Shown here piece after piece: positions 1-64,000 of a stretch of DNA of 64,000 bases. The notes beneath the pieces were generated by a model, which was given only the letters and a program-made list of their open reading frames with translations, searched no databases and was not told where the DNA came from. The translations under genes and the position numbers were made by a program. Within the stretch, counting starts at the first letter, position 1; each line of letters opens with the position of its first letter. The stretch is from Alphaproteobacteria bacterium (GTDB taxonomy: Bacteria > Pseudomonadota > Alphaproteobacteria > JAOXRX01). The stretch covers positions 10,006 to 74,005 of the forward strand of contig JAOXRX010000039.1 of assembly GCA_025800285.1 (NCBI GenBank), written 5' to 3'.

Positions 1-55
1 GTTCTACATCATCGGTTTTAACTAATTCTTTATCTTTTTTATTATTATCTGTCAT
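1..55 (-). CDS. yidC: membrane protein insertase YidC, N-terminal fragment (gene runs off window start)
   Basis: minus-strand ATG at 55-53 reads MTDNNKKDKELVKTDDVE; lies immediately downstream of yidD in the conserved rpmH-rnpA-yidD-yidC order; only 18 codons visible. Confidence 0.4.
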   Translation of the reverse strand, partial: MTDNNKKDKELVKTDDVE

Positions 56-329
56 GTTTTTTTAAACCTCTATTTTTCAACTCTTCTTTTGTAGGGACGG
101 GATCAAATCCATGAGAGCCCCAAGGGTGGCATTTCATTAGCCTTTTTATAATCAATTTTAATCCAGTCTTGCATCCATGTTCAGTTATAGCATCTACAGC
201 ATAATTTGAGCAACTTGGAGTAAATCTACAATGACTTGGTAAAACTGGTGACACCAATTTTTTATAAATCGTTATAAGTGTTAATAAAATAAATTTCATT
301 ATTTTTCTAAGTTTAACCTCTTTAAGCAA
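45..329 (-). CDS. yidD: membrane protein insertion efficiency factor YidD
   Basis: CRFTPSCSNYA signature of YidD family; position between rnpA and yidC. Confidence 0.85.
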   Translation of the reverse strand: MLKEVKLRKIMKFILLTLITIYKKLVSPVLPSHCRFTPSCSNYAVDAITEHGCKTGLKLIIKRLMKCHPWGSHGFDPVPTKEELKNRGLKKHDR

Positions 330-655
330 TGTTTCATACTTTTTAACATATCAGAGTATTCTGTGTCAAGAGTGCTTTTTCTTCCTATCAAAACAAAATC
401 AACACCATCTATAACATTATCTTTAAGAGTTTCCTTAGCTAAAGCTCTTAATCTTCTTTTTATGCGATTTCTCACAACAGCTTTTTTACTAACCTTTTTA
501 GATACCGTAAATCCGATTCTATTCTGAACAATTCCCTCTTTCTTTTTTATTTGCATAATGAAAGCTGGACATACCCATTTCAAATCGGATTTAGATATAT
601 CTATAAAATCTTTTCGTTTTTTAATTATCGAAAATTTTTTATTTAATTTAAGCAC
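299..655 (-). CDS. rnpA: ribonuclease P protein component
   Basis: 118 aa basic protein with an RnpA-like KRRLRALAKE segment; sits directly downstream of rpmH with an 8-nt overlap. Confidence 0.8.
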   Translation of the reverse strand: MLKLNKKFSIIKKRKDFIDISKSDLKWVCPAFIMQIKKKEGIVQNRIGFTVSKKVSKKAVVRNRIKRRLRALAKETLKDNVIDGVDFVLIGRKSTLDTEYSDMLKSMKHCLKRLNLEK

Positions 656-779
656 TTAATTTTTTTCTACCTTTTGCTCTTCTTTTAGCAAGTACTCCTG
701 TACCAGCTTTTTTTCTAGCGAAGAAGCCTAGTTTTCTTTTCATTTTTCTCTTTGTTTGAGACTGTAATGTTCTTTTCAT
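648..779 (-). CDS. rpmH: 50S ribosomal protein L34
   Basis: hand translation MKRTLQSQTKRKMKRKLGFFARKKAGTGVLAKRRAKGRKKLSA (43 aa), classic L34; below the ORF-track length cutoff. Confidence 0.9.
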   Translation of the reverse strand: MKRTLQSQTKRKMKRKLGFFARKKAGTGVLAKRRAKGRKKLSA

Positions 780-866
780 TTGTATAATTCTCCTAAAATT
801 CTTTTATGAACTAAAGTATATACATTAAAACCCTTTTTTTGTCAAGAGTTTTAACTTGATTTTTTT

Positions 867-1286
867 ATGTTTACATATATAATAGCCATCATGAATTTAT
901 TAGATATTGAAAATGACTTTGCTTTATTAAGCGACTGGGAAGACAGATATGCCTACATAATAGACCTAGGCAAGGGCTTGCCAAACATGAGCTCAGAACT
1001 AAAAAACGACAAGACAAAAGTTGATGGTTGCACATCTCAAGTATGGCTAACAGAGACCCAAAACTCAAGTAAAGAAAGCTTAGAATTTGTAGCAGATAGC
1101 GATTCTACAATAGTAAAAGGATTAGTTGCAATATTACTATTGATATACAATGGTAAATCTGCTAAAGAAGCAAAAGAGATAAACATCGAAGAAGTATTTA
1201 CTAAACTAGGTCTTGAAGGTCATTTATCTGTAAACAGAAGAAATGGCTTTTTCTCAATGGTTAAAAGAATTAAAAACTCTATTTAG
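867..1286 (+). CDS. sufE: cysteine desulfuration protein SufE-like
   Basis: GCTSQVWL motif matches the SufE/CsdE active-site Cys region; about 140 aa. Confidence 0.6.
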   Translation: MFTYIIAIMNLLDIENDFALLSDWEDRYAYIIDLGKGLPNMSSELKNDKTKVDGCTSQVWLTETQNSSKESLEFVADSDSTIVKGLVAILLLIYNGKSAKEAKEINIEEVFTKLGLEGHLSVNRRNGFFSMVKRIKNSI

Positions 1287-2247
1287 AAGCAGTTTTCCTA
1301 ATAGATTTCTTTTTAGTAACCGCTTTCTTAACCTTTGAAACTGACTTTTTAGCTTTTACAACTTTACTCTTAGTTTCTGGCTCTTTTATTTTAGCTTTAG
1401 GTTTTCTTTTAACCTTATGCTTAGCTAGATTTTCTTCGATCAAATCATCCCATTTATTAGAGCTCAACCAAGCTTTTCTAGTAATTCCAAAAGGAATTGT
1501 ATCAGGGAAAATTCTATATGGAGTATTCTCTATAGCGAATTTATACCCCTCATCAAAAGATGGTAGCTTAAACTTAGGATTAATTTGAACCGCAAAGAAA
1601 GCCCAGAAAATATCCTCTTTCTTATCAAACTTCCTGATTAAACTATGAATAGCTCTTTTTCGACCAACCATGTTTTGTAGATGAATCCAAGCACCATATC
1701 TTTTTAATCTACTCCACCATCTCCATTCTAAAAATAGCTTTCTAGATTGTCTATTCTGAGGAACCAAGTGTATTGTTTCTCTATCAAAAATTTCTATAAA
1801 CTCATCAATTTTTCTAAGAGATAAAGCACCCTTACCTACTCCACCTATAACAGATTTGCGATTCTCTTTATTTCTTCTAAACCACGGAGCTCCTATATAA
1901 CTATAGTCTTTTTCAGCCCATTTATCCAAATCTTCATCATCGCCAAAAACAACACTACCAATCTTATGATAAAGCATATAATCATAATCTTTAAAATAGG
2001 AATAGAATTTTTTGGACATTAGCATTGCAAGAGCTGTTTTTCTAGTCTTAAACCTTCCAGGAGAAAGCCTCATTATTTTAAAACCAGCTGTATTAACCCC
2101 CTTTAAATCAAAGTTTATAGGGCATAATATATACTTATCATGTTTTTTTAAGTTATTCTTTAGGCATTTTAAGGAAACCTTATCCTCTTTGGATAATTCT
2201 TCATAAATAGGAACAACTACTACTGTCTTTTTACTCATGACAACCAC
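1279..2247 (-). CDS. hypothetical protein with DxD-like motif (GDDED) and a lysine-rich C-terminal tail; possibly glycosyltransferase-like
   Basis: 322 aa ORF; the last 50 residues are a K-rich tail (KVKRKPKAKIKEPETKSKVVKAKKSVSKVKKAVTKKK); no confident family assignment. Confidence 0.35.
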   Translation of the reverse strand: MVVMSKKTVVVVPIYEELSKEDKVSLKCLKNNLKKHDKYILCPINFDLKGVNTAGFKIMRLSPGRFKTRKTALAMLMSKKFYSYFKDYDYMLYHKIGSVVFGDDEDLDKWAEKDYSYIGAPWFRRNKENRKSVIGGVGKGALSLRKIDEFIEIFDRETIHLVPQNRQSRKLFLEWRWWSRLKRYGAWIHLQNMVGRKRAIHSLIRKFDKKEDIFWAFFAVQINPKFKLPSFDEGYKFAIENTPYRIFPDTIPFGITRKAWLSSNKWDDLIEENLAKHKVKRKPKAKIKEPETKSKVVKAKKSVSKVKKAVTKKKSIRKTASK

Positions 2248-2391
2248 CTCACTTTCTACCCCTTATATTTATATTTAACGACCTTTTACAACAAATTGCA
2301 AGATTTTTTTATAATATAATTAAAAGCTTGCATAATATAGAATTATACTATATAAAATAGGAGTTAATTTAACAAAAAAAAGGATTTTAAA

Positions 2392-3327
2392 ATGGAAAGA
2401 CAATTAGTAAATACTAAAGAAATGTTCGAAAGAGCTCAAAAAGAAGGTTATACTATCGGAGCATTTAATGCGAACAACCTAGAAGCTGTTAAAGCTATTG
2501 TTGAAGCTTGTGAAGAAATGCAATCACCTGCAATTATTCAAGCATCTACAGGTGCTATTAAATATGCTGGTATGGAATACTTAATGGCAATGATGGAAGG
2601 TGCTCTAAAATCAAGCACAGTTCCTCTAGCTATTCACCTAGACCATGGTCCAGACTTTGAAGCTTGTAAAAAAGTTATAGATGCAGGATTTAAATCAGTT
2701 ATGATTGATGGATCTCATCACCCACTAGAAGAAAACATTAGAATCACTAAAGAAGTTGTAGAGTATGCTCATGCAAGAGGTGTTACTGTTGAAGCTGAAT
2801 TAGGAAGACTTGCTGGTGTTGAAGATGATGTTAATGTATCTGCTGAAGATGCTTCTTATACAATTCCAGAAGAAGCAAAAAGATTCGTTGAAGAAACAGG
2901 TTGTGACTCTCTAGCTATCGCTATTGGAACAAGTCACGGTGCATTCAAGTTCACAACAGAGCCTCAATTAGCTTTTGATAGACTTGAAGAAATCAGAGCT
3001 GTTTTACCAGAAAACTTCCCATTAGTGTTGCACGGAGCTTCTTCTGTATATCCAGAACTAGTTGCTAGATGTAATGAAAACGGTGGAGAAATTCCTCCAG
3101 CTATGGGTGTTCCAAATGAAATGCTATCTTATGCTGCTAAACACGGTATTGCAAAAGTTAATACAGATACAGACTTAAGATTTGCTATGACTGGAGCAAT
3201 CAGAGAAACTTTTGTAAAAGATCCTGCTCAAATTGACCCAAGAAAATATTGTGGTCCAGCTAAAGAAGCTATGAAAGAGATCGTAAAACAAAAGATTGAA
3301 GTTTTCGGATCAGCTAACAAAGCTTAA
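2392..3327 (+). CDS. fba: class II fructose/ketose-bisphosphate aldolase
   Basis: 311 aa ORF; assignment to the class II FBA family from the N-terminal segment (GAFNANNLEAVKAIVEA...) and the LAIHLDHG region; followed by a strong terminator. Confidence 0.85.
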   Translation: MERQLVNTKEMFERAQKEGYTIGAFNANNLEAVKAIVEACEEMQSPAIIQASTGAIKYAGMEYLMAMMEGALKSSTVPLAIHLDHGPDFEACKKVIDAGFKSVMIDGSHHPLEENIRITKEVVEYAHARGVTVEAELGRLAGVEDDVNVSAEDASYTIPEEAKRFVEETGCDSLAIAIGTSHGAFKFTTEPQLAFDRLEEIRAVLPENFPLVLHGASSVYPELVARCNENGGEIPPAMGVPNEMLSYAAKHGIAKVNTDTDLRFAMTGAIRETFVKDPAQIDPRKYCGPAKEAMKEIVKQKIEVFGSANKA

Positions 3328-3361
3328 AACGAATTTTTATTCAATTTAATATGATTGTTAA

Positions 3362-3396
3362 AGAAGACCTTGTGAAGATACAAGGTCTTCTTTTAT
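3362..3396 (+). terminator. rho-independent terminator after fba
   Basis: perfect hairpin gaagaccttg-tgaagata-caaggtcttc followed by a T-tract. Confidence 0.8.
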
Positions 3397-3539
3397 TCTT
3401 GCATAATATTATACAAACTTAAATTAAAAAAATCTAATGTAAATCTAAGCTATATTTAAAGTAACAAACTATAATAAGTTGCAACTTTCTGTTTTATATG
3501 CTACAAACATATCAAATCAATTTATAAGGAATATTTATC

Positions 3540-4172
3540 ATGGAATTTGAAAAAGGTATCGTCACAAAAGCAAGGAAAGAATTCTCAAAGCCAACTCAGT
3601 TTATGGCTGGGGTAACTTCTGAAAAAAACATGATAAATTCAAAACTAGCAGAGTTTGCATTTGCAGGAAAGTCAAATGTAGGAAAATCATCTCTTATAAA
3701 TGCAGTTGTTGGACAAAAAAAACTTGCAAGAACATCAAATACACCGGGAAGGACTCAGCAAATAAACTTCTTTAAAATTGGAGACAAGATTATGTTAGCA
3801 GACATGCCTGGTTATGGTTATGCTAAAGTTTCTAAATCTCTAAGAAAAGAGTGGGATGGACTTATGGTTAACTATCTTAAAGGTCGTCCTAACCTAAAAA
3901 GAGCTTTTGTTCTAGTAGATTCTCGTCGTGGTTTAAAAGATCACGATAAACAGTTAATGAGTATACTTGATGAAGCCGGAGTTCAATATTTTATTGTATT
4001 TACAAAAAAAGATAAAGTTGGAATCAAAGAAATTGAAAGATTAAAACTTGAAACGGAGACTACTATCAAGAAGAATCCAGCAGCTTTCCCTGAAGTATTA
4101 TTCACATCCTCTGAGAAAAAAGATGGTATTGATGAACTAAGAGCTCTAATGATAAGCCTGATTAGCAACTAG
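3540..4172 (+). CDS. engB: ribosome biogenesis GTP-binding protein EngB/YihA
   Basis: G1 GKSNVGKSSLIN, DMPGYGYA, and FTKKDK (G4) motifs typical of EngB. Confidence 0.85.
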   Translation: MEFEKGIVTKARKEFSKPTQFMAGVTSEKNMINSKLAEFAFAGKSNVGKSSLINAVVGQKKLARTSNTPGRTQQINFFKIGDKIMLADMPGYGYAKVSKSLRKEWDGLMVNYLKGRPNLKRAFVLVDSRRGLKDHDKQLMSILDEAGVQYFIVFTKKDKVGIKEIERLKLETETTIKKNPAAFPEVLFTSSEKKDGIDELRALMISLISN

Positions 4173-4901
4173 ACAAGAAAGTATCATTATAACAGCGGTC
4201 TCTACCCTTAAAATATTATCTCCTAAAGAAATATTTTTTATATTATCTAATTTATTATTTATAAAGTCTTTTTCTTCTGCAGAAAATCCTCCCGCAGGGC
4301 CTATTATAATAGAAACCTCTTGATTAGACCCCATCTTTGATAAAGCAGAAAAAAGATTATCACCCACCCTGCTTTCATCAGCAAATAAGATTAAGTTATC
4401 ATCTTTTATATCTCTTAATTTAATAGCATCATGAACTTTTGGCACATCTAATCTTTCACATTGTTCTGCAGCCTCAATAACTTGCAATCTCATTTTATCT
4501 TCTTTAAATAATTTACTATCACCAAAACTTGTAATAATTGGCTGAAGTTCTGAAACTCCAAGCTCTGTAGCTTTTTCTACTAAAAATGCTAAACGATGCT
4601 TGTTAGTAGAGCCAAAATATAACTTAATATTTGAAGAACATTTTTGCTCTTTTAACTGCTTTTGACATTCTGCTAATATAAACTTGTTTTTAACTTCTGT
4701 TATTTGAGCTAAATACTCTCCATCTTTGCCATTAAACACAGATATATAATCACCCTCTTTTATTCTCATAACATTTTTTAAAAAATGCAATTGTGGAGCG
4801 ACTATATCAAGAGTTAGATTTTCTCTCAAAGGCTTTTCTATATATAATCTAGTTTTTATTTTCATATTTTCTAATCTATCTCTATTTTTATAAATTTGCA
4901 A
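4146..4901 (-). CDS. rsmE: 16S rRNA (uracil1498-N3)-methyltransferase RsmE (likely true start near 4864, MKIKTRLYIE)
   Basis: RsmE-like PUA N-terminal region and C-terminal SPOUT region with GPAGGFS and NISLGDNILRVETA. Confidence 0.75.
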   Translation of the reverse strand: MQIYKNRDRLENMKIKTRLYIEKPLRENLTLDIVAPQLHFLKNVMRIKEGDYISVFNGKDGEYLAQITEVKNKFILAECQKQLKEQKCSSNIKLYFGSTNKHRLAFLVEKATELGVSELQPIITSFGDSKLFKEDKMRLQVIEAAEQCERLDVPKVHDAIKLRDIKDDNLILFADESRVGDNLFSALSKMGSNQEVSIIIGPAGGFSAEEKDFINNKLDNIKNISLGDNILRVETAVIMILSCLVANQAYH

Positions 4902-4981
4902 TTATTTTTTTAAAAATTCAAACCCTCTTTATTTTTTATAAAAAATATGATAAAATGAATCTTTATTTATAAGGAGAAATC

Positions 4982-5197
4982 ATGAGAAAGAAATTATTAG
5001 CAGACACAGGTAGAGTTGCTTGGGATGCGATATTAGCTGGAGCAAGCATTGCATCAGCTTTTGCTATTTACAAAGCAACAAATGGCTTTAATTTTTCAGA
5101 GCAAAAAAGATCTAATGATATTATTATAATAAATCAAAAAACCAATCAACATTCTGAAGCTAATTTGGTTAATAAAAGCACTATTGGATTATTTTAA
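4982..5197 (+). CDS. small hypothetical protein (71 aa)
   Basis: ORF with an upstream AGGAG-like RBS (aaggagaaatcATG) and a downstream bidirectional terminator; no recognisable family. Confidence 0.3.
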   Translation: MRKKLLADTGRVAWDAILAGASIASAFAIYKATNGFNFSEQKRSNDIIIINQKTNQHSEANLVNKSTIGLF

Positions 5198-5227
5198 TAA
5201 TATCAAAAAGGTAATTAATTATATAAA

Positions 5228-5259
5228 AAAAGAGTCTGTTCAAAACAGACTCTTTTCTT
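5228..5259. terminator. bidirectional rho-independent terminator between the 71-aa ORF and gap
   Basis: hairpin aagagtctgtt-caaa-acagactctt flanked by an A-tract and a T-tract. Confidence 0.75.
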
Positions 5260-5292
5260 CATTTACTCAAATTCATGATTTATATAAATAAA

Positions 5293-6297
5293 TTATGCAT
5301 TCATAAGTGCTACAGCTGTATCACTCATTCTGTTTGAGAATCCCCATTCATTATCATACCAAGTCATAATTCTAACGAAGTTACCTTCCATAACAGTAGT
5401 ACCGTTTAGAGAGAAAGTTGATGAGTTAGGGTTATGGTTGAAGTCGATAGATACTAGTGGTTCATCATAAACACCTAGAACACCTTTTAATTCACCTTCA
5501 GAAGCAGCAATGATAGCATTGTTGATTTCTTCTACAGTTGTATCTTTTTTAGCTGTAAATTTTAGATCAACTAAAGATACATTTGGTGTAGGTACTCTAA
5601 CAGCACTTCCGTGTAGTTTTCCAACAAGTTGTGGTAATACTAGACCAACAGCTTTAGCAGCACCAGTTGATGTTGGGATCATAGACATAGCAGCAGCTCT
5701 TGCTCTATGTGGATCTTTGTGAATTGAATCAACTGTGTTTTGATCACCTGTGTAAGCATGAATTGTTGTCATGTAACCTTTTTCGATACCGATAACTTCA
5801 TCAAGAACTTTAGCTACTGGAGCTAGACAGTTTGTTGTACATGAAGCATTAGAAACGATAACATCTTCAGCTGTTAATGTGTCATGGTTAACACCATAAA
5901 CAATTGTTTTATCTGCATCACCTGATGGAGCTGAGATAAGAACTTTTTTAGCACCAGCTTCTAAATGAAGAGCTGCTTTTTCTCTAGCTGTGAAGATACC
6001 TGAACATTCCATAACAAGGTCAACACCTAGTTCACCCCATGGAAGGTCAGCTGGATTTCTTTCAGCACAAACTTTAATTTCTTTTCCGTTCACGATTAGT
6101 GAGTTTTCTGTGAAAGATACTTCACCGTTGAATTTACCGTGTGTTGAATCGTATTTTAATAGGTGAGCGTGAGCAGATGCTGGCGCTAGGTCATTAATTG
6201 CTACGAATTCGATATCTGTTCTGCCTGATTCGATAGCTGCTCTAAAAACAAGTCTACCGATTCTACCAAAACCATTAATAGCTACTTTAATTGCCAT
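5293..6297 (-). CDS. gap: glyceraldehyde-3-phosphate dehydrogenase
   Basis: [12 protein letters not shown]-binding motif and the SCTTNCLAP catalytic Cys motif. Confidence 0.95.
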
Positions 6298-6580
6298 TTT
6301 ATAATTTCTCCTTATTGTTTAAATTTTTCCAAATGCATATAACATATACTTTTAGATCTATACACAAATCTGTTGAAATAATTTCTTATTTATAAATTAA
6401 TTTCCATCGATTTAGATACATATATTACATTTTTATACTAAAAAGTCAAGAAAAACCCGATTCAATGGATAGCATTAACACTCTGTCTTTTTTATCAAAT
6501 TAAATAAAACAAAAAATTAAGACTCTTGTTGTGCACACTAGCACTACAATAGAGTCTTAAAATATTAAAATAAAATTGCC

Positions 6581-7675
6581 TTAGAAGCCACTTGATATAG
6601 GGTATGTATTAACATTCTCCAACCATTCGCTAAGAGCTTTAATAACAGTTTCGGAGTAATCTCCCATTGCTATTACATAATCTTTATAAGAAGCGACCTT
6701 TTCAAGCTCATTAAGAGCACCAATAACAGCCTCCTTATTTGATATATCTTTATCTATGAAAACATAATTACTTGCATAAGGAACTCCGTATTCTTCTGCA
6801 ACACCAGCTGCGACGGAATAATAATTAGATTTTGAGTCCAAAAATGCTAAATCTTTGCTTTTTATAGATGCCATTATTGGCTTCATTACATTAATGTGTT
6901 TCTTGCTAGTAACTTTGGATCCCATATCATTAGTAATAGCTATAGGCATATAAGAATTATCCAGCACAGTATCTAAAACATCCACATTCTCCATTGTTGA
7001 ATTACCTGTAGTAATTGACAGTTCTGGAAGAGAAATGCTTTCGTTAAAAGGTTCCATTGTAATACTTACTATAAGATTATCAAAACCAGCTTCTTTCGCT
7101 TTCTTCATAGCTTCAAAATTACCATTTTTAAAAGCTAATCCAATTTCCTTGTTATTTGCTAAATATTTAATAACACTATCTATGTTCTCTGATGATATAT
7201 CTGTCAAAACAATAGATATATTAGTTGATTTCACAACAACCTCTTCTTGTTCCTCAACAACACTATCTATAACACTTTCTTCATTAGCTTCAGAAACAAC
7301 TTCTAAAGACTTTTCTTCAGAAACTAAATATGCTCCATTTAATGCTTCCCAAGAAGAATCTAATAGATTTTCATCTTCTAAACTCACCTCTTCATCATAT
7401 GTAAATAATTCTTCTGCAACCAAATCAACAACAGGCTCAGCAGGAACAAAGCTTTCTAAATCTGCACTTGGAACCACTTCTACAACAACTGGCTCCTCAA
7501 CAGTTATATAAACTTCATCAGACTTAGTTACTTCTAAAGAACCATAATCTGATCCACTCATAATATAAATAATAGATACAAAAGTTATTAATAATAAAAA
7601 TACTACTATTTTATAAACACTACTTAACATCTTCCACCTTCTTATCTGCTTCTTTGTAATCATTTTGTTTTGCAT
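6581..7675 (-). CDS. divergent polysaccharide deacetylase family protein (YibQ-like) with an acidic low-complexity N-terminal extension
   Basis: C-terminal 250 aa match the YibQ pattern (NDMGSKVTS, LAFLDSKSNYYSVAA, YVFIDKD); sits downstream of ctpA in the usual ctpA-yibQ arrangement; N-terminal TM plus a V/E-rich segment. Confidence 0.7.
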   Translation of the reverse strand: MQNKMITKKQIRRWKMLSSVYKIVVFLLLITFVSIIYIMSGSDYGSLEVTKSDEVYITVEEPVVVEVVPSADLESFVPAEPVVDLVAEELFTYDEEVSLEDENLLDSSWEALNGAYLVSEEKSLEVVSEANEESVIDSVVEEQEEVVVKSTNISIVLTDISSENIDSVIKYLANNKEIGLAFKNGNFEAMKKAKEAGFDNLIVSITMEPFNESISLPELSITTGNSTMENVDVLDTVLDNSYMPIAITNDMGSKVTSKKHINVMKPIMASIKSKDLAFLDSKSNYYSVAAGVAEEYGVPYASNYVFIDKDISNKEAVIGALNELEKVASYKDYVIAMGDYSETVIKALSEWLENVNTYPISSGF

Positions 7676-9011
7676 ATATTGCGATACCTTTTACAATTTC
7701 AATAGATCTGTTTAATTGATAATCATCTTTTTTATCACCAGAATTATCTTTGTTTTTAGGGTTTTTATCTTTTTTTTCACCCTTTTCTGGATTTTTAAGA
7801 GCCCCCTTCAAATCAGCTTCTTCTATTAGATATTTCTCCCAATCATTCTCTTTTTCTTTAAGCTCTTCATTTTTAATTTCGATATCTGGATCTATACCAA
7901 GAGCTTGTATAGAGTGTCCACTTGGAGTGTAATATCTTGAAGTTGTCATTTTTACAGCTGTTTTACCATTAACTAAAGGATAGATTGTTTGCACTGACCC
8001 TTTACCGAAAGATTTTGTTCCAACTATTACAGCTCTTTTATGATCCTTAAGAGCACCAGCAACAATTTCTGATGCAGAAGCAGAGCCTTGATTTATAATA
8101 ACAACTATTGGTTTTCCATTTGCTTTATCTCCATTTGCAGCAAAAAACTTCATATTATCAACAGAATCTCTACCTTTTGTTGAAACTATCTCGCCACCAT
8201 CTAAAAATGCTTCTGAAACAGCTATTGCCATAGTTAAAAGCCCTCCAGGGTTATTTCTTAAATCTAAAACATACCCATCAACATTAGCTCCAATTTCATC
8301 AAAAGCGGTTTCTAGCTCTGATTTAGTTTTTTGACTAAAAGTTGCAACTCTTATATATCCAATATTATCTATAACATCGCTTTTTACAGAGTCTATATTA
8401 ATTATATCTCTAACGATTTTAACATCTCTAGGTTCTCCTTTTAAACCTTGACGAACTGTAAGTGTGATATCTGTACCAGGCTCTCCTCTCATTCTATCTA
8501 CTGCATCATTTAAATCTATACCTATAATAGCTTCACCATCCAGATGAGTTATAAAATCACCGGACATAATACCTGCTTTTTGAGCTGGAGTATCATCTAT
8601 AGGAGAAACAACTTTTACAACCTCATCCTCTGTTGTAATTTGAATACCTAAACCACCAAACTTTCCAGAAGTTGAAACTTGCATATCTTCTAGCTCTTTT
8701 TCATCCAAGAAAGATGAGTGAGGATCCAAAGATTTAAGCATACCATCCAAAGACAAATCTATTATCTCTTTATATGTTTTTTCATCTACATATCTTTGTT
8801 TAACAAGAGATAAAACTGCTTCAAACTTTTCAAGTTGTTTATAAGCATCTTGGAGTTCATCATAAGTCATGACCATGCCCTTTGGAGCATTATCTACTTT
8901 TTTTGTTTCTAATTTTTTATTATTTGCTGTTGCATTATAACCGCTAATCATTATAGCGATAAAAAACACGAAAAATCTTTTCATAAAAACTATCCTATCC
9001 CTGAAATTCAT
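7620..9011 (-). CDS. ctpA: carboxyl-terminal processing protease (S41 family)
   Basis: PDZ segment (GGLGIQIT), S41 catalytic region VLDLRNNPGGLL and GSASASEIVAGAL. Confidence 0.9.
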   Translation of the reverse strand: MNFRDRIVFMKRFFVFFIAIMISGYNATANNKKLETKKVDNAPKGMVMTYDELQDAYKQLEKFEAVLSLVKQRYVDEKTYKEIIDLSLDGMLKSLDPHSSFLDEKELEDMQVSTSGKFGGLGIQITTEDEVVKVVSPIDDTPAQKAGIMSGDFITHLDGEAIIGIDLNDAVDRMRGEPGTDITLTVRQGLKGEPRDVKIVRDIINIDSVKSDVIDNIGYIRVATFSQKTKSELETAFDEIGANVDGYVLDLRNNPGGLLTMAIAVSEAFLDGGEIVSTKGRDSVDNMKFFAANGDKANGKPIVVIINQGSASASEIVAGALKDHKRAVIVGTKSFGKGSVQTIYPLVNGKTAVKMTTSRYYTPSGHSIQALGIDPDIEIKNEELKEKENDWEKYLIEEADLKGALKNPEKGEKKDKNPKNKDNSGDKKDDYQLNRSIEIVKGIAIYAKQNDYKEADKKVEDVK

Positions 9012-9078
9012 TATTGTTCATATATAACTTTAGCAAAACAACATATCAATTGCAAGTAAATAATAGCCTATAAATTAG

Positions 9079-10395
9079 TTATTTACCTATACAAAAATCC
9101 GAGAAAATTATATCTAAAAGCTCTTCAATTTCTACAGAGCCAGTAATTTTTCCTATCTCACGAATAGCAAGCCTAACATCTTCTGCTTGCAACTCTAAAA
9201 CATTATTTTCTATTGCTCTATTAAGGGATTCCACCGCATTTTGCAAGAACTTTCTATGCCTCTCTCTTGTTACAGAAGCACTTCCTGCAGAGAACAACCT
9301 ACTCTCAGTTTCTTGCTCTAATTTAGATAATAAAACATCAAGATTCATCCCTTTTAAAGCAGATATCTCTATCACATCCGAGGCTTTAGCACAAACAGCT
9401 TTATAACTATTTTCTTTTTTCTCTAAATCGCATTTATTGATAACCACAATAGAATCTTCATCTATTAAATCTAAACTTGTGTCATCAACATCTTTAGAGC
9501 AATCAAACATCACAACTTTTATATCTGCATTTTCAGCTTTTTTAAGAGCTCTTAATATGCCTTCATGTTCAATTTCATTATCCGCCTCTCTTATACCTGC
9601 GGTATCAGAAATTATTGCAGGATAACCATTCAAATCCAGATGAACATCTATAACATCTCTTGTTGTACCCGCTGTATCAGAGACTATTGCAACTTCTCTT
9701 TTTGCTATTGCATTCATCAACTGAGATTTACCAGCATTAGGAGCTCCTAATATCGCAATAGACAACCCCTCTCTAAGTTTTTCCCCTCTTCCATTATCAT
9801 TTAAGTGATTATCAATCTCTTGTAAAACCCTCTTAATTTTTGGAGAAGTATTATCAACATCAATCTCTTCATCAGAGAAATCTATCACGGCCTCTGTATA
9901 AGCCATAATCTCTTTTAAATCTTTTCTCCAACCTTCATATAACCTACCTAGCTCACCCTCCATTTGCCTTAGAGCTTGCTTTTTCTGAGCTTTTGTTTCA
10001 GCATCTATTAAATCAGCAATAGCTTCCGCTTTTGTAAGATCCATTTTACCATTTTCAAATGCTCTACGAGAAAACTCTCCTGGTTCAGCCATACGGAAAT
10101 TCTTAATTTTAGACAAAGCCTTTAACACTCCATCAATAACTGCTCTACCGCCGTGAATATGTAATTCTACCACATTCTCCCCAGTGAAAGACTTAGGAGA
10201 TTCAAAATATATTACTAGAGCATCGTCTAATAACTCTTCGTTATCGTACAAATATCTAACACTTGCCATTCTATGTTGAGGCAAAGGTTTATTTGTTAAA
10301 ACTTGCAGAGATTTTTCTGCTTCTGGCCCTGAGATTCTAATTACACAGACACCTGCTTTAGTTGCTCCACTTGAGATTGCATAAATATTTTCCAT
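9079..10395 (-). CDS. mnmE: tRNA modification GTPase MnmE
   Basis: GAPNAGKSQLMN G-domain and the C-terminal FCIGK signature. Confidence 0.95.
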   Translation of the reverse strand: MENIYAISSGATKAGVCVIRISGPEAEKSLQVLTNKPLPQHRMASVRYLYDNEELLDDALVIYFESPKSFTGENVVELHIHGGRAVIDGVLKALSKIKNFRMAEPGEFSRRAFENGKMDLTKAEAIADLIDAETKAQKKQALRQMEGELGRLYEGWRKDLKEIMAYTEAVIDFSDEEIDVDNTSPKIKRVLQEIDNHLNDNGRGEKLREGLSIAILGAPNAGKSQLMNAIAKREVAIVSDTAGTTRDVIDVHLDLNGYPAIISDTAGIREADNEIEHEGILRALKKAENADIKVVMFDCSKDVDDTSLDLIDEDSIVVINKCDLEKKENSYKAVCAKASDVIEISALKGMNLDVLLSKLEQETESRLFSAGSASVTRERHRKFLQNAVESLNRAIENNVLELQAEDVRLAIREIGKITGSVEIEELLDIIFSDFCIGK

Positions 10396-10531
10396 ATCCG
10401 GACTATACTATTAATATCCATTTTTGTCAAAGAATTAATATTCTTACTACAATAAACCAATTTTATACATAAAACCATATAGATTTACCTATATCACTTA
10501 CAACTAATTATATATCTATATATCTACATAT

Positions 10532-11095
10532 CTACAAGTTAAAAAATTTAGCTATCATATAAAGATCTGTCATATTGCCGTCAATTAGAGCTGTATTCTT
10601 TTGACATCCCTCAATTTCAAAACCATATTTCTTATATAATCTTATAGCCTTTTCATTATAAGTTCTAACCGAGCCCTCTAATCTCTTTATTCCTGATTTT
10701 TCACAATGAGCAATTATTTCACTCATAAATTTGCTACCTAATCCAACTCCCCAATAATCTTTAACAATCATAGTTGCAAAATTAGAAATATGTTCCAACC
10801 ATGGATGCAATGGAGAAACCTGAGTTAATCCAATTAAACCCACAATATTTTCAGTTTTTTCTTCAATAGCAATAATTATGGAAGATATTTCTGCCTCATT
10901 ATGTTGTTTCCAAACTTGTAATATTTTTTCATCTGGAGCTTCTGGTCGTAATGGAGTTTGATTTGTAAAAGTTGTTTCTTCACCAATTACTTTGATAAAT
11001 TCTCTGAATTTTGGCAAATCTTCCGGCTTAGGACTACGGAGAATAATCTCCCTACCATCTTTTAACTTATACTTTTCTGCTTTATATTCTGACAT
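10532..11095 (-). CDS. GNAT family N-acetyltransferase
   Basis: 187 aa; GNAT acetyl-CoA binding region WGVGLGSKFMSEIIAHCEKSGIKRLEGSV. Confidence 0.7.
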   Translation of the reverse strand: MSEYKAEKYKLKDGREIILRSPKPEDLPKFREFIKVIGEETTFTNQTPLRPEAPDEKILQVWKQHNEAEISSIIIAIEEKTENIVGLIGLTQVSPLHPWLEHISNFATMIVKDYWGVGLGSKFMSEIIAHCEKSGIKRLEGSVRTYNEKAIRLYKKYGFEIEGCQKNTALIDGNMTDLYMIAKFFNL

Positions 11096-11235
11096 AGCTC
11101 TCCCTCCTCTAAAACTCCTTATATCATATATACCTACAATATTTTAATAATAAAATCAAATTGTATCTATCAAAAAATTTATATAATGATAATTATTATA
11201 AATATAAATTTAAAAACTATCTAGAATAACACCTA

Positions 11236-12690
11236 TTAGCTCTTTTTATTTTTTAACTTTAAATCACATTTACATATATCTGAAACCCTAAGCAAATCTA
11301 AATCAGACCATTTAACAAAACCTTCTAATAAAGAATAGCTATCTATACCTTTATTTGCATAATATTTGGCAATCAAATAAGACAGCTCTCCATATTCACA
11401 ATAAAATAGCACTCGGCGACCTTCCCATTTAGCCAAATATTTTTGATGGTTATTTATTAGCTCATCCTCAAGTATGTTAACACTATTAGGCAGTCTAGAG
11501 TGAACAAATTTATCATTATTTCTAACATCAACAATAATATTTCTCGTATTTATATCCATACTCTTAAACTTTGAAGTTGAACTTTCATATATTGTTTTTA
11601 TAGTTTTTTGAGGAGATATAGATATTTTTTTATTTTCTTTACTATAATTAAAAGTAATTTTATTTTCAGCAATTAATAATTCTTCATTTATTATTTTCGG
11701 AAATTTATTTCTAGGTAGACACTTGAAATATGTATCTAAATATGGAAAGGGAGAATCACATCCTATAAATACAACATTTATTCTACCTTGTTTATTTCTA
11801 ATTTTATCCAATAAATTATTTCTTTTAAGTTTCATTATATATTTAAGAGTTCCCGCTAGATTAAAACCAGAGCTTGGTCCTAATAATAATCCAGATCTAC
11901 ATAACTCTAAGCTTCTTAAATAGGAGTCATATGTGCTTACATCTATTATTTCATCTATATCCTTTTTCCAATCAAAATCAATCATTCTCAATAAGCCTAG
12001 AGTTCTTGGTCCAGATATTATGTTGTTAGGTTTTCTTACTATTCCAGATATTTTTAAATTTGGTAATTTTTCTTTAAGGTATTTAGCGCAACCAACCATG
12101 CTTCCTGTTGTTCCTAATCCAGTAGAAAATATTTGTATATCTCCATTTAATTGTTCATAAATTTGAGGTGCTGTAATTTTATAATGTGATTCAGGGTTGT
12201 TTTTATTGCTGTATTGATTCGGGTTAAACCATTTTTTTCTTTTCCCCATATTTTTAGCTATTTGAATTCCAGAGCTTAAATCACTTGGATCTGGACATAA
12301 AGGCTCATTATTAGCTTGCACTTCAGCCCCTGATAATAAGAGCATTTGTAATTTACCGATAGAGGTATCTTTTGCTGAAATAAGCACTCTAGTTTTTTTG
12401 AACCCAAAAATTTTAGATAATATACTAAGAGAAAATGCCGTATTTCCTGAAGAATTCTCAATTATATTATGTTCTTCTAACTTTTTATGTTTATCCAACA
12501 TATTATAGGATGGTATAGACTTTACATTCATTAATGGAGTAAAACTTAACATCTTTACAAACACATGAACTTCATCATTGTAAAAAGGATTTAACTCTTC
12601 TGGTATCTCGATTAATGGAGTAACATGGTTTTTAGGATTTAAAAAATCCTGCACTCCTTTTTTCCCTTTAAATACATTGTCTGATATCAT
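11236..12690 (-). CDS. PLP-dependent cysteine synthase-like enzyme fused to a C-terminal rhodanese domain
   Basis: N-terminal 330 aa align motif-by-motif with CysK/CysM (PLP-Lys region FVKMLSFTPLMNVKS, SGNTAFSLS, Gly loop STGLGTTGS); C-terminal 110 aa is a rhodanese fold with active-site loop FYCEYGELS. Confidence 0.65.
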   Translation of the reverse strand: MISDNVFKGKKGVQDFLNPKNHVTPLIEIPEELNPFYNDEVHVFVKMLSFTPLMNVKSIPSYNMLDKHKKLEEHNIIENSSGNTAFSLSILSKIFGFKKTRVLISAKDTSIGKLQMLLLSGAEVQANNEPLCPDPSDLSSGIQIAKNMGKRKKWFNPNQYSNKNNPESHYKITAPQIYEQLNGDIQIFSTGLGTTGSMVGCAKYLKEKLPNLKISGIVRKPNNIISGPRTLGLLRMIDFDWKKDIDEIIDVSTYDSYLRSLELCRSGLLLGPSSGFNLAGTLKYIMKLKRNNLLDKIRNKQGRINVVFIGCDSPFPYLDTYFKCLPRNKFPKIINEELLIAENKITFNYSKENKKISISPQKTIKTIYESSTSKFKSMDINTRNIIVDVRNNDKFVHSRLPNSVNILEDELINNHQKYLAKWEGRRVLFYCEYGELSYLIAKYYANKGIDSYSLLEGFVKWSDLDLLRVSDICKCDLKLKNKKS

Positions 12691-12702
12691 ACCATATCCT
12701 TT

Positions 12703-13200
12703 TTATAAATTTATTTTTTCTTCACCATTTTTCATATTATTTTTATGTTCTTCGCTGCGCTTTATTTTACCATCCTCATTATACCATATAACTAAACCAT
12801 TAGTTTCTCCATTAATTAAATTTGCTTCATATTTTAAATTACCATTTTCATAATATTCTATATATTTACCATCTAACTCTCCATTTTTACAGCTATGAGT
12901 GAATTCAATTTGCCCACTTTTATAATATCCTGTTTTATTATCACACAAGGTATTTAAATAAATGTTATGAGATTTAAGTTCTCCACTTTTATAGTATTCT
13001 TTGATGGTTGAATATCCTTTTTGATTATTTTTATAGAAGGTGTCTGAATCTACTAATTTATCTTCTAAAAAATATTCCTTATTTTTTATATAAGTTTCTT
13101 CATATGCTCCCATTAATAGAAATGCAGGTATCATTATAAATGTCGTGAATATTACGGATATAATAACATATATTTTTTTAAAAATTCTTGTTTTATTCAT
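12703..13200 (-). CDS. membrane-anchored MORN-repeat protein (YwqK-like)
   Basis: N-terminal TM helix followed by repeated YYxxGxLK / YxENGNLKYE MORN units as in the YwqK family. Confidence 0.6.
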   Translation of the reverse strand: MNKTRIFKKIYVIISVIFTTFIMIPAFLLMGAYEETYIKNKEYFLEDKLVDSDTFYKNNQKGYSTIKEYYKSGELKSHNIYLNTLCDNKTGYYKSGQIEFTHSCKNGELDGKYIEYYENGNLKYEANLINGETNGLVIWYNEDGKIKRSEEHKNNMKNGEEKINL

Positions 13201-13460
13201 TTAAACCTGCCTAAACTAAAAATAAAGAAACTATAATAACTAAAAAAGAAAGTCCTAAGAAGAAACTAAATGTGATAACACAAATTGTCTTATAAAAATT
13301 CCAGATAAAATTAAGAGCTTTCTTCATAAGATATTAATATAAACAATGTTTTAAATAAAATCAATTTTTTATTTGATAAAACATTATTTTTGATTTATAA
13401 AATTATTTATGAAAAAACTTATTTTAATTTTAGTAATTTTATTTATTTAAAAGTTTCTTT

Positions 13461-13820
13461 TTAATTTATGATAATACCAATGATATATCCTAGAGTAATT
13501 AGTACAAAATATAATATTCCTAATATAAAGCATGAAAATAATATTGAATATTTTTTAGCCAAAGAGTTTTTATAATTAAAAAACATGGGGATTATTCTTA
13601 TAAAAATTAAAGAATAGATTAGTGTAATTATTATTGTAAAAGTTAATAATATTCTATATTCATTTATAGAATCACATTTTAAACAATATGGATTAATATT
13701 AAATAAATTTAAATTCCAAAAAATAATTTGGCAAATAGATATAATAGCATATCCAACCCAACCCAATATGAATATTGCGTTGGGAATTAACTCACTCTGT
13801 ATTATGTTTTTTATTTTCAT
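13461..13820 (-). CDS. small 4-TM membrane protein, candidate immunity protein for the upstream toxin
   Basis: 119 aa, four hydrophobic helices, starts 4 nt after the stop of the Tlde1-like gene. Confidence 0.45.
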   Translation of the reverse strand: MKIKNIIQSELIPNAIFILGWVGYAIISICQIIFWNLNLFNINPYCLKCDSINEYRILLTFTIIITLIYSLIFIRIIPMFFNYKNSLAKKYSILFSCFILGILYFVLITLGYIIGIIIN

Positions 13821-13823
13821 GTT

Positions 13824-14504
13824 TTAATATCTTACTCTTAATTCTAATTCAGTATCGTATTCTTCAAAAACATCAAGAAACTCAGACATGCTTCCTGCTA
13901 AGTCGATACAACCAGATGAACCAAAGGAAGTTCCGCCATGTATAGAAAAACCATCTCTTCCTTTCATATCATTTTCCTTATCTGGAGTCAACCATATTCT
14001 CTCGTTACCCCAAGAATCTTCTCCACCTGGCCAACTAGTATATCTTTTAATAAAAGAATAATCTTTTCTCCTTTGAACATTACTAGGAGATATCGTGTAG
14101 GTTCCTGCTGGTAAAGGTCCTTTGTTTTTTACCCCAGTAAACTCTTCTCCTTGATAATCTTCTTTTCCAGACATTGCATAACAAGCATCTACAACAGTTT
14201 TATTTTCCATTAAAGCTAAAGCAGTGCCATCAAATGTTAAATAAACTTCTATGTTTTCAATATAGCATTTGCAATTTGGATGAACAGGTAGTTTGGGTAT
14301 GCCTTCAACTTTAGTGTATGTTGTGCCATCAAGTGAAGCACAATTTTCACAAACTTTACTTGTATCGCCTTTAGTATTGTGTATTTTCCACTTTTTAATA
14401 TTTTTACCTGCTTGAGGTGTTTGGTTGGGAGTATCGCTACTGCTTCTAACAGCTCTGCCTGTGGCGTCATAATTTATATTGTCTCTACCGAATGCTCTAG
14501 TCAT
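13824..14504 (-). CDS. polymorphic-toxin-like protein: phage MuF C-terminal remnant (HPNCKC) fused to a Tlde1/DUF2778-like L,D-transpeptidase-fold domain
   Basis: KVCENCASLDGTTYTKVEGIPKLPVHPNCKCY resembles the Phage_Mu_F C-terminal signature; GPLPAGTYTI ... RDGFSIHGGTSFGSSGCIDL matches the YkuD-fold His/Cys catalytic arrangement; own SD aaggag and an upstream terminator. Confidence 0.55.
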   Translation of the reverse strand: MTRAFGRDNINYDATGRAVRSSSDTPNQTPQAGKNIKKWKIHNTKGDTSKVCENCASLDGTTYTKVEGIPKLPVHPNCKCYIENIEVYLTFDGTALALMENKTVVDACYAMSGKEDYQGEEFTGVKNKGPLPAGTYTISPSNVQRRKDYSFIKRYTSWPGGEDSWGNERIWLTPDKENDMKGRDGFSIHGGTSFGSSGCIDLAGSMSEFLDVFEEYDTELELRVRY

Positions 14505-14528
14505 ATTATACTCCTTTCTTTCTCCAAT

Positions 14529-14556
14529 AAAAAAAGCCCTGTCTTGCGACAGGGCA
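14529..14556 (-). terminator. rho-independent terminator after the DUF488 gene, upstream of the toxin gene
   Basis: hairpin gccctgtc-ttgc-gacagggc with a T-tract on the minus strand. Confidence 0.7.
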
Positions 14557-14567
14557 TTATAAAATTG

Positions 14568-15017
14568 TTAAGAAAAATGTACAATCTCAATATCAGTAAA
14601 GTATTTTTGTAAATATTCTGCTAGCAACCTGCGATGGCAATATTTAGGTTTATCTTCATAACACATTAGACAAGCATTATTTAAATTTATATCTTTAAAA
14701 ATATCAATAATATCTCTTTGTTTGATTAAGTCAATATAATCTGTTTCATATTTCTCCCAACGAACAGAAAAAGGAGCATTGCCTCTTTTTATATTCTCAA
14801 ATATTTCAATACTAGGAGCACACTCTATTTTGTGCTTATAATCTATTTTATAATATGCAAGACATTTATATAGTTCTTTCTTGCTCGCATATCCATATTT
14901 AGAGTTTGTATTCTTTAAACGAATATCTATTAAAGATTTTACTCCTGCTTTTTTAAGTAAAGAGAAAAATTCATCAGCTGATTTATTTTCAAAACCTATA
15001 GTGTATAATTTAATCAT
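14568..15017 (-). CDS. DUF488 family protein
   Basis: N-terminal TIG...SLIDIR and C-terminal LMCYEDKPKYCHRRLLAEYL patterns typical of DUF488. Confidence 0.65.
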   Translation of the reverse strand: MIKLYTIGFENKSADEFFSLLKKAGVKSLIDIRLKNTNSKYGYASKKELYKCLAYYKIDYKHKIECAPSIEIFENIKRGNAPFSVRWEKYETDYIDLIKQRDIIDIFKDINLNNACLMCYEDKPKYCHRRLLAEYLQKYFTDIEIVHFS

Positions 15018-15061
15018 GCAATAAGCATATATTAATAAAGAATAAATATCAAGAAGGTTTT

Positions 15062-15214
15062 ATGGTTAGTGAGAAAACATTTCAAGAAACAAAAGAAGGA
15101 CTAAGAAAATTACTTAAAGAGAGAGGTGTAGAAAAAACAGATAAAGAATTAAACCAAGAAGTTTATAAGCTTATAGAGTTAGTATATTTAGCATTAGAAA
15201 TGTCAAATAAATAA
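15062..15214 (+). CDS. small hypothetical ORF (50 aa)
   Basis: short ORF MVSEKTFQETKEGLRKLLKERGVEKTDKELNQEVYKLIELVYLALEMSNK; not in the track; no family. Confidence 0.2.
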   Translation: MVSEKTFQETKEGLRKLLKERGVEKTDKELNQEVYKLIELVYLALEMSNK

Positions 15215-15482
15215 AGGTACTTTTGACTAGTTTTTACTAACGAGGGTAGCGGGAACCCCAACGAATATCTAGTAACACTAAATAATTTTTGGTTGCCAGT
15301 TACCACCCTCTAGACCTTTGTGGAGTTCAAACACGAGTGGCAACCCAGAGCTTTGGGTTGTCACTCTGCGGAGAGCAATAAAAATATGCCTATTTTTCTA
15401 GACTTTTATAGTGATTTTTAATCGATTATAATTTCTATATTTTAGATATAAAAAAAGCCCTTGAAGCTACAGCTACAGGGCT

Positions 15483-15536
15483 TTTTATAAATGGCGAACT
15501 CGACAGGATTCGAACCTGTGACCTACTGCTTAGAAG
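15483..15536 (-). repeat. direct repeat of the 3' 45 nt of tRNA-Arg plus 9 nt of flank (attR-like remnant)
   Basis: 54 nt identical to 19460-19513; truncated, so not a functional tRNA. Confidence 0.85.
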
Positions 15537-15837
15537 CAGAGACAGCTTTAAAGAAATAAATCAACTAAAACAAAGTCTTAGCTAGACACACAAATCCTTT
15601 CAAAGACACTTTCGTTTTATTAATTGTTGCTAATCATTGCTATTTGTTGCCTATTATTGTCCTCCAGATGCTACCCACTTTGCTACCCATTTTATATACG
15701 ACTAACTGTTATAAAAACAGTCAGTCACAGAAAATTAAAGAAACAAATATACATTAAACAACTCTTTTTAATGCTTAGTATATTTAATATTAAAAAAGAA
15801 GGGCTTTTAAAAGCCCTTCTAAAAACAATAATAAAAT

Positions 15838-16080
15838 CTATTTTTTTATTTTATCACTTTTTTCTCGGTTTGCTTCCCAATGAAGAGGTTGTAAATTTCT
15901 AATATTATTAGAACCACCTTTGGACTTAGGATGCTTATGATCCACTTCCCAACCATACTCACCTAAAGTTCCATATGAAGGTTTTCTAATTTTATTGCCG
16001 TTAGAATCTCTTCTCCAAACATCTGGGTTTTTTCCTCTTATAGGCTTACCTTTATCCCAAATATTGTCTATTTTAGACAT
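15838..16080 (-). CDS. small HNH endonuclease
   Basis: EVDHKHPKSKGGSNNIRNLQPLHWEAN, an HNH motif with conserved His/Asn. Confidence 0.65.
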   Translation of the reverse strand: MSKIDNIWDKGKPIRGKNPDVWRRDSNGNKIRKPSYGTLGEYGWEVDHKHPKSKGGSNNIRNLQPLHWEANREKSDKIKK

Positions 16081-16143
16081 AGTTAAGTTCCCTTTCTTGA
16101 AAATACTTAGTCTAATGGGCAGAATATAATTCTACCCATAGCT

Positions 16144-16392
16144 TTACATAACTCTTTTATAATTATAGATATCTCTTATATGGTTATGAAAAAATTTACC
16201 ATGAGATGATGCATTCATTAAATCTTTAAAAAGATTTTCAGACACACCATAATATTGGTAAACACTATTATTGTGAAAACCAACTTCAAGGATATTTCTA
16301 TCATAACCAATATCATTAATCATAGAAGATTTTACATACTTTCTAGTCATCATGTATCTCCATATTATTGAGCATTTTAACCACACACTCAA
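16144..16392 (-). CDS. KTSC domain-containing protein
   Basis: 82 aa; pattern YDRNILEVGFHNNSVYQYYGVSENLFKDLMNASSHGKFF typical of KTSC domains. Confidence 0.55.
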   Translation of the reverse strand: MSVWLKCSIIWRYMMTRKYVKSSMINDIGYDRNILEVGFHNNSVYQYYGVSENLFKDLMNASSHGKFFHNHIRDIYNYKRVM

Positions 16393-16604
16393 TTATTAAC
16401 TTGACAAGGGTGTATAAGCATGATACTATCAAGTTCTCTCGTCTCGATAGGTTAAACCTTATCATTCGAATTTGAAGTCGCCATGTTAGTAGCATGTCGG
16501 CTTCTTTTAATATTGAAACACAACAAATCTTTCAATATTATTTCTTTATATCACCTTTATATCATTAAGTCAACTATAAAACTATTTTTTTATTAACTGT
16601 TAAC

Positions 16605-16997
16605 CTAACTATTAAGATTAGAAACAACTTTACTGTTTCTTACTTTTTTACTTTCTAAATCTATTTCTATCCAACCCCTCTCATCTATTCTTGTGTCAAA
16701 ATAACTTGTTTTTTCAGGCATTATATTAAAACAATTAAAAAAACTTTTTGCTGCTATATTAGCTCCATAAGCCCCCTTTCTTATTTTAATAGCTCCCTCA
16801 GCTGTTTTATCATTTAACATTTCAATACCTATCTTTTTACATTCTCTATCATAATACAAAACAACATAAGAATAATTATCTATTAAATATTTCTTTCTAG
16901 AACCTTGGTTCAAACCTATATTTCCATTTGTATTTACCGAACACCTCGGAGAAAAACTACCTCCAACTTGTGTAAATTTTTGATAAGCCATAATCAA
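16605..16997 (-). CDS. hypothetical protein (130 aa)
   Basis: ORF co-oriented inside the islet between the methyltransferase and KTSC genes; no recognisable motif. Confidence 0.4.
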   Translation of the reverse strand: MIMAYQKFTQVGGSFSPRCSVNTNGNIGLNQGSRKKYLIDNYSYVVLYYDRECKKIGIEMLNDKTAEGAIKIRKGAYGANIAAKSFFNCFNIMPEKTSYFDTRIDERGWIEIDLESKKVRNSKVVSNLNS

Positions 16998-17097
16998 CCT
17001 CCTTGCAAAATAAAAGACTATAAAAATAGTTATATACTATTTTTATAGTCTTGTCAAGCAGTTTACATCACTTAATACACCCAGTTAATAAACCACA

Positions 17098-18351
17098 CTA
17101 AAACAACTCCCCTTGTTTATCTGTGATAATTTCTTCTTTTTCTATAATCACATCTTCTATATCAAACTTTTTATCTAACATAGCTATTAAACACCTACCT
17201 ATATGATATCCTAAATTAACAGGGACTGCATTGCCTATTTGTTTATATTGAGCACACATAGAACCTTTAAACTCCCAATAATCTGGAAATGTTTGTATTC
17301 TTGCATATTCTCTAACATTTAATGGTCTAGTTTCCTCGGGATGACATCTTTCAGTTTGTTTCTGAGCTGGAGAACAAGTTAAAGTTAAACTAGGTTCATC
17401 CCATGACAACCTTCTAGCCATTCCTGTTCTTCCCCCCGTATGATAAAAACTTTTTCCCATATATTCTTTTTGAACTTCTTCAGGCAAATCTCTCCAACAC
17501 CCTCCTGCAGGAACTTGTTTTAAAACTTTATATTTCTTCTCGGGATATTTTTGTCCTTCAGACTTAGGACAATCTTTTAAAGCTTCCCTCATAGAAATTG
17601 TATAATCTTTTTCTTTTGGAAATATAAAAGGTATATTTAAGTCTTCTCTTATAACTATTATTATCAACCTTTCCCTTTTTTGAGGAACATCTAAATATTG
17701 AGATCTTAATACTTTATAATGAACTTTGTATCCCAATTCCCTTAATGCATTACACATTGTTTTTAATGTTTTACCATTATCATGTCTTAAAAGACCTTTA
17801 ACATTCTCTCCAACCGCAATTTTAGGATTAGTTTCTTTGATACATCTTGCAAATTCAAAAAACAAAGTTCCTCTTGTATCTTCAAACCCCATACTTTTAC
17901 CAGCATAACTAAATGTTTGACAAGGGAATCCTGCTTGCACTATATCAACTTTATTTCTATATTCTTTAAAATCAAGATTTCTAACATCTTCATGAACTAT
18001 GTTAGCATTAGGAAAATTAAATCTTAATGTTTCAACCGCACTTTTATCTATTTCATTTAATAATAAATGATTTAAGCCTGCATTTTCAAATCCTAAAGAA
18101 GTTCCTCCCGCTCCTGCAAAAAGTTCTATTATATTATAGTCTGTTTTTATATTACTTTTTAAAATTTGAAAATTATTATCATTAGAAACTCCATTTAATT
18201 TAGAATTTAATCTTTGCACTTCCTCCAAATCAAAAACTCTATAATTTTTCTCATCTCTTTGAGATTTTATAAGACCTTTTTTATCCCATCTTCTAATTGT
18301 ATCTACAGAGACTTCTAATTCTTCACTTACCTGATGAACTGTTAAATTCAT
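17098..18351 (-). CDS. DNA (cytosine-5)-methyltransferase with an N-terminal MerR-type HTH (SsoII/Eco47II-like architecture)
   Basis: motif I ELFAGAGGTSLGF, motif IV GFPCQTFSYAGK, motif VI VGENVKGLL; N-terminal 45 aa form an HTH (VSVDTIRRWDKKGLI). Confidence 0.85.
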   Translation of the reverse strand: MNLTVHQVSEELEVSVDTIRRWDKKGLIKSQRDEKNYRVFDLEEVQRLNSKLNGVSNDNNFQILKSNIKTDYNIIELFAGAGGTSLGFENAGLNHLLLNEIDKSAVETLRFNFPNANIVHEDVRNLDFKEYRNKVDIVQAGFPCQTFSYAGKSMGFEDTRGTLFFEFARCIKETNPKIAVGENVKGLLRHDNGKTLKTMCNALRELGYKVHYKVLRSQYLDVPQKRERLIIIVIREDLNIPFIFPKEKDYTISMREALKDCPKSEGQKYPEKKYKVLKQVPAGGCWRDLPEEVQKEYMGKSFYHTGGRTGMARRLSWDEPSLTLTCSPAQKQTERCHPEETRPLNVREYARIQTFPDYWEFKGSMCAQYKQIGNAVPVNLGYHIGRCLIAMLDKKFDIEDVIIEKEEIITDKQGELF

Positions 18352-18448
18352 TATTTCAACTCCTTTAAAAAATAAAATTCATTACTATAAATTATATATA
18401 GCAATACCCATTGCATAATGCAAGGGTTATTTTATATTTTTATAAATT

Positions 18449-19171
18449 TTATTGAAATGCTCTATCAAAAAGCTCTTTAAACAAAGGGTCTTTAATGATT
18501 TTCTTTTTATCATTTTTAACTATATCAGATATTATATGAGGCAAAACATTGTATAAGTCATAGATAGCATTCTTATCTCCAGTTGCTATTTCATAAAAAG
18601 TAGCTCCATCAATTTCTCTAATATTTTTATTCTTAGGTCTTCTTTTCCCTGCTTTTCTATTATCAGATGGAGTAAATTCTTTATCAAATCTCTTTTTAGT
18701 TAATATGGCAACATAATAAGCAACATATCCTTCATATTTAGACTTAGTTAGAGATTTTAAATCATCATATATTGCAACTTTATGATTACCTTTTGTAGTG
18801 TTAAATTTATTTTTAATTTCAGCTATAATTTTTTTATCTTTATTTACTAAATCTGCCACTCCTCCAGTTTTTAAGTCTTTCCAACCAATTACTCTTCCTA
18901 GAATCTTTTGATGAAAATTGCCAATAGCATTCTGCAAACTTTTTTGGATTTGTCTTGATTTTTCAGTAGCTAACCATTCTTCTAAAGACATCTTATGAAA
19001 AGAAGCATCAAATAAAGCAGAAAAAGGATCTACAATATTAGAATGCAAATCTTTTTCTATATCTTTAGATTTAACTTCTAAAACATCAACTATCTCCTGA
19101 CATAATTCATATAAATCTTTTTCACTAATCCATTTAAGTTTTTTCATAAATAACCACCTTAATTTAAACAT
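18449..19171 (-). CDS. putative type II restriction endonuclease (PD-(D/E)xK), partner of the adjacent methyltransferase
   Basis: GGVADLV ... IIAEIKNK gives a D...EIK nuclease core; immediately upstream of the methyltransferase in the same orientation; gene sizes (240/417 aa) resemble Eco47II/Sau96I-type systems. Confidence 0.5.
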   Translation of the reverse strand: MFKLRWLFMKKLKWISEKDLYELCQEIVDVLEVKSKDIEKDLHSNIVDPFSALFDASFHKMSLEEWLATEKSRQIQKSLQNAIGNFHQKILGRVIGWKDLKTGGVADLVNKDKKIIAEIKNKFNTTKGNHKVAIYDDLKSLTKSKYEGYVAYYVAILTKKRFDKEFTPSDNRKAGKRRPKNKNIREIDGATFYEIATGDKNAIYDLYNVLPHIISDIVKNDKKKIIKDPLFKELFDRAFQ

Positions 19172-19468
19172 ACTTATGTGTTTATCACTATATATTTAAA
19201 AAATCAAGTTTTTTAATTGCACCAATTTTGCACTATGACTGACTGATAGTTTTTCAGATAACCTGCAACAGCTAACACATTAAAATATAACAATATTATT
19301 GTAACATACTGCCATAATAAATTATATTTTTGAAAAAAACATCGTTGAAAGCTACTGTCACAAAGAGTTTGCAAGTTTGCTACCCACCTATAAAATCACT
19401 ATTTTTTAAACTTAAATTTAAACAAATAAAAAACCCGTCAAAGCTAGTGCTGACGGGGTTTTATAAAT

Positions 19469-19545
19469 GGCGAACTCGACAGGATTCGAACCTGTGACCT
19501 ACTGCTTAGAAGGCAGTTGCTCTATCCAGCTGAGCTACGAGTCCT
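19469..19545 (-). tRNA. tRNA-Arg (anticodon TCT)
   Basis: 77 nt cloverleaf folded by hand; anticodon loop cttctaa; CCA encoded; followed by a terminator hairpin. Confidence 0.85.
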
Positions 19546-19566
19546 CTTGCCGTTATTAGTTCAAAT

Positions 19567-19644
19567 GGTCGGGATAGCAGGATTCGAACCTACGACCCCT
19601 TGTACCCAAAACAAGTGCGCTAGCCAGACTGCGCCATATCCCGA
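19567..19644 (-). tRNA. tRNA-Pro (anticodon TGG)
   Basis: 78 nt cloverleaf; anticodon loop tttgggt; T-loop ttcgaat; CCA encoded. Confidence 0.8.
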
Positions 19645-19774
19645 TTGAACTGAGCATTTTATACACTCTTTTTTAAAAAAAATCAAGTCTTTTTTTATTT
19701 TTTTTAAAAAATATTTAAATTAACCATTTATTAACATAAAAAAATATATTCATTGATTATGTGTTAATAAATAG

Positions 19775-20491
19775 TTAATTAATTCCTTTATACATTTCCA
19801 TTAATGCTTTTTTTCTAGCTTGTAATTTAACAGGAGCTTTTTTCTCTTCCAGACTTACCTCATCATGACCCTGATTTTTATCTGAGAATTTATCTCTTAT
19901 ATACATCTCTGCTTTATATATATTACTATCTATAAAGTCAACTATATCTCTACTAGTCTCTCTAGGGCCATACATTAAAAAAGCCAACCCAGCCCCTAAA
20001 GAAGTTGTTGTAATAGATGTAAACCTTAAAGTCCTTCTAACACCCTCTTTGGCAAGCTCTATTTTACGAAGCTTTTTACCTCTTACCATATAATCTTCAG
20101 ACAATTTATCTTTTGATGTAACTTGAGCTGCAAAATCATGCAACTCTATATTTTTAACATTAGGATCCTTAACAGCAGATATAATTGCTTGATAACCACC
20201 TAAAATACTTCTATAGTAGCACTCTTTATTTCTTTTGTGTTTATAATACCTTCTTAGCACTATTTTCTTTGGTTTTAATAATGCTTTACCCAAAATAGAT
20301 TTTTTTCTATATTTAGATAAAAAATTAGCATATTTACCATGCCATTTCGTAGCAATTTCATTAGTATAAGCATATAAATAAAGATACTTCTCATCTATAG
20401 TACCATCAAATTTAGGTTTTAATCTTTTTCTAAAAAATAAATTAAGAGAACGAAAGCCTCTCCATGTTTTACCTATTACTTTACCTATCAT
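19775..20491 (-). CDS. hypothetical basic protein (238 aa)
   Basis: ORF only; K/R-rich; no family recognised. Confidence 0.4.
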   Translation of the reverse strand: MIGKVIGKTWRGFRSLNLFFRKRLKPKFDGTIDEKYLYLYAYTNEIATKWHGKYANFLSKYRKKSILGKALLKPKKIVLRRYYKHKRNKECYYRSILGGYQAIISAVKDPNVKNIELHDFAAQVTSKDKLSEDYMVRGKKLRKIELAKEGVRRTLRFTSITTTSLGAGLAFLMYGPRETSRDIVDFIDSNIYKAEMYIRDKFSDKNQGHDEVSLEEKKAPVKLQARKKALMEMYKGIN

Positions 20492-20652
20492 AAATCATCC
20501 TCTTAATATTGTTGAACCAAGTACTTTACATATCAAATATTATCATATATATTCTTTGAATGCAATATATTTATAATAATTATTCAATAAAATAAGAAAA
20601 AGCTTGACATAGTTATTTAAAAGATAGATAATGAAGTTACAGAACAAATATT

Positions 20653-21078
20653 TTGGGAGAAGATATTATGGATTATGTACAAAGAGACTCAAGAGAGGTT
20701 TGCAGTAGAGTTGAAGCCCACACTAATAACTTAGGAGGATTCCTGGATGCTTTTGCTGTACTTTACCTTGCATCTTTAAAAGCGATAGCTTATACAGCAA
20801 TATTTTATATTAAAAGGCCAAAAACTTTTTATCACCATGCGCTGTTTGCATCCACCTGTTTTTTAGGTTCACAATTTGCATCTAGTGGAGCGACAGATTT
20901 ATTGGCTGATAAATTTATAGAATACAAAAGATCTAAGTATGTTAAAAGCTGTTTAAAAACACCAGAAAACACAAACAAAAAAGATATTATAAAAAAATTT
21001 AGAGAAACAGTAAAAAAAGAAAATGCTTCAATAACAACAAAAAAACAAAGACCTACAAATTTAACAGCAAGCATTTAA
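20653..21078 (+). CDS. hypothetical protein (141 aa)
   Basis: ORF only; one hydrophobic segment; basic C-terminus. Confidence 0.35.
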   Translation: MGEDIMDYVQRDSREVCSRVEAHTNNLGGFLDAFAVLYLASLKAIAYTAIFYIKRPKTFYHHALFASTCFLGSQFASSGATDLLADKFIEYKRSKYVKSCLKTPENTNKKDIIKKFRETVKKENASITTKKQRPTNLTASI

Positions 21079-21162
21079 TATAATTAACATTACTCTATAG
21101 CAAAAAAAGAAGCTTTATATACATAAAAAGCTTCTTTTTTTTTATGACAAAACACACTTCAA

Positions 21163-22419
21163 TTAATCATTAGAAATATTTTTAAAAATATTTAAAACCC
21201 CCTTGACTCTACCATCATTAATTCTAGGTCTAGAGTCAATATTATTATCAACAGATGCAATATATTTAGGAATTACATTTACAATACTACTTTTTAATTT
21301 GTCTAAACCGCCCCACTTATCATACTTACTAATATTCACCCCTGAATAACCAAGACTTACATATAAATTATTTTCCCCATTAGTTTCTTTTATAAATAAA
21401 GAAGAGCTTTTAACATTAGACCTCTTATTATAAGAATTATACATAACAACATTATCTATAACAGGAAGACCTCTAGTATCATTGTATAAATTCAAAGTTT
21501 CCTTTAAGAAAAATGGATAAAGATCTTTTGGATTTACAACACTCAATGCTTCATCAATATCATCTATAGCCTTAAAATATTTTTCATTAAATGGATCGTA
21601 TAATTCTAAATTAATCATATTAATATTAGCTAACATCTCTTTACTTTGCCTTGAATCTATAGAACTTTTTTTAACCAATATAGAAAAGTCTTTCCACATA
21701 GGACTTTCAAAATAAGATTTCAAAAACCCCCTACCATTATCATTACGATCAGACTGGAAAGCATCTAAGGGACTAACTTTTACCTCCTCAAAATATATAA
21801 TTAATGTTTTATCTTTAAGATTTGATACAATCCTATTTAAACCAGACACAGCATCATTTACTTCTTTCTTTGATAACGCATCCATTTCAGTTTTTGAAAC
21901 GGTTTCCATATACTCTTCATAATTAAAAAATACTTTTGGCAAATTAGTTTTATTTTTTATACCAATCCCTGTTGTTACTAACCAGCCTGAAAGAGCCCCT
22001 CCCAAAACCAAACAAGTTGTATTTTTTAACCAATTCTTAACACTATTTAAAGCTTTGTCCCCATCTTTTCTATCACCAAGCATTTTAGAGTATATAGAAT
22101 TTCTATGCTTTTTGAATCTTTTCAAAAAGATTCTCAAAGAATTACTTCTGTCTTTCCCCTGTTCTAAATCCTTAATTAAAATATTCTCTATACAACTATT
22201 GGTTTTTCTGACATGATCACAAGTATCTTTAAAACAATCAAAAGAAATCTGATTACCGCACTTAAAAACATCTTCAATATTATAAAGATTAACTATATCC
22301 TCTGTTTTTAAGACCTCCGCCTTGTTTAAAGTTTTGTTTACAGATTGCACTTTAAAGTTAGAAATCGACATATTACCCCCTTTAAAAATCATTTTTTTAC
22401 TTTTATAAGTATAACACAC
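21163..22419 (-). CDS. hypothetical protein (418 aa) with one predicted TM helix
   Basis: ORF only; sits next to the large membrane protein; no family recognised. Confidence 0.45.
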   Translation of the reverse strand: MCYTYKSKKMIFKGGNMSISNFKVQSVNKTLNKAEVLKTEDIVNLYNIEDVFKCGNQISFDCFKDTCDHVRKTNSCIENILIKDLEQGKDRSNSLRIFLKRFKKHRNSIYSKMLGDRKDGDKALNSVKNWLKNTTCLVLGGALSGWLVTTGIGIKNKTNLPKVFFNYEEYMETVSKTEMDALSKKEVNDAVSGLNRIVSNLKDKTLIIYFEEVKVSPLDAFQSDRNDNGRGFLKSYFESPMWKDFSILVKKSSIDSRQSKEMLANINMINLELYDPFNEKYFKAIDDIDEALSVVNPKDLYPFFLKETLNLYNDTRGLPVIDNVVMYNSYNKRSNVKSSSLFIKETNGENNLYVSLGYSGVNISKYDKWGGLDKLKSSIVNVIPKYIASVDNNIDSRPRINDGRVKGVLNIFKNISND

Positions 22420-22528
22420 GGAAAAACTAATTTCAAGCGCAAATTAAAATAATAAAAAAAACCTTGCAAATTAAAATACATAAGTGCTATGATTTAAAAA
22501 AATAATATTTTCAGGAGAATAATTACAA

Positions 22529-25500
22529 ATGCTATCAAGTAAGAAAAAGACAAGATTTACTAAAAAGAAAATATCTAAAAAAATATTTATGCCAGAGTTT
22601 AACCGAAGCTTTTTACCTATAAAAATATCTATAGACTCTTTTGTTAGATTAATAGCAGGGATTTTCTCTCATGCGGGTTTATTAGACGAGGAAGATGATT
22701 TATTTAACACAAACCAATTATTAACATTTTCTGATTTTGGAGAAATGATTTTTGTTTCAGCAAAAAATATTAACTGGAGGAGTAAGAAATCAATACCACA
22801 AATTTGCTTATGGTTATCTTCAATTGCCTTAGTTATTTTTGTTTTATCAACACTACTTATCTTACTGTTTTCTTTAGCTACAGGAACTGCTAATGCAGCA
22901 TTAGCAATGGCTCAAGAAAACACAGGGGAGGATGTTAGCTCTTTATTTACATTAACTGAAGAGGTTGCTAAACATGAACATGGAACAACATGGTTAAACT
23001 GGATGTTTAATTTAGCTGGAGAATATAAACCTGCTGTGTTTGGTGAGGGAGGAACTGCTGCCAAACCAGGTATTGCCTTAGGATTTCAATCTATGCTTAC
23101 ATATTATAGTTCTACTTGTTTAATATTAGGCTCTATAATGGTTTCTTATTTATTTGTTGACAATATTGTTGACACAGCATCAACAGGTAAATTCATGGGG
23201 CAAGGCGATGAAGTATGGGCATATCCTAGAATACTAATAGCTATGTGTTTATTAGTACCTCTACCTAATGGCTCTGGTTTAAATATAGGTCAAAATCTTA
23301 TTATATCAATTTCTAAAGCGGGGTCAATTTTTGCAACAAATACATGGTTAGCTTTTCTAAAAAACTTAGGTGGCGAAGAAGGTAATGATTTAATATCTCC
23401 TGAAAGCTTTGATTTAGATAGTTTATCAAAAAATATGTTTGATTCATTTGTTTGTTATTGGGGAACTGCTATAGGTAATAAACTTCAAATTACTGACAAT
23501 AAAGATGGTATACCTCCTCATAAAACAAATGAGATAAAAAAAGAAAAAAGTGAATTATCAAAAGAAATACAATCCTTAAATGGTAAAATTGGCGGCGACT
23601 GTGAAATAGTTCCTTATAATAATGGGAAAATATCATCTTATTGGTATAAAGGAGATTGGAATGATTATACAAAAGAAGCTAGAAAAGAAGAATGTGAAGA
23701 TGATTTTTCGGATCCTAATGATTTCAGAATTACAGAACTTAAAGATATAATAAAGAAGGCAGACAACATTGGGTCAAAAGAATTAATGTTAGAACAAATG
23801 TATGGAGGACTAGAAAACCCAACTTCGATTAAGATTACAAAAGCTTCAAAAGCAGATTCTTTATCTTATGACTTTAATCTTGGTTCAGGTAGCAATGCTA
23901 TTACAATGGCTGGAGCTTGTGGTTCTTATGGACCTGCATTTTTCCAACAAGAATTTGAAGAAAAAGATGCAACTAGAGATTGCATATCAGAGAATCCTCA
24001 TGACTTAAACAACTTAATAACTTGTACGGAAGCAAAAATGCAAGCTAATGTAAAAAAAGGATTTTTAGCAGCTTTAAACAAAGAAAATGTTTTTGGATTT
24101 ATATCTGACACTTCTGAAGAAGCTGCGACATCACAATTTCAAATACCTAGTGTCCCTAAAGGAGGTATTGATGCTTATGTTGTAAACAAATCTGTAAAAT
24201 TAATTTCTGAGAAAAATTTTAAAAATGAAAAGTATAAAAAAGCCATAAAAGCAGCAAAAATAACTCCCCCTACACCAAACAGTTTATCAAGTTATGCTTA
24301 TGATTTTGTCCTTGCATCTTTATACTCAGATAAAAGTGGTAAAAATTTTATACCAAAAGGAATTGAACCTCTTAATTATAAAAACTTTGAAGACTCTTTA
24401 GATCTTATTAAAGATAATACTATATCTCTTCAGTCAGAAGAATATGGAAAACGCTTTAGTGAAAATATGGCTCCATACTTTAAAATAGCCAACGAATCTT
24501 TTAGAGATTTAAATTCTCATCTATTTGGTAATGCCAAAGAAAACAAAAAACCTGCAGAAACCGATATAGCTAATCAGATGCAAAAAGGATGGATAGCAGC
24601 TGGGGCTTTTTATTCTCTATTATCTCAAATAAACGGATTAGGTATAAAAGCAACAAGTGCAAGCTATGCTTACTCTTCCCCTATCTCATCTTTTACAGGT
24701 AGTCGTTCTATAAAAATAGATACATATTCATCTGATAAGATGACTGGATTCATACCTTATCTTGACTATATATTAACAAAAAAAGATCTTATTATTGGCA
24801 ATATAGAGAAAAAAACAACAGGAATAAGCTCAACAGATGAAAGCTCCAGCATGGGATCAAATGTTGCCATGTTAGCTGACATAATGAATACTGCTACTGG
24901 TTTAGCAGGAGCTAGTATTACAAATATAAATGGCGCTAATCCCTTCGCAGACTTAGTTAACCTTGGGCATTTATTAATAAATACAGCAACCTATACTAAA
25001 ATTTTAACTACCATGAAAGCTGAAACATATAAATCTATAGGTAACCTTCTTGCTAAAATTGGTGGAGCAATACCATATGGAGCTGGTATTGGCTCAGTAT
25101 TAGCATCTAAAATACCTAGCTATAAAGGGGAAATCATAAAGCAATTGGCTATACCTTTAAACATATTTCAAGGTATGATATTTAGTTTTGGTATAACTCT
25201 AGCCTATTATTTACCTTTGGTTCCTTTTATAAAGTTTATAATGGGAGGTATAGGATGGTTCGCTGCTGTCTTCCAAGCAGTAATTGGAACTCCTTTACTT
25301 TTATTAGGACATATAACTGTAAAAAAAGGTAGCATGATACTTGGACCAGACAGAGGTAAATACATGATGATTCTTGAAATATTCTTAAGGCCTGTTTTAA
25401 TGGTATTTGGCATGATAGGATCAATGCTACTACTATCTGTTGCAACATATATATTTAATGACTTATATAACTTTGCTTGGGGTGTTAGAAGCATGAATAG

Positions 25501-26068
25501 TGTTTGGGGAGGGTCAATACTATCTTTTGCCTCATATTTTAAAGGTCTAGCATATATAAGTATATATGTAACTACAATATACACTATAGCTACAAACTGC
25601 TTCAAACTTATAGATGATGTACCAGGTAAAGTCATAAGTTGGATGGGTGGCGGAGCCGGATATTCATTGAGCGGTGCTGAAGATGCTGTAGAACAAGGCG
25701 CTGGAAGTGCTGGTAAGTTCATAGAAAAAAGTATTGATGCATCAAGACAAAAATCATTAGATGATGAACAAACTAATAAGAAAAAGAATATTGCAAGAGA
25801 TGACAGAATTAAAGATACTATTGTAAAACATGGATCCGAAAAAGGAAATATGTTAGCCGATATGGAAGAAGGGAAATACGATGCAAATAAAGGTGAGTAT
25901 GTTGACATGTCAGATCAAGAGAAAAAAGAAGCTAAACAAAGGCTTGAAGATCATAGATCTGGTGGCGACCCTTATGGTATTAGAGCTAAAGAAAACGCTT
26001 CTACTTCCTCAACTGGGTTGAATCAGGACGGTAATATGAATATTGAGCCTCCTAAAAAAGACTCTTAA
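22529..26068 (+). CDS. large polytopic inner-membrane protein, possibly T4SS-associated (VirB6/TrbL-like or DotA/TraY-like architecture)
   Basis: 1179 aa; N-terminal TM helices, roughly 500 aa hydrophilic middle domain, C-terminal cluster of 5-6 TM helices (residues ~830-1010), charged tail; family call is by architecture only. Confidence 0.4.
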   Translation: MLSSKKKTRFTKKKISKKIFMPEFNRSFLPIKISIDSFVRLIAGIFSHAGLLDEEDDLFNTNQLLTFSDFGEMIFVSAKNINWRSKKSIPQICLWLSSIALVIFVLSTLLILLFSLATGTANAALAMAQENTGEDVSSLFTLTEEVAKHEHGTTWLNWMFNLAGEYKPAVFGEGGTAAKPGIALGFQSMLTYYSSTCLILGSIMVSYLFVDNIVDTASTGKFMGQGDEVWAYPRILIAMCLLVPLPNGSGLNIGQNLIISISKAGSIFATNTWLAFLKNLGGEEGNDLISPESFDLDSLSKNMFDSFVCYWGTAIGNKLQITDNKDGIPPHKTNEIKKEKSELSKEIQSLNGKIGGDCEIVPYNNGKISSYWYKGDWNDYTKEARKEECEDDFSDPNDFRITELKDIIKKADNIGSKELMLEQMYGGLENPTSIKITKASKADSLSYDFNLGSGSNAITMAGACGSYGPAFFQQEFEEKDATRDCISENPHDLNNLITCTEAKMQANVKKGFLAALNKENVFGFISDTSEEAATSQFQIPSVPKGGIDAYVVNKSVKLISEKNFKNEKYKKAIKAAKITPPTPNSLSSYAYDFVLASLYSDKSGKNFIPKGIEPLNYKNFEDSLDLIKDNTISLQSEEYGKRFSENMAPYFKIANESFRDLNSHLFGNAKENKKPAETDIANQMQKGWIAAGAFYSLLSQINGLGIKATSASYAYSSPISSFTGSRSIKIDTYSSDKMTGFIPYLDYILTKKDLIIGNIEKKTTGISSTDESSSMGSNVAMLADIMNTATGLAGASITNINGANPFADLVNLGHLLINTATYTKILTTMKAETYKSIGNLLAKIGGAIPYGAGIGSVLASKIPSYKGEIIKQLAIPLNIFQGMIFSFGITLAYYLPLVPFIKFIMGGIGWFAAVFQAVIGTPLLLLGHITVKKGSMILGPDRGKYMMILEIFLRPVLMVFGMIGSMLLLSVATYIFNDLYNFAWGVRSMNSVWGGSILSFASYFKGLAYISIYVTTIYTIATNCFKLIDDVPGKVISWMGGGAGYSLSGAEDAVEQGAGSAGKFIEKSIDASRQKSLDDEQTNKKKNIARDDRIKDTIVKHGSEKGNMLADMEEGKYDANKGEYVDMSDQEKKEAKQRLEDHRSGGDPYGIRAKENASTSSTGLNQDGNMNIEPPKKDS

Positions 26069-26087
26069 AGTTTGAAGCTAAAGCAAA

Positions 26088-26121
26088 AAAACAACCTCGT
26101 TAATTCAAGGTTGTTTTTTTA
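26088..26121 (+). terminator. rho-independent terminator after the 1179-aa membrane protein gene
   Basis: hairpin acaacct-cgttaattca-aggttgt followed by a T7 tract. Confidence 0.8.
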
Positions 26122-26250
26122 TGCTTATTAATATATAATCATCACCAAATCAATTCATTATTATTTCTTTAGTTTATTAAAAAATAATTAATTTTAATAT
26201 ACTTATTTAAATAAAATAATATATAGAACAATTAATAAAAGGTTAACGGA

Positions 26251-27375
26251 ATGAGCTTATCAAAAAAAAATATAAATATAAAAACAGGGATTTATATCCA
26301 CTACCCTTTTTGTTTATCAAAATGTTCTTATTGTGATTTTAACTCTATTGCAAACAAAAACATCGATCAAGACAAAGTTTTAGATGCATTCTTCAGAGAT
26401 TTAGACTATTACAAAAGTCTCGTCGGCGACAGACAAATATCTACAATTTATTTCGGAGGAGGAACCCCCTCTTTAATGTCTCCGCAAATGGTGAAAAAGA
26501 TAATTGATTATATAAAAGAACATTTCTCTTTATTAGACAATGCAGAAATAACTATAGAGGCAAATCCTCTTACGGCAGAGATAAAGAAATTTAAAGCATT
26601 TAAAACCGCTGGAATAAATAGAATCTCTATAGGAGCTCAATCTTTCTCTCAAAAAGGCTTAAAAGCTTTAGGAAGAACTCATAGTGTAAAACAAACCAAA
26701 AAAGCTTTAAAAGTTGCTAAAAAAGTATTTAACCGAAGCTCTTTTGATTTAATATATGGCTGGAAGGGTCAAACTCTTGCAGATTGGAAAAAGGATTTAA
26801 AAACAGCTCTAAAATATCATAATGGGCACATATCTATGTATCAACTAACAATATATGAAGGAACTGCTCTATATAAAAATGGAGAAAAGGAAATAGATGA
26901 AGATACATCCCTACTCTTTCAAGAAACCGCAAAATGCATTTTATCAAAACAAGGAATAAATCAATATGAGATTTCAAATTATTCTAAAACAAGCGAAGAA
27001 TCTCGACACAATTTACTATATTGGCACTATGATGATTATATTGGCATAGGAGCTGGAGCTAGTGGCAGATTAACTATAAATGGAAAAAAGAAAGCTTTTA
27101 TAAATGAACCTAACATTAAAAATTGGCTGAAAAAGAACTCCCCAGATATAGAAACAATAAATGATAAAGAGAAAGCTTATGAATATTTAATTATGGGATT
27201 GCGATTGAACAAAGGTATTTGTTTGAAAGATTTTCAAGCGAAAACTAGCATCGATATAAAAAAAATGATTGCTGATAAAAATTTAAATGATTTTTTAAAA
27301 ATAAATAAAGGTTACCTTTTTGCAACAAAAAAAGGCAGAGACTGTTTAAACCTTTTACTACAGAAGTTATTTTAA
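26251..27375 (+). CDS. hemW: radical SAM heme chaperone HemW (coproporphyrinogen III oxidase-like)
   Basis: YIHYPFCLSKCSYCDF radical-SAM Cys cluster; HemW/HemN-like length and layout. Confidence 0.85.
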   Translation: MSLSKKNINIKTGIYIHYPFCLSKCSYCDFNSIANKNIDQDKVLDAFFRDLDYYKSLVGDRQISTIYFGGGTPSLMSPQMVKKIIDYIKEHFSLLDNAEITIEANPLTAEIKKFKAFKTAGINRISIGAQSFSQKGLKALGRTHSVKQTKKALKVAKKVFNRSSFDLIYGWKGQTLADWKKDLKTALKYHNGHISMYQLTIYEGTALYKNGEKEIDEDTSLLFQETAKCILSKQGINQYEISNYSKTSEESRHNLLYWHYDDYIGIGAGASGRLTINGKKKAFINEPNIKNWLKKNSPDIETINDKEKAYEYLIMGLRLNKGICLKDFQAKTSIDIKKMIADKNLNDFLKINKGYLFATKKGRDCLNLLLQKLF

Positions 27376-27439
27376 AAATAAGTTTACTTTTAAACTATAA
27401 AATGCTAATCTTTCTCCATTATAAAGAAAGAGGGAAACC

Positions 27440-28240
27440 ATGAAAAAGTTATTAATTACAACATTAGCTATATTAATATCTGCTAGTGCAAATGCGGCAA
27501 CAAATAAAGGCAAAGTAATAGCGACAGTTAATGGAGAAAACATCTATGAATATTCTGTTGAAGCTGTTTACAAGACAATCCCTGAGGATAATATAAAATC
27601 TCTTGGTGGTAAAGAAAAGGTTACTAATGCCATAATAAATCAGTTAGTTTCAGCTGAAGCTCTTAAACAAGAGGCTCTAAAATCAGGAATTGAAAAAAAC
27701 GAATCGTTCAAAGAGATTCTTAAAATTGAAAGAGAAAGATTAATTCAAGAAGAGTTCTTAAGACAAGAAGTAGAAAAAGCAATTACAGAAAAACAAATCA
27801 AAGAAGTTTATGATGAAGCAGTTAAAGAGTTCTCTCCTGAAAAAGAATACTTAGTATTTAACATACTTAGCAAAACAGAAGAAGATGCTAAAAATATTAT
27901 AAAAGAGCTAGAATCTGGTGCAGATTTTTCAGAATTAGCAATTAAGAAATCTCAAACATCAAATGTTAAAGAAACAAAGGGATCTCTAGGATATATAAAG
28001 TCTAGCGATTTAATTGATAACATTGCGAAAGAAATAAAGTCTATAAAAGAAGGAGAGTTTTCTGTAGCTCCTGTAAAATCTCCATTTGGATGGAATGTTT
28101 TTCATGTTAAAGAAAGCAGAATGGAAAAAGCTCCAACATTTGAGGAGTCTAAGTCAACAATAAGACAATCTCTATACAAAGAAAAAATGCTAGAGATAGT
28201 TAAAGAGCTTAAAAATAAAGCAGAAGTTATATATAAATAA
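27440..28240 (+). CDS. periplasmic parvulin-type peptidyl-prolyl cis-trans isomerase (SurA/PpiC family)
   Basis: signal peptide; C-terminal parvulin domain GSLGYIKSSDL ... FGWNVFHV. Confidence 0.75.
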   Translation: MKKLLITTLAILISASANAATNKGKVIATVNGENIYEYSVEAVYKTIPEDNIKSLGGKEKVTNAIINQLVSAEALKQEALKSGIEKNESFKEILKIERERLIQEEFLRQEVEKAITEKQIKEVYDEAVKEFSPEKEYLVFNILSKTEEDAKNIIKELESGADFSELAIKKSQTSNVKETKGSLGYIKSSDLIDNIAKEIKSIKEGEFSVAPVKSPFGWNVFHVKESRMEKAPTFEESKSTIRQSLYKEKMLEIVKELKNKAEVIYK

Positions 28241-28306
28241 TATTGACTTTTACAGTAATTAGATAGATAATGAATTCTATATAAAAAAGAAAAGGAAGAA
28301 ATTATT

Positions 28307-29200
28307 ATGCCAAAAAGATGTGGTTTTGTAGCTTTGATCGGTAGCCCTAATGCGGGTAAATCAACACTATTAAATAGATATGTTGGTTCTAAGATATCTA
28401 TTGTAAGCCAAAAGGTTCAAACAACTAGAAGTAAAATTACAGGAATTACAATACATAATAAAACTCAGTTAATATTTATTGATACCCCTGGTATTTTTGC
28501 TCCTAAAAAAAGATTAGATAAAGCTATGGTTTCTGCAGCATGGCAAGGAGCTGACAATGCAGATTGCATCTTATTTTTAGTAGATGCTTCGTCAGGAATT
28601 AATGATGATGTTATTGCTATCGTTGAGAATCTAAAAAAATGTGATAAACAAGCTATTTTGGTTTTGAATAAAGTTGATAAAATTGATCCAAAAATATTAT
28701 TAGGGCTAGCTCAAAATCTATCAGCATATGGTGTATTTTCTGATGTATTTATGATTTCTGCAAAAACAGGTAGTGGTACAGATGATTTACTAAATTTATT
28801 AGCTGAAAAAATGCCAAAAGGAACTTGGTTATATCCTGATGATCACTTATCAGATATGCCATTAAGATTCCTTACATCTGAGATAACAAGAGAAAAGATA
28901 CTAGAATCGGTTCATGATGAAATCCCTTACAAACTTACTGTAGAAACAGAGAAATGGGAAGAAATGAAAAATGGATCTGTAAAGATACACCAGATTATAT
29001 TTGTTCAAACAAATAGCCATAAAGCAATACTACTTGGTGAAGGTGGTAAAAAGATAAAGCATATTGGTATAAAATCAAGACAAGATATTTCAAACCTAAT
29101 TAGCAAAGATGTTCACTTGAAACTATTTGTTAAGGTTAGAAAAAAGTGGCAAGACAACCCTGAAAGATACAGGAATCTTGGTTTAGAGTTTCATAGTTAA
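28307..29200 (+). CDS. era: GTPase Era
   Basis: GSPNAGKSTLLN, DTPG, NKVD motifs and a C-terminal KH domain. Confidence 0.95.
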   Translation: MPKRCGFVALIGSPNAGKSTLLNRYVGSKISIVSQKVQTTRSKITGITIHNKTQLIFIDTPGIFAPKKRLDKAMVSAAWQGADNADCILFLVDASSGINDDVIAIVENLKKCDKQAILVLNKVDKIDPKILLGLAQNLSAYGVFSDVFMISAKTGSGTDDLLNLLAEKMPKGTWLYPDDHLSDMPLRFLTSEITREKILESVHDEIPYKLTVETEKWEEMKNGSVKIHQIIFVQTNSHKAILLGEGGKKIKHIGIKSRQDISNLISKDVHLKLFVKVRKKWQDNPERYRNLGLEFHS

Positions 29201-29220
29201 AAAACAGAGGAGGAAAAACA

Positions 29221-29853
29221 ATGAGTGGAACGAGTAATACTGCTACTTCAGGTGGCAAAATAGGAGCTATACTTGCAAGTATAGGGAAAATTATATCGAG
29301 TGGTTTTAAAAAGTTAAAAAATATGACTGGCAAAGCTATAAAAGGAGCTCGAAAATCTATGAAAGGCATGCTTGGTGGTAGAGGAGGTAATTGTTCTGCA
29401 GAACAAAAAGAAGAGAAAACTCCTCTAAAAAAATCTCAACTAAGGCTAGCTAATGCACAAAAAGCATTAGAAGAAGCTAAAAAAAATGGCAATGAAAAAG
29501 AAATTGCGATTGCAGAAAAAGAACTAGAAGCTGCAGAAAAAGCTCATCAAGAGGAATTGAAAAAAATGGAAAAAGAACAGACTTCAGAAACAGATGAAGA
29601 GCCAGAAATGGAAGAAGAGGAAAATCCTGAAGGCAATGCTCCAGAAACCGTTTCTGAAACAAAAAATGAAGAAAATTCTGAAACAAAAATTGATAATAGA
29701 GTTAAAGCTAGTGAAATAAGCAAAGGATTGACAACTAGCAAAATAGGTTCTTCTGGAAACCCTCCAGGATCAACAGTAAAACAACCTGAAACTGTAAAAC
29801 CTAAACAAGTTGAGAACACAATAAGTATAAAGACACCAACAAATGGTTCTTAA
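29221..29853 (+). CDS. low-complexity K/E/T-rich hypothetical protein, likely intrinsically disordered
   Basis: 210 aa ORF with an SD (gaggaggaaaaacaATG); coiled-coil-like KEIAIAEKELEAAEKAHQEELKKMEKE, then an acidic stretch. Confidence 0.4.
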   Translation: MSGTSNTATSGGKIGAILASIGKIISSGFKKLKNMTGKAIKGARKSMKGMLGGRGGNCSAEQKEEKTPLKKSQLRLANAQKALEEAKKNGNEKEIAIAEKELEAAEKAHQEELKKMEKEQTSETDEEPEMEEEENPEGNAPETVSETKNEENSETKIDNRVKASEISKGLTTSKIGSSGNPPGSTVKQPETVKPKQVENTISIKTPTNGS

Positions 29854-29856
29854 AAT

Positions 29857-29893
29857 AAAAGAAGGGATTTAATTTTAAATCCCTTCTTTTTTA
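29857..29893. terminator. bidirectional terminator between the K/E-rich ORF and htpG
   Basis: hairpin aagaagggattt-aatttt-aaatcccttctt with flanking A and T tracts. Confidence 0.8.
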
Positions 29894-29894
29894 T

Positions 29895-31772
29895 TTAATT
29901 AACAATTAAGCCTTTTTCAATTGCATCTGTCATTCTCTTAATGAAGGCTGTAGTGTCCTTTACACTCTCTCCTTCTATAATTTTAGCTTGGTCAAACAAT
30001 AACAAAGTTAAATCTTCCAGATTATCAAAAGCATTCTCTTTATTTGATATCTTTTTCATTTTCTTTATTAATGAATGCTTAGGGTTAATTTCTAATATTC
30101 TTTTCACATTATCAGATAGATTTGCATGGCTTTTAAGTAATTGCTCCATATGCATATCAACATCTTGAGTATCGGACACTAAACAAACTGGAGATTTTGT
30201 AAGTCTTGAAGATATTTTAATATCTTTGACCTCATCTTGTAAAATTTGTTTCATTACTCCCATTAACTTTTCTAAGCTTTTATTTATTTTCTCATCTTTA
30301 GACTTATCAATATCTGAATCTATGTTGCTTAGCTCATCCGATGCCTTTGTTACGGAAACAAATCTATTGCCCTTATATTGCAAAACATTAGGAACCCAAA
30401 AACTATCTATTGAATCGGTTAACAATAATACCTCAACATCTTTATCCTTAAAACCTTCTAAATGAGGGTTGTTAATTAAGCTTTCTGCATTATCAAAGCC
30501 TGTTATATAGAATATAGATTGTTGTTTTTCTTTCATTTTATCTATATATTCGTCTAAAGATACTAGCTTACCGTTGCTTTTTGTAGTTTTAAACCTAGCC
30601 ACTTTAAATATTTCATCTCTGTTTTTAGGATCTTCATATAAGCCCTCCTTTATAACAGAGCCAAAATTCATCCAGAACAATTTAAATTCTTCTGGTTTTT
30701 TCTCTGCGGTTTTCTTCAATTCAGAAAGAACTTTTTTTGTGATACCTTGTCTTATTTTAGACAACACTGGATTATGTTGCAACATTTCTCGAGAAACATT
30801 AAGAGGTAAGTCTGCACTATCAACAACCCCTGCCATAAACCTTAAATAAGCAGGTATCAAACCGTCAACATTTTCAGTTATGAAAACTTTTTTAACATAT
30901 AGCTTCACATGATTATTTCTAGCTGGATCGAATAAGTCATATGGTTTCATTGAAGGAACATATAGCAAAGCATTATATGAAATAACACCCTCCGCTTTCC
31001 AATGCATATTCATCATTGGAGTATCAAAAGAATGTGAAACTGTATAATAAAAATCTTTATACTCTTGTTCTGTAATATCTGATTTATTCATCATCCATAA
31101 AGCACTTGAAGAGTTAATTGTTTGAGGTTCCAAATCAGGCATACATAGCTCTACAGGATAACATACATGATCTGAATATTTTTTTACTATTTCTTTTATT
31201 TTATTCTCATCTAAGAACTCTTCAGCATCTTCTTTTAAATGCAAAGTAACTTGAGTCCCCTGCTCTGCTGATTTCATATCTGATATTGAAAACTCTCCTT
31301 GCCCATCAGAAACCCACTTAAAACCACTCTTATCTTTAATTTTTTTAGTTATGACTTCAACTTTATCTGCAATCATAAAAGAAGAGTAAAAACCTACTCC
31401 AAATTGACCGATTAAATCTATATCCGCATTTGCATTATCCAGAGTCTTAATAAACTTCTCTGTTCCAGATTTAGCTATTGTTCCCAAATTATTTATCAAG
31501 TCTTCTTTATTCATTCCAATACCGTTGTCTTTTACAGTAATTGTTTTTTTATCCTTATCAAAAGATACTCTTATTGAATAAATGTTATCTTCTTTTACTA
31601 ATTCTTTATTCTGCATAGCTTCATATCTAAGCTTATCACAAGCATCTGAAGAGTTAGATATAAGTTCTCTTAAAAAGATTTCTCTTTTAGAGTAAAGCGA
31701 ATGTGTAACTATATTTAGTAACTTTGATACTTCTGTTTGAAAATGCATTTTTTCCATGTTTTTTCCTTTCAT
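29895..31772 (-). CDS. htpG: molecular chaperone HtpG (Hsp90)
   Basis: SLYSKREIFLRELISNSSDA ATPase motif; about 620 aa. Confidence 0.95.
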   Translation of the reverse strand: MKGKNMEKMHFQTEVSKLLNIVTHSLYSKREIFLRELISNSSDACDKLRYEAMQNKELVKEDNIYSIRVSFDKDKKTITVKDNGIGMNKEDLINNLGTIAKSGTEKFIKTLDNANADIDLIGQFGVGFYSSFMIADKVEVITKKIKDKSGFKWVSDGQGEFSISDMKSAEQGTQVTLHLKEDAEEFLDENKIKEIVKKYSDHVCYPVELCMPDLEPQTINSSSALWMMNKSDITEQEYKDFYYTVSHSFDTPMMNMHWKAEGVISYNALLYVPSMKPYDLFDPARNNHVKLYVKKVFITENVDGLIPAYLRFMAGVVDSADLPLNVSREMLQHNPVLSKIRQGITKKVLSELKKTAEKKPEEFKLFWMNFGSVIKEGLYEDPKNRDEIFKVARFKTTKSNGKLVSLDEYIDKMKEKQQSIFYITGFDNAESLINNPHLEGFKDKDVEVLLLTDSIDSFWVPNVLQYKGNRFVSVTKASDELSNIDSDIDKSKDEKINKSLEKLMGVMKQILQDEVKDIKISSRLTKSPVCLVSDTQDVDMHMEQLLKSHANLSDNVKRILEINPKHSLIKKMKKISNKENAFDNLEDLTLLLFDQAKIIEGESVKDTTAFIKRMTDAIEKGLIVN

Positions 31773-31886
31773 TGCCTATTTATATAAAAAATATAGGGGT
31801 TGATTTATAGATTTTCAAGTTGACTTTATTAAAAAAAACATATAAATATTAGCTTATCAACTTAATAATAATCTAAAGAGGTTAAA

Positions 31887-32729
31887 ATGAATACATTTAA
31901 AATACAAAATATAGAAGTAAGCAATGATAAACCATTTGTTTTACTTGCGGGACCATGTGCTATGGAAAGCATGGAACATGCTCTTGAAAGTGTTAAAACT
32001 TTAAAAGAAATGACTGATAGATTAGGCATTCCTTTTATCTTTAAATCAAGCTTTGATAAAGCGAATAGAACAAGTGTTAACTCTAAAAGAGGTGTTGGAT
32101 TAGAAGAAGGTGTAAAAATCTTTAGAGAAATAAAAAAGCAATTTAACAATATTCCTATTGTTACAGATATTCATCTACCAGAACATTGTGAAGCTCTTAA
32201 AGATGTTGTTGATGTATTACAAGTACCTGCATTTTTATGCAGACAATCAGATTTATTAAAAGCTGCAGCAGATACTGGGCTTGCTATTAATGTTAAAAAA
32301 GGTCAATTTTTATCTCCTCAAGAGATGGAAAATGTTATTAATAAAATTAAAGCATATGGTAATGATAGAGTTATGGCATGTGAAAGAGGAACATCTTTTG
32401 GCTATAATAATCTAGTTAATGATTTTAAAGGGATTCCTGTAATGGCTAAAGAAGGAACTCCTGTTATATTTGATGCTACTCATTCATGTCAACAACCAGG
32501 AGGCAAAGGTGCTACTTCAGGAGGGAACAGTGAATTTGCTCCAATCCTTGCAAGATGTGCTTTATCAATTGGTATCGCGGGTGTATTTGTTGAAACTCAC
32601 GAAGATCCTATGGGAGAACAAGTTATTAGTGATGGACCCAATATGATTCCGATGGGAGAATTAGAGAGTGTGTTAAAAACTCTAAAAGAGTTTGATACTC
32701 TTGGTAAAAGATACCCTGCTAGAATTTAG
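31887..32729 (+). CDS. kdsA: 3-deoxy-8-phosphooctulonate synthase
   Basis: LLAGPCAMES and GIPFIFKSSFDKANRTS motifs of KdsA. Confidence 0.9.
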   Translation: MNTFKIQNIEVSNDKPFVLLAGPCAMESMEHALESVKTLKEMTDRLGIPFIFKSSFDKANRTSVNSKRGVGLEEGVKIFREIKKQFNNIPIVTDIHLPEHCEALKDVVDVLQVPAFLCRQSDLLKAAADTGLAINVKKGQFLSPQEMENVINKIKAYGNDRVMACERGTSFGYNNLVNDFKGIPVMAKEGTPVIFDATHSCQQPGGKGATSGGNSEFAPILARCALSIGIAGVFVETHEDPMGEQVISDGPNMIPMGELESVLKTLKEFDTLGKRYPARI

Positions 32730-32768
32730 CTTATCAAATTATTGTTAATACTTCCCCCCCAGATTATC

Positions 32769-33130
32769 ATCATTCTGAGTGTAACGAAGAATCTTTTCAT
32801 GCTTGAGAAATCTTAACTAACACTCAGTGGCACAAGAAGATTCTTCTTCGCTTCGCTCATCAGAATGACCGGCTTGGAAAAATGGTAATGTCATTTTGAG
32901 CGACTGCAAGGAGTCGAAAAATCTTTTCATCATGATATATTATTATATTGTCATTCTGAACACAGTGAAGAATCTTTTCATGCTTGTGGAATGTTAATTT
33001 ATATCCAGTAACACAATGAGATTCTTCACTACCACACAAGTGTGTCCGTTCAGAATGGCGACAAATAAAAAGTTTGGCACTGATTTAAAACAGTGCGATT
33101 CTTCTTCGCTTCGCTCATCAGAATGACTGT
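32769..33130. repeat. cluster of four hairpin-forming palindromic elements (RPE-like family), two complete (~110 bp) and two partial
   Basis: termini cattctga ... tcagaatg and gaagaatctt ... aagattcttc are mutually complementary; the same family recurs at about 50.1, 52.1, 56.6 and 57.8 kb. Confidence 0.8.
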
Positions 33131-33254
33131 AAACAATAAAAAATAGATTTTAAGCTTATTTTAGGTGAATTATTTTTGAGCGAAGTGTACATAAAAGTAC
33201 ATGAGCGAAAACCCCAGATAAAAGCTGGGGCTCGAATAATCACATAAAATGAAC

Positions 33255-33818
33255 TTAAAATCTATTTTTTGCTAGAGAAATAATTTCAGCTACGGCAACA
33301 TCAACATCATGATTTATAACCACAGCATCATATTCATCTTTATGAGCTATTTCACTTTCTGCTTTAGATAATCTCTTTTCTATTTCTTCTTGACTATCTT
33401 TGCCTCTAGACTCTAACCTATTTCTTAGCTCTCCCATTGTAGGAGGCATAATAAATACACTAAATACATCTACTCTAGCTCTTTTCCTAATAATTTGAGC
33501 TCCCTGCCAGTCTATATCAAATAAAACTATTTTATTTTCTTCAACTTTTCTCTCTACAAAATTATTAGTACTTCCATAATAATGCCCAAATACTTCTGCA
33601 CACTCTAAAAATTCTTTATTTTCTATCATTTTTTTAAAGTCTTCTTTTGAACGAAAGAAATAATCAATTCCGTCTTTTTCTCCATCTCTTGGTTCTCTTG
33701 TTGTAAAAGAAATTGAGTTAACAAAATCAGGATCCATTGACATAATCCTTTTTGCAATTGTTGTTTTGCCAGTCCCTGATGGAGCAGATAATATTAATAT
33801 TTTACCTTTTTCTTCCAT
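33255..33818 (-). CDS. gmk: guanylate kinase
   Basis: SAPSGTGKTT P-loop; GIDYFFRS and GHYYGS motifs. Confidence 0.9.
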   Translation of the reverse strand: MEEKGKILILSAPSGTGKTTIAKRIMSMDPDFVNSISFTTREPRDGEKDGIDYFFRSKEDFKKMIENKEFLECAEVFGHYYGSTNNFVERKVEENKIVLFDIDWQGAQIIRKRARVDVFSVFIMPPTMGELRNRLESRGKDSQEEIEKRLSKAESEIAHKDEYDAVVINHDVDVAVAEIISLAKNRF

Positions 33819-33830
33819 TTTTAACTCCTT

Positions 33831-34466
33831 TTAAAATAGCCACCATATAGTTGCAGAAATTATAGATACAGCTCCTAGAATAAACAATATAATTGCAGAG
33901 CCCTTATTAATATGAACTAAAAACTCCTTAGATATTCTGTGCTTTATATGTTTTATTGTTAAAGATAGAGTAATCCACCATAAAATAGAACCTAAATATA
34001 TACTCAAAACAAGTAGATATGGAGACATAGTATTTGTCAAGTGAGAAGAAAGACCAAATGTAGAGAATATAAATGTAAATGCCATAAATGTCATAGGATT
34101 AGTAATTGTCATAAAAAAGCTATACATTGCACATTTAGAATAGCTCTCTGTATCTTCAACTTGTTTTGAAGGAATAGGTATAGTTTGAAATATTTTTATT
34201 CCTAATCCAATAATCAAAAGCCCGCCAATCATTCTTATAGGTATTCTATATTGCATTAAAAAAGACTGCATCCACCCTATAGAAAAAACAGCAATAATAC
34301 TATACATCATATCCGCTAACGATGCGGCTGCTCCTGAAACTATCCCAAGCTTCATAGAGTGATTCATTGTGTTTTTTATACAATACAGAGACATAGCTCC
34401 AACAGGAACTGATGTAGCAATTCCAACGATTAAACCAAATATAATTACATATAAAATTTCTTCCAT
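33831..34466 (-). CDS. LysE/RhtB family amino-acid exporter
   Basis: 211 aa, six TM helices, LysE-type N-terminal pattern GPVGAM and ASLADM. Confidence 0.6.
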   Translation of the reverse strand: MEEILYVIIFGLIVGIATSVPVGAMSLYCIKNTMNHSMKLGIVSGAAASLADMMYSIIAVFSIGWMQSFLMQYRIPIRMIGGLLIIGLGIKIFQTIPIPSKQVEDTESYSKCAMYSFFMTITNPMTFMAFTFIFSTFGLSSHLTNTMSPYLLVLSIYLGSILWWITLSLTIKHIKHRISKEFLVHINKGSAIILFILGAVSIISATIWWLF

Positions 34467-34577
34467 AAATCGAATAATAAAAAAAATATATTAAAAACTC
34501 AAGATATAAATTAAAAAAGTTTGCTTTTAATCAATAAGTATTGTAAAAGATAGGAAAAATTAAGGAAAGTAGAAAAC

Positions 34578-35789
34578 ATGAATTTTATTAAAACTGTATC
34601 ATTAGAAAAAGCTCCTATATTACTAAGATGGAGTGCTATGCTAAGATGGTTTATGGTAATATTACCAATTATCATTTTATTTTATCAAGATAAAGGCTTA
34701 ACAACTGGGCAATTCTTTTTAATTCAAGGACTTTTTAGTGTATTCAATTTCTTTTTGGAAATACCTACTGGTTATATAGGAGATTTATTCTCTAGAAGAA
34801 AAGTTATTATTTTTAGTTTTATGTGTTATTTAATAGGAACAATAGTTCTATATTTCGCATACGGATTCTACCTAGTTCTTTTGGGAGAGGTTTTCTTTGC
34901 TTTTTCTATGGCTTTTGCCTCTGGCACTAATGAGGCCTATTTGTATGATGTTTTAAAGAAACAAAACAAAGAAAAAGATGCAATAAAAGAGCAAGGAAAA
35001 GTTAGTGCTTATATGCTTTACGGAACCGCAGCGGCTACATTTATAGGTGGGTTTTTATATAAAATAATGGGTACTGATATAATCTTAATAGAAGTAGTTT
35101 TAATTGCTGTGGGTCTAGCTATGACTCTGTTTTTACCAGAACTAGAAGATGTAAAAAGAGTTGTTAAAGAAGGCAAAAGTAAATGGCAAGACATTATTGA
35201 TATTGCAAAATATGCTTCAACTCATCATGAAATAAAATGGTTAATGTTATTCCCTTCCCTATTTGGAGCTGGAACATTAGTTTTATTTTGGACTCAACAA
35301 CCTTTAATGCAGAACAATGCAGTCCCTGTTTATCTATTTGGTATATTTATGGGAATGAACCAACTATTTAGAGCTATCTTATCTCACGGAGCTCACAAGT
35401 TATTTAAATTCCTAAAAACAAAATGGTACACAATATCAGCATTTTTAATATTATTTACAGGACTTATAACCGCTTTTGCCTTACCAAGTATAAAAAGCAT
35501 TTATGCAACTTATGCGATGTTAATAGTTGTAGGATTTGCTACAGCATCTCAAGCGGGGCTATCAATTGTCATGAAATCAATGATAAATCATAGAATTAAA
35601 TCTGATGAAAGAGCAACAGTCTTATCTGTTTCTTCCATGATTAGTCAATTATTCAACGGAGTAGTTATGATTTCTTTAAAATTCTTAATTGATGAATTTG
35701 GTTTACAGTTTATGTACTCTATAATTGCTCCTTTAATATTAATTTTAACATTTATATCTATGGCAAAATTATTGAAATTAAAAATTTAA
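34578..35789 (+). CDS. MFS transporter
   Basis: 403 aa, 12 predicted TM helices, GYIGDLFSRRK loop motif of the major facilitator superfamily. Confidence 0.7.
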   Translation: MNFIKTVSLEKAPILLRWSAMLRWFMVILPIIILFYQDKGLTTGQFFLIQGLFSVFNFFLEIPTGYIGDLFSRRKVIIFSFMCYLIGTIVLYFAYGFYLVLLGEVFFAFSMAFASGTNEAYLYDVLKKQNKEKDAIKEQGKVSAYMLYGTAAATFIGGFLYKIMGTDIILIEVVLIAVGLAMTLFLPELEDVKRVVKEGKSKWQDIIDIAKYASTHHEIKWLMLFPSLFGAGTLVLFWTQQPLMQNNAVPVYLFGIFMGMNQLFRAILSHGAHKLFKFLKTKWYTISAFLILFTGLITAFALPSIKSIYATYAMLIVVGFATASQAGLSIVMKSMINHRIKSDERATVLSVSSMISQLFNGVVMISLKFLIDEFGLQFMYSIIAPLILILTFISMAKLLKLKI

Positions 35790-35809
35790 ATAAAGTTTTT
35801 ATATTAATA

Positions 35810-36337
35810 TTGATTTTTTATAAAAAACATTGTAAACAGTATAATATGATTAGAAAACTACCAAAAGAATTATCTTTAAAAGATTTTAAAATATTAATAG
35901 CAACATGGTTTGGGTCTGGGCTTTTGAAGCCTGCAAGTGGAACTTGGGGAACGGTATTTGCTCTACCTTTTGGTATAGCTATGATTTTATATACAAATAT
36001 ATATTTTTTACTAATAGCAACTACTCTTGTGTTTTATATCGGTTATTTAGGAGCAAAAAAGTTTGAGGCTCTTGGAGAGCATGATGCAAGTTCAATCGTT
36101 GCAGATGAAGTAGTTGGAATGTGGTTAGCTATGATACCATTTTTCTTCTTACAATTTTCTTTACCATTTTGGTTTATGACATTAACAGCTTTTGCATTAT
36201 TTAGATTTTATGATGTTTTAAAGCCTTGGCCGATTTCATACTTTGATAAAAAGCAAGGAGCTTTTTATGTAATGTTTGACGATGTTATAGGTGGAGTATT
36301 CTCTATGACTGTCCTTTGCTTATTAAACTATTTATAG
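35810..36337 (+). CDS. pgpA: phosphatidylglycerophosphatase A (likely start near 35846)
   Basis: GSGLLKPASGTWGT and VADEVVGMW motifs of PgpA. Confidence 0.85.
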   Translation: MIFYKKHCKQYNMIRKLPKELSLKDFKILIATWFGSGLLKPASGTWGTVFALPFGIAMILYTNIYFLLIATTLVFYIGYLGAKKFEALGEHDASSIVADEVVGMWLAMIPFFFLQFSLPFWFMTLTAFALFRFYDVLKPWPISYFDKKQGAFYVMFDDVIGGVFSMTVLCLLNYL

Positions 36338-36446
36338 AGAATAAAAATACAACACCTGTCAAAATGAACTTGTCTCAAGGTCTAACTCCTAAATTAACTT
36401 CTGGAAATGGATGCTGAAATAAATTCAGCATGACAAACCTATTTAT

Positions 36447-37542
36447 TTAAATCTTATTACTTAAACTTGCCTCTAGGAAGGCATCAATATTACCATCTAA
36501 AACAGATTTAGCATTACCAATTTCAACTCCAGTTCTTAAATCCTTTATCATTTGATATGGTTGTAAAACATAACTTCTTATTTGATGCCCCCAGCCAATA
36601 TCTGTTTTGCTACCTTCAGCCTGAGCTTTTTCAGCAGTTCTTTTTTGTAGTTCTAATTCATATAATTTTGATTTAAGCATTTTCATTGCCTGATCTTTAT
36701 TCTTATGTTGCGATCTTTGCTGTTGAGATGCAGCTACAGTATTTGTAGGTAAATGAGTTATTCTTACAGCACTATCGGTTGTATTAACATGCTGACCTCC
36801 CTTACCACTTGCTTTAAAAGTATCTATTCTTAAATCACTTTCACTTATCTCAATATTAATATTATCATCAATTACAGGAGAAACAAATACACTAGCAAAT
36901 GATGTATGTCTTTTTGCATTTGAATCAAATGGAGAAATCCTAACTAATCTATGAACTCCACTCTCAGATTTTAACCACCCATAAGAGTTAATCCCATGTA
37001 TAGCAACAGTTATAGACTTTATACCTACTTCTTCACCTTTAGTCTCTTCAATAATTTCTGTTTTATAACCTTTTGAACTAGCCCACATTAAATACATTCG
37101 CAATAACATATTAGCCCAATCACAAGATTCAGTCCCCCCTGCTCCTGCATTTATTTCTAAATAACAATCGTTTTTATCCGCTTCTCCAGATAGCAATGTT
37201 TCCAATTGTTTTTTATCACAATATTCTTTCAAACTATTTAAAGATTGCTCGGCTTCTAACACTATATCATCTTCTTGCTCTAGTTCTCCTAGCTCAATCA
37301 GCTCTATACTATCTCTTAGAGATTTATCTATTTCTTGAATATCTTGAATAGAGCTCTCTAAATAACTCTTTTCGCTCATAACCTTTTGAGCATTATCATT
37401 ATCATTCCAAAAATTTGGATTCAGAGACTCTTCTTCTAGCTCTTTAACTCTTTTAATAGCATTGTCAAAGTCAAAGATGCCTCCTAAATACATCTATAGA
37501 CTTTTCTACTTCTACTATTAAATTTTTAATCTCTGATTTCAT
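36447..37542 (-). CDS. prfB: peptide chain release factor 2, with programmed +1 ribosomal frameshift (frame-0 ATG at 37542; shift at CTT TGA C, 37476-37470)
   Basis: SPF tripeptide (RISPFDS) and GGQ; upstream frame reads MKSEIKNLIVEVEKSIDVFRRHL then TGA, preceded by the internal SD aggagg, the canonical RF2 autoregulatory site. Confidence 0.9.
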
Positions 37543-37591
37543 GCGAATAAATATATAATATTATAGAAAATAATGCAACTATAAAAAAAAC

Positions 37592-38371
37592 TTGCATTTT
37601 AAACTTTACAGGAGTAACATTTTGTTTTGTAATGGGAAAAAAGGAGTGAAATTCATGCTGGACACTGCAAAAGCGATTATTAAAAGAAAAGGAAATTGGC
37701 TACAAGCTAAAATAAAAGCCTATAAACTGTTAAAAACACTATCTGATTGTGATGAAAAGTTTGAATATCGAGAAAAATTAAAACAAGAGCAGATATCTTT
37801 TAAAGCAATCACCCCATCATCATCAAATCCAGAAACAACCAACTCCTTAACATACTCATTATTATTACAATCAATATTTAAAAGCCCTATAATTACCTAT
37901 GATCTTTTCCCTAAATTTATAGATATGATATCTGTCGGTGGAGCAAATAAAAACCTAATACACAATCTTACTTTCAATTTTATTAATGAAGAAGTTTTAA
38001 ATACAAAGAAAAAGCATTCTAAACTCGCTGACAGAAAAACATCACAAATAAACACTGATGATATGATACTTTGGTCTCTAAGATCTGCTACAAATGCAGG
38101 TGTTAGATTTGAAGATCAAAAAGGTATTGATTTAGCAAAACTAGCATTAAAAAAATTAAGTGAAGATCCTTGTTCTAAAAAAGACTTATTAGATATTTTC
38201 AGGAGAGGTGGAATGTGCAAAAACTCAAAAGAATTTAAAAAAGTTAAAGAAGATTCAAAACGATGTTGCAGATCAACAAATAACTCAATGTCTATAAACT
38301 TAACATATGTAGTTTCTCCTTGTCTGAAGTTAAAAAAACCAGCTAATTCTTTGTGTCCTTCAAATAGTTAA
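37592..38371 (+). CDS. hypothetical protein, distant member of a three-gene paralogous family (with 38463-39260 and 41339-42274)
   Basis: shares an ISFK N-terminal motif and a GGANKNLI segment with the other two; true start possibly at 37655. Confidence 0.45.
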   Translation: MHFKLYRSNILFCNGKKGVKFMLDTAKAIIKRKGNWLQAKIKAYKLLKTLSDCDEKFEYREKLKQEQISFKAITPSSSNPETTNSLTYSLLLQSIFKSPIITYDLFPKFIDMISVGGANKNLIHNLTFNFINEEVLNTKKKHSKLADRKTSQINTDDMILWSLRSATNAGVRFEDQKGIDLAKLALKKLSEDPCSKKDLLDIFRRGGMCKNSKEFKKVKEDSKRCCRSTNNSMSINLTYVVSPCLKLKKPANSLCPSNS

Positions 38372-38462
38372 TATATTGTAAAAAAACAGCCAAATAAGTT
38401 TGTTTTTGCTCTTATTTTATGGTATAATAAACATAGAATAAGGGAAAGACAGGTGAGCTGTT

Positions 38463-39260
38463 ATGAATTATGATATAAGAGGATATTTCCAAAAAAAATC
38501 TGGACCACATCCTAAAGAGATATCTAAAACTTCTATTAGAATCTCTAATAAAATTTGCTCATTTATATCAAAAGAAAGATCTGATAAAGAGCTAGACCAA
38601 TTAATTGATAAGTTTAACATTTCTTTTAAAACTGTTAACACATTAAGAATGACAGAAAGCTTAATAGACTTGAATGACAATATATTTTCTGAGTCATTAG
38701 CACATATTAAAAATGATAAAACTTATTTTAAAGGTAAAAGATCTCATAAAAATGACTATAAAGGTTCTTTAAAAGCTTATAATTTCATAAAACTTTGTAT
38801 AAAAGCTGGAATAAATAATAAAGCTCTAAAAGAAGCTAGCAAGATAGCAATTAATAGAATTAAATATTATGATTTCACATCTAACATACTTATGATGGAC
38901 ATCGAGCAAGGAGTTTCTTTCAAAACTACAAGCAATAATGATTTAGCAATTGAATTTATAAGTCATAGTAGTGGTGGATTAAATGATTTAAAAGATTTAA
39001 CAAACATCTTAATCTCTGGAGGATTATCAATGACAAACTCTGAAGTTGTTAATCAAATCAAAACAAAATGCATTCCAGTGTATAAAGAAAAACTTGAAGA
39101 GTTTATAAATGACAAAACTGTTAGTGAGTTACAATCTGTAATGACAACTCAATCTAGATCTTCTGATGTTTCTGTTAATAATATAGGTAGCAACCTAGCT
39201 CCAAGAGCAAAAATTAAAACACAATACTCATCAGCTAATGCAGAAGAATTAACTCAATAA
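38463..39260 (+). CDS. hypothetical protein, paralogous family member
   Basis: FIKLCIKAGINNKALKEASKIAINRI and LISGGLSMTNSEVVNQI align with FLLFCQEAGANKKAISNSFSLLSTLI and VKLSGLSMNNQKVNSSI of 41339-42274. Confidence 0.55.
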   Translation: MNYDIRGYFQKKSGPHPKEISKTSIRISNKICSFISKERSDKELDQLIDKFNISFKTVNTLRMTESLIDLNDNIFSESLAHIKNDKTYFKGKRSHKNDYKGSLKAYNFIKLCIKAGINNKALKEASKIAINRIKYYDFTSNILMMDIEQGVSFKTTSNNDLAIEFISHSSGGLNDLKDLTNILISGGLSMTNSEVVNQIKTKCIPVYKEKLEEFINDKTVSELQSVMTTQSRSSDVSVNNIGSNLAPRAKIKTQYSSANAEELTQ

Positions 39261-39313
39261 AATAATAAATAAAGCTTGCATTTATATCAAAACTTAATTA
39301 TTTATTAACAATT

Positions 39314-48673: not shown

Positions 48674-50050
48674 ATGTACTCAAATAAACTGAATAAAAAA
48701 GGAAAATTTTATATGTACAGACCATCAAAAAGAGAAAAAGACGAATTAAGACAGTTTTCAATAGAACCAGATTATATGGGAAACCCAGAAGGTTCTTGCA
48801 TGGTTAAAGCGGGAAACACTCATGTATTATGCGTTGCTACTGTAGAAAAGTCAGTGCCAATGTTTTTAAGAGGAACTGGTAAAGGCTGGGTAACTGCTGA
48901 GTATGGCATGCTACCTCGTTCAACAGATCAAAGAATGAGAAGAGAAGCTACTATTGGCAAACAAAGCGGAAGAACTCTGGAGATACAAAGACTAATTGGC
49001 AGATCTTTAAGAGCTATCATAGATATGGATAAGCTAAACGAATATCAAATTAAAATAGATTGTGATGTTATCAGAGCCGATGGAGGCACTAGAACAGCAG
49101 CTATATCAGGAGCTTATGTTGCTCTTAGCAAAGCTGTGGACTTCATGTTAGAAAAAGGGATAATAAATGAAAATCCAATCTATGAACAAGTGGCTGCCGT
49201 ATCTTGTGGCATCTTCAAAGGAGAGCCTGTATTAGATTTAGATTTTTATGAAGATTCAAATGCTCAAGCTGACTCTAACTTTGTTTTAACAGCTAGCGGT
49301 AAAATAATAGAAGTTCAAGGTACTGCCGAAAAAGAGCCTTTCTCTAAATCAGAACTAATGGAGCTTTTATCTCTAGCAGAAAAAGGAGTTTCAGAAATAG
49401 CTCAAGAACAAAACAGAGCTCTTAAAAAAGGTGCTAACCGTAGAAAATTCAAACCAGGTGATGAAATAATTATTGCCACTCATAACATGGGTAAATTTAA
49501 AGAGTTTAGAAATGCCTTAGCTCCATATACAGAGAATGTTCTATCAGGAAATGATATAAACTTACCAGATGTAGAAGAAACAGAAGACACTTTTGAAGGT
49601 AATGCTAAGCTTAAAGCTATAGCTGGAGCAAAGCATACTGGTAAAATTGTAATAGCTGATGATAGCGGTTTTTGTGTAAAAAAATTAAAAGGAAGACCGG
49701 GAGTATATTCAAAAAGGTTTGCTGTTGAAGTTGGGAATGGAAAAGAAAACTATCCTGCAGCAATTGCAAAATTAAATGAAGAGCTAGGAAACAACAAAGA
49801 CAGAAGAGCAAGTTTCTGTTGTTGTTTAGTAATTGCTTGGCCAGATGGACATACAGAGACTCTAAATGGTAGAGTTAACGGCAAACTATTAAAAACATTA
49901 CAAGGTGAAGATGGTTTTGGTTTTGACCCTGCATTTGTTCCTAATGGACACGATAGAACTTTTGCTGAAATGAGTTTAGAGGAAAAGCAGAAACTTTCTC
50001 ATAGAGGAAAAGCTTTATCTTCTTTAATTGAAGAAGTATTTGAAAAGTAA
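48674..50050 (+). CDS. rph: in-frame fusion of ribonuclease PH (N-terminal ~250 aa) and the RdgB/HAM1 dITP/XTP pyrophosphatase (C-terminal ~200 aa); likely start near 48713
   Basis: Rph motifs ([14 protein letters not shown]) then linker [10 protein letters not shown], then RdgB motifs ([31 protein letters not shown]) with no intervening stop. Confidence 0.8.
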
Positions 50051-50089
50051 AAATCAGCAATCTCTTTTCTAATCATCCACTCGACTATC

Positions 50090-50325
50090 TGTCATTCCCC
50101 TGAAAAGGGGAATCTTCTTGTGCTACCCCCCTTTTTCTTTTTTAGTCATTCTGATGAGCGGAGCGAAGAAGAATCTCACTGTTTTAAATCAGTGCCAAAC
50201 TTTTTATTTGTCGTCATTCTGAACGGACACACTTGTGTGGTAGTGAAGAATCTCACCGTGCTACTGGATATGAATTCACATTACACAAGCACGAAAGGAT
50301 TTTTCACTTTTTCAGAATGACAAGC
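50090..50325. repeat. cluster of RPE-like palindromic elements (one complete ~110-bp copy at 50213-50322 plus partial copies)
   Basis: gtcattctgaacggacacacttgtgtgg ... ttcagaatgac termini; same family as 32769-33130. Confidence 0.8.
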
Positions 50326-50343
50326 AAATAAGAAGGCATAAAA

Positions 50344-50370
50344 AAAGCTCCCAAAACAGGGAGCTTTTTT
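50344..50370. terminator. bidirectional terminator after the BspA-like LRR gene
   Basis: hairpin aagctccc-aaaaca-gggagctt flanked by A6 and T6. Confidence 0.8.
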
Positions 50371-50388
50371 AAACAATAAATAACTTTG

Positions 50389-51906
50389 TTAATTAGAACT
50401 AAATACCCAACCTTTCCCCTCTAAAGTTGCTTTAGCAGATGAACATGTAGCATCTGAACAAGTATTGCCCCCAACTCTAATACTTCCTGTATTTTTCAAC
50501 TTAGCATTTGAATTAGAAATAGTTGATAGAAAACTAGAGTATATAGATGAAGACACTGAAGATGAGTAATCAATTACTGATAAGTTCGATGCATTCATCA
50601 TACTATTTAAATAAACTACTTTAGTTGTATCTAATCCACTAAGGTTTAAATTAGCTATATTATTTAAACCAGTATAACTATCTCCACCAAACATATTAGT
50701 CATATTTGTAACCTTGCTTGTATCAAAATTACTTATATCTAGTGTAGTTAAGCTCTCTAGGCCATAAAACATACCATTAGGGTCGACAAGACTACTTGTA
50801 TTAAAGTTGCTCACATCTAGACTTGTTAGCTTTTTCATACCGCCAAACATAGCAGCTGTATGTGTTACATTACTTGTATCAAATGAACTAACATCTAGTG
50901 TAGTTAAGCTCTCTAGCCCCCAAAACATATCACCCATATTAGTAACCTTCCTTGTATCAAATGAACTGATATTTAGACTTGTTATATTATTCGCATTCTC
51001 AAACATACTATTCATATTTGTTACATTACTTGTATCTAGACCTCTCAAATCAATATTTGTTATATATTCAGCATTATAGAACATCTCTGACATATCAGCC
51101 ACACCGCTGGTATCACAATCCCCCGCAGTAAAAGAAGTCAAACGAGAATAAGAAAAAGAGCGATTAAAGCTTTTCCAACCCACATTGCCTAAGTTTTCAA
51201 CTGTTTTCATTTTTGTAGGAACATGGCTAATATAAGGGAAATCCCCTGTTATTTTAACAGTCTTTCTTCCTCCAGTACTATATGTATGTGTAATATGGTA
51301 ATTTGTAAAATCATTACAATCACTGTCATCATCCCAACAAATTCTACCATTATATCCACTTGAAACTTTAGTAGGGAAAATTATTGTATCTCCAGCATTA
51401 ACTTCCCATGTTGTAACAAAAGGATTTTCTGCCACAGCATCACTAACATCAATAGAAGCGATTTTAGTTCCTTCTTGAACTTTATTAACTACTGCTGATA
51501 GGGTTATGTTTACTGTTCCACTTGCTTTTGCTTTTGCGATTGTTAGAGTTCTATTTGCTCCAGTTCCTGTAATGCTAACATCACTCGCTAAAACAACATC
51601 TTCATTCGCTAAACTAAAGCTAACAGCTACATCGTCTGCATTTATACCTCCTGAAGGAGTCAAAGTAATAGCAAATGTTTTATTTGTATCACTAGCTTTC
51701 ATAGAAATGCTTTCAACCGCTATACTTACACTTCCTTGTTGTTCCGGATTTTCACTACCATCAAATGGAGTGGCAGGGTTAGCTTGTAAACTACCTGATA
51801 AATTCTCGAAATAATAATAATCTCTTGCATGTGAAATTCCAACTGCTGAGCTTATAAACGAAACAGCTATAGCTGAAAGTAAAAGCTTATTAGATAATTT
51901 TTTCAT
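50389..51906 (-). CDS. BspA-type leucine-rich repeat surface protein (bacterial surface protein 26-residue repeat family) with signal peptide
   Basis: at least 7 tandem copies of L..LDTSNVTNM..MF...N.IT.L.IS.FDT; N-terminal signal peptide; beta-rich N-terminal domain. Confidence 0.75.
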   Translation of the reverse strand: MKKLSNKLLLSAIAVSFISSAVGISHARDYYYFENLSGSLQANPATPFDGSENPEQQGSVSIAVESISMKASDTNKTFAITLTPSGGINADDVAVSFSLANEDVVLASDVSITGTGANRTLTIAKAKASGTVNITLSAVVNKVQEGTKIASIDVSDAVAENPFVTTWEVNAGDTIIFPTKVSSGYNGRICWDDDSDCNDFTNYHITHTYSTGGRKTVKITGDFPYISHVPTKMKTVENLGNVGWKSFNRSFSYSRLTSFTAGDCDTSGVADMSEMFYNAEYITNIDLRGLDTSNVTNMNSMFENANNITSLNISSFDTRKVTNMGDMFWGLESLTTLDVSSFDTSNVTHTAAMFGGMKKLTSLDVSNFNTSSLVDPNGMFYGLESLTTLDISNFDTSKVTNMTNMFGGDSYTGLNNIANLNLSGLDTTKVVYLNSMMNASNLSVIDYSSSVSSSIYSSFLSTISNSNAKLKNTGSIRVGGNTCSDATCSSAKATLEGKGWVFSSN

Positions 51907-52065
51907 TTGTTTCTCCTCTCAAAATATAAATGAAATTTATTTTAGATTATTTTATACATATCATTCTTATAATGTCAAGATAATAGATGTTTTTTTTGAT
52001 TATAGTATATTATTATTTTTTATATACCTCATCATTACCTATCTTTTTATTGTAATTATGATAAT

Positions 52066-52335
52066 CGGAGCGAAGAAGAATCTTCTTGTGTTGCTGGATT
52101 TACCCTTCTATTCCGTCATTCTGAACGGACACACTTGTGTGGCAGTGAAGAATCTCACTGTGCTACTGGATATAAATCAATATTACACAGGCATGAAAAG
52201 ATTCTTCTTCGCTTTGCTCATCATAATGACGGGGAATAGTGAGAATGATGAAAAGATTTTTCATTTTGTTCAGAATGGGGATATAATAATATAGCATGGT
52301 GAAAAAATTCTTCCTTGCACTTAGAATGGTGGGAA
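52066..52335. repeat. cluster of RPE-like palindromic elements; the copy at 52115-52203 is a ~90% direct repeat of 50212-50300
   Basis: cgtcattctgaacggacacacttgtgtggcagtgaagaatctcactgtgctactggatat ... aligned against the 50.2 kb copy. Confidence 0.8.
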
Positions 52336-52377
52336 AAATTAGGATGAGAAAAAATAAATGATAATAAATTAATACAA

Positions 52378-52692
52378 TTATTTATTTAAAATGCTATCTG
52401 CTGTTTTTAAATCTTCTAAAACATCTTTTAAAGAGTCAATTAAAACTTTATCTATCTTATTATTTTTTGCATTTAACTGTTTAATAGCACCTTCAATTGT
52501 TAATTTTTGAGTAGTTAGTAAATCATTTATCTCTTTTAATAAAGAAATATCATCTGGTCTATAGAATCTTCTTCCACCAGATCTCTTCATAGGTTGAATC
52601 TTATTAAATTTAGTTTCCCAGAATCTTATAGTTGATGCATTTCTGCCTATAATTTTAGAAACTTCACTTATGTTATAAAAATTCTTTTCCAT
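52378..52692 (-). CDS. MerR family transcriptional regulator
   Basis: N-terminal HTH YNISEVSKIIGRNASTIRFWE; conserved position downstream of ihfA in alphaproteobacteria. Confidence 0.75.
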   Translation of the reverse strand: MEKNFYNISEVSKIIGRNASTIRFWETKFNKIQPMKRSGGRRFYRPDDISLLKEINDLLTTQKLTIEGAIKQLNAKNNKIDKVLIDSLKDVLEDLKTADSILNK

Positions 52693-52695
52693 ATC

Positions 52696-52989
52696 TTACT
52701 TTTTGTTTACCATATCTTTTAGATGTTGACTTGCTTTGAAGCTTACAACTCTTCTTGGAGTTATCACACTTTCTTCACCTGTCTTAGGGTTTCTACCAAT
52801 TCTCTCTGCTTTTTGTATCAAAGAAAAAGTACCAAAACCTGATATTTTAACATTATTGCCTTTAGACAATGCAGAAGAAATTATATCAAAGAAATCATCC
52901 ACAAAATCCGCACATTCATTTCTAGATAACCCTAATTCTTGATAAACTGCTTCGCTAAGTTTCATCCTTGTAACTGTATTTTCTGGCAT
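52696..52989 (-). CDS. ihfA: integration host factor subunit alpha
   Basis: 97 aa HU/IHF fold; GFGTFSL and RNPKTGEESVITPRRVVSFKAS arm motif. Confidence 0.9.
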   Translation of the reverse strand: MPENTVTRMKLSEAVYQELGLSRNECADFVDDFFDIISSALSKGNNVKISGFGTFSLIQKAERIGRNPKTGEESVITPRRVVSFKASQHLKDMVNKK

Positions 52990-53135
52990 AATAAGAGTCC
53001 TCCTCTATTGTTCTTTCCCCTTTTATCTAAGTATATTAGAGCATACTTTATAAACAAAGTCAAGGTGTTAGATTATTACTAAAAATTTGATTTTGTTTTT
53101 AAATTAGTTATAATAAAAGCAAAAGGAGAAATTAT

Positions 53136-53672
53136 ATGAAACTTTTTAGAAATTTATTGTTTATTTTAACATTATCATCCTGCTCTACGGCAGTTGAAAC
53201 TAATACTATAAGAGACTTTCAAGCAAACAAATACCTTGGCAAATGGTATGAAATAGCGAGATTTGACAACCGTTTTGAGAAAGGCTTAGATAATGTCTCT
53301 GCAACATACACCAAGCTTAAGCATAATAAAATTAGAGTTGTAAACAAAGGATATAATAAAGAAAAAAAAGTTTGGAAAGAAGCAAAAGGAGTGGCTCTTT
53401 TAAATAAGAACCCACAAATTGGTAAACTTCGAGTTAGTTTCTTTTGGCCATTTTTTGGAAATTACAACATACTATATGTAAATGATGAATATACATATGC
53501 AATTATTGGCTCAAAATCGAAAAAATATTTATGGTTATTGTCTAGAAATCACAGTATAAGTGAAGAAACAAAAGATATTCTCATAAAAAAAGTTAAAAGC
53601 TTAGGATATGATAGCAATAAGCTGATATATATTTCTCATGATTTAAACATTAAAAATTCAGAGAAGAAATAA
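53136..53672 (+). CDS. blc: outer-membrane lipoprotein Blc (bacterial lipocalin)
   Basis: lipoprotein signal (LTLSSC); lipocalin SCR1 YLGKWYEIARFDNRFE. Confidence 0.8.
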   Translation: MKLFRNLLFILTLSSCSTAVETNTIRDFQANKYLGKWYEIARFDNRFEKGLDNVSATYTKLKHNKIRVVNKGYNKEKKVWKEAKGVALLNKNPQIGKLRVSFFWPFFGNYNILYVNDEYTYAIIGSKSKKYLWLLSRNHSISEETKDILIKKVKSLGYDSNKLIYISHDLNIKNSEKK

Positions 53673-53734
53673 AAATAAAAAAACTCTTGCAAAAAATAAA
53701 AAAATAAGTTATAAGTTATGTCTAAATTGAGTAT

Positions 53735-53808
53735 TGGGATGTAGCCAAGCGGTAAGGCAACCGGTTTTGATCCGGTCATGCGCAGGTTCGAATCCTGCCA
53801 TCCCAACC
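53735..53808 (+). tRNA. tRNA-Gln (anticodon TTG)
   Basis: 74 nt; D-arm GCCAAGCGGTAAGGCA identical to E. coli tRNA-Gln; anticodon loop ttttgat; CCA encoded. Confidence 0.85.
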
Positions 53809-53965
53809 AATAAATAAAAGAGTCCAGCATTCGCTGGGCTTTTTTGTTTATTATTTGAATGATAGTTATTTGAACCGTTAAAGGTTCGGCAAAAAGATTA
53901 GCTTTCAACAAGGTTGAAAGGTTAGCGTTTGAAACTTTCGCAGACACACAGTGTCGCACGAAAGA

Positions 53966-53981
53966 AATCCTGCCATCCCAA
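53966..53981 (+). repeat. 16-nt direct repeat of the tRNA-Gln 3' end (aatcctgccatcccaa), att-like remnant
   Basis: exact match to 53791-53806, located 160 bp downstream of the tRNA; the intervening segment is a string of small hairpins. Confidence 0.6.
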
Positions 53982-54029
53982 AAAAATAACATATATCCCT
54001 TATTATACAATTTACTTGTAATACCTTTT

Positions 54030-54536
54030 TTATTTATTTTTCATATAGCTATATGATATTGAATCTATTTGGCATAGAAAAAAGATTGTATTGATATTAT
54101 CAATTTTAATATTTCTTATTTCTTCTACTTTTATATTAAGTTCTTTTTCAAACCATTGAGCAACGAGATGTCTATGACAAAACTCTCCTTCTTTTTCATA
54201 ACAGAGCAATATAGCATCACTACCAAGTTCTTTAAAAACCTTTGTAGCATCTAGAGGAGCTAGAATTTCTTCTTTAAACCTTTTTATATATCTTTGAACA
54301 TCTCCAGTTTTTCTATATTCTTTATATATACTCCAAGAAGGAGCAAGCTTTTTATACTCCCTGCCCTTATAAGCATCGGGGCTACATCCAGATATAGAAA
54401 CTGCATTTATATTATTACCATGTTTTGCAAAATTAGATGTTTTCATAAAATGAAATATATCATATATTAAACTTATACAATCATAAATTTGACTTTTAGC
54501 TAAAATTGTTATAACATTAATTACATATAAAAACAA
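54030..54536 (-). CDS. DUF488 family protein (YeaO-like); likely true start near 54446
   Basis: AILLCYEKEGEFCHRHLVAQWF and SPDAYKGREYKKLAPSWSIYKEY match YeaO/DUF488 patterns. Confidence 0.6.
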   Translation of the reverse strand: MFLYVINVITILAKSQIYDCISLIYDIFHFMKTSNFAKHGNNINAVSISGCSPDAYKGREYKKLAPSWSIYKEYRKTGDVQRYIKRFKEEILAPLDATKVFKELGSDAILLCYEKEGEFCHRHLVAQWFEKELNIKVEEIRNIKIDNINTIFFLCQIDSISYSYMKNK

Positions 54537-54607
54537 TTCCGCATTTTGCGGGATTTTTTAATCACAAAAATAATATTTTTGTTTGCAAGATTAGAGCATT
54601 TAATATA

Positions 54608-55099
54608 GTGAGGAGAGAAAAAATGGATAAATACCCTATGACAGAGAAATGCTACAACGATATGGTAGCTGAGCTAAAAAACTTAAAATCTGTTGAGAGA
54701 CCAGCTGTGATAGAAGCTATCGCAGATGCTCGAGAGCACGGTGATTTGAAGGAAAATGCGGAGTATCATTCTGCAAGAGAAAAACAAAGTTTTATCGAAG
54801 GAAGAATACAAGAGCTTGAAGCAATAGTATCAAGAGCTCAAGTTATAAATCCGCTAGATTTTGCAGGAGACTCTAATGTAAAATTCGGAGCAACTGTACA
54901 AATAGTTGATGAAGATACTGAAGAAGAAAAGACTCTTCAAATAGTTGGGGAATTTGAAGGCGATATAAGTAAAGGTTTAATTTCCTTGACTTCTCCTTTG
55001 GCAAGAGCTATGATAGGTAAATCCGAAGGAGACTCATTTGAAGTAATTACTCCTGCTGGTAAAAAATTCTATGAAATTGAAGAAGTAAAATATGTATAA
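54608..55099 (+). CDS. greA: transcription elongation factor GreA (likely start 54623)
   Basis: coiled-coil N-terminus with DLKENAEYH; C-terminal FKBP-like domain GATVQIVDEDT. Confidence 0.9.
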   Translation: MRREKMDKYPMTEKCYNDMVAELKNLKSVERPAVIEAIADAREHGDLKENAEYHSAREKQSFIEGRIQELEAIVSRAQVINPLDFAGDSNVKFGATVQIVDEDTEEEKTLQIVGEFEGDISKGLISLTSPLARAMIGKSEGDSFEVITPAGKKFYEIEEVKYV

Positions 55100-55213
55100 C
55101 AAGAACTTAAATATAAATGTGATTATAAATTCTACATCCCCTTTAGGGGTTTAGAATCGTAGAAAAAATTAATCACAATTTAAGTTAAAAATTATACAAA
55201 GGAAAAATCAAAA

Positions 55214-56497
55214 ATGTTAGATATAAAATTTATTAAAGAAAACCCAGAGGTTGTTAAAAATGCCTGTGAAGTAAAGGGCTTTGCTTGTGATATTGATAGA
55301 CTTCTAGAATTAGAAATAATTGTTAGAAACAATGACACTAAGATTCAAGAGCTTCAAGCAGAAAAAAATAGCCTTTCAGCTAAAATAAAATCAGCTACAA
55401 ACGAAGAAAGACCAGCTATAATTGAAGCTTCAAAAAAAGCTGGGGAAGAAATTAAAAAAATTGAAGAGGAACTAACCCCTTTAAAGAATGAATTGAAAGA
55501 TTTAATACTATCAGTTCCTCAAATACCTCATAAGGATATGCCTATAGGGAAAACTGATGAAGACAATGTTGTTCTTAGAACAGAAGGTGAAATACCAGAA
55601 CTTGATTTTGAACCTTTATCTCACTTTGATCTTTGTGAAAAAAATGATTGGGCTGATTTTCAAAGAGTATCAAATGTTTGTGGTTCAAGAAGTATATTAT
55701 GTTTAAAAGGTAGATTAGCTAGATTAGAGTTTGCTCTATATAACTACATGCAAGATAAAATGGAAGAAGCAGGATTTACTCAATTAAACCTACCTGCTCT
55801 AATTAAAAAAGAAGCTATCTTTGATGCAGGACATTTTCCAGGAAGCGACATGAGTGTTATGGATAACGATGTTTTTGCTTTAGGTAATGACAATCGCTCT
55901 CTTGCGGGTACATCAGAAATTGCTATAAACTCTTTACATGCGGGAGAAGTAATTGATGAGAGCAAACTACCTCTAATGTATACAGCATACTCAACTTGTT
56001 TCAGAAGAGAAGCAGGGGCTGCTGGTAAAGATACTAGAGGATTTGTAAGAGGAAATCAGTTTAACAAGCAAGAAATGTATGTATTTTGTAAAAATGACCC
56101 TAAAGAATCTCAAAAAATGTTCGAATTAATGTTCGGATTATTCGAGAGCTTTGTATCAGAAATGGAAATGCCATATCATGTTTTAGAGGCATGTTCTGGA
56201 GATGTTGGATTTAATAAAGTTAAGATGCATGATTTAGAGGCTTGGTCTCCAGCTCAAAATAGATACATTGAGTTAGGTAGTTGTTCTATAATACATGACT
56301 TCCAAGCTAGAAGAACAAAAACTAGATATAAAAATCAAGAAACTGGCAAAATAGAGTATTGTCATACATTAAACAATACTTGTTTAGCTACTCCTAGATT
56401 TTTAGCTTTATTCTTAGAGAACCATCAAACAGCTGAAGGTAAAGTTAAACTTCCTGAAAAGCTAAGACCTTATATGGGTGGTAAAGAATACTTATAA
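55214..56497 (+). CDS. serS: serine--tRNA ligase
   Basis: N-terminal coiled-coil arm; class II motifs (FRREAGAAGKDTRG, GSCSIIHDFQARR). Confidence 0.95.
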   Translation: MLDIKFIKENPEVVKNACEVKGFACDIDRLLELEIIVRNNDTKIQELQAEKNSLSAKIKSATNEERPAIIEASKKAGEEIKKIEEELTPLKNELKDLILSVPQIPHKDMPIGKTDEDNVVLRTEGEIPELDFEPLSHFDLCEKNDWADFQRVSNVCGSRSILCLKGRLARLEFALYNYMQDKMEEAGFTQLNLPALIKKEAIFDAGHFPGSDMSVMDNDVFALGNDNRSLAGTSEIAINSLHAGEVIDESKLPLMYTAYSTCFRREAGAAGKDTRGFVRGNQFNKQEMYVFCKNDPKESQKMFELMFGLFESFVSEMEMPYHVLEACSGDVGFNKVKMHDLEAWSPAQNRYIELGSCSIIHDFQARRTKTRYKNQETGKIEYCHTLNNTCLATPRFLALFLENHQTAEGKVKLPEKLRPYMGGKEYL

Positions 56498-56697
56498 ATC
56501 TAAATTTTATTACAGAATAAAAAAGAATCTTTTTAGATTGCACTTTGCAGGTAGAAAGGTTCTTTTTTTTATTGAACACTAATTGCTAATCCACCCTTTT
56601 TCCCATTCTCTTTTTTTCTCCTCCTTTTCCCCTTTCCCCATCCTTCTGAACAAAGTGAAGAATCTTTTTATTATGCTATATTATTTTCTCGTCATTC

Positions 56698-57776
56698 TTG
56701 TAGATGTCAAGTAATTCGTGGACAGTTTTCATTAAATTCTATAGGAGTTTTCCCATTTAATCCTTGATGAGGTCTTTCCTCATTGTAATAACATAGATAC
56801 TCTGCTAGGTTTTGTTTAAAATCCTCAATGCTATCAAAGTCTGTGTCTTCTATTAAATCTTCATGCAAGGTTTTCCAAAACCTCTCTATCTTTCCATTGG
56901 TTTGGGGCCTATATGGCTTTGTGTACCTGTGTTTTATTCCATAATATTTTAATAATCTCTCAAATGGATTTGTATCTTTGTTTTTCTTATCTGGTCCTTG
57001 ACCAAACTCACTGCCGTTATCTGATAATATTTCTTTAAACTTAATATCTGTAAACTCACTAAATGCTCCAAGCATATCCATACTTGCAAACATCACTGTT
57101 AAAGATTTTTTATCTTCTATTAACTCTACAAAAGCTATTCTTGTAGCAGCATCAATTAATCCAACCAAATAGTGACTCTTATTAACTTCTAATAATCCTT
57201 TAGGTAAGTTATAACAGTCTATATGACCTAGCTCTCCCGCTTTTTCTTTTATTATCTTCCTTCTATTATTTTTCATTTTCTTTTTCAACCTCTGCATTCC
57301 TTTATCTCTTAATATATTATATATGGTTGATGGACTAGGAGTGTACTTATGATATTTTCTTTTTAAGATACTATGGATCTCATACCTAGAGCAACCTTTC
57401 TCCCTTAACTTTATAATACTTTCCTCTATATTGTAAAGAACCGTCCTTCTTTTTTTAAATTTCGGACCTCTTTTTAATGGAGCTACTCCTTTAGGACTAG
57501 GGTTTTGCTTATATTTATTTATATATTTATAAAATGCTTGCCTAGATATATGATGACTATCATATAAATCTTTTACATATTTATACCTTTTATTTTTACC
57601 TTGCTTTATTAAATTATGCTCTTTTATTAAGTTTTCTATAAATAAAAAATTATTCCTTAATAATGTTTCGTCTTGTGAATTCTTTAACTTTATGCTCATT
57701 ATTCGTTCCTTTCCTTCGTTAAATTCATCTTCTTATATTTAACGAAAACTGTCCACGAATTATTTAACATCTACAA
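56698..57776 (-). mobile_element. IS481-family insertion sequence with 31-33 bp imperfect terminal inverted repeats, inserted into a palindromic repeat element
   Basis: left end gtagatgtcaagtaattcgtggacagttttc; right end reverse-complement gtagatgttaaataattcgtggacagttttc (29/31); flanking TTC/ATTC duplication. Confidence 0.85.
56707..57699 (-). CDS. IS481 family transposase (DDE)
   Basis: N-terminal HTH; catalytic core SDNGSEF ... RPQTNGKIERFWKTL typical of IS481/IS3-like DDE integrases. Confidence 0.85.
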   Translation of the reverse strand: MSIKLKNSQDETLLRNNFLFIENLIKEHNLIKQGKNKRYKYVKDLYDSHHISRQAFYKYINKYKQNPSPKGVAPLKRGPKFKKRRTVLYNIEESIIKLREKGCSRYEIHSILKRKYHKYTPSPSTIYNILRDKGMQRLKKKMKNNRRKIIKEKAGELGHIDCYNLPKGLLEVNKSHYLVGLIDAATRIAFVELIEDKKSLTVMFASMDMLGAFSEFTDIKFKEILSDNGSEFGQGPDKKNKDTNPFERLLKYYGIKHRYTKPYRPQTNGKIERFWKTLHEDLIEDTDFDSIEDFKQNLAEYLCYYNEERPHQGLNGKTPIEFNENCPRIT

Positions 57777-57880
57777 TTCTGAGTGTAACGAAGAATCTTT
57801 TCATGCTTGTGGAATGTGAATTGATATCCAGTAGCACAGTGAGATTCTTCTTCGCTCCGCTCATCAGAATGACCGGCTGA
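57777..57880. repeat. right portion of the RPE-like palindromic element split by the IS (left portion ends at 56697)
   Basis: tgagtgtaacgaagaatcttttcatgcttgtggaatg ... cgctcatcagaatgaccggc matches the element at 32769-32876. Confidence 0.8.
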
Positions 57881-57962
57881 GGATGGATGATGTTTTTTTA
57901 GATAAAATCATTCAGAATAACAAATGTGGAAATATTTTCTAAACTATAATAATAAAAATATT

Positions 57963-57990
57963 TATCCCCTCGTTAAATTACGAGGGGATA
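57963..57990 (-). terminator. rho-independent terminator downstream of the rubrerythrin gene
   Basis: hairpin tatcccctcgt-taaat-tacgaggggata. Confidence 0.6.
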
Positions 57991-58055
57991 AAATTTCAGA
58001 AATAAATAAAGTACAGAATTTATTTCCTACTTTCATTGCGAGAAAATTTGGTCTC

Positions 58056-64000: not shown

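What the first reader, a model, noticed from the sequence alone, without database searches (positions are those of the whole stretch)
11236..12690. Cysteine-synthase-like PLP enzyme fused to a C-terminal rhodanese domain
The first ~330 residues align motif-by-motif with CysK/CysM: PLP-lysine region VKMLSFTPLMNVKS versus AKLESFNPSFSVKCR, SGNTAFSLS versus SGNTGIALA, and Gly loop STGLGTTGS versus AGVGTGGT. The last ~110 residues form a rhodanese fold with a Cys-containing active-site loop (FYCEYGELS). A covalent fusion suggests direct channelling of persulfide sulfur into an aminoacrylate intermediate, for example for cysteine-persulfide or thiosulfate-dependent cysteine synthesis. The gene sits in an accessory tract next to a toxin cassette, not with cysE or other sulfur-assimilation genes. 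No cysE is visible in the window.
Basis: partly seen in the sequence, partly recalled or inferred. Interest (0 to 1): 0.6.

Follow-up and report, generated by a model that had tools for sequence, protein, structure and literature searches.

The report
Cysteine-synthase-like enzyme fused to rhodanese
The gene really does encode a vitamin-B6 (PLP) enzyme of the cysteine-synthase type joined to a sulfur-transfer (rhodanese) domain, but it belongs to a fairly widespread, uncharacterised bacterial family whose only studied relatives are fungal enzymes that make carbon-nitrogen bonds, so a sulfur-channelling role is plausible but unproven.

Summary
Observation confirmed. ORF 11236-12690 (-) encodes 484 aa with Pfam PALP (22-286) and Rhodanese (376-462). 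The PLP lysine K57, the SSGN loop, Q159, the phosphate loop, S273 and the rhodanese Cys431 are conserved.

It is not a plain CysK/CysM: it scores about one third of the NCBIfam cut-offs. The fusion is not rare: about 140 clusters at 50% identity, mostly Patescibacteria and uncultured Alphaproteobacteria. Its closest solved relative is fungal aspergillomarasmine A synthase (8H4H/8H4Q). Like Fda4, that enzyme uses O-phosphoserine to form C-N bonds, not C-S bonds.

New here: full-length bacterial members share three cysteines. These are C132 in a loop beside the CysK active-site 'GM' motif, C431 in the rhodanese, and C473 in a disordered tail. C132 is lost when the rhodanese is absent and is Gln in AMA synthase.

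Rivals are C-N chemistry and a metal or Fe-S site; most relatives sit in an operon of Fur-family regulator, CooC-like ATPase and this gene. The window's clade lacks those partners and has an unusually acidic rhodanese loop.

The gene sits beside mnmE at the stable edge of a variable island. No cysE is present. Interest is moderate.

The parts
11236..12690 (-). Complete ORF, 484 aa: PLP (fold-type II, CysK-like) domain, linker, rhodanese domain and Cys-bearing tail
   Evidence: ORF; Pfam PALP + Rhodanese; 99% identical P0001 in an Alphaproteobacteria MAG; homologues of about 490 aa
11833..12627 (-). PALP domain as delimited by Pfam (residues 22-286); family conservation continues to about residue 345
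   Evidence: conserved CDSPFPYLxxYF block up to about residue 322; AF2 pLDDT mostly above 85
12520..12522 (-). Codon of K57, the predicted PLP Schiff-base lysine
   Evidence: Invariant in 190/190 family sequences and in AMA synthase; aligns with K51 of M. tuberculosis CysM; codon verified
12439..12453 (-). S80-S81-G82-N83-T84, the substrate-carboxylate ('Asn') loop
   Evidence: S80, S81, G82 and N83 are invariant in the bacterial family; AMA synthase has S at position 83
12295..12297 (-). Codon of C132 in the family-specific 'EPxCPxP' loop, which is an insertion relative to CysM and aligns beside the CysK 'GM' (Met119) pocket residue
   Evidence: Cys in 159/160 full-length members, 0 of 28 true short forms, and Gln in AMA synthase; position relative to CysK/CysM; Met119 lines the OASS-A pocket (PMC3805590)
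12004..12036 (-). R219...R229 mobile loop (VRKPNNIISGPR), a candidate binding site for an anionic substrate or leaving group
   Evidence: R229 invariant in all classes including AMA synthase; R219 in 158/160 full-length members; low pLDDT at 223-227; equivalence to MtCysM R220 is inconclusive
11305..11565 (-). Rhodanese domain (residues 376-462)
   Evidence: 46.2 bits against 22.2; aligns to single-domain rhodaneses; D388-x-R390 invariant
11380..11400 (-). Rhodanese active-site loop C431-E-Y-G434-E-L-S437 (CxxGxxS, GlpE-type length, but net charge -2)
   Evidence: C431 in 159/160, G434 in 158/160; the loop charge is -2 or -1 only in the window's 12-member clade, and +1 to +3 in 123 of 148 other members
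11272..11274 (-). Codon of C473 in the disordered C-terminal tail (L-P-R-x4-C motif; the window has L467 instead of the near-invariant P467, and a second Cys at 475)
   Evidence: C473 in 155/160 full-length members, R468 in 153/160; pLDDT below 50 for residues 474-484; tail profile
12703..13200 (-). Upstream MORN-repeat protein (165 aa), 12 nt from the PALP start and probably co-transcribed; no demonstrated functional link
   Evidence: conserved only in the near-identical strain
10532..11095 (-). Downstream GNAT N-acetyltransferase (187 aa), weakly similar to amino-acid-analogue acetyltransferases (ArsN1a/PRK10140, far below cut-offs); the link is speculative
   Evidence: not recurrent next to homologues elsewhere

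Best explanation
The gene encodes a beta-substituting PLP enzyme of the CysK/CysM superfamily. It belongs to the specific branch that also contains fungal aspergillomarasmine A synthase, and it is fused to a C-terminal rhodanese.

Shown: all residues needed to bind PLP and to form the alpha-aminoacrylate intermediate from an O-activated serine are intact. The rhodanese has its catalytic Cys in a six-residue CxxGxxS loop.

Inferred mechanism: the PLP domain eliminates the leaving group of O-phosphoserine (the donor used by the closest characterised relatives) or of O-acetylserine. The nucleophile is delivered through a relay of three co-conserved cysteines, in three steps:
1. Sulfane sulfur is picked up as a persulfide on the rhodanese C431.
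2. It is passed to C473 on the flexible C-terminal tail and/or to C132 on an inserted loop at the mouth of the PLP site.
3. It attacks the aminoacrylate, giving cysteine after reductive release, or cysteine persulfide.

This would be formally like the protein-persulfide chemistry proposed for SepCysS, and like the CysO-thiocarboxylate/CysM system. In most relatives (Patescibacteria and others) the enzyme is encoded in an operon of Fur-family regulator, CooC-like ATPase and PALP-rhodanese. The window's alphaproteobacterial clade has lost these partners and acidified the rhodanese loop, so its sulfur donor may differ from thiosulfate.
For: Domain architecture and catalytic residues.

Cys-triad conservation: C132 in 159/160, C431 in 159/160 and C473 in 155/160 full-length members.

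Covariation:
- True rhodanese-less short forms have N/A/D/Q or a gap at position 132 (0 of 28).
- AMA synthase has Q132 and Q468.
- Among 50%-identity representatives, 45 of 51 rhodanese-bearing clusters have C132 against 9 of 89 rhodanese-less ones, and most of those 9 are fragments. The uncorrected Fisher p is about 5e-21.
- A distant (28-34% identity) two-domain group of about 440 aa also keeps C132 and C431.

Position of the cysteines: C132 lies in an insertion relative to CysM and aligns beside the CysK 'GM' motif, whose Met119 lines the OASS-A pocket. C473 is in a tail that AF2 predicts to be disordered, as expected for a swinging arm.

Similarity to CysK: the Asn loop keeps the CysK-type N83, unlike AMA synthase, which has S.
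Against: - No biochemical data exist for any bacterial member.
- The closest characterised homologues (AMA synthase, Fda4) form C-N bonds and need no sulfur donor. AMA synthase nevertheless keeps the rhodanese-position Cys, so Cys conservation alone is not proof of sulfur transfer.
- The window clade's loop C-E-Y-G-E-L-S carries net charge -2, which is unfavourable for binding anionic thiosulfate or stabilising a persulfide.
- The family's conserved neighbours (CooC-like metallochaperone ATPase with a C-x-H motif, Fur-family regulator, ArsP-type permease) point to metals rather than to sulfur assimilation.
- No sulfur-assimilation genes are nearby in any locus examined.
- Distances between the three cysteines and PLP could not be measured, because model coordinates are not exposed by the tools.
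- The covariation statistic is not corrected for phylogeny.
Confidence: 0.4

Rival explanations
1. C-N bond-forming beta-substitution enzyme, like AMA synthase, Fda4 or SbnA. The aminoacrylate from O-phosphoserine is attacked by the amine of an amino acid, giving an N-(2-amino-2-carboxyethyl) amino acid. That product would be a metallophore (aminopolycarboxylate) or a precursor of 2,3-diaminopropionate. The rhodanese domain would be structural or regulatory.
For: The best solved homologue over the whole length is AMA synthase: E=5e-72 for the single sequence, 7.9e-127 for the profile, and 39% identity over the PLP domain. Fda4 has the same architecture and does OPS + L-Ala chemistry. R229 is conserved with AMA synthase. 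Fur-family regulation in relatives would fit a metallophore; AMA is a Zn metallophore (PMC8829947, listed). A GNAT lies next to the gene, as fda5 lies next to fda4.
Against: AMA synthase differs at the positions that define the bacterial family: N83S, C132Q, R219T, R468Q. The strict co-conservation of three cysteines is unexplained by C-N chemistry. No oxidoreductase of the SbnB or Fda3 type and no exporter is adjacent in the window. The GNAT is not a recurrent neighbour.
Confidence: 0.2
2. The three cysteines form a metal, metalloid or Fe-S binding site bridging the two domains. The site would be loaded by the CooC-like ATPase in most lineages. It could deliver a metal-bound hydrosulfide (as in 3-Cys [4Fe-4S] tRNA sulfurases), or make the enzyme metal-regulated or metal-dependent.
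For: 43 of 48 non-alpha full-length loci have a P-loop ATPase of about 325 aa directly upstream, often overlapping, and it is fused in P0099 and probably in P0125. That ATPase is closest to the Ni-insertase CooC1 (3KJE, E=4e-14). Its conserved C133-Y-H135 aligns on the CooC1 CxC metal motif. A Fur-family regulator is adjacent in 30 of 48 loci. Short forms sit in arsR-arsD-arsA-(gene)-MIP operons. ArsP_1 permeases occur near 4 loci. Exactly three Cys is the classical As(III) or [4Fe-4S] ligand count (established knowledge).
Against: The ars-linked short forms lack all three cysteines, so the triad is not the arsenic link. The window's clade keeps the triad but has no ATPase, Fur or ars neighbours. 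A ligand set drawn from a rhodanese catalytic loop, a disordered tail and a PLP-domain loop is unusual. No metal-binding His or Asp partner was identified.
Confidence: 0.2
3. Sulfur mobilisation in the reverse direction. The PLP domain beta-eliminates sulfur from cysteine or cystine (desulfhydrase or thiocysteine-forming), and the rhodanese and tail cysteines carry the resulting sulfane sulfur to acceptors such as Fe-S assembly or tRNA thiolation.
For: CysK-fold enzymes catalyse cysteine beta-elimination; for example the H2S-producing Fn1220 is among the best PDB hits. The family is enriched in genome-reduced Patescibacteria that are not expected to synthesise amino acids (plus general knowledge). 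A relay-type Cys arrangement is present. An Mrp/NUBPL-type Fe-S carrier ATPase lies 1.5 kb upstream in L001.
Against: Beta-elimination from cysteine yields sulfide (S2-), not the S0 needed to persulfidate a rhodanese. There are no Fe-S assembly or thiolation genes nearby in the window. No precedent is known to me.
Confidence: 0.1
4. An ordinary housekeeping O-acetylserine sulfhydrylase (CysK/CysM) that merely carries an extra domain. A variant of this reading is that the Cys pair is only a redox switch.
For: The general CysK fold and catalytic residues are present. JGI annotators call relatives 'cysteine synthase'.
Against: Scores are about one third of every CysK/CysM/cysKM NCBIfam cut-off. 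The protein forms a separate family with AMA synthase. There is no cysE. The location is accessory and variable between genomes.
Confidence: 0.05

Closest known systems
Aspergillomarasmine A (AMA) synthase, Aspergillus oryzae (PDB 8H4H apo, 8H4Q with O-phosphoserine; Guo et al. 2020 ACS Catal 10:6291, cited in PMC12751119)
   Same: Same two-domain architecture: CysK-like PLP domain plus C-terminal rhodanese-like domain. It is the best full-length match by sequence and by fold (E=5e-72; profile 7.9e-127; Foldseek E=1.5e-39; 39% identity in the PLP domain). It shares K57, Q159, the G-T-x-G loop, R229, S273, the CDxPxPY block and a Cys at the rhodanese active-site position.
   Different: It is fungal and forms C-N bonds (OPS + L-Asp, then toxin A). 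It has S for N83, Q for C132, T for R219 and Q for R468, and it has no aligned tail Cys. No sulfur chemistry is reported for it.
Fda4 of the Fusarium poae fusadapamide cluster (PMC12751119)
   Same: Described as a PLP-dependent 'cysteine synthase'-family enzyme with a rhodanese-like domain. It uses OPS, and it is clustered with an N-acetyltransferase (fda5), as the window gene is followed by a GNAT.
   Different: It condenses OPS with L-Ala (C-N) on the way to L-Dap, and it works with the oxidoreductase Fda3, which has no counterpart in the window.
CysM/CysK O-acetylserine (or O-phosphoserine) sulfhydrylases, e.g. E. coli CysM (2BHS) and M. tuberculosis CysM (3DKI/3DWG)
   Same: Same fold and catalytic residues: Foldseek TM 0.8-0.87 on the target, hhalign probability 99.6%, 27% identity. 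MtCysM receives its sulfur from a protein-bound donor (CysO thiocarboxylate), which is conceptually like the proposed relay.
   Different: These enzymes are single-domain. The window protein scores far below the curated cut-offs. The 'EPxCPxP' loop is an insertion relative to CysM. No CysO/MoeZ or CysE partner was seen.
SbnA (staphyloferrin B; TIGR03945) and CapA cysteate synthase (NF053679)
   Same: OPS-dependent CysK-fold beta-substitution enzymes with comparable similarity (106 and 89 bits).
   Different: Both scores are far below the cut-offs. Neither has a rhodanese domain or the Cys triad.
GlpE/PspE-type single-domain rhodaneses
   Same: Same fold, catalytic Cys position and six-residue CxxGxxS loop; D-x-R motif present.
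   Different: The rhodanese here is fused to a PLP enzyme. The loop of the window clade is acidic rather than basic. The GlpE equivalog score is 18 against a 102-bit cut-off.
SepCysS (Sep-tRNA:Cys-tRNA synthase): a mechanistic analogy only
   Same: A PLP enzyme that converts a phosphoseryl moiety via a dehydroalanyl intermediate, using sulfur carried on its own conserved cysteines. This is from my own knowledge and was not tested here.
   Different: It has a different PLP fold type (I), a tRNA-bound substrate and no rhodanese. It is not homologous in the relevant sense.

Membership tests
CysK/CysM O-acetylserine sulfhydrylase (NCBIfam TIGR01136/TIGR01139/TIGR01138/NF008735) | PLP Schiff-base lysine, (T/S)SGN(T) substrate loop, Gly-rich phosphate loop, Ser to the pyridine N | tested here: met
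   K57, S80-S81-G82-N83-T84, G193-T194-T-G196 and S273 are invariant
CysK/CysM O-acetylserine sulfhydrylase (NCBIfam TIGR01136/TIGR01139/TIGR01138/NF008735) | Score at or above the curated family cut-off | tested here: not met
   115.7 vs 344.15 (cysKM); 99.9 vs 350.95 (cysK); 94.0 vs 394.2 (cysM); 104.1 vs 413 (CysM PRK11761)
CysK/CysM O-acetylserine sulfhydrylase (NCBIfam TIGR01136/TIGR01139/TIGR01138/NF008735) | Single-domain protein of about 300-320 aa working with serine acetyltransferase CysE | tested here: not met
   484 aa with a rhodanese domain; no cysE in the 64-kb window; the rest of the genome is not visible
AMA-synthase-like PALP + rhodanese-like enzymes (PDB 8H4H/8H4Q; Fda4) | Two-domain architecture with full-length homology | tested here: met
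   Full-length best hit by sequence, profile and fold; 39% identity over the PLP domain
AMA-synthase-like PALP + rhodanese-like enzymes (PDB 8H4H/8H4Q; Fda4) | Residues at positions 83, 132, 219 and 468 as seen in AMA synthase (S83, Q132, T219, Q468 in window numbering) | tested here: not met
   The window and the bacterial family have N83, C132, R219 and R468
AMA-synthase-like PALP + rhodanese-like enzymes (PDB 8H4H/8H4Q; Fda4) | O-phosphoserine donor and amino-acid amine nucleophile (C-N bond formation) | not testable with these tools
   Requires enzymology; R229 is shared with AMA synthase, but the MtCysM R220 equivalence is inconclusive
Catalytically active rhodanese (Pfam PF00581; GlpE/PspE type) | Domain score above gathering; catalytic Cys at the start of a six-residue CxxGxx[ST] loop; D-x-R motif | tested here: met
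   46.2 vs 22.2 bits; C431 aligns on the catalytic Cys of HP1203 and others; C431 in 159/160, G434 in 158/160, S/T437 in 156/160, D388 and R390 conserved
Catalytically active rhodanese (Pfam PF00581; GlpE/PspE type) | Electropositive active-site loop that binds thiosulfate and stabilises the persulfide | tested here: not met
   Window loop E-Y-G-E-L has net charge -2; 123 of 148 non-alpha family members have +1 to +3
Catalytically active rhodanese (Pfam PF00581; GlpE/PspE type) | Thiosulfate:cyanide or thiol sulfurtransferase activity | not testable with these tools
   Needs an assay
SbnA family (TIGR03945) | Score at or above the equivalog cut-off; partner SbnB-type dehydrogenase | tested here: not met
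   106.3 vs 349.95 bits; no SbnB-like neighbour
CysO-dependent CysM (M. tuberculosis type) | Arg220-equivalent for OPS binding; adjacent CysO sulfur carrier and MoeZ/Mec | tested here: inconclusive
   The hhalign places the R220 loop in a gapped region. No ThiS/MoaD-like or E1-like gene is among the annotated neighbours at 10.5-19 kb, but small ORFs were not exhaustively profiled.
Bacterial 'Cys-triad' PALP-rhodanese family (uncharacterised; defined here) | EPxCPxP loop Cys, rhodanese CxxGxxS Cys and C-terminal (P)R-x4-C tail Cys | tested here: met
   C132, C431 and C473 are all present in the window protein; the window has L467 instead of P467
Bacterial 'Cys-triad' PALP-rhodanese family (uncharacterised; defined here) | Operon with a CooC-like P-loop ATPase and a Fur-family regulator | tested here: not met
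   Absent from the window and from its 12-member clade; present in 43/48 (ATPase) and 30/48 (Fur) other full-length loci

The most novel reading that the evidence does not exclude
The bacterial Cys-triad PALP-rhodanese family would be a self-contained, protein-persulfide-dependent cysteine (or cysteine-persulfide) synthase. A rhodanese Cys, a swinging C-terminal Cys and an active-site-loop Cys would relay sulfane sulfur directly onto a PLP-aminoacrylate. Ancestrally the enzyme would be serviced by a CooC-type metallochaperone ATPase under Fur-family control, and it would be a principal route to cysteine or persulfide in Patescibacteria. The window's clade would be a derived, partner-free version with an acidic rhodanese loop that uses a different donor.
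Probability: 0.3. Interest if true: 0.75.

Novelty: new variant of a known kind. Interest (0 to 1): 0.5.

Why it matters
If the relay reading is right, this would be a previously undescribed way of making the C-S bond of cysteine or cysteine persulfide: intramolecular persulfide delivery in a CysK-fold enzyme. It would be widespread in Patescibacteria, which are thought to lack amino-acid biosynthesis, and in uncultured host-associated Alphaproteobacteria.

It would also give a function to the unexplained rhodanese-like domain of the AMA-synthase/Fda4 enzymes, which are of interest as biocatalysts and as the source of a metallo-beta-lactamase inhibitor.

If the rival C-N reading is right instead, these genes mark single-enzyme aminocarboxylate (metallophore-like) synthesis in bacteria.

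Either way, the gene should not be annotated as plain 'cysteine synthase'. For this particular window the finding is one intact member of that family with no informative partners, so its value is mainly as an entry point to the family.

Tried and rejected
- **Literature for PDB ids 8H4H/8H4Q:** no paper found. The entry's identity came from the Foldseek descriptions instead.
- **Literature on bacterial CysK-rhodanese fusions, Patescibacteria, and ars-operon cysteine synthases:** nothing relevant.
- **PMC9506716 (Cys1a alternative cysteine pathway):** no rhodanese is involved, so it is not relevant.
- **OPS specificity via M. tuberculosis CysM Arg220:** the loop aligns with a large gap, so the result is inconclusive.
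- **GNAT and MORN neighbours as functional partners:** they recur only in the near-identical strain. The GNAT scores 53 bits against the 170-bit ArsN1a cut-off. Rejected as evidence.
- **Small Cys-rich secreted protein upstream in 4 of 7 alpha-clade loci:** not present in the window.
- **cysE or a second CysK/CysM in the window:** none.
- **Riboswitch or other RNA element near the gene:** none at Rfam gathering thresholds.
- **Promoter and terminator scan:** uninformative in this AT-rich DNA, and no terminator lies between the MORN gene, the PALP gene and the GNAT gene.
- **AFDB fold search:** the library was unavailable.
- this used a wrong column offset (the window row did not read K/N/C/R/C). 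It was discarded and redone.
- **Cys-Cys and Cys-PLP distances:** they could not be measured because model coordinates are not exposed.
- **Arsenic-binding role for the triad:** rejected as a general explanation, because the ars-linked short forms lack all three cysteines.
Full report
**1.
The ORF listing gives one intact 484-aa ORF at 11236..12690 on the minus strand. Pfam finds PALP (residues 22-286, E=2.7e-36) and Rhodanese (376-462, E=6.7e-12), both well above their gathering scores. In an alignment of 25 diverse homologues the following are invariant: K57, S80-S81-G82-N83, Q159, G193-T194-x-G196, S273, the rhodanese D388-x-R390, and C431-x-x-G434. In 190 family sequences K57, SSG, Q159, G193/T194, R229 and S273 are conserved without exception. 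C431 aligns on the catalytic Cys of single-domain rhodaneses such as HP1203. An AlphaFold2 model built on the alignment is confident (mean pLDDT 84.9). It has three weak stretches: 223-227, the interdomain linker around 352-354, and the last eleven residues.

**2. It is not a plain CysK/CysM, and the fusion is not rare.**
Every NCBIfam cysteine-synthase model matches at about one third of its cut-off; for example cysKM scores 115.7 against 344 bits.

- A word-indexed search found 798 homologues with E<=1e-10. Nearly all of the best 120 are PALP+Rhodanese proteins of about 490 aa. They come from Alphaproteobacteria MAGs, many Patescibacteria/CPR lineages, Verrucomicrobia and an archaeon, and are annotated only generically.
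- A scan of one genome per GTDB species found at least 539 encoding loci.
- An exhaustive HMMER scan of 1.84 billion 50%-identity representatives found 140 clusters with E<=1e-30.

The family is therefore real, moderately large and uncharacterised in prokaryotes. The literature searches found nothing on it.

**3. The closest characterised relatives make C-N bonds.**
The top PDB match, far ahead of all CysK/CysM/CBS/SbnA entries, is a 525-aa 'Rhodanese domain-containing protein', 8H4Q/8H4H (E=5e-72 for the sequence, 7.9e-127 for the family profile). Foldseek identifies it as aspergillomarasmine A synthase, in apo form and in complex with O-phosphoserine. According to PMC12751119 and bioRxiv 10.1101/2025.10.30.685158, AMA synthase condenses OPS with L-Asp and then with toxin A. 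[quoted passage not shown] So the same architecture is already known, but with C-N rather than C-S chemistry. AMA synthase retains a Cys at the rhodanese active-site position ('ILCYNGDTA'). Conservation of that Cys by itself therefore does not prove sulfur transfer.

**4. New evidence bearing on the channelling idea: a co-varying cysteine triad.**
Besides C431, two further cysteines are almost universal in full-length bacterial members.

- C132 sits in an 'EPxCPxP' loop and is Cys in 159 of 160 members.
- C473 sits in the C-terminal 'P-R-x4-C' tail and is Cys in 155 of 160 members.

The family also contains short forms of about 350 aa that lack the rhodanese domain and tail. None of the 28 true short forms has a Cys at position 132; they have N, A, D, Q or a deletion. 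The two apparent exceptions are truncated full-length sequences. AMA synthase has Gln at 132 and Gln at 468.

Among the 50%-identity representatives:

- 32 two-domain clusters carry all three cysteines.
- A distant two-domain group of about 440 aa (28-34% identity) keeps C132 and C431.
- Five rhodanese-bearing clusters have Q132 as AMA synthase does, and four of them keep C431.
- About 80 rhodanese-less clusters have no Cys at 132.

The uncorrected 2x2 association has p of about 5e-21. This figure is inflated by shared ancestry, but the pattern holds in at least three separate lineages.

C132 lies in an insertion relative to M. tuberculosis CysM. For that comparison I recalled the reference sequence from memory and verified that it is identical to PDB 3DWG. 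In the alignment to the CysK-type Fn1220, C132 falls beside the conserved 'GM', whose Met119 lines the OASS-A pocket next to Gln142 and the PLP phosphate (PMC3805590). C473 sits in a tail predicted to be disordered.

Together these results are what one expects for a relay from the rhodanese Cys, through the tail Cys and/or the loop Cys, into the PLP site. The placement of C132 at the active-site mouth is an inference from alignments. I could not measure distances because model coordinates are not exposed by the tools.

**5. Genomic context in relatives points to metals, not sulfur assimilation.**
I clustered the neighbours of 83 loci.

- **ATPase partner.** 43 of 48 non-alpha full-length loci have a P-loop ATPase of about 325 aa immediately upstream, frequently overlapping the start codon. 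It is fused to the enzyme in P0099 (829 aa) and probably in P0125 (765 aa).
- **Nature of the ATPase.** It is closest to the nickel-insertion ATPase CooC1 (3KJE, E=4e-14). Its conserved C133-Y-H135 aligns on the metal-binding C-x-C of CooC1.
- **Regulator.** A Fur-family regulator is adjacent in 30 of 48 loci.
- **Short forms.** In Rhodobacteraceae and Hyphomicrobiales they lie in arsR / arsD-arsA-(gene)-MIP-aminotransferase clusters. ArsA scores 848 bits against a 650-bit cut-off, and ArsD has E=1e-41.
- **Permeases.** ArsP_1 permeases occur near four loci.

This motivates a rival explanation in which the triad binds a metal, a metalloid or an Fe-S cluster. Against it, the ars-linked short forms lack the triad.

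**6. The window's gene belongs to a derived clade.**
A neighbour-joining tree places it with 11 other sequences, all or mostly from alphaproteobacterial MAGs (organism names). This clade has neither the ATPase nor the Fur gene. Its contexts vary widely: AhpC and nitroreductase in one locus, Fe-hydrogenase genes in another, restriction-modification genes in a third.

Uniquely, its rhodanese loop is acidic. C-[EQD]-Y-G-E-[LTK]-S has net charge -2 or -1, whereas 123 of the other 148 members carry +1 to +3. The window protein additionally has L467 where Pro is almost invariant, while its 99%-identical relative P0001 has Pro. The acidic loop argues against thiosulfate as the donor in this clade. 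This is the main reason I keep confidence in the relay mechanism at 0.4.

**7. Local setting.**
The gene order is ctpA - mnmE - GNAT - PALP/rhodanese - MORN, followed by an immunity-like TM protein, a Tlde1/YkuD toxin and a DUF488 protein. The near-identical strain keeps MORN-PALP-GNAT-mnmE-ctpA and the toxin pair, but has different genes beyond them.

A perfect 54-nt direct repeat (15483-15536 and 19459-19512, the second copy overlapping the 3' end of tRNA-Arg) delimits a 4-kb insertion. That insertion carries an Eco47II-like endonuclease, a Dcm methylase, an HNH protein and a KTSC protein. The PALP gene is outside that element.

GC content is 22-28% across 11-14 kb, against 30-34% in the housekeeping flank. 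GNAT and MORN are not recurrent partners.

**8. Verdict.**
The protein is a member of an uncharacterised bacterial branch of the AMA-synthase-like PALP-rhodanese enzymes. That branch is distinguished from both CysK/CysM and AMA synthase by a co-varying cysteine triad.

My confidence in each reading is:

- Cysteine relay delivering sulfur to the aminoacrylate: 0.4.
- AMA-type C-N chemistry: 0.2.
- Metal or Fe-S site: 0.2.
- Reverse sulfur mobilisation: 0.1.
- Ordinary CysK: 0.05.

I class it as a new variant of a known kind, of moderate interest (0.5).

Noticed in passing
window 15483-15536 and 19459-19512 (element about 15537-19458): A perfect 54-nt direct repeat whose second copy overlaps the 3' end of tRNA-Arg(TCT). 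It bounds a 4-kb insertion that carries an Eco47II-like restriction endonuclease (18449-19171), a Dcm C5-methylase with a MerR-like N-terminus (17098-18351), an HNH protein (15838-16080), a KTSC protein (16144-16392) and a 130-aa ORF. No integrase is visible.
   Followed up: partly
window 13824-14504 (-) and 13461-13820 (-): A Tlde1/YkuD-domain toxin with a weak Phage_Mu_F-like N-terminus, followed by a 119-aa multi-TM protein that looks like its immunity partner. The pair is conserved in the near-identical strain (L089 7074-8018), although the surrounding genes differ.
   Followed up: partly
L005 7034-8008, L008 7027-8016 and 41 other loci; fused in L004 1400-3889 (P0099): A conserved operon in Patescibacteria and others: Fur-family regulator, then a CooC-like P-loop ATPase of about 325 aa (deviant Walker A GKGGxGKT, conserved C-Y-H-N on the CooC1 CxC motif, plus an 80-aa C-terminal extension), then PALP-rhodanese, often with overlapping stop and start codons. 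I found no literature on it.
   Followed up: partly
L061, L063, L064, L066, L067, L069, L070, L072, L075, L077, L086: Rhodanese-less short forms of the same PLP family lie inside arsenic-resistance clusters in Rhodobacteraceae and Hyphomicrobiales MAGs (ArsR, ArsD, ArsA, MIP channel, and a class I/II aminotransferase of 397 aa). In four loci the arsA stop adjoins or overlaps the PLP gene start. In Acidobacteria the short form is paired with a group II pyridoxal decarboxylase. I found no description of a CysK-like ars gene.
   Followed up: partly
window 7957-8261 (+): An Rfam hit to Rickettsia sRNA47 (Rp_sR47) lies just above its gathering score (61.1 vs 60 bits), antisense to the ctpA-like protease gene. 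It may only reflect conserved coding sequence, but it hints at a Rickettsiales-related lineage.
   Followed up: no
window 11290-11292 (residue 467) and 11266-11268 (residue 475): The window protein has Leu at position 467, where Pro is found in 146 of 148 other members and in the 99%-identical P0001. It also has an extra Cys two residues after the conserved tail Cys (C-K-C).
   Followed up: no
L002 7677-7949, L011 5522-5800, and the equivalent positions in L012 and L016: A small Cys-rich protein of about 92 aa with an apparent signal peptide lies 37-52 nt upstream of the PALP-rhodanese gene in 4 of 7 alpha-clade loci. It has no Pfam match and is absent from the window.
   Followed up: partly
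P0171, P0172, P0174 (617-922 aa) and P0168 (600 aa): Long proteins in which the short PLP module is the C-terminal part of a much larger polypeptide (the match starts at residue 220-570). The N-terminal domains were not examined.
   Followed up: no
window 14568-15017 (-): A DUF488 protein (with a hit to the active DUF488-N3a subclade) sits between the toxin cassette and the old tRNA-Arg attachment repeat. A strong terminator-like hairpin follows it at 14555-14536.
   Followed up: no

Follow-up and report, generated by a model that had tools for sequence, protein, structure and literature searches.

Known systems related to the cassette

Tldi1, the protein paired with the effector Tlde1a in Salmonella Typhimurium, is a soluble periplasmic protein. 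Tlde1a is a T6SS effector with L,D-carboxypeptidase and transpeptidase-exchange activity (PDB 7UMA, 7UO3 and 7UO8). The toxin described here shares its fold, its Pfam family and the register of its R/H/S/G/C residues; it likewise lacks a signal peptide and is followed by a small gene. Where Tlde1a has a capping subdomain, the toxin of the window (the whole 64-kb stretch of DNA that was analyzed) carries a small helical insert (PMC9638812). The two proteins differ in that they are about 22% identical, that H129 of Tlde1a is replaced by Ser, and that the window toxin carries a MuF-tail module that is absent from Tlde1a, with no T6SS genes in the 64-kb window. The downstream partner in the window is a 3-TM (transmembrane) membrane protein, which by its description is set apart from Tldi1.

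The MuF polymorphic toxins of temperate phages (Jamet et al., 2017, PMC5576092; Apk2 and Bxa, PMC11699363) also resemble the cassette, in that a MuF-related module at the N-terminus is combined with a variable toxin at the C-terminus and a small ORF (<150 aa) behind the gene. They constitute a widespread polymorphic-toxin family whose biological role and delivery are still unknown (PMC11699363). However, the window toxin retains just the last ~50-80 MuF residues, which score below the Pfam cut-off, and its gene is neither next to a portal gene nor in a prophage. Furthermore, the characterized MuF toxins act in the cytoplasm, whereas the members of the present family are predicted to be peptidoglycan hydrolases that act in the periplasm. 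The words peptidoglycan, lysozyme and DUF2778 are absent from the main text of the 2017 survey (PMC5576092).

The same Tlde1 subfamily, at 40-45% identity, forms the C-terminal cassette of Rhs proteins at two loci (L056 and L071), with a 3-TM gene behind L071, and at a third locus (L085) it makes up the N-terminal part of a giant protein whose C-terminal part consists of GGxGxD-type repeats. The carrier in these cases is the Rhs core or the repeat protein and not a MuF tail. Wall hydrolases tied to a capsid-associated module are also known among T7 gp16-type ejected virion proteins and as lysozyme domains in polyvalent and virion proteins (PMC5512222). Those are structural phage parts without an immunity partner, while the genes studied here are dispersed chromosomal cargo with partners.

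Colicin M with Cmi and pesticin with Pim are periplasm-acting bacteriocins with membrane-anchored immunity. They share with the present cassette a wall-directed toxin without signal peptide and an immunity function at the periplasmic face, and one MuF-tail relative carries a Pesticin domain. In contrast to them, the window toxin has an N-terminal module of only about 88 residues and no recognizable domain for receptor binding or TonB-box translocation. Reading of the sequence gave no motif of a TonB-box or bacteriocin-type N-terminus, and this possibility was rejected.

The toxin gene and its 5' region

The toxin gene (13824-14504, minus strand) starts with ATG and encodes 226 aa, annotated by NCBI as a 'DUF2778 domain-containing protein' (MCV6599294.1). 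A Shine-Dalgarno-like AAAGGAG (14511-14517, minus strand), read from the sequence, is located 6 nt 5' of the ATG and was also kept in the sister strain (L003) and at a further locus, L002. The ORF is genuine, with its ATG start and the GGAG 6 nt upstream, and it encodes both peptides quoted in a previous reading of the window that was made from its sequence only: residues 50-81 are KVCENCASLDGTTYTKVEGIPKLPVHPNCKCY and residues 183-204 are RDGFSIHGGTSFGSSGCIDLAG. Sequence and hydropathy analyses of the protein revealed neither a signal peptide nor a TM segment.

An intrinsic-terminator-like hairpin (14529-14555, minus strand) lies between the stop codon of the upstream DUF488 gene and the toxin start. 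Its stem (14536-14555) has 8 bp, including six G-C pairs, with a 4-nt loop, and is followed by a run of seven T (14529-14535). The folding energy was -21.2 kcal/mol (z = -4.25), and none of 200 shuffled sequences was as stable, which confirmed a terminator hairpin previously placed at about 14529-14556. The hairpin, the T-run and AAAGAAAGGAG are likewise found 5' of the toxin in L002 and L003, despite different upstream genes. Judged from this conservation, the hairpin marks the 5' boundary of the cassette. The gene had also been described as an independent transcription unit. Since just 31 nt separate the terminator from the ATG, there is no room for a promoter, and this part of the description is unsupported.

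The C-terminal Tlde1/YkuD-fold domain

Pfam, profile and Foldseek searches assigned residues 89-226 (138 residues; 13827-14240, minus strand) to a Tlde1/YkuD-fold domain resembling L,D-transpeptidases and carboxypeptidases. As had been proposed, both families were recovered above their curated Pfam cut-offs: Tlde1_dom (PF10908, DUF2778) with 42.6 bits against a cut-off of 30.1, and YkuD (PF03734) with 24.5 against 23.4 bits. A phmmer search of the PDB sequences with the single toxin protein gave no match, and a profile of 29 homologues was needed; it matched Tlde1a in the PDB end to end (E = 2e-6) with the R/H/S/G/C motif aligned. The AlphaFold2 model of the toxin (pLDDT 84.4, pTM 0.77) was compared with the PDB by Foldseek. 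The top matches were Salmonella Tlde1a (7uo8, 7uo3 and 7uma; E 6e-7 to 1.5e-6; TM-score normalized to target 0.55-0.60), followed by YkuD and LdtMt1/2.

In Tlde1a the motif is H-x(n)-(S/T)-H-G-C-h, with catalytic His and Cys, and the roles of its residues have been described (PMC9638812). R183, H189, S196, G198 and C199 of the toxin align with R115, H121, S128, G130 and C131 of Tlde1a. The previously noted His...Ser-x-Gly-Cys arrangement was in register at H189, S196, G198 and C199, but the second His of Tlde1a (H129) corresponds to Ser197, and this position is Ser or Ala in all 29 relatives. Because Ser or Ala replaces the canonical His before Gly-Cys throughout the subfamily, its activity may differ from that of Tlde1a. 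On the basis of profile and model, the C-terminal domain is predicted to be a Tlde1-like cysteine enzyme of the YkuD fold.

The YkuD match, which just exceeds its cut-off, would also suit a housekeeping L,D-transpeptidase that remodels the wall of the producer itself. This is extremely improbable, because the protein has neither signal peptide nor membrane anchor, its best matches are Tlde1 and not Ldt enzymes, and its gene belongs to a strain-variable island and has polymorphic-toxin relatives.

The N-terminal MuF-like module

Residues 1-88 (14241-14504, minus strand) form the N-terminal module, with the MuF match covering approximately residues 5-88. The module displays a DATGR motif at residues 13-17 and a zinc-knuckle-like tail (W39..H42..C52xxC55..G60..H75-P-N-C78-x-C80, i.e. 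CxxC...HPNCKC), and these motif columns were invariant in three alignments (A3, A5 and A9). A MuF signature had been recognized here from the sequence, and the evidence for it was divided. The Pfam Phage_Mu_F profile (PF04233) scored 18.7 bits, under its cut-off of 29.6, with residues 22-81 aligned to positions 48-110 of the 112 profile positions, and TIGR01641 matched weakly (E = 0.044). On the supporting side, the PHROG head-morphogenesis and minor-head families 4728, 115, 595 and 1657 matched residues 29-89 with E from 1e-5 to 1e-4, superpositions on phage minor capsid and MuF proteins of BFVD covered 49-54 residues at 1.4-1.8 Å, and longer homologues of the toxin exceeded the Phage_Mu_F cut-off (32.2 vs 29.6 bits). 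By tblastn, canonical phage MuF proteins of 300-330 aa aligned with toxin residues 5-88. Taken as sequence matches, the resemblances of the toxin to Pfam and PHROG domains are far beyond what chance would be expected to give. The N-terminal 88 residues are, by sequence and model, a predicted stripped-down MuF core with a putative zinc knuckle.

The longer relatives carry an extended form of this N-domain, of which just the last ~50-66 residues align with phage MuF proteins; its interpretation as a full MuF domain was rejected on this ground. The N-terminal part of the long N-domain had no relative in 2.9 million IMG/VR contigs.

In the sister strain, a 99-nt in-frame deletion has removed the zinc knuckle and left the Tlde1 domain and the immunity gene intact. 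Accordingly, either the tail is dispensable or the copy of this strain has been disarmed.

Polymorphic relatives of the toxin

A full-length MuF-toxin parent was sought among other genomes, and proteins of 365-376 aa were found in MAGs of rumen and gut Alphaproteobacteria. Compared with these ~375-aa parents, the window toxin is shorter by about 40 N-terminal and about 85 internal residues. The N-domain, in its long or short form, is fused to Tlde1 (PF10908), Phage_lysozyme/GH24 (PF00959), GH108 (PF05838, with PG_binding_3) or M23 (PF01551), and each such fusion adjoins a gene for a membrane protein or for a protein with a signal peptide. With four different peptidoglycan-degrading domains attached to it, the N-domain has the behavior of a constant 'trafficking' end on which the rest of a polymorphic family varies. 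Among the 86 best relatives of the tail, the commonest partner domains were SAA (15), Phage_lysozyme (13), GH108 (8), M23 (7) and Tlde1 (4), with M15 and Pesticin found once each. The carrier genomes hold several paralogues; these differ in their wall-degrading domain, and a separate partner gene belongs to each. At another locus (L021), an orphan C-terminal Tlde1 fragment was accompanied by extra 3-TM genes.

Together these toxins make up a family, not described before, of gut and rumen Alphaproteobacteria with small genomes. We read the cassette, on sequence grounds, as a probable variant of the MuF-type polymorphic toxins that is aimed at peptidoglycan. A metagenome scan with the window toxin protein gave no match. 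The GAPDH of the source organism was 64% identical to that of an Enterousia MAG. The intracellular-symbiont setting assumed in the earlier reading is unsupported, the public record giving the source just as a MAG of an 'Alphaproteobacteria bacterium'.

The cassette had been described as a miniaturized orphan. The shortening was borne out, but the gene is not an orphan, as it belongs to a polymorphic family in which the short module recurs. P0003 (60% identity) has the same short architecture, and P0079 carries the short N-module with an M23 peptidase. The residues lost relative to the parents, and the further 99-nt deletion in the sister strain, would fit a decaying relic. In this view a longer MuF-Tlde1 gene was truncated, its product is now neither delivered nor active, and what is left persists only by chance or for the sake of the immunity gene. 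We consider this quite unlikely, since the reading frame is unbroken and preceded by a strong SD sequence, conservation extends to all catalytic and zinc-knuckle residues, and the model folds with high confidence. The short architecture in both P0003 and P0079, in the latter with another toxin domain, also indicates an evolving module rather than a one-off truncation.

The candidate immunity gene

The candidate immunity gene (13461-13820, minus strand) encodes 119 aa, and its ATG begins at the fourth nucleotide after the TAA of the toxin gene. As the start follows the toxin stop by 3 nt, translational coupling is likely. The ORF is unannotated by NCBI, the accessions of the neighboring proteins running consecutively across its position, and the protein had no match in Pfam, NCBIfam, PHROG or PADLOC. 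Hydropathy placed TM segments at approximately residues 12-35, 56-80 and 91-119, thus three and not the four that the sequence-only reading had counted. The protein is predicted to be N-in/C-out and to expose a periplasmic loop of 20 residues that contains C46xxC49; it ends within TM3 (...GYIIGIIIN). The ~20 periplasmic residues are a small surface for enzyme inhibition. A homologue in L002 was 44% identical with the CxxC kept, and the copy in the sister strain was identical.

Position and synteny agreed with the assignment of this gene to the classic immunity position, the arrangement being kept across ~60 loci. In the BLAST cluster of the toxin family, 75 of the 115 genes were followed within at most 150 nt by an ORF of 80-170 aa with at least two TM segments by hydropathy, mostly three. 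These 75 included almost all Tlde1-type genes, among them the Rhs-linked L071 and the Archangium genes L074 and L079. The 3-TM partners of the Tlde1-type subfamily, of ~110 aa, were found behind nearly every such gene. The MuF fusions of other types had no downstream multi-TM ORF; the lysozyme, GH108 and M23 fusions, and a 474-aa fusion in L003, adjoined a signal-peptide or lipoprotein gene instead. When four clusters of the 3-TM ORFs were compared, c2 and c5 were related (97.8% probability), and neither the cluster of the window nor c1 showed detectable similarity to the others (hhalign probability ~1-2% for that of the window).

Class I holins have a size and topology like that of a small 3-TM protein. 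The pair might accordingly be read as holin- and endolysin-like, with the 3-TM protein admitting a cytoplasmic wall hydrolase to the periplasm for programmed lysis, e.g. the release of particles, vesicles or DNA. The adjacency of a small 3-TM protein to a toxin without signal peptide is consistent with this, and phage endolysins of the YkuD fold exist. Holins typically bear a charged C-terminal (cytoplasmic) tail, however, while in the 119-aa protein no such tail follows the last TM helix, within which the chain terminates. The sister fusions with lysozyme, GH108 and M23 domains are paired with signal-peptide or lipoprotein genes and not with membrane proteins, the Rhs-borne Tlde1 also has a 3-TM partner, and endolysins have no MuF domain. 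Neither a phage lysis module nor other lysis or phage genes were found around the cassette. An autolysis pair is therefore very unlikely.

Genomic setting and relation to phages

The cassette occupies the margin of a strain-variable island linked to tRNA-Arg and represents cargo that moves horizontally. In the sister strain the shared DNA was 98.6-99.4% identical and the island upstream was completely different. A MORN gene, which had been noted as following the cassette, lies 260 nt beyond the immunity gene and is linked to it in neither related locus. It was rejected as a third component, because a 306-aa gene intervenes in L003 and it is not syntenic in L002, where the neighbor is ychF.

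The absence of T6SS and phage head genes, noted previously, was upheld. The 64-kb window has 62 ORFs that reach 100 aa; Pfam or PHROGs searches with ~50 of them detected no T6SS, T4SS or phage head gene, and thus neither portal nor terminase nor capsid genes, and four further window ORFs were covered by Pfam domains listed for the identical contig. A BLAST comparison of every window ORF of at least 100 aa with 5,618 ORFs of IMG/VR loci gave no match except the toxin. T6SS markers (VgrG, Hcp, PAAR and MIX) were found neither in the window nor among the recurrent flank families of 88 related loci. When the flanking ORFs of these 88 loci were clustered in search of a conserved delivery machine, just immunity genes, DUF488 and housekeeping genes recurred.

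One locus (L037) has a direct phage link. There, a small podovirus-like module contains two inserted pairs, one of Tlde1 and 3-TM genes and the other of MuF-M23 and lipoprotein genes, with the Tlde1 gene just behind the tail genes. The backbone of this phage was found in 50 IMG/VR contigs without MuF and Tlde1, and the related viral contigs were 10-14 kb in length. Since the related phages lack both, the effectors at this locus are cargo and not structural parts.

These observations bear on whether the toxin is a virion protein, in which the MuF tail would anchor a wall enzyme in the capsid of a resident prophage, to be ejected with the DNA and open the recipient peptidoglycan for genome entry like T7 gp16, the membrane gene serving superinfection exclusion or another role. 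MuF is known from portal/terminase phages only, where it is a minor head protein, and its fusions to effectors have been predicted to be injected (PMC5512222, PMC3482391). Phages encode Tlde1-domain and YkuD-type lysins, one MuF-tail relative is a portal-MuF fusion, and the position of the Tlde1 gene in L037 would also agree. We nevertheless regard a virion protein as unlikely. No phage genes were detected among the ORFs searched in the 64-kb window, a scan of the fetched flanks placed only 2-3 loci, out of an estimated 60 or so distinct ones, near phage genes, and the L037 backbone lacks effector genes in the 50 viral contigs. In addition, paralogues carry different wall-degrading domains, each with its own partner, and Rhs toxins carry the same Tlde1 subfamily.

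Proposed mode of action and delivery

Sequence, structural model and analogy together suggest that the two genes probably form a cassette of the polymorphic toxin/immunity type, with a wall-targeting toxin and a 3-TM protector. By analogy with Tlde1a, the toxin would act in the periplasm of its target, where trimming or exchange of D-Ala4 in the stem peptides of peptidoglycan would weaken the cell wall. From what is known of such families, the probably co-translated 119-aa inner-membrane protein with its three TM helices may act on the periplasmic side of the membrane and there shield the producer and related cells from incoming toxin.

As for delivery, we tentatively suggest that the MuF tail docks the toxin into a phage-derived particle whose genes lie outside the window, elsewhere in the genome, and from which it would be released into the recipient envelope on ejection. 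Against capsid delivery stand the MuF score below the cut-off, a window without portal, terminase or capsid genes, the N-terminal part of the long N-domain without IMG/VR relative, and the L037-related phages without MuF and Tlde1. Delivery as cargo of a contact-dependent secretion system is possible but doubtful, and release by lysis or in vesicles is rather improbable.

A broader proposal, which we offer as speculative, is that the MuF zinc knuckle (~50-80 residues), freed from phage heads, has become the address tag of an unrecognized route, which would be a contact system independent of phages or else a domesticated phage-like particle encoded elsewhere. Gut Alphaproteobacteria of the Rs-D84/Enterousia type, with their reduced genomes and dependence on partners, would then inject Tlde1, lysozyme, GH108 and M23 effectors into their neighbors, killing competitors or breaching the walls of the cells that they live on, and the 3-TM proteins would be a new immunity class against toxins of the L,D-transpeptidase type.

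Implications for the MuF family and its carriers

Those MuF toxins that have been characterized come from prophage head modules and have a cytoplasmic site of action, whereas in the present family the MuF tail alone has been kept, the recognized catalytic partners are peptidoglycan-degrading and the genes are nearly always outside phages. This suggests that the MuF tail alone is the functional address. As peptidoglycan-degrading partners work only in the periplasm, they provide a clean read-out of the destination of MuF-tagged cargo, namely wall damage and periplasmic immunity. If the immunity reading is true, the 3-TM partners of ~110 aa would protect against Tlde1-type enzymes in a way not seen before. 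Several MuF-tail effector/immunity pairs occur in bacteria that have genomes of <1 Mb and are thought to depend on other cells (PMC12306168), and wall-breaching may accordingly be central to this lifestyle.

The toxin gene and its 5' region

The toxin gene (13824-14504, minus strand) encodes 226 aa from an ATG start with GGAG 6 nt upstream. Its product is identical to the NCBI entry MCV6599294.1, 'MAG: DUF2778 domain-containing protein [Alphaproteobacteria bacterium]', and displayed neither a hydrophobic segment nor a signal peptide. The peptides quoted in the sequence-only reading were located at residues 50-81 and 183-204. Upstream of the gene lies a hairpin with an 8-bp stem (6 GC) followed by T7 (14529-14555, minus strand), with a folding energy of -21.2 kcal/mol (z = -4.25; as good in none of 200 shuffles). 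The hairpin, T-run and SD element were kept 5' of the toxin gene in three loci with differing upstream genes, indicating that the element travels with the cassette. An independent promoter is not evident, since the hairpin element is separated from the ATG by just 31 nt. A TGTACA-16-TATAAT match ends right at the hairpin stem and, speculatively, could initiate transcripts within the 5' arm of the stem.

The Tlde1 domain

The C-terminal half had been read as a DUF2778/Tlde1 domain of YkuD fold, which agreed with the profile and model matches. Pfam Tlde1_dom matched residues 110-215 with 42.6 bits (cut-off 30.1), and YkuD scored 24.5 bits (cut-off 23.4). A PDB search with the single toxin sequence gave no match, while a domain profile of 29 homologues matched the Salmonella T6SS effector Tlde1a (7UMA/7UO8) end to end (E = 2e-6). 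In this alignment, toxin R183, H189, S196, G198 and C199 correspond to Tlde1a R115, H121, S128, G130 and C131, the roles of which have been described (PMC9638812). A real difference is found in the canonical (S/T)HGC motif of Tlde1a, where H129 before Gly-Cys positions D-Ala4: this site is occupied by Ser in the window toxin, and by Ser or Ala throughout its subfamily. The AlphaFold2 model, built on 22 sequences (pLDDT 84.4, pTM 0.77), matched three Tlde1a entries best (E about 6e-7), with B. subtilis YkuD and mycobacterial L,D-transpeptidases ranking next.

The N-terminal MuF-like module

The MuF signature claimed for the N-terminal part fell short in Pfam, where Phage_Mu_F scored 18.7 bits, under the 29.6 cut-off (residues 22-81 against positions 48-110 of 112), but it was supported by three other comparisons. 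Residues 29-89 were matched by four PHROG 'head morphogenesis / minor head protein' families (E 1e-5 to 1e-4), and the toxin model superposed on phage minor capsid, head-morphogenesis and MuF-like proteins of BFVD over 49-54 residues at 1.4-1.8 Å. In tblastn against IMG/VR, residues 5-88 aligned with the C-terminal core of canonical 300-330-aa MuF proteins, 'DATGRAV' pairing with an 'ARTE..RA' motif. W39, C52, C55, G60, P73, H75, P76, N77, C78 and C80 were invariant and H42 nearly so. From the Cys/His pattern we infer a putative zinc knuckle. Taken together, these matches and conserved residues indicate that the module is a minimal MuF core; the ~200-residue N-terminal part of a canonical MuF protein is missing from the toxin.

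Relatives, longer parents and partner domains

A scan of one genome per species detected 139 toxin relatives, the vast majority in Alphaproteobacteria MAGs from rumen, gut and faeces (RGIG, MGYG-HGUT, Candidatus Enterousia). Many belonged to the order Rs-D84 (Enterousia), members of which have genomes below 1 Mb and a proposed dependence on other cells (PMC12306168). The window GAPDH shares 64% identity with the GAPDH of an Enterousia MAG.

The full-length MuF-toxin parent sought in other assemblies exists. Many relatives are tripartite MuF-Tlde1 proteins of 365-376 aa, composed of a ~186-residue N-domain (MQTPKFLR…DATG[RQ]…acidic helix…β-hairpin…W.WHSE..C..C…HPNCRC), a linker and Tlde1, in which Phage_Mu_F scored 32.2 bits, above the cut-off. 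The window toxin aligned with both ends of this N-domain, having lost ~40 N-terminal and ~85 internal residues. The long N-domain was also modelled with AF2 (pLDDT 77), and the model matched phage proteins over its last ~50-66 residues only.

The same N-domain was also joined to Phage_lysozyme (103 bits), GH108 with PG_binding_3, Peptidase_M23 and, in the sister strain, a lysozyme-like protein of 474 aa. The short form recurs with another toxin, as the relative P0079 carries a short module (MPFKDRLNFPVDATGRMIRDDD…HPNCKC) followed by an M23 domain. An exhaustive HMM search of 1.84 billion representatives found the whole N-domain in only ~25 clusters and the tail in 1,464 proteins, in many of them at the extreme N-terminus. 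Among the best 86 tail matches the partners were SAA (15), Phage_lysozyme (13), GH108 (8), M23 (7), Tlde1 (4), PG-binding domains, M15 and Pesticin, with one portal fusion. A serum-amyloid-A-like domain (PF00277, best E = 5e-25) is fused to the tail in P0080 and 14 others among P0090-P0224, and the ~200-aa proteins P0082-P0089 join the tail to a PF00545 ribonuclease domain. Short 'tail-first' toxins therefore appear to be a general architecture. The Tlde1 subfamily of the window toxin was further found as the C-terminal cassette of two Rhs proteins (loci L056 and L071) and, in L085, as the N-terminal part of a giant protein whose C-terminal region bears GGxGxD-type repeats. The cassette itself is a variant of both Tlde1 effectors and MuF polymorphic toxins, kinds that are already known.

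The candidate immunity gene

The candidate immunity ORF (13461-13820, minus strand; 119 aa) starts 3 nt after the toxin stop. It has no NCBI accession and those of its two neighbours' proteins are consecutive (…293, …294), therefore it is unannotated in NCBI. Four TM helices had been claimed for the protein; hydropathy gave three (12-35, 56-80 and 91-119). It has a K-rich N-terminus and a loop NYKNSLAKKY, and from the positive-inside rule we infer a probable N-in/C-out topology, in which C46xxC49 falls in a periplasmic loop of 20 residues. Its only sequence homologues were found in the sister strain, where the copy is identical, and beside the toxin relative P0003; the latter, a protein of 124 aa, shares 44% identity and the CxxC with it, against 60% identity between the respective toxins.

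The toxin-family BLAST cluster comprises 115 genes from the fetched loci, 75 of which were followed within 150 nt by an ORF of 80-170 aa with at least two TM segments by hydropathy, mostly three. Nearly every Tlde1-type gene was among these 75, including the Rhs-borne gene of L071 and those of Archangium. The three-TM ORFs formed several clusters, two of which were related (hhalign probability 97.8%); hhalign detected no kinship between the window's cluster and the others. The non-Tlde1 fusions had no three-TM partner and instead each adjoined a small gene whose product carries a signal peptide or lipoprotein box, the pattern expected of periplasm-acting effector/immunity pairs.

At locus L021 (2541-3466, minus strand), an 82-aa orphan Tlde1 C-terminal fragment is followed by two extra three-TM ORFs (105 and 112 aa), an arrangement reminiscent of other polymorphic toxin loci with their arrays of displaced toxin tips and spare immunity genes. 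The recurrent three-TM partners, the signal-peptide or lipoprotein neighbours, the Rhs and giant repeat-protein carriers and the L021 fragment all point to a polymorphic-toxin system, and the same features argue against a holin/endolysin pair, which was disfavoured.

Genomic setting and strain variation

The window has a GC content of 30.5% and, apart from the cassette, is mostly housekeeping DNA, encoding MnmE, CtpA, GAPDH, FBA, HemN, Era, HtpG, a GyrB/ParE-family topoisomerase subunit, LptD, BamD, SerRS and RecN. A single 458-aa ORF (48674-50050, plus strand) unites both RNase PH domains with a Ham1/RdgB-type NTP pyrophosphatase domain. An IS-type transposase with an rve integrase core (56707-57699, minus strand) and a 505-aa DUF285/leucine-rich-repeat protein (50389-51906, minus strand) lie amid the housekeeping genes.

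Downstream of tRNA-Pro/tRNA-Arg is a strain-variable region, and the cassette lies at its edge. The sister-strain contig L003, from another sample and a near-identical strain, is 98.6-99.4% identical to the window in shared DNA, yet its gene content from the tRNAs to the cassette is wholly different and includes the 474-aa MuF-tail effector and its lipoprotein partner. In L003 (10001-10582) and L004 (2169-2750; also from another sample), the toxin gene has a 99-nt in-frame deletion relative to window 14206-14304, between two TTGATGGCAC repeats. It takes out the HPNCKC half of the knuckle and re-creates the 'DGT' start of the Tlde1 domain, which stays intact; the immunity gene is identical to that of the window.

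A perfect 54-nt direct repeat (15483-15536 and 19459-19512), consisting of 45 nt from the 3' end of tRNA-Arg(tct) and 9 further nt, flanks a 3,976-bp insertion (island 15537-19458) with genes for an Eco47II-type restriction enzyme, a MerR-fused C5 methylase, HNH, KTSC and 130-aa ORFs. The insertion, in which no integrase was found, has the appearance of a mini genomic island that entered at tRNA-Arg. Between the tRNA pair and hemN, a 1,179-aa ORF (22529-26068, plus strand) and three neighbours (21163-22419 and 19775-20491, minus strand; 20653-21078, plus strand) had no Pfam or PADLOC match; the sole PHROG match among the four was marginal (418-aa ORF, E = 0.005, unknown function). The 1,179-aa ORF also contains a 233-aa ORF on its antisense strand.

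Just upstream of the toxin, a DUF488 gene (14568-15017, minus strand) gave a full-length match to the PADLOC defence candidate PDC-M45C (E = 1.9e-41), and a second, DUF488-N3a gene (54030-54536, minus strand) lies 40 kb off. Thirteen other fetched loci, including near-duplicates, likewise had a DUF488 gene at most a few kb from the cassette (L006-L009, L017, L018, L021, L024, L025, L044, L049, L076 and L089). This proximity may be functional, or the genes may simply share conflict islands. On the other side, a 38-aa hydrophobic ORF (13211-13327, minus strand; MKKALNFIWNFYKTICVITFSFFLGLSFLVIIVSLFLV) ends 10 nt ahead of the MORN gene start. It may encode a small membrane peptide, or have arisen by chance in the AT-rich sequence.

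Phage context and delivery

MuF has been treated as a capsid-targeting domain, and MuF toxins adjoin portal genes in prophages (PMC5576092, PMC3482391, PMC11699363). This portal-adjacent context is defining for MuF toxins, whereas the window cassette lacks it. As noted in the sequence-only reading, no T6SS or phage head genes were found in the 64-kb window, nor were T4SS genes, and comparison with 5,618 ORFs of 130 IMG/VR loci revealed no resemblance for any window ORF except the toxin.

Three observations speak against a simple prophage explanation. Firstly, a phage structural module was present in the fetched flanks of L037 only; L026 had a terminase and a ParB-like gene, and L028 a single phage-like gene. 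Secondly, the N-terminal part of the long N-domain had no relative in IMG/VR. Thirdly, the effector pairs of L037 are insertions. The small, podovirus-like module of this locus (147-12414 of WRHR01000007.1, Alphaproteobacteria MAG isolate Nt197P3bin125) encodes a major head protein, two tail proteins, a tail-fibre N-domain and a 201-aa TerL-like protein, and holds a Tlde1/three-TM pair and a MuF-M23/lipoprotein pair. Its backbone was shared by 50 IMG/VR contigs (~4-17 kb, most 10-14 kb; capsid 55-78% identical, most 70-78%), and both pairs were absent from all of them. At L037, the effectors are phage-borne cargo.

Weighing the capsid-targeting literature against these three observations, we rank particle loading through the MuF tail first among the delivery routes, though only tentatively. 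Export as secretion-system cargo comes next and seems rather unlikely, and release through lysis or vesicles is less probable still.

Overall, the sequence-only description and interpretation were essentially right. Added here are the family context, the longer parents and the polymorphic set of wall-degrading partner domains, together with two further findings: in this Tlde1 subfamily a three-TM partner recurs, and the phage context by which MuF toxins are defined is lacking. The interest of the cassette lies in its delivery route.

What the first reader, a model, noticed from the sequence alone, without database searches (positions are those of the whole stretch)
15483..19545. Integrase-less islet at tRNA-Arg bounded by a 54-nt direct repeat, carrying an HTH-methyltransferase/PD-(D/E)xK R-M pair plus KTSC and HNH genes
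Nucleotides 19460-19513 (the 3' 45 nt of tRNA-Arg plus ttttataaa) are repeated exactly at 15483-15536. Each copy is followed by its own terminator hairpin. This is the attL/attR footprint of a tRNA-targeted integrative element, but no integrase is present. The five cargo genes are all co-oriented, like an operon: a 240-aa protein with a D ... EIK nuclease core, a C5-methyltransferase with an N-terminal MerR/SsoII-type autoregulatory HTH, a 130-aa unknown, a KTSC protein and an 80-aa HNH nuclease. The 240/417-aa size pair resembles Eco47II/Sau96I (GGNCC) systems. The association of an R-M pair with KTSC, HNH and an unknown gene could be a composite defence module rather than a plain R-M.
Basis: partly seen in the sequence, partly recalled or inferred. 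Interest (0 to 1): 0.7.

Follow-up and report, generated by a model that had tools for sequence, protein, structure and literature searches.

The report
Integrase-less restriction-modification islet at tRNA-Arg
A 3.9-kb piece of foreign DNA sits in the end of a tRNA-Arg gene of an uncultured AT-rich alphaproteobacterium; it carries an ordinary Eco47II-type restriction-modification gene pair and three unrelated small genes, keeps both attachment sites but has no integrase, so it is a decayed or hitch-hiking island, not a new defence system.

Summary
The repeat runs from the first base of the tRNA-Arg(UCU) anticodon loop to the tRNA 3' end plus 9 nt, which is the classic footprint of tyrosine-integrase integration.

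No recombinase lies in the islet, in the 64-kb window or in 10 kb beyond its right end.

The 232/417-aa pair is an Eco47II-family PD-(D/E)XK endonuclease plus an m5C methyltransferase with an N-terminal MerR-type HTH. A palindromic operator upstream of the methyltransferase is conserved in 60 of 64 related cassettes.

The "composite defence module" idea is not supported. Of 86 other loci with this endonuclease family, none has the 128-aa, KTSC or HNH gene nearby, and each of these genes occurs elsewhere in unrelated contexts.

Related cassettes do ride in tRNA islands that carry integrases (L130, L160, L091).

The two non-coding arms share rare motifs in a nested, attP-like layout. I therefore read the islet as a cis-mobilisable (CIME-like) or recently decayed integrative islet stabilised by its R-M pair.

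It is a new member of known kinds and of modest interest. No empty site could be checked, because no close relative exists in the searched collections.

The parts
15446..15492 (-). Original (chromosomal) terminator hairpin and T-run downstream of the displaced tRNA-Arg 3' half
   Evidence: Inverted repeat with arms 15446-15461 and 15477-15492, 88% complementary. It is weakly similar to the hairpin that follows the intact tRNA: alignment score 11, against -8.8 +/- 4.7 and a maximum of 8 for shuffles.
15483..15536 (-). Distal direct repeat (attR-like): displaced copy of tRNA-Arg positions 33-77 plus 9 nt
   Evidence: 54/54 identical to 19459-19512. No third copy in the window.
15537..15837 (.). 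Left non-coding arm. Holds tandem TGCTACCCA boxes (15669-15692), a 21-nt box GACTAACTGTTATAAAAACAG (15700-15720) and the HNH terminator (15797-15820).
   Evidence: GCTACCCA occurs only 3 times in 64 kb, all in the two arms. The arms share 7 G/C-containing 8-mers, against 0.42 +/- 0.9 for random segment pairs; fraction reaching the observed value 0.0003. Terminator. Folding z-score -3.65.
15838..16080 (-). 80-aa stand-alone HNH nuclease gene
   Evidence: Pfam HNH, E 2.7e-8. Member of a widespread 80-85-aa family with 65-77% identity, found in unrelated contexts.
16144..16350 (-). 68-aa KTSC-domain gene (the ORF is open up to 16392)
   Evidence: Pfam KTSC, E 7.8e-21. Matches phage families of unknown function. 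Gene call of 68 aa in the Logan contig.
16605..16991 (-). 128-aa protein of an unannotated family; probable DNA-binding beta-barrel protein (MraZ/B3-like fold, weak)
17014..17058 (-). Perfect 17-bp inverted repeat (17014-17052) preceded by TTGACA (17053-17058). Terminator of the R-M unit and/or promoter-operator of the 128-aa gene.
   Evidence: Inverted repeat I17, 100% complementary. Terminator-like site. The TTGACA box is read directly from the sequence.
17098..18351 (-). 417-aa C5-cytosine DNA methyltransferase with N-terminal MerR-type HTH
   Evidence: Pfam DNA_methylase, residues 72-387, E 1.9e-89; MerR/MerR_1, residues 4-49, E 3.4e-11. PADLOC MTase_II. 81 of the 88 loci searched (two of them this islet itself) carry a homologue of it; R->M order confirmed in 79.
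18404..18430 (-). Palindromic operator ATAACCCTTGCAT-T-ATGCAATGGGTAT, just upstream of a TATAAT-like box and the MTase start
   Evidence: The same palindrome (at most 5 substitutions) is present in 60 of 64 distinct R-M intergenic regions, a median of 43 nt before the MTase start. The match count (154 on both strands, about two per cassette locus) suggests few if any lie elsewhere in 0.83 Mb of loci, both strands; positions outside the intergenic regions were not checked.
18449..19147 (-). 232-aa Eco47II-family PD-(D/E)XK restriction endonuclease (the ORF is open up to 19171)
   Evidence: Pfam RE_Eco47II, 191.5 bits against a cutoff of 25.9. PADLOC REase_II. NCBI names the identical protein 'Eco47II family restriction endonuclease'. 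D99, E110 and K112 are invariant.
19172..19458 (.). Right non-coding arm. Holds the 21-nt box GACTGACTGATAGTTTTTCAG (19237-19257), a TTTGCTACCCA box (19376-19386) and the element-borne tRNA terminator (19434-19457). It also holds the REase promoter region.
19459..19512 (-). Proximal direct repeat (attL-like), forming the 3' part of the intact tRNA-Arg plus 9 nt
   Evidence: The boundary falls at tRNA position 33, the first base of the anticodon loop.
19468..19544 (-). Intact tRNA-Arg(UCU), the integration target
   Evidence: ARAGORN. Rfam tRNA, 71.6 bits.

Best explanation
The islet (15537-19458, with one repeat copy 3,976 bp) is the product of site-specific, tyrosine-integrase-type integration into the 3' half of tRNA-Arg(UCU). 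It has no recombinase of its own. It is therefore either a cis-mobilisable (CIME-like) hitch-hiker that needs an integrase supplied by another element, or a recently decayed integrative island.

Shown:
- The identity block runs exactly from the anticodon loop to the tRNA 3' end plus 9 nt.
- The tRNA is regenerated and the old 3' half is displaced 3.9 kb away, next to its own terminator.
- Both non-coding arms carry rare shared motifs. If the islet is circularised they form a nested layout of about 460 bp: GACT-box .. GCTACCCA .. core .. GCTACCCA x2 .. GACT-box.

Inferred:
- The shared motifs are arm-type or accessory-protein binding sites of an attP.

Cargo module 1 is a self-contained Eco47II-type Type II R-M cassette in the order R then M.
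- By family membership, the endonuclease should cut unmethylated GGNCC and the m5C methyltransferase should protect that site.
- The methyltransferase's N-terminal MerR-type HTH most likely binds the conserved palindrome just upstream of its own gene and autoregulates. This is inferred from conservation and from the SsoII/Ecl18kI precedent.
- As established for Type II R-M systems, loss of the cassette would expose the chromosome to restriction. This would stabilise the islet even without an integrase.

Cargo module 2 (128-aa protein, KTSC, HNH) appears to be a separate transcription unit of phage-like small genes. It has no detectable functional tie to the R-M pair.
For: - Repeat geometry and significance.
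- Separate terminators.
- No recombinase in about 74 kb; no remnant by tblastn.
- Arm motifs. GCTACCCA occurs 3 times in 64 kb, only in the arms. An exact CAGTCAGTCA pair is present. The arms share 7 G/C-containing 8-mers against 0.42 in random pairs, fraction 0.0003.
- Related Eco47II-type cassettes are cargo of tRNA islands that do have integrases. L130 is at tRNA-Met with a 47-nt 3' repeat, two tyrosine integrases, an Xis-like HTH and a primase. L160 is at tRNA-Met with an adjacent integrase. L091 is near tRNA-Asn with tyrosine and serine recombinases.
- The R-M cassette is conserved as a two-gene unit: 81 of the 88 loci searched carry the MTase, 79 confirmed in R->M order. The operator is conserved in 60 of 64.
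- All five genes are intact, and the 54/54 identity of the non-functional repeat copy argues for a recent event.
- Literature. [quoted passage not shown]
Against: - No empty site, excised circle or cognate integrase could be shown. The tRNA 31/32-mer has no exact match in the genome, viral or metagenome collections. The best MnmE relatives are only about 50% identical.
- The arm motifs are few and their role is inferred. One GACT-box lies just upstream of the candidate REase promoter and could be an ordinary operator.
- GC content and codon usage of the islet equal the host's (cosine 0.959). Composition therefore gives no independent sign of foreign origin.
- The k=31 Logan graph of the same sample is equally compatible with an integrated islet and with a circle plus an empty site.
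Confidence: 0.7

Rival explanations
1. R-M-driven 'insertion with long target duplication'. The R-M-bearing segment inserted without any site-specific recombinase and duplicated 54 bp of target, as described for R-M units in Helicobacter, Haemophilus, Neisseria and others.
For: It meets the operational criteria of PMC2853133. R and M are both inside the insert, the insert is under 20 kb, the duplication exceeds 30 bp and there is no integrase or transposase inside.
Against: - The duplicated block starts exactly at the anticodon loop and ends just past the tRNA 3' end. PMC2853133 itself treats that pattern as the mark of site-specific recombination.
- The sequence just 3' of the two repeat copies differs (a different hairpin), so the element brought its own tRNA 3' end rather than copying the target.
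- The arms carry shared rare motifs.
- The closest R-M relatives show no flanking duplications.
Confidence: 0.08
2. The five genes form one composite anti-phage system in which KTSC, HNH and the 128-aa protein cooperate with the R-M pair.
For: The genes are co-oriented and tightly bounded by the repeats. HNH nucleases and DNA-binding proteins are common parts of defence systems.
Against: - None of the 86 other Eco47II-family loci has any of the three genes nearby.
- There are no PADLOC hits for the three genes.
- HNH homologues stand alone after an ATP-synthase operon or beside unrelated genes.
- Homologues of the 128-aa protein sit beside a GIY-YIG gene or in clusters of small ORFs.
- A terminator-like hairpin and a promoter-like box separate the two modules.
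Confidence: 0.04
3. Assembly artefact. The islet is really a free circular element (plasmid-like or excised form) that the MAG assembler threaded into the chromosome through the shared 54-nt sequence.
For: In the k=31 Logan assembly of the same run the islet is a separate 3,982-bp contig. The flanks are separate contigs, each ending 30 nt inside the repeat. That graph cannot tell integrated from circle plus empty site.
Against: - The islet has no replication gene.
- The MAG contig spans both junctions.
- A 54-nt repeat is shorter than normal read length, so standard assemblers with k above 54 resolve it from reads. This last point is inference; the reads were not examined.
Confidence: 0.05

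Closest known systems
Eco47II-family Type II restriction-modification systems (PF09553 REase plus C5-MTase; Eco47II and its homologues assigned to GGNCC)
   Same: - The REase matches PF09553 end to end (191.5 bits) with the PD-(D/E)XK residues conserved. The family is assigned to PD-(D/E)XK in PMC3424549.
- An m5C MTase lies adjacent.
- The two-gene cassette R then M recurs in 81 of the 88 loci searched.
- Eco47II homologues are treated as GGNCC enzymes (PMC10305163).
   Different: - The closest known protein is 69% identical.
- Specificity is untested; GGNCC avoidance in the window is equivocal.
- Here the cassette lies in a repeat-bounded tRNA islet.
SsoII/Ecl18kI-type R-M regulation by the methyltransferase's N-terminal DNA-binding region
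   Same: - An N-terminal region of about 70 aa with an HTH precedes the MTase domain, which starts at residue 72 here. In M.SsoII the split is 1-71 / 72-379 (PMC3978073).
- A palindromic operator lies in the R/M non-coding region (PMC2760811).
   Different: - Genes are in tandem (R then M), not divergent.
- The HTH is of MerR type.
- The operator sequence AACCCTTGCAT-N-ATGCAAGGGTT belongs to this family.
- Binding and regulation were not tested.
Cis-mobilisable elements (CIMEs) left by decay of ICEs/IMEs
   Same: Bounded by intact attL/attR-like repeats at the 3' end of a tRNA gene, and lacks integration and transfer genes (definition in PMC5704250 and PMC6323972).
   Different: - CIMEs were defined in Firmicutes in relation to known ICEs with the same att sites.
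- Here no parent or helper element is known and no accretion partner is present.
- The host is an uncultured AT-rich alphaproteobacterium.
R-M units with an integrase inserted in a tRNA gene (Furuta et al. 2010), and the islands L130, L160 and L091 found here
   Same: An R-M cassette as cargo next to a tRNA, flanked by a direct repeat of the tRNA 3' part (PMC2853133).
   Different: Those carry tyrosine (and in L091 also serine) recombinases, and in L130 an Xis-like HTH and a primase. This islet carries none and is only 3.9 kb.

Membership tests
Eco47II-family Type II R-M | REase matches PF09553 above the curated threshold over the full length | tested here: met
   191.5 bits against 25.9; profile positions 1-201 of 202.
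Eco47II-family Type II R-M | PD-(D/E)XK catalytic residues conserved | tested here: met
   D99, E110 and K112 (AEIK) are invariant in 24 homologues. Fold assignment of the family: PMC3424549.
Eco47II-family Type II R-M | Adjacent cognate C5-cytosine methyltransferase | tested here: met
   PF00145, E 1.9e-89. 81 of the 88 loci searched carry a homologue; R->M order confirmed in 79.
Eco47II-family Type II R-M | Recognition and cleavage of GGNCC and matching methylation | tested here: inconclusive
   GGNCC: 18 observed against 43 expected (first-order model, the lowest of 16 SSNSS words), but O/E 0.87 against the maximal-order model. There are 0 sites in the islet. Enzymology is not testable here.
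SsoII/Ecl18kI-type MTase-autoregulated R-M | N-terminal HTH region fused to the MTase | tested here: met
   MerR/MerR_1 at residues 4-49; MTase domain from residue 72.
SsoII/Ecl18kI-type MTase-autoregulated R-M | Palindromic operator in the R/M non-coding region | tested here: met
   60 of 64 distinct intergenic regions carry AACCCTTGCAT-N-ATGCAAGGGTT. Window copy at 18404-18430.
SsoII/Ecl18kI-type MTase-autoregulated R-M | Divergently arranged R and M genes sharing the regulatory region | tested here: not met
   R and M are in tandem on the same strand.
SsoII/Ecl18kI-type MTase-autoregulated R-M | MTase binds the operator and regulates transcription | not testable with these tools
   Needs EMSA or reporter assays.
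tRNA-integrating tyrosine-recombinase element (genomic island / IME / prophage) | Direct repeats made of the tRNA segment from the anticodon loop to the 3' end; tRNA regenerated | tested here: met
   The repeat covers tRNA positions 33-77 plus 9 nt. The intact tRNA scores 71.6 bits.
tRNA-integrating tyrosine-recombinase element (genomic island / IME / prophage) | Element-encoded integrase | tested here: not met
   All five genes are assigned to other families. No remnant by tblastn. None in the window.
tRNA-integrating tyrosine-recombinase element (genomic island / IME / prophage) | Empty target site in related genomes | not testable with these tools
   No exact match of the tRNA 31/32-mer in the genome, viral or metagenome collections. 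The closest MnmE is about 50% identical.
CIME (cis-mobilisable element) | Retains attL and attR | tested here: met
   54/54 identical repeats. The arms carry shared rare motifs.
CIME (cis-mobilisable element) | Lacks integration and transfer genes | tested here: met
CIME (cis-mobilisable element) | Can be excised or mobilised by a related ICE/IME integrase (helper of the same att specificity) | not testable with these tools
   No helper in about 74 kb examined. The rest of the genome is not available.
R-M insertion with long target duplication (Furuta et al. 2010) | R and M inside an insert under 20 kb, flanked by a duplication over 30 bp, with no mobility gene | tested here: met
   Criteria from PMC2853133.
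R-M insertion with long target duplication (Furuta et al. 2010) | The repeat is not a tRNA attachment-type segment, and the duplicated flank is a true copy of the target | tested here: not met
   The repeat is the anticodon-loop-to-3'-end segment. The sequence just 3' of the two copies differs, with a different hairpin.
Composite defence system (R-M + 128-aa + KTSC + HNH) | Recurrent co-occurrence of the components in other genomes | tested here: not met
   None of the 86 other REase loci. HNH and 128-aa homologues lie in unrelated contexts.

The most novel reading that the evidence does not exclude
The islet is a live, integrase-free hitch-hiker. Its roughly 460-bp attP-like region (GACT-box .. 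GCTACCCA .. core .. GCTACCCA x2 .. GACT-box) would be recognised by the integrase of an unseen helper element that targets the same tRNA-Arg.

Its own 128-aa MraZ-like protein would bind the TGGGTAGC direct repeats as an architectural or directionality factor. MraZ proteins are known to bind arrays of direct repeats (PMC8475190).

The R-M pair would enforce retention between moves. That would make it a minimal selfish unit: att sites, an addiction module and one DNA-binding protein.
Probability: 0.15. Interest if true: 0.5.

Novelty: new member of a known kind. Interest (0 to 1): 0.27.

Why it matters
The islet is a clean, very small example of how a Type II R-M cassette can persist in a tRNA integration site after, or without, its recombinase, in a poorly sampled host-associated alphaproteobacterial lineage.

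Two by-products may be useful beyond this locus.
- A conserved palindromic operator (AACCCTTGCAT-N-ATGCAAGGGTT) was found for the whole family of Eco47II-type cassettes with MerR-HTH methyltransferases. It gives a testable regulatory model.
- The 128-aa protein belongs to a sizeable family (about 1,400 representative clusters) that no domain library covers.

None of this changes current concepts. It removes a candidate "new composite defence system" from the list.

Tried and rejected
- Empty-site or relatives search. An exact scan of the tRNA 31/32-mer in genome contigs, viral contigs and metagenome contigs found nothing. Exact-protein look-ups of both flanking genes returned only contigs of the same sample, broken at the repeat.
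- Co-occurrence of KTSC, HNH and the 128-aa gene with the R-M pair: none in the 86 other loci. Viral-contig scans for the three proteins were empty.
- Integrase remnants. tblastn with five recombinases from related islands gave only noise. The best hit, E 0.029, lies in an unrelated ORF at 47247-47516.
- Vsr as the usual companion of m5C systems: present next to only 5 of 88 cassettes and absent here. There is therefore no basis for reading the HNH as a Vsr substitute.
- Long target duplications around the closest R-M relatives: none.
- Sequence-level links of the 128-aa family or the REase to solved structures: none. Longer family members carry no Pfam domain. The afdb50 fold library was unavailable.
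- Rfam on the islet: only the two tRNAs. All other matches fall far below the gathering scores.
- Composition as evidence of foreign origin: not informative, because the islet matches the host.
- Plasmids and phages. The REase family is on 9 of 72,556 plasmids (at most 52% identity) and on no phage record.

Full report
OBSERVATION

The window holds an exact 54-nt direct repeat at 15483-15536 and 19459-19512. A 31-mer from the repeat has just these two matches in 64 kb, even with three mismatches allowed, and none in 100 shuffles.

ARAGORN and Rfam place tRNA-Arg(TCT) at 19468-19544 on the minus strand, next to tRNA-Pro(TGG) at 19566-19643. Writing out the tRNA shows where the repeat sits. It begins at tRNA position 33, the first base of the anticodon loop. 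It runs through the CCA end (45 nt) and continues 9 nt further.

Each copy is followed, in the tRNA's direction, by its own hairpin and T-run. These are 19457->19434 and 15446-15461/15477-15492. The two hairpin regions are weakly similar: alignment score 11, against -8.8 +/- 4.7 and a maximum of 8 for shuffles. The sequences on the other side of the repeat are unrelated.

This is the expected geometry if an element carrying its own copy of a tRNA-Arg 3' end and terminator recombined with the chromosomal tRNA in or near the anticodon loop. The intact tRNA now ends in element DNA. The displaced original 3' half sits 3.9 kb away, in front of the original terminator.

CONTENT OF THE ISLET

Five minus-strand genes lie between the repeats.

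- 18449-19147 encodes a 232-aa Eco47II-family restriction endonuclease. Pfam PF09553 scores 191.5 bits against a cutoff of 25.9, and PADLOC gives REase_II. NCBI names the identical MAG protein the same way. In an alignment of 24 homologues, D99, E110 and K112 (AEIK) are invariant. This agrees with the PD-(D/E)XK assignment of the family (PMC3424549).
- 17098-18351 encodes a 417-aa C5-cytosine methyltransferase. The methylase domain spans residues 72-387 and a MerR-type HTH spans residues 4-49.
- 16605-16991 encodes a 128-aa protein with no hit in Pfam, PADLOC, PHROGs or NCBIfam.
- 16144-16350 encodes a KTSC-domain protein.
- 15838-16080 encodes an 80-aa HNH nuclease.

The genes are co-oriented but probably not one operon. 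A perfect 17-bp inverted repeat (17014-17052), preceded by TTGACA, separates the methyltransferase from the 128-aa gene. A further 254 nt separate that gene from KTSC. A strong terminator follows HNH (15820->15797).

THE R-M PAIR IS A SELF-CONTAINED, WIDESPREAD CASSETTE

The endonuclease has 867 homologues at E <= 1e-10. The closest is 69% identical and comes from another alphaproteobacterial MAG.

I collected 88 loci with a family member, from exact-protein look-ups and a metagenome scan. Two of the 88 are this islet itself.

- 81 of the 88 carry a homologue of the methyltransferase.
- The R->M order on one strand was confirmed in 79 loci.
- In the neighbourhoods inspected, the flanking genes differ from locus to locus.

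In the R-M intergenic region, 60 of 64 distinct sequences carry the palindrome AACCCTTGCAT-N(0-3)-ATGCAAGGGTT with at most 5 substitutions. It lies a median of 43 nt before the methyltransferase start and usually just upstream of a TATAAT box. The pattern gave 154 matches on both strands across 0.83 Mb of loci (both strands), about two per cassette locus. This suggests few if any lie outside the intergenic regions, but that was not checked directly. The window's copy is at 18404-18430.

In M.SsoII the N-terminal region 1-71 regulates and the MTase domain is 72-379 (PMC3978073). In Ecl18kI the operator lies between the genes (PMC2760811). The genes here are in tandem rather than divergent, and binding is untested.

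Specificity is inferred only from family membership; Eco47II homologues are treated as GGNCC enzymes (PMC10305163). GGNCC is the most depleted of the 16 SSNSS words against a first-order model (18 observed, 43 expected). Against the maximal-order model O/E is 0.87, and CCNGG is similarly low. The site-avoidance test is therefore inconclusive.

THE COMPOSITE DEFENCE MODULE IS NOT SUPPORTED

None of the 86 other loci has a homologue of the 128-aa, KTSC or HNH gene in the sequence held, which extends up to 10 kb on each side. The other evidence points the same way.

- HNH. It belongs to a very conserved family of stand-alone 80-85-aa proteins with 65-77% identity. Members sit after an ATP-synthase operon or beside a second HNH and a transposase. 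The JGI label "McrA" is the generic COG name.
- 128-aa protein. It has few close relatives, but a profile search finds 1,405 representative clusters. None of the ten longer members tested has a Pfam domain. Its neighbours elsewhere are a small GIY-YIG gene or a run of small ORFs.
- KTSC. It matches phage families of unknown function.

The left half of the islet thus looks like a phage-type leftover or moron module, not a partner of the R-M pair. Vsr, the usual companion of m5C systems, is next to only 5 of 88 cassettes and is absent here.

NO INTEGRASE, BUT att-LIKE ARMS

Pfam annotation covered nearly all ORFs of at least 100 aa across the window, plus 10 kb beyond its right end. It finds housekeeping genes, one DDE (rve) transposase at 56707-57699, and no tyrosine or serine recombinase. 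tblastn with five recombinases from related islands finds no remnant.

The two non-coding arms (15537-15837 and 19172-19458) share rare sequence.

- GCTACCCA occurs three times in 64 kb, all in the arms and all in one orientation. Two copies are in tandem at 15670-15689 and one is at 19379-19386. The expected count is 0.62, and no shuffle of 100 reached 3.
- A 21-nt box containing the exact 10-mer CAGTCAGTCA or its complement lies at 15700-15720 and 19237-19257.
- The arms share seven 8-mers with at least 4 G/C. Random pairs of segments share 0.42 +/- 0.9, and a fraction of 0.0003 reach the observed value.

If the islet is circularised, the order is GACT-box, GCTACCCA, 54-nt core, GCTACCCA x2, GACT-box, over about 460 bp. 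That nested layout is what arm-type and accessory-factor sites of an attP look like. This is inference and not shown.

PRECEDENT AMONG RELATIVES

Twelve of the 88 loci have a tRNA within 6 kb. Three of them are real islands that carry recombinases.

- L130 has a tRNA-Met whose last 47 nt are repeated 11 kb away. Between the copies lie Vsr, R, M, two tyrosine integrases, an Xis-like HTH and a Toprim/AAA primase.
- L160 has an integrase right next to a tRNA-Met and a partial repeat 10.6 kb away.
- L091/L094 carry the cassette with a tyrosine and a large serine recombinase next to tRNA-Asn.

Eco47II-type cassettes are thus recurrent cargo of tRNA-integrating elements. The present islet is the same thing without the recombination genes.

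The literature already describes the neighbouring categories.

- R-M units with an integrase inserted in a tRNA gene (PMC2853133).
- Duplication of the anticodon-loop-to-3'-end segment as the normal outcome of such integration (same paper).
- CIMEs, which are elements that have lost integration and transfer genes but keep attL and attR (PMC5704250, PMC6323972).

MECHANISM AND RIVALS

My best reading (confidence about 0.7) is a CIME-like or recently decayed integrative islet.

- It entered by integrase-mediated recombination at tRNA-Arg.
- It depends on an integrase in trans or has lost its own.
- It is held in place by the post-segregational effect of its R-M pair.

The perfect identity of the non-functional repeat copy and the intact state of all five genes argue for a recent event. 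The host-like GC content and codon usage (cosine 0.959) mean the donor was compositionally similar or the DNA has had time to adapt.

Rival 1 is recombinase-free "insertion with long target duplication". It fits the operational criteria of PMC2853133, but three things contradict it. The repeat boundary is tRNA-specific. The two hairpins next to the repeat copies differ. The closest cassettes lack such duplications.

Rival 2 is the composite defence system. It fails the co-occurrence test.

Rival 3 is an assembly artefact.

- In the k=31 Logan assembly of the same run the islet is a separate 3,982-bp contig, and the flanking contigs each end 30 nt into the repeat.
- That graph does not distinguish integrated from circular.
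- The islet has no replication gene and the MAG contig spans both junctions.
- Read mapping would settle this and would also reveal any excision.

LIMITS

The host is an uncultured alphaproteobacterium with 30.5% GC. The tRNA-Arg 31/32-mer has no exact match in any collection searched.

VERDICT

The R-M reading is correct. The defence-module reading is not supported. The locus is a new member of known kinds: an Eco47II-type R-M cassette on a CIME-like tRNA islet. Interest is modest (0.27).

Noticed in passing
window 18404-18430, and loci L086-L173: A palindromic operator, AACCCTTGCAT-N-ATGCAAGGGTT, followed by a TATAAT box, is conserved upstream of the MerR-HTH m5C methyltransferase in 60 of 64 distinct Eco47II-type cassettes from very different metagenomes. 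I did not find it described in the papers I searched, and I did not search for it specifically.
   Followed up: partly
window 16605-16991: The 128-aa protein belongs to a family of about 1,400 representative clusters (492 at E <= 1e-10) that no Pfam, PHROG, NCBIfam or PADLOC model covers. The predicted fold is weakly MraZ/B3-like and resembles phage KSY1 gp105.
   Followed up: partly
window 15215-15385: A G+C-rich, strongly structured non-coding stretch lies just outside the islet, between a 50-aa ORF and the displaced tRNA half. It includes a perfect 14-bp hairpin. The folding z-score is about -3 on either strand and there is no Rfam match.
   Followed up: partly
window 14568-15017 and 54030-54536: Two DUF488 genes each sit immediately downstream of a tRNA gene: the original tRNA-Arg 3' end, and tRNA-Gln at 53735-53809. 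The first matches the PADLOC candidate PDC-M45C (E 1.9e-41). Both tRNA flanks may be small variable or defence hot spots.
   Followed up: no
window 13461-14504: A 226-aa protein with a Tlde1/YkuD-like L,D-transpeptidase toxin domain and a weak Phage_Mu_F-like N-terminus is followed by a 119-aa membrane protein (likely immunity). It looks like a polymorphic-toxin pair next to a MORN-repeat protein.
   Followed up: no
window 7957-8261: An Rfam match to Rickettsia sRNA47 (RF02800) scores 61.1 bits, just above the gathering score of 60. It lies inside the coding region of the S41 peptidase gene and is probably a coding-sequence match rather than an sRNA.
   Followed up: no
window 19775-26068: A run of ORFs with no Pfam domain (238, 141, 418 and 1179 aa) lies directly on the other side of the tRNA-Pro/tRNA-Arg pair. 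They are lineage-specific genes of unknown function.
   Followed up: no
window 48674-50050: A single 458-aa ORF fuses an RNase PH domain with a Ham1/RdgB (non-canonical NTP pyrophosphatase) domain. These are usually two neighbouring genes.
   Followed up: no
window 56707-57699: A 330-aa DDE (rve) transposase is the only mobility gene found in the window.
   Followed up: no
L130 9285-20553: An 11-kb island at tRNA-Met is bounded by a 47-nt repeat of the tRNA 3' part. It carries Vsr, an Eco47II-type R-M pair, two tyrosine integrases, an Xis-like HTH and a Toprim/AAA primase. It is a P4-like satellite or IME with the same R-M family as cargo.
   Followed up: partly

What the first reader, a model, noticed from the sequence alone, without database searches (positions are those of the whole stretch)
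19775..26068. Large polytopic membrane protein with T4SS-like architecture next to three lineage-specific hypotheticals, adjacent to the tRNA pair
The 1179-aa protein has a basic cytoplasmic N-terminus, 2-3 N-terminal TM helices, a ~500-residue hydrophilic (probably periplasmic) domain, a tight cluster of 5-6 TM helices near residues 830-1010, and a charged C-terminal tail. This layout is shared by extended VirB6/TrbL proteins of Rickettsiales and by DotA/TraY of type IVB systems. It is solitary, since no other T4SS genes are in the window. It is preceded by three unrecognisable ORFs (238, 141 and 418 aa) lying between it and tRNA-Pro/tRNA-Arg, which fits an island-borne effector/translocon set.
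Basis: inference. Interest (0 to 1): 0.55.

Follow-up and report, generated by a model that had tools for sequence, protein, structure and literature searches.

The report
Stand-alone chromosomal DotA-family membrane protein
The large membrane protein is a distant relative of DotA/TraY, the central channel protein of type IVB secretion machines, but it sits alone at an old chromosomal site rather than on a tRNA-linked island, beside three fast-changing small membrane-protein genes.

Summary
The 1179-aa protein belongs to the DotA/TraY family: NCBIfam TIGR04346 scores 244 bits against a cutoff of 100, and four collinear matches hit solved Legionella DotA (PDB 9NGY). It gives no TrbL/VirB6 Pfam hit. 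NCBI already names it "DotA/TraY family protein".

No other type IV secretion gene lies in about 82 kb of contiguous sequence. The island idea fails. Relatives at 37-40% identity keep the downstream order dotA-hemW-ppiC-era, and two also keep tRNA-Arg and tRNA-Pro upstream. Codon usage and GC look native. The real tRNA-linked island is a 4-kb Eco47II restriction-modification cassette on the other side of tRNA-Arg, bounded by a perfect 54-nt repeat.

The three upstream ORFs look coding but are near-orphans. A sister strain carries a second, very divergent copy of the trio in tandem, so it behaves as a variable cassette.

The nearest relatives found in genome assemblies are three tandem DotA-like paralogs in Micavibrio-like alphaproteobacteria, also among housekeeping genes. 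A role independent of a type IV system is my preferred reading. It remains unproven, because no whole genome could be scanned.

The parts
22529..26068 (+). 1179-aa DotA/TraY-family polytopic membrane protein. Inferred topology: a conserved basic cytoplasmic N-terminal extension of about 95 aa; a signal-anchor-like hydrophobic segment at 99-117; TM segments at about 196-214 and 235-253; a large hydrophilic domain with 5 conserved Cys; a C-terminal bundle of hydrophobic helices (873 to about 1039); and a charged tail.
   Evidence: TIGR04346 244.5 bits (cutoff 100); NF033886 172 bits (cutoff 500, not reached). PDB 9ngy DotA E=1.9e-16 with four collinear stretches. Hydropathy. Conserved columns, including Cys 309, 389, 464, 485 and 499. 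N-terminal extension shared with the Micavibrio-like paralogs and absent from plasmid TraY. NCBI name 'DotA/TraY family protein', MCV6599305.1.
22420..22528 (.). 109-bp divergent intergenic region between the 418-aa ORF and dotA. It holds an AGGAG ribosome-binding site 9 nt before the dotA ATG and promoter-like hexamers on both strands.
   Evidence: Sequence. Consensus matches at 22464-22493 (+) and 22436-22408 (-) (such matches are no more frequent than in shuffles). Window 22445-22566 is repeated at 91% identity in front of the second cassette in a sister strain.
26084..26121 (.). 16-bp-stem hairpin flanked by A and T runs, 16 nt after the dotA stop codon. It is a probable bidirectional terminator, so dotA looks monocistronic.
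   Evidence: Terminator-like site.
21163..22419 (-). 418-aa ORF (more likely 409 or 402 aa, starting at 22392 or 22371). Basic (pI 9.2), with one hydrophobic segment at 136-152. First gene of the strain-variable three-gene cassette.
   Evidence: Coding-like codon usage. Annotated in NCBI as hypothetical protein OIF36_02340. A full HMMER scan of 1.84 billion representatives finds only itself and P0006 (24% identity, E=1.3e-4). No Pfam, NCBIfam, PADLOC or PDB family; the only PHROGs match is a stray weak one to a family of unknown function. hhalign against TraW is negative. The AF2 model is unusable, pLDDT 33.
20653..21078 (+). 141-aa ORF (136 aa from the ATG at 20668). Basic, with one or two hydrophobic segments (30-46, 63-79). 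Second gene of the cassette, on the opposite strand.
   Evidence: Coding-like. Called as 136 aa in independent assemblies. No family hits. The positional counterpart in the sister strain (163 aa) shows no detectable similarity.
19775..20491 (-). 238-aa ORF. Very basic (pI 10.0), with a weak hydrophobic segment at 157-173. Third gene of the cassette.
   Evidence: Coding-like. No family hits. 25% identical (E=1e-9 in a small database) to the 230-aa third gene of the second cassette in the sister strain, and the last ~40 nt are nearly identical.
19468..19643 (-). tRNA-Arg(tct) at 19468-19544 and tRNA-Pro(tgg) at 19566-19643. This is a conserved landmark upstream of dotA in two of the three relatives whose upstream flank could be read.
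   Evidence: ARAGORN and Rfam. The same pair in the same orientation lies upstream of dotA in L001 and L078.
15483..19512 (.). The real tRNA-linked island (not part of the DotA locus). Perfect 54-nt direct repeats at 15483-15536 and 19459-19512 (the 3' part of tRNA-Arg plus 9 nt) bracket about 3.9 kb. The cargo is an Eco47II-type endonuclease, a MerR-HTH C5 methylase, a 130-aa ORF and an HNH ORF. No integrase was seen.
   Evidence: Repeat family D1. Pfam RE_Eco47II 1.7e-56 and DNA_methylase 1.9e-89. ORFs. HNH hits. The sister strain carries other genes at this site.
26251..29200 (+). hemW (26251-27375), a PpiC-type rotamase (27440-28240) and era (28307-29200). This housekeeping block follows dotA in every close relative whose downstream flank could be read.
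   Evidence: Precomputed Pfam hits on the gene calls of the window strain and relatives, and shared clusters. NCBI name HemW.

Best explanation
The 1179-aa gene encodes a divergent member of the DotA/TraY family. This family forms the central inner-membrane and periplasmic channel of type IVB secretion and IncI conjugation machines, and the published structure shows it is fold-related to VirB6.

Here it is a native, vertically inherited chromosomal gene. Downstream it is followed by hemW, a ppiC-type rotamase and era; upstream, in this strain and two relatives, by tRNA-Arg and tRNA-Pro. It has its own ribosome-binding site and terminator. No other type IV secretion gene lies within about 30 kb to its left or 48 kb to its right.

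It belongs to a chromosomal alphaproteobacterial clade that differs from plasmid TraY. The clade has an extra conserved cytoplasmic N-terminal domain of about 90 aa. In Micavibrio-like genomes it occurs as three tandem paralogs among housekeeping genes.

Inferred, not shown: like DotA, the protein oligomerises into an inner-membrane-anchored, periplasm-spanning channel or scaffold. In this lineage it works without a classical Dot/Icm machine, most plausibly in contact-dependent exchange with the cell the bacterium lives on.

The three upstream ORFs are not an island cargo. They form a rapidly diverging, strain-variable cassette of small basic single-pass membrane proteins that shares the divergent promoter region with dotA. 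Whether they are partners or cargo of the DotA-like protein, or merely occupy a recombination hot spot, is open.
For: Family membership: TIGR04346 scores 244.5 bits against a cutoff of 100. Four collinear matches to L. pneumophila DotA in PDB 9ngy cover the TMI/TMII region and the C-terminal hydrophobic helices. 3408 plasmid TraY genes match residues ~860-1100. NCBI names it a DotA/TraY family protein. The topology, with conserved periplasmic cysteines, parallels the published DotA architecture.

Native locus: synteny with L001 and L078 at 40% identity includes the tRNA pair. GC and codon usage are native. The real island lies on the other side of tRNA-Arg.

Solitary: every scanned ORF in the window is housekeeping or unrelated, and so are the flank extensions.

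Related clade: all 75 genomic loci kept from the genome-collection scan lie in alphaproteobacterial or Micavibrio-labelled MAGs apart from one contig labelled Patescibacteria. 50 of them have exactly three full-length tandem paralogs, each passing TIGR04346 in the one locus tested. Their recurrent neighbours are ABC-F, MlaC, MlaA, LptF/G, PepA and HolC. A rough neighbour-joining tree puts the window clade as sister to all three paralog groups, with plasmid TraY outside. The N-terminal extension is shared within the chromosomal clade only. [quoted passage not shown]

Cassette: a sister strain that is 99.5% identical over 3.5 kb carries a second trio of 400, 163 and 230 aa in tandem. It is preceded by a 91% copy of the dotA 5' end plus intergenic region, and its proteins are only 24-29% identical or unalignable. 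A further relative (L086) has no such genes upstream of dotA.
Against: Only about 82 kb of this genome was visible, and dot/icm and rvh genes are scattered in some bacteria. A type IVB machine encoded elsewhere is therefore not excluded. I could not confirm that the cultured Micavibrio strain described as lacking a T4SS carries the DotA-like triplet. No structural model could be obtained (pLDDT 33 for both predictions), so oligomeric state and fold are inferred from homology alone. No known VirB6 or DotA-family protein works without a VirB4-type ATPase (my own knowledge, not tested here). The functional link between the cassette and dotA rests only on adjacency and a shared, co-duplicated intergenic region.
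Confidence: 0.55

Rival explanations
1. The protein is the DotA subunit of a complete type IVB (Dot/Icm-like or IncI-like) secretion system. The other genes are dispersed elsewhere in the chromosome, so its function is the classical one: the central channel for effector or DNA transfer.
For: It is a bona fide DotA/TraY family member. DotA needs DotG and IcmX to assemble in Legionella (10.1101/2025.06.23.660953). Only about 82 kb of the genome could be inspected. The organism was assembled from a coral metagenome run and is AT-rich, which fits a host-associated lifestyle that often uses such systems.
Against: In the IncI plasmid examined, traY directly follows traW and traX, and an Acetobacter plasmid has a TraW-like gene two genes upstream of its DotA/TraY gene. 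From my own knowledge, dotA adjoins icmV/W/X in Legionella. Here, and in 75 related loci, no recognisable partner lies within 10 kb or more. The clade carries three paralogs, or one, at conserved housekeeping sites, and has an extra N-terminal domain not seen in plasmid TraY. The score falls far below the DotA equivalog threshold, 172 against 500. The Micavibrio genome paper found no T4SS.
Confidence: 0.3
2. One reading: a horizontally acquired island at tRNA-Pro/tRNA-Arg carrying a translocon (the large protein) and three effector-like genes.
For: The cluster adjoins two tRNA genes. The three ORFs are near-orphans and differ between strains.
Against: The same tRNA pair and the same downstream housekeeping genes flank dotA in relatives at 40% identity. 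GC and codon usage are native. The cluster is on the 5' side of the tRNAs. The repeat-bounded island with the restriction-modification system is on the 3' side. No integrase or att repeat brackets the dotA side.
Confidence: 0.04
3. A non-functional leftover of an ancient type IVB system or integrated conjugative element, retained by chance.
For: It stands alone with no recognisable partners.
Against: The 3.5-kb reading frame is intact and has the strongest coding signal of the four ORFs. There are long invariant blocks across three lineages at 40% identity, including the cytoplasmic N-terminus, the TM helices and five cysteines. The position is conserved. In the sister clade the gene has been kept in three copies across dozens of genomes.
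Confidence: 0.06
4. An extended VirB6/TrbL paralog of a type IVA (rvh-like) system, as in Rickettsiales.
For: The overall layout resembles extended VirB6 proteins. DotA's helices are structurally VirB6-like according to the published structure. There is a borderline Rfam match to a Rickettsia sRNA elsewhere in the window.
Against: No PF04610 hit at E<=1. The significant matches are all to DotA/TraY models, the DotA structure and plasmid TraY genes. The nearest relatives found in genome assemblies are Micavibrio-like, not Rickettsiales.
Confidence: 0.03

Closest known systems
Legionella pneumophila DotA (PDB 9NGY/9NH0; Dot/Icm type IVB secretion system)
   Same: Collinear sequence similarity over the first TM pair and the C-terminal hydrophobic helices (E=1.9e-16). 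The overall layout is the same: N-terminal hydrophobic segments, a large cysteine-bearing periplasmic domain, five or so hydrophobic helices and a C-terminal tail.
   Different: It scores 172 bits against the 500-bit equivalog cutoff. It has an extra cytoplasmic N-terminal domain of about 90 aa ahead of the signal-like segment. The periplasmic domain is not alignable apart from short stretches. No IcmX, IcmV, IcmW or DotB/C/D gene lies nearby. The gene sits in a housekeeping locus.
TraY of IncI1 conjugative plasmids and DotA/TraY proteins of MPF_I plasmids (for example Acetobacter pomorum pSH1)
   Same: Same NCBIfam family (TIGR04346). 3408 plasmid genes match residues ~860-1100 at 25-35% identity.
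   Different: Plasmid TraY is 722-790 aa, starts directly with a signal peptide and is preceded by traW and traX or a TraW-like gene. The window protein is chromosomal, 1179 aa, with no TraW- or TraX-like neighbour. It falls outside the plasmid sequences in a rough tree.
Tandem DotA/TraY-family triplets of Micavibrio-like alphaproteobacterial genomes (undescribed in the searched literature)
   Same: These are the nearest relatives found in genome assemblies, at 24-36% identity; closer relatives (37-40%) are known only from metagenome contigs. They pass the same family model, share the N-terminal cytoplasmic extension and lie in a chromosomal housekeeping context without type IV secretion genes within 10 kb.
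   Different: There are three (sometimes four) paralogs of about 880-1050 aa between an ABC-F gene and mlaC-mlaA-lptF-lptG. The window clade has a single 1170-1183-aa copy between tRNA-Pro and hemW. The window protein is equidistant from all three paralog groups.
VirB6/TrbL (PF04610) of type IVA systems, including extended Rickettsiales VirB6 paralogs
   Same: A polytopic inner-membrane protein with a hydrophobic helical bundle. The published DotA structure shows its TM and hydrophobic helices resemble VirB6.
   Different: No sequence-profile similarity. Fold similarity could not be tested here because the model failed.

Membership tests
DotA/TraY family (NCBIfam TIGR04346) | Whole-protein HMM score at or above the curated cutoff (100 bits) | tested here: met
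   244.5 bits, E=2.5e-72, best stretch 633-1040 on model positions 267-656 of 656. Relatives P0001 and P0002 and the three Micavibrio-like paralogs also pass.
DotA/TraY family (NCBIfam TIGR04346) | Collinear similarity to an experimentally solved DotA, including the N-terminal TM pair and the C-terminal hydrophobic helices | tested here: met
   PDB 9ngy DotA, E=1.9e-16. Stretches 188-279, 668-705, 858-983 and 1000-1072 map in order onto chain residues 59-149, 441-478, 713-840 and 909-973.
DotA/TraY family (NCBIfam TIGR04346) | Topology: N-terminal TM segments, a large periplasmic domain with disulfide-forming cysteines, a C-terminal cluster of hydrophobic helices | tested here: met
   Hydropathy profile and cysteine positions. 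Cys 309, 389, 464, 485 and 499 are invariant in the clade. Compared with the published domain scheme. This is a prediction only; no topology experiment exists.
DotA/TraY family (NCBIfam TIGR04346) | DotA/VirB6-like three-dimensional fold and pentameric assembly | tested here: inconclusive
   AlphaFold2 on a 5-sequence alignment gave mean pLDDT 33.1 and pTM 0.25, so no fold search was justified.
Type IVB secretion system protein DotA, equivalog (NCBIfam NF033886) | Score at or above the 500-bit equivalog cutoff (orthology with Legionella-type DotA) | tested here: not met
   172.3 bits; only the C-terminal 250 residues align.
Type IVB / MPF_I secretion or conjugation system (as a component) | Adjacent partner genes IcmX/TraW and IcmV/TraX | tested here: not met
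   The NCBIfam TraW and TraX models detect E. coli TraW and TraX and a remote Acetobacter TraW-like protein, but nothing in the three upstream ORFs at E<=1. There is no PDB hit to the IcmX chains of 9ngy. hhalign of the 418-aa family against TraW is negative. Structural similarity could not be tested.
Type IVB / MPF_I secretion or conjugation system (as a component) | Presence in the same genome of the core machine (DotB/TraJ, DotO/TraU and DotL/TrbC ATPases; DotC/D/H/G/F) | not testable with these tools
   None lies in the 64-kb window or in 17.6 kb of added flank. The rest of the genome could not be read.
TrbL/VirB6 (Pfam PF04610) | Profile match to PF04610 | tested here: not met
   At E<=1 the only Pfam match is a spurious Caveolin hit (13 bits); TrbL/VirB6 does not appear.
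tRNA-integrated genomic island | Location at the 3' end of a tRNA, flanking direct repeats of the tRNA end, foreign composition, absence from relatives | tested here: not met
   The dotA cluster lies 5' of the tRNAs, has no bracketing repeats and has native GC and codon usage. The dotA position is conserved in relatives. All of these features except foreign composition (GC about 0.28-0.30, like its surroundings) are met instead by the restriction-modification cassette at 15537-19458.

The most novel reading that the evidence does not exclude
DotA-like proteins of this alphaproteobacterial clade form a self-sufficient envelope conduit, or one that is at least independent of a Dot/Icm machine, and the clade uses it to connect to the cell it lives on. 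In this AT-rich bacterium, assembled from a coral metagenome, the protein is single-copy. In Micavibrio-like genomes (the cultured species is an epibiotic predator) it is triplicated. The adjacent hypervariable three-gene cassette, duplicated together with the dotA promoter region, would encode fast-evolving tip, adaptor or cargo proteins that play the role IcmX/VirB5 plays in classical systems. That would be an exaptation of the central type IV channel subunit outside any type IV secretion system.
Probability: 0.22. Interest if true: 0.8.

Novelty: new variant of a known kind. Interest (0 to 1): 0.42.

Why it matters
DotA and its fold-relative VirB6 have only recently been shown to form the central channel of type IV secretion machines. 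To my knowledge they have not been described working outside such a machine.

This clade is chromosomal and vertically inherited. It has an added cytoplasmic domain and no secretion-system neighbours in any locus examined. It is single-copy here and triplicated in the lineage that contains the epibiotic predator Micavibrio, whose feeding mechanism is not described in the contact-dependent predation review I consulted (PMC12428579).

If the machine really is absent, the clade offers a natural minimal system for asking what the channel subunit can do by itself. It also gives a candidate for how these cell-attached bacteria connect to prey or host.

If the rest of the machine turns up elsewhere in the genome, the finding is simply a divergent, already-annotated DotA gene and is ordinary.

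Tried and rejected
- Structure prediction of the DotA-like protein (5-sequence alignment, pLDDT 33.1) and of the 418-aa protein with its one relative (pLDDT 32.8). Both models are unusable, so no fold searches were run.
- Word-indexed homologue searches with the protein and then with its alignment returned the same four proteins. This prevented a deeper alignment for structure prediction.
- Metagenome scans: the single-protein scan found nothing. The clade-alignment scan found one short contig.
- Testing the three ORFs as divergent IcmX/TraW or IcmV/TraX found nothing: NCBIfam, PDB sequences and hhalign against a small TraW alignment.
- Testing positional orthology with the 307/300-aa and 211/213-aa genes that occupy the same place in L001 and L078. 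Those pairs are homologous to each other (E=3e-23 and 3e-10). They show no similarity to the window ORFs by blastp, tblastn or hhalign.
- Defence-system and phage-family searches for the cassette proteins found nothing in PADLOC and only one stray weak match (E=0.005) to a PHROGs family of unknown function.
- The toxin-immunity reading of the cassette was considered but has no supporting domain evidence.
- The IncI plasmid fetched as a reference for a full tra gene set turned out to lack traG-traU, so no local panel of type IVB reference proteins was built.
- Literature searches for DotA with Micavibrio, and for the DotA/TraY family name, found no papers.
- The Rickettsiales and Hepatincolaceae leads for organism identity were not supported by the DotA relatives and were dropped.

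Full report
**1.

The tRNA pair is also confirmed: tRNA-Arg(tct) at 19468-19544 and tRNA-Pro(tgg) at 19566-19643, both on the minus strand.

A hydropathy scan of the large protein reproduces the described layout:
- residues 1-90 are basic, with net charge +7;
- hydrophobic segments lie near 99-117, 196-214 and 235-253;
- residues 280-690 are hydrophilic and contain six cysteines, and the hydrophilic stretch continues to about residue 870;
- a hydrophobic cluster above threshold spans 873-969, with further predicted helices out to about 1039 (low-confidence model);
- the tail 1040-1179 is charged.

A codon-usage log-odds score, trained on clearly identified genes of the window, is positive only in the annotated frame for all four ORFs. 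The values are +0.36 to +0.48 bits per codon, which is in the range of known genes. The three small ORFs are therefore probably real genes. Independent gene calls agree, with slightly shorter starts: 409 or 402 aa for the 418-aa ORF and 136 aa for the 141-aa ORF.

**2. The large protein is a DotA/TraY-family protein.**

- Pfam gives no hit to TrbL/VirB6 or to anything else meaningful at E<=1.
- NCBIfam TIGR04346 (DotA/TraY family) scores 244.5 bits against a curated cutoff of 100. The Legionella-type DotA equivalog NF033886 scores only 172 bits against a cutoff of 500.
- Among solved structures, the only hit is L. pneumophila DotA (PDB 9ngy, E=1.9e-16). Four collinear stretches cover the first TM pair, a piece of the periplasmic domain and the C-terminal hydrophobic helices.
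- 3408 plasmids carry TraY genes matching residues ~860-1100 at 25-35% identity.
- The exact sequence is already in NCBI as MCV6599305.1, [quoted passage not shown].

The 2025 in-situ structure paper shows DotA as a pentamer. Together with an IcmX pentamer it forms the central protochannel of the Dot/Icm machine. The paper also shows that DotA's TM and hydrophobic helices resemble VirB6 (10.1101/2025.06.23.660953). For VirB6 it is right only at the level of published fold similarity.

**3. It is solitary in all the sequence I could see.**

Nearly every ORF of 100 aa or more in the window was scanned against Pfam or NCBIfam. They are housekeeping genes or unrelated accessory genes: gap, ctpA, mnmE, htpG, parE, lptD, rph-rdgB, serS, recN, bamD, tsaD and others. 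Other hits include a YjbH protein (39314-41269), a PARCEL-repeat protein and an IS element.

Extending the contig by exact-protein look-ups added more sequence with no type IV secretion gene:
- 7.6 kb on the left: yidC, yidD, rnpA, rpmH, sufE, rimM, rpsP and others;
- 10 kb on the right: a TolC-like gene, an M23 peptidase, ftsZ/A/Q, murB and murG.

The zone free of type IV secretion genes is therefore about 30 kb to the left and 48 kb to the right of the gene. The rest of the genome could not be read.

**4. It is not on an island.**

The two closest relatives (P0001 and P0002, about 40% identity, from JGI metagenomes) have the same downstream genes: hemW, a PpiC-type rotamase and era. They also have the same tRNA-Arg(tct)/tRNA-Pro(tgg) pair upstream, in the same orientation. 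A third relative (L086, 37% identity) has a different upstream neighbour, a uracil-DNA-glycosylase-like gene next to tRNA-Val, and no divergent gene at all. The GC content and codon usage of the cluster match the rest of the window.

A perfect 54-nt direct repeat occurs at 15483-15536 and 19459-19512. It consists of the 3' part of tRNA-Arg plus 9 nt. It brackets about 3.9 kb on the other side of the tRNAs. That segment carries an Eco47II-type endonuclease, a MerR-HTH C5 methylase, a 130-aa ORF and an HNH ORF. This is the tRNA-linked island. In a sister strain the same site holds different genes.

**5. The three upstream ORFs form a strain-variable cassette.**

None of them hits Pfam, NCBIfam or PADLOC, and the only PHROGs match is one stray weak hit of the 418-aa ORF to a family of unknown function.

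A full HMMER scan of 1.84 billion representative proteins with the 418-aa ORF found only its own NCBI entry (hypothetical protein OIF36_02340) and one remote relative, P0006 (400 aa, 24% identity, E=1.3e-4).

P0006 lies on a contig of NCBI assembly GCA_025210315.1. That contig is 99.5% identical to window 19705-23228. In that strain the window's trio is followed, before tRNA-Pro, by a second trio with the same strand pattern: 400 aa, 163 aa on the opposite strand, and 230 aa. Three details of this second trio stand out:
- It is preceded by a 91%-identical copy of window 22445-22566, which is the first 38 nt of dotA plus the intergenic region.
- It ends with the same last ~40 nt as the 238-aa gene.
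- Its proteins are only 24-29% identical to the window's (first and third genes) or unalignable (second gene).

All six proteins are basic (pI 9.2-10.0), and each has a hydrophobic segment at an equivalent position.

In L001 and L078 the same slot holds two genes with the same strand pattern, 300-307 aa (-) and 211-213 aa (+). These are homologous between those two loci but show no similarity to the window ORFs.

The slot between tRNA-Pro and dotA is therefore occupied by fast-turnover genes for membrane proteins (one hydrophobic segment each in most; the middle genes of both trios have two weaker ones). Conserved flanks allow duplication or exchange.

Their sizes (about 400 and 140 aa) recall TraW/IcmX and IcmV. 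In an IncI plasmid, traW (400 aa) and traX (194 aa) directly precede traY. No test supports homology: NCBIfam TraW and TraX models, the PDB IcmX chains and hhalign against TraW were all negative. The structural test failed for lack of a usable model.

**6. The wider family is chromosomal and alphaproteobacterial.**

A scan of one genome per species found 164 relatives. Of the best 75 loci, 74 are in MAGs labelled Alphaproteobacteria, Rhodospirillales, Pseudomonadota, Bdellovibrionales, Micavibrio or Pseudobdellovibrionaceae. The last is the NCBI family that holds Micavibrio. One contig is labelled Patescibacteria.

Fifty of the 75 loci have exactly three full-length DotA-like paralogs in tandem, of about 880-1050 aa. 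Most of the remaining loci lie on short or truncated contigs, and a few have four copies. All three paralogs in the one locus tested pass TIGR04346.

Their recurrent neighbours are housekeeping genes confirmed by Pfam, with no type IV secretion gene within 10 kb: an ABC-F ATPase upstream, then mlaC, mlaA, lptF, lptG, pepA, a lysine-aminomutase-like gene and holC downstream.

The window protein is equally distant from all three paralog groups. A rough neighbour-joining tree puts window+L001+L078 as sister to the whole Micavibrio-like set, with plasmid TraY outside.

The chromosomal clade shares an N-terminal extension of about 90 aa ahead of the signal-like hydrophobic segment. Plasmid TraY proteins lack it and start directly with the signal peptide. 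This extension is highly conserved within the window clade and is presumably cytoplasmic. That points to a cytoplasmic interaction that classical DotA/TraY does not have.

[quoted passage not shown] I could not verify that this strain carries the triplet. No paper in the searchable library links DotA to Micavibrio.

**7. How it most likely works.**

Shown:
- family membership;
- the predicted topology;
- a native, conserved, apparently monocistronic locus, with an AGGAG site 9 nt before the ATG and a 16-bp hairpin 16 nt after the stop codon;
- no partner genes nearby.

Inferred from the solved Legionella structure: the protein oligomerises into an inner-membrane-anchored assembly whose large disulfide-bonded domain projects across the periplasm.

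Inferred from context, at moderate confidence: in this clade the assembly does not depend on a classical Dot/Icm or IncI machine and has been recruited for another envelope function. The most plausible role is contact-dependent exchange with the prey or host cell. Two facts point that way. The Micavibrio-like relatives belong to a lineage whose cultured member is an epibiotic predator. The window's exact DotA sequence was assembled from a run used as a coral metagenome, and the window encodes a PARCEL-repeat surface protein.

The main rival, at about 0.3, is that the rest of a type IVB system is encoded elsewhere. A whole-genome profile scan would settle this in minutes, but I could not run one.

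**8. Verdict.**

The island and effector reading is refuted. The gene itself is already annotated in public databases.

What appears to be new is the context. This is a stand-alone, vertically inherited DotA-family clade with an added N-terminal domain. It is single-copy here, triplicated in Micavibrio-like genomes, and here sits next to a duplicating hypervariable cassette.

I rate it a new variant of a known kind with moderate interest. That rating depends on whether a type IV machine is really absent from these genomes.

Noticed in passing
window 15483-19512: A perfect 54-nt direct repeat (the 3' part of tRNA-Arg plus 9 nt) brackets a 3.9-kb island. The island carries an Eco47II-type restriction endonuclease, a C5 cytosine methylase with an N-terminal MerR-type HTH, a 130-aa orphan ORF and an 80-aa HNH endonuclease ORF. 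No integrase is visible. A sister strain (L083) has different genes at this site: a 474-aa protein, a 152-aa protein with a signal-peptide-like start, and a DUF6119 protein.
   Followed up: partly
L083 (NCBI GCA_025210315.1, JAOASA010000086.1) 3569-6388; L084: A sister strain holds a second, highly divergent copy of the three-gene cassette in tandem. It is preceded by a 91% copy of the dotA 5' end and intergenic region. Non-coding flanks near-identical while coding regions are only 24-29% identical at protein level suggests cassette exchange or gene conversion rather than simple duplication and drift.
   Followed up: partly
loci L003-L077 (for example L076 8396-16788, L008 7103-15248): Micavibrio-like alphaproteobacterial genomes carry three (sometimes four) tandem DotA/TraY-family paralogs. 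They sit at a conserved housekeeping site between an ABC-F ATPase gene and mlaC-mlaA-lptF-lptG, with no type IV secretion genes within 10 kb. No paper in the library mentions this.
   Followed up: partly
window 12703-14504: A 226-aa ORF with a Tlde1 / L,D-transpeptidase-like domain (a domain known from type VI effectors) lies next to a 119-aa orphan ORF and a MORN-repeat ORF. This is the lowest-GC stretch of the window (0.25-0.27). No type VI secretion genes are in the window.
   Followed up: no
window 7957-8261 (+): An Rfam match to Rickettsia sRNA47 (Rp_sR47) scores 61.1 bits against a gathering score of 60. It lies antisense inside the ctpA-like protease gene. It may reflect conserved coding sequence rather than an sRNA.
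   Followed up: no
window 37592-41269: A 651-aa YjbH-family protein (Pfam 'exopolysaccharide biosynthesis protein') is preceded by two ORFs without family hits (259 and 265 aa). Together they might form a yjbEFGH-like polysaccharide export cluster, but that reading is untested.
   Followed up: no
window 50389-51906; L001 1487-6193; L078 274-1374: A PARCEL-repeat surface protein (TIGR02167), of the kind known from Listeria and mycoplasma lipoproteins, is encoded in the window. Proteins with the related Pfam DUF285 family occur a few kb from dotA in both close relatives.
   Followed up: no
window 48674-50050: RNase PH and the RdgB/HAM1 NTP pyrophosphatase are fused in a single 458-aa ORF.
   Followed up: no
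window 56707-57699: An IS element transposase (rve-type integrase core domains) lies between serS and a rubrerythrin gene.
   Followed up: no
window 14568-15017 and 54030-54536: Two separate DUF488-family ORFs. The first lies just outside the left repeat of the restriction-modification island.
   Followed up: no
window 44379-44966: A 195-aa ORF between parE and lptD holds only a helicase C-terminal domain. It may be a gene fragment.
   Followed up: no
L017 (DATJGZ010000284.1): A contig labelled Patescibacteria group bacterium carries the Micavibrio-type DotA-like genes. This is probably a binning error.
   Followed up: no

Follow-up and report, generated by a model that had tools for sequence, protein, structure and literature searches.

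An RNase PH–RdgB/HAM1 fusion gene that probably arose in situ in a low-GC alphaproteobacterial lineage

RNase PH trims the 3′ ends of tRNAs as a phosphorolytic 3′→5′ exoribonuclease, and RdgB converts (d)ITP and XTP to the monophosphate and PPi; from crystal structures, the working form of RNase PH is a hexamer and that of RdgB a dimer. The hemW gene usually lies directly after rdgB. In the nearest reference genomes found, a Holosporaceae MAG (L001, CAZEUR010000017) and an alphaproteobacterial MAG (L002, CALXOZ010000001), the order is hrcA-grpE <-> rph, rdgB, hemW, all as separate genes, with the stop of rph and the start of rdgB sharing an ATGA overlap. The premise of the preliminary description of the DNA examined here, that rph, rdgB and hemW are separate in relatives, therefore holds for these two genomes. 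A hemW-rdgB-rph neighbourhood has also been described elsewhere (PMC13495026).

Fusions of the two enzymes are represented in databases by more than 100 fused clusters, from Enterococcus, Vagococcus, Clostridia and Arthrobacter. Clustering of fused proteins at 50% identity gave 13 clusters, the linkers of which are unrelated and range from 6 to 49 aa among representatives. Naming varies among resources: for the Bacillota and Arthrobacter fusions NCBI uses no more than 'ribonuclease PH' (~435-477 aa), UniRef has 'Multifunctional fusion protein', and JGI gives 'ribonuclease PH/non-canonical purine NTP pyrophosphatase (RdgB/HAM1 family)'. A literature search located no paper reporting the biochemistry or structure of an RNase PH-RdgB/Ham1 fusion, and no chain in the PDB covers both halves.

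The window analysed here is a 64,000-nucleotide (64-kb) stretch of an alphaproteobacterial MAG contig. Positions 48674..50050 (+) form a single uninterrupted ORF of 458 aa with no internal stops. The preliminary description had claimed one 458-aa frame fusing RNase PH and RdgB/HAM1, and the ORF, motifs and linker are all present in the translation. The extent of the frame is unchanged, but its start needs a small correction. The longest ORF begins at the upstream ATG at 48674, whereas the real start is probably the ATG at 48713 (M14 of the 458-aa ORF), which would give a coding sequence at 48713..50050 (+) of 445 aa plus stop. We prefer this start because of the N-termini of the orthologs P0002 and P0004 (MYRPS...), a public gene call of 445 aa that uses it (P0390) and an AGGAA motif at 48700..48704 (+), which lies 8 nt 5′ of the ATG and resembles a Shine-Dalgarno sequence, a role it may have. 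Matches in a promoter scan were no more numerous than in shuffled sequence.

Pfam domains in the 458-aa ORF occur in one frame and without an intervening stop in the order RNase_PH (24-154), RNase_PH_C (173-238) and Ham1p_like (265-453). RNase_PH and RNase_PH_C (PF01138 and PF03725) both exceed their gathering thresholds, and PF01725 scores 197.7 bits over model positions 1-185 of 186. At the level of NCBIfam equivalogs, TIGR01966 (RNase PH) covers residues 16-250 with 354.1 bits (cutoff 141.5; model positions 1-235 of 236) and TIGR00042 (RdgB/HAM1) covers residues 264-453 with 173.2 bits (cutoff 145.35; model positions 1-181 of 184). For the RdgB half, PRK-type equivalogs of narrower specificity (NF0113xx) scored under their cutoffs.

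The RNase PH half (48713..49423, +; residues 1-237 in the 445-aa numbering used from here on) was delimited by Foldseek and by alignment to the PDB entries 1r6l and 1oyp, to which it aligns over its full length at 53-56% identity. It carries R87, the phosphate-binding GGTR motif (G124 G125 T126 R127; 49082-49093, +) and the acidic motif DLDxxEDSxAxxD (D175, E180, D181, D187), all of which are invariant across 70 fused proteins. We take the R87/T126/R127 region to correspond to R86, T125 and R126 of the Aquifex enzyme in its phosphate-binding role (mutant entries 1udo, 1udq and 1uds). The RdgB/HAM1 non-canonical purine NTP pyrophosphatase half (49463..50047, +; residues 251-445) was delimited by PDB alignments (4bnq, 6wwd, 3tqu, 1k7k and 2pyu), conserved columns and Foldseek. 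Its motifs are ATHNxGK (here ATHNMGK; A255, N258, K261), EET (E289), NAxLK (here NAKLK; N297, K301), ADDSG (49655-49669, +, with DDSG at 49658-49669; D316 D317 S318 G319), FGFDP (F402-P406) and SHR (H430 R431). In this half N258, K261, E289, DDSG, D405, K425 and H430-R431 are invariant across the same 70 proteins. The earlier impression that the catalytic motifs of both halves are intact is thus borne out, since the residues invariant in fused proteins are also present here.

The folds agree with this picture. An AF2 model has a pLDDT of 91 overall, with both domains above 90 and the linker at about 65. In Foldseek comparisons the RNase PH half matched 1oyr and 1r6l with target-normalised TM-scores of 0.94-0.96 and rmsd of 1.3-1.6 Å, and the RdgB half matched 4bnq with a target-normalised TM-score of 0.87. 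Conserved catalytic residues and the confident model together suggest that the fusion would have both RNase PH exoribonuclease and RdgB pyrophosphatase activity. One half might instead be catalytically dead and be kept as a scaffold or regulatory domain. Such a role could be proposed for the RdgB half, whose rate of evolution is somewhat higher than that of the RNase PH half (dN/dS reaching 0.42) and which carries minor motif variants (FGFDP for FGYDP, a Y→F change, and YSKRF for YSARY). Nevertheless, every residue invariant in the 70 fused proteins is retained in both halves, both TIGR models score above their equivalog cutoffs and the 64-kb window contains no second rph or rdgB, so we regard loss of activity in either half as very unlikely.

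The fused gene is not confined to one contig. A 99%-identical copy is present in a sister MAG contig (JGI 3300045489), and diverged orthologs with 65-80% protein identity occur in four other metagenome assemblies, which come from separate projects (JGI 3300000503, Logan SRR14597295, ENA ERZ27250158 and JGI 3300014204). The preliminary description had proposed looking in related genomes for a stop codon at the junction; all five of these copies are fused and free of indels there. In comparisons of diverged pairs, dN/dS was ~0.05-0.18 for the RNase PH half, 0.06-0.28 for the linker and 0.10-0.42 for the RdgB half, synonymous sites being saturated (dS >1 in nearly all diverged pairs). Purifying selection acts on both halves and on the linker. 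A scan of GTDB genomes found no genome carrying the fused clade, the top matches being unfused relatives. Two loci, L004 (Hydrogenedens) and L005, were rejected as candidates for spanning both halves.

Might a spurious indel in this contig have joined two separate genes during sequencing or assembly? Databases do seem to contain artefactual or sporadic fusions. On the contig of one fusion (P0007/L032) hrcA is split and hemW truncated, suggesting an indel-rich long-read assembly, the junctions of the Bradyrhizobium-type P0008 and P0013 resemble out-of-frame read-through, and L004 and L005 were initially scored as spanning both halves when each is actually two frames. However, the same in-frame, gap-free junction recurs in the four diverged assemblies and the 99%-identical sister contig, synonymous divergence is saturated, and dN/dS in the linker is low. 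Because an error cannot pass down through orthologs that are only 65-80% identical, the artefact explanation is untenable and we assign it almost no probability. From these sequence comparisons, the fusion is genuine, lineage-fixed and inherited rather than a one-off. The preliminary description had offered a genuine bifunctional enzyme on the one hand and a stop-codon loss or sequencing frameshift on the other. The conserved and selected frame upholds the first, with dual activity predicted, and dismisses sequencing error, while the stop loss was real but evolutionary and became fixed in the lineage.

The linker comprises 13 residues (238-250; 49424..49462, +), as judged from the clade alignment, dN/dS and the junctions of L001 and L002, and includes a homopolymer-type AAAAAAGG run at 49424-49431 (+). 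What was once the C-terminal tail of Rph and the N-terminal leader of RdgB now makes up these residues, with no added sequence. In length, and in part of its sequence, the linker is homologous to the leader of RdgB in the unfused L001 and L002. Within the clade the junction aligns without gaps and the linker is conserved. No in-frame ATG, GTG or TTG is conserved near the junction. The clade member P0004 has none in codons 225-262, and in the source protein the sole start candidate nearby is M259, which comes after the ATHN motif. With no start codon of its own conserved in the clade, the RdgB domain appears to be made only within the fusion.

Public gene models do not all reflect this. JGI models a single 458-aa bifunctional protein, whereas NCBI annotates only a separate RdgB both in this MAG (MCV6599326.1, 192 aa, starting at the ATT codon of I254) and in the sister MAG (MCT4574695.1, 217 aa, starting at an ATA codon). 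If these NCBI records were taken at face value, the single frame might yield two proteins, with RdgB made also or only by initiation at the internal ATT or ATA, or released by proteolysis of the linker, which is basic, has lower pLDDT, contains a AAAAAAGGTG stretch and could therefore be accessible to proteases. The two records conflict with each other despite 99% DNA identity, however, and because two near-identical genomes are split differently we read them as probable products of annotation heuristics. Together with the lack of a conserved canonical start at the junction (and of any in P0004), the coding-type evolution of the linker in frame with Rph and the annotation of Enterococcus and related fused homologs as single proteins of ~450 aa, this makes a two-protein outcome improbable. 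Such disagreement among pipelines could mislead counts of rph and rdgB presence in reduced alphaproteobacterial genomes.

Upstream of the fused gene lies the divergent grpE (48055..48576, −; Pfam GrpE). This neighbor is kept in the fused clade and in unfused relatives (synteny in L025, L026, L028, L029, L001 and L002), being found 5′ of the fused gene in relatives wherever the contig extends far enough. The rest of the canonical hrcA-grpE <-> rph-rdgB-hemW arrangement is not preserved here, hemW being displaced and hrcA absent. No match to hrcA was found within the window, and the gene is missing from its usual site beside grpE. A hemW homolog was placed about 22 kb away, at 26251, by the preliminary description, and a HemW-type gene is indeed found there (26251..27375, +). 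It has Radical_SAM and HemN_C domains, is 43% identical to the L001 HemW and matches exactly MCV6599306.1, annotated by NCBI as 'radical SAM family heme chaperone HemW'. Downstream, the fused gene faces a convergent DUF285/LRR gene. A perfect 12-bp hairpin, AAAAAAGCTCCC/GGGAGCTTTTTT, with A/T runs on its flanks lies at 50341..50370 and is likely to act as a bidirectional terminator common to these two genes. A downstream repeat was matched by a variable-gap pattern; a fixed-spacing pattern gave nothing.

To place the two halves among their relatives, each was searched alone. For the RNase PH half, all 120 matches listed were stand-alone alphaproteobacterial Rph proteins (59-66% identity), compared with 49-58% identity to the Firmicutes and Actinobacteria fusions. 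For the RdgB half, all 120 matches listed were likewise stand-alone RdgB proteins (39-52%, nearly all 44-52%), compared with 35-46% for the Firmicutes fusions. Because identity to stand-alone RdgB is modest (42-52%), the ancestry of this half rests mainly on synteny. In neighbor-joining trees of RNase PH (Kimura-corrected distances, 200 bootstrap replicates; not maximum likelihood), the source clade was recovered in 200/200 replicates and placed inside the alphaproteobacterial group in 160/200.

These data favor, with a probability that we put at roughly 0.86, an in-situ fusion in an uncultured, low-GC (~30%) alphaproteobacterial lineage that produced a single polypeptide of ~445 aa with RNase PH at its N-terminus and RdgB/HAM1 at its C-terminus. 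The ancestral locus would have been grpE <-> rph-rdgB-hemW, with an ATGA overlap between the rph stop and the rdgB start. Loss of the TGA through a net one-base change of frame would then have joined the two genes, turning the tail of Rph and the leader of RdgB into the linker of ~13 residues, and hemW (and hrcA) would later have been split from the locus by rearrangement. If so, the gene exemplifies how a pair overlapped by the 4-bp ATGA turns into a fusion.

Alternatively, the gene might have been acquired ready-fused by horizontal transfer, for instance from Firmicutes. In a full-length search, once the clade itself (P0001-P0005) and three unnamed or Bradyrhizobium-like fusions at ~50% identity (P0006-P0008) are set aside, most of the best matches are indeed Firmicutes fusions (43-50% identity), a ranking produced by the simultaneous scoring of both halves. 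Considered singly, though, both halves have their nearest matches among stand-alone proteobacterial proteins, and the RNase PH tree puts the clade inside the Alphaproteobacteria. The divergent grpE is the ancestral alphaproteobacterial context, locus GC matches the rest of the window and the linker resembles the RdgB leader of unfused relatives as described above. It is therefore extremely unlikely that the gene arrived already fused.

What fusion in situ would have brought is most likely obligatory 1:1 co-expression of functions that were already co-transcribed and translationally coupled. If coupling confers any advantage, RNase PH might feed RdgB indirectly: the NDPs that it releases, among them IDP from inosine-containing tRNA, would become RdgB substrates once phosphorylated. 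Direct channelling is disfavored because RNase PH yields NDPs and RdgB acts on NTPs. The halves may keep the oligomeric states of the stand-alone enzymes. A bolder and rather doubtful idea is that RdgB dimers decorate the RNase PH hexamer in one RNA-decay and nucleotide-sanitation particle, a link beyond co-expression. The pTM of the AF2 model is 0.59 and the relative orientation of the two domains is therefore undefined. Were such a particle to form, non-canonical nucleotides from phosphorolysis of inosine-containing or damaged RNA could be caught locally, and physical coupling would explain the rph/rdgB neighborhood across bacteria.

The L001 and L002 clusters match the source locus in enzymes, gene order and divergent grpE (Rph 57-59% and RdgB ~42-43% identity), and their ATGA overlap already couples rph and rdgB in translation, but they encode two polypeptides and have hrcA and hemW adjacent, whereas the source locus encodes one polypeptide, with hrcA absent from the window and hemW 22 kb off. 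A second alphaproteobacterium-like lineage, P0006 (GCA_900762585.1 and six other contigs), is also fused, with grpE nearby and no downstream hemW. Its protein is 50% identical to the source protein, and its linker (AEARPRPEIKK) is a different one. P0006 groups with the unfused L002 in 170/200 replicates of the RNase PH tree and with the source clade in 1/200; it thus appears to be a separate fusion event.

At the level of single enzymes, stand-alone RNase PH proteins (P. aeruginosa 1r6l, B. subtilis 1oyp and A. aeolicus 1udn) and stand-alone RdgB/Ham1 proteins (S. aureus 4bnq, E. coli 1k7k and 2pyu/2q16, and C. burnetii 3tqu) match the respective halves over their full length in both sequence and fold. 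The fusions of Bacillota (Enterococcus, Vagococcus and Clostridiales/Eubacteriales) and Arthrobacter share with the source protein the domain order, catalytic residues, similar length and a short linker, but they are only 43-50% identical to it overall and their linkers are unrelated in sequence and length. Because both halves of the source protein are nearer to stand-alone proteobacterial proteins, its fusion appears to be an independent event and not an ortholog of the Bacillota fusions. Recurrent independent fusion, in at least two alphaproteobacterial lineages as well as in Firmicutes and Actinobacteria, is compatible with a Rosetta-stone functional link between the enzymes but does not demonstrate it. 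That putative link, which would tie phosphorolytic trimming or decay of RNA to the clearance of inosine and xanthosine nucleotides, would explain why the rph/rdgB neighborhood is conserved. The gain in knowledge is modest because the fusion itself is not new: the fused architecture is already known and common elsewhere, and what this locus adds to it is an alphaproteobacterial instance of probable in-situ origin.

The uninterrupted 458-aa ORF at 48674..50050 (+) joins RNase PH to RdgB/HAM1 in a single reading frame, as the preliminary description had claimed. Its translation carries the Pfam domains RNase_PH (24-154), RNase_PH_C (173-238) and Ham1p_like (265-453), and it matches the NCBIfam equivalog models TIGR01966 (RNase PH; 354 bits against a cutoff of 141.5, model positions 1-235 of 236) and TIGR00042 (RdgB/HAM1; 173 bits, cutoff 145, positions 1-181 of 184). 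Each of the catalytic and linker motifs quoted there was found in the translation, and a hemW-like gene (Radical_SAM and HemN_C domains) does lie apart from the fusion gene, at 26251..27375. Public gene calls give the fusion 458 aa (JGI) or 445 aa (Logan). The true start is likely the ATG at 48713, giving 445 aa (the residue numbering used below), because the N-termini of orthologues coincide with it, an AGGAA motif precedes it by 8 nt and one of the public calls agrees.

NCBI lists only RdgB for this ORF, in the source MAG (in which HemW and LptD of the window exactly match MCV6599306 and MCV6599323) and in a 99%-identical sister MAG (proteins under MCT45746xx accessions) alike. The source model, MCV6599326.1 (192 aa; 49472-50050, +), begins in frame at I254, an ATT codon, and the sister model, MCT4574695.1 (217 aa; 49385-50050, +), at an ATA codon. 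That near-identical genomes were modelled differently, and from rare start codons, points to a pipeline heuristic rather than biology. Such models would conceal the fusion in gene-content surveys.

A protein search returned one 99%-identical copy (P0001; locus L026, JGI 3300045489) and four diverged proteins, P0002 (80% identity; L028, Logan SRR14597295), P0003 (78%; L029, ENA ERZ27250158), P0004 (78%; L025, a 94-kb contig, JGI 3300000503) and P0005 (65%; L027, JGI 3300014204). All five are fused, and they come from differing projects and assemblers. The alignment of this clade has no gaps near the junction, and the 13-residue linker (49424..49462) is conserved, ending in (K/N)PG(D/E)E- before IIIATHN. 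For diverged pairs, Nei-Gojobori dN/dS was 0.05-0.18 in the RNase PH half, 0.06-0.28 in the linker codons and 0.10-0.42 in the RdgB half, with dS above 1 in nearly all pairs. The gap-free junction and low dN/dS at such dS indicate that the junction has long been translated in the Rph frame. No in-frame ATG, GTG or TTG near the junction is conserved in the clade; P0004 has none in codons 225-262, and the only one in the window, M259, lies 3' of the essential ATHN motif. Translation of RdgB in this clade therefore depends on the fusion.

These diverged fused orthologues from other assemblies, together with the gap-free junction and low dN/dS, led us to reject an assembly artefact as the origin of the fusion. 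Of the two readings first offered, a genuine bifunctional enzyme or the result of stop-codon loss or a sequencing frameshift, the genuine fusion is supported by the orthologues at 65-80% identity and the 99%-identical copy. The proposed comparison of orthologous loci for a stop codon at the junction found the clade fused and its unfused relatives with separate genes. The fusion is fixed in this lineage, and both catalytic modules of the one polypeptide are intact.

The closest species-representative genomes, a Holosporaceae MAG (L001) and an alphaproteobacterial MAG (L002), carry rph, rdgB and hemW as three separate genes on the strand opposite to hrcA-grpE; a conserved rph-rdgB-hemW neighbourhood has been noted before (PMC13495026). 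In each of them an ATGA overlap links the stop of rph to the start of rdgB, and tblastn places the two halves of the window protein in different frames. In contrast, the fused clade has kept the divergent grpE but no longer has hrcA or hemW at this locus. In the window, where GC content is about 30% throughout, grpE stands alone (48055-48576, -; Pfam and synteny), and no hrcA homologue was found anywhere within the 64 kb, although the nearest relatives without the fusion have the two genes side by side, suggesting that the heat-shock/rph locus has been substantially rearranged in this lineage. Aligned against L001 and L002, the linker corresponds to the last ~3 Rph residues plus a ~10-residue RdgB N-terminal leader (NRRKF... 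in the window, TMRKL... in L002), with no extra sequence inserted at the junction. This composition suggests that a net one-base frame change abolished the TGA and so joined the two frames.

Searches with each half separately listed no member of the fused clade, and best matches here are therefore best outside it. All 120 matches listed for the RNase PH half were stand-alone proteins of about 238 aa (59-66% identity), the named ones almost all alphaproteobacterial (Sneathiella, Rhizobiaceae, Devosiaceae, Emcibacteraceae, Rhodospirillales, Puniceispirillum), as against 49-58% identity to Firmicutes and Actinobacteria fusions. A neighbour-joining tree of this half supported the window clade at 200/200 and placed it within a group of unfused Alphaproteobacteria (160/200). 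The 120 matches listed for the RdgB half were likewise all stand-alone RdgB (39-52% identity; 193-245 aa, almost all 193-214 aa), the named ones from Alphaproteobacteria MAGs and Alcanivorax, as against 35-46% identity to Firmicutes fusions. Half-by-half similarity, tree and synteny together reject the acquisition of an already fused gene.

Each half aligns over its full length with solved enzymes, RNase PH with 1r6l and 1oyp and RdgB with 4bnq, 6wwd, 3tqu, 1k7k and 2pyu. Columns invariant across 70 fused proteins, among them R87, G124-G125-T126-R127, D175, E180, D181 and D187 in RNase PH, and D316-D317-S318-G319, F402-G403, D405, K425 and H430-R431 in RdgB, are all present in the window protein, as are N258, K261 and E289 of RdgB, which are conserved in at least 90% of the 70. 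An AF2 model had a pLDDT of 91.2 overall, above 90 in both domains and about 65 in the linker, and a pTM of 0.59, which leaves the relative domain orientation undefined. Foldseek matched RNase PH structures at target-normalised TM-scores of 0.94-0.96 and S. aureus Ham1 at 0.87; none of the solved chains in that search combined the two domains. We infer that the protein both trims the 3' ends of tRNA and other RNA in a Pi-dependent manner and hydrolyses (d)ITP/XTP.

The fusion would hard-wire the 1:1 co-expression previously approximated by the ancestral ATGA overlap. The nucleoside diphosphates that RNase PH sets free, among them IDP from inosine-containing tRNAs, become substrates of RdgB once phosphorylated. 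A possible rationale is thus that products of one half, after phosphorylation, are handled by the other half of the same polypeptide. Direct channelling is unlikely, since the NDP product of RNase PH differs from the NTP substrate of RdgB. Crystal structures show RNase PH as a hexamer and RdgB as a dimer.

On either side of the fusion gene lies a gene for a lineage-specific repeat protein. One product, of 505 aa, is a DUF285 (Mycoplasma-type)/leucine-rich-repeat protein whose N-terminus looks signal-like (50389-51906, -; Pfam); the other, of 280 aa, has no Pfam match but visible LRR-like repeats of about 22 residues (47175-48017, +). They may serve a host-associated bacterium as surface proteins or effectors. 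Short repeats between genes, with the pattern GTCATTC...GAATCT (e.g. GTCATTCTGATGAGCGGAGCGAAGAAGAATCT and GTCATTCTGAACGGACACACTTGTGTGG(T/C)AGTGAAGAATCT) are dispersed in the window, with seven pattern matches against 0.12 expected by chance (50091-50115, 50145-50176, 50213-50253, 52115-52155 and 32950-32975, +; 32838-32869 and 57842-57873, -). Three of them lie within the 338-bp spacer that immediately follows the fusion gene, and we take the family to resemble small palindromic repeat elements of endosymbiont genomes. An Rfam match to Rickettsia sRNA47 (Rp_sR47; 7957-8261, +; 61.1 bits, gathering score 60) is antisense inside a CtpA-like S41 peptidase/PDZ gene (7620-9011, -) and, given that position, may reflect conserved coding sequence rather than an sRNA. 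Domain scans also identified two further multi-domain genes, one (17098-18351, -) joining a MerR-type HTH to a C-5 cytosine DNA methyltransferase and the other (11236-12690, -) a PLP-dependent (PALP) enzyme to a rhodanese domain. No Pfam match was found for the ORFs at 22529-26068 (+, 1179 aa) and 41339-42274 (+, 311 aa) at E <= 1e-3, or at 21163-22419 (-, 418 aa) at E <= 1e-5.

Our literature search found no paper on an RNase PH-RdgB fusion, an architecture apparently never characterised. Nearly all of the best 120 clusters from a search of 5.8 billion proteins nevertheless had all three Pfam domains, including clusters from Enterococcus, Vagococcus, Clostridiales, Eubacteriales, other Bacillota, Arthrobacter and Bradyrhizobium. 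JGI names the fusion 'ribonuclease PH/non-canonical purine NTP pyrophosphatase (RdgB/HAM1 family)' and UniRef 'Multifunctional fusion protein'. In a library of 1.84 billion representatives (50% clusters), 13 of the best 150 matches were complete fusions, including P0004 for this clade, with unrelated linkers of 6-49 residues; most of the others were free-standing RNase PH, plus a few fusions that were truncated or partial. Some of the fusions in databases appear spurious or sporadic and resemble frameshift products. On the contig of P0007 (L032, ENA ERZ25039550 contig_24631) hrcA is also split and hemW truncated, and the junction peptides of the Bradyrhizobium-type P0008 and P0013 resemble out-of-frame translation up to the RdgB Met. 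Such apparent frameshift products would somewhat inflate counts of the fused architecture. A further alphaproteobacterium-like fused lineage, P0006 (GCA_900762585.1 and six other contigs), has a linker different from that of the window clade and grouped in the RNase PH tree with the unfused L002 (170/200) rather than with the window clade (1/200), indicating that fusion occurred more than once even within Alphaproteobacteria. The fusion in the window is an independent occurrence of an architecture already widespread and named in databases.
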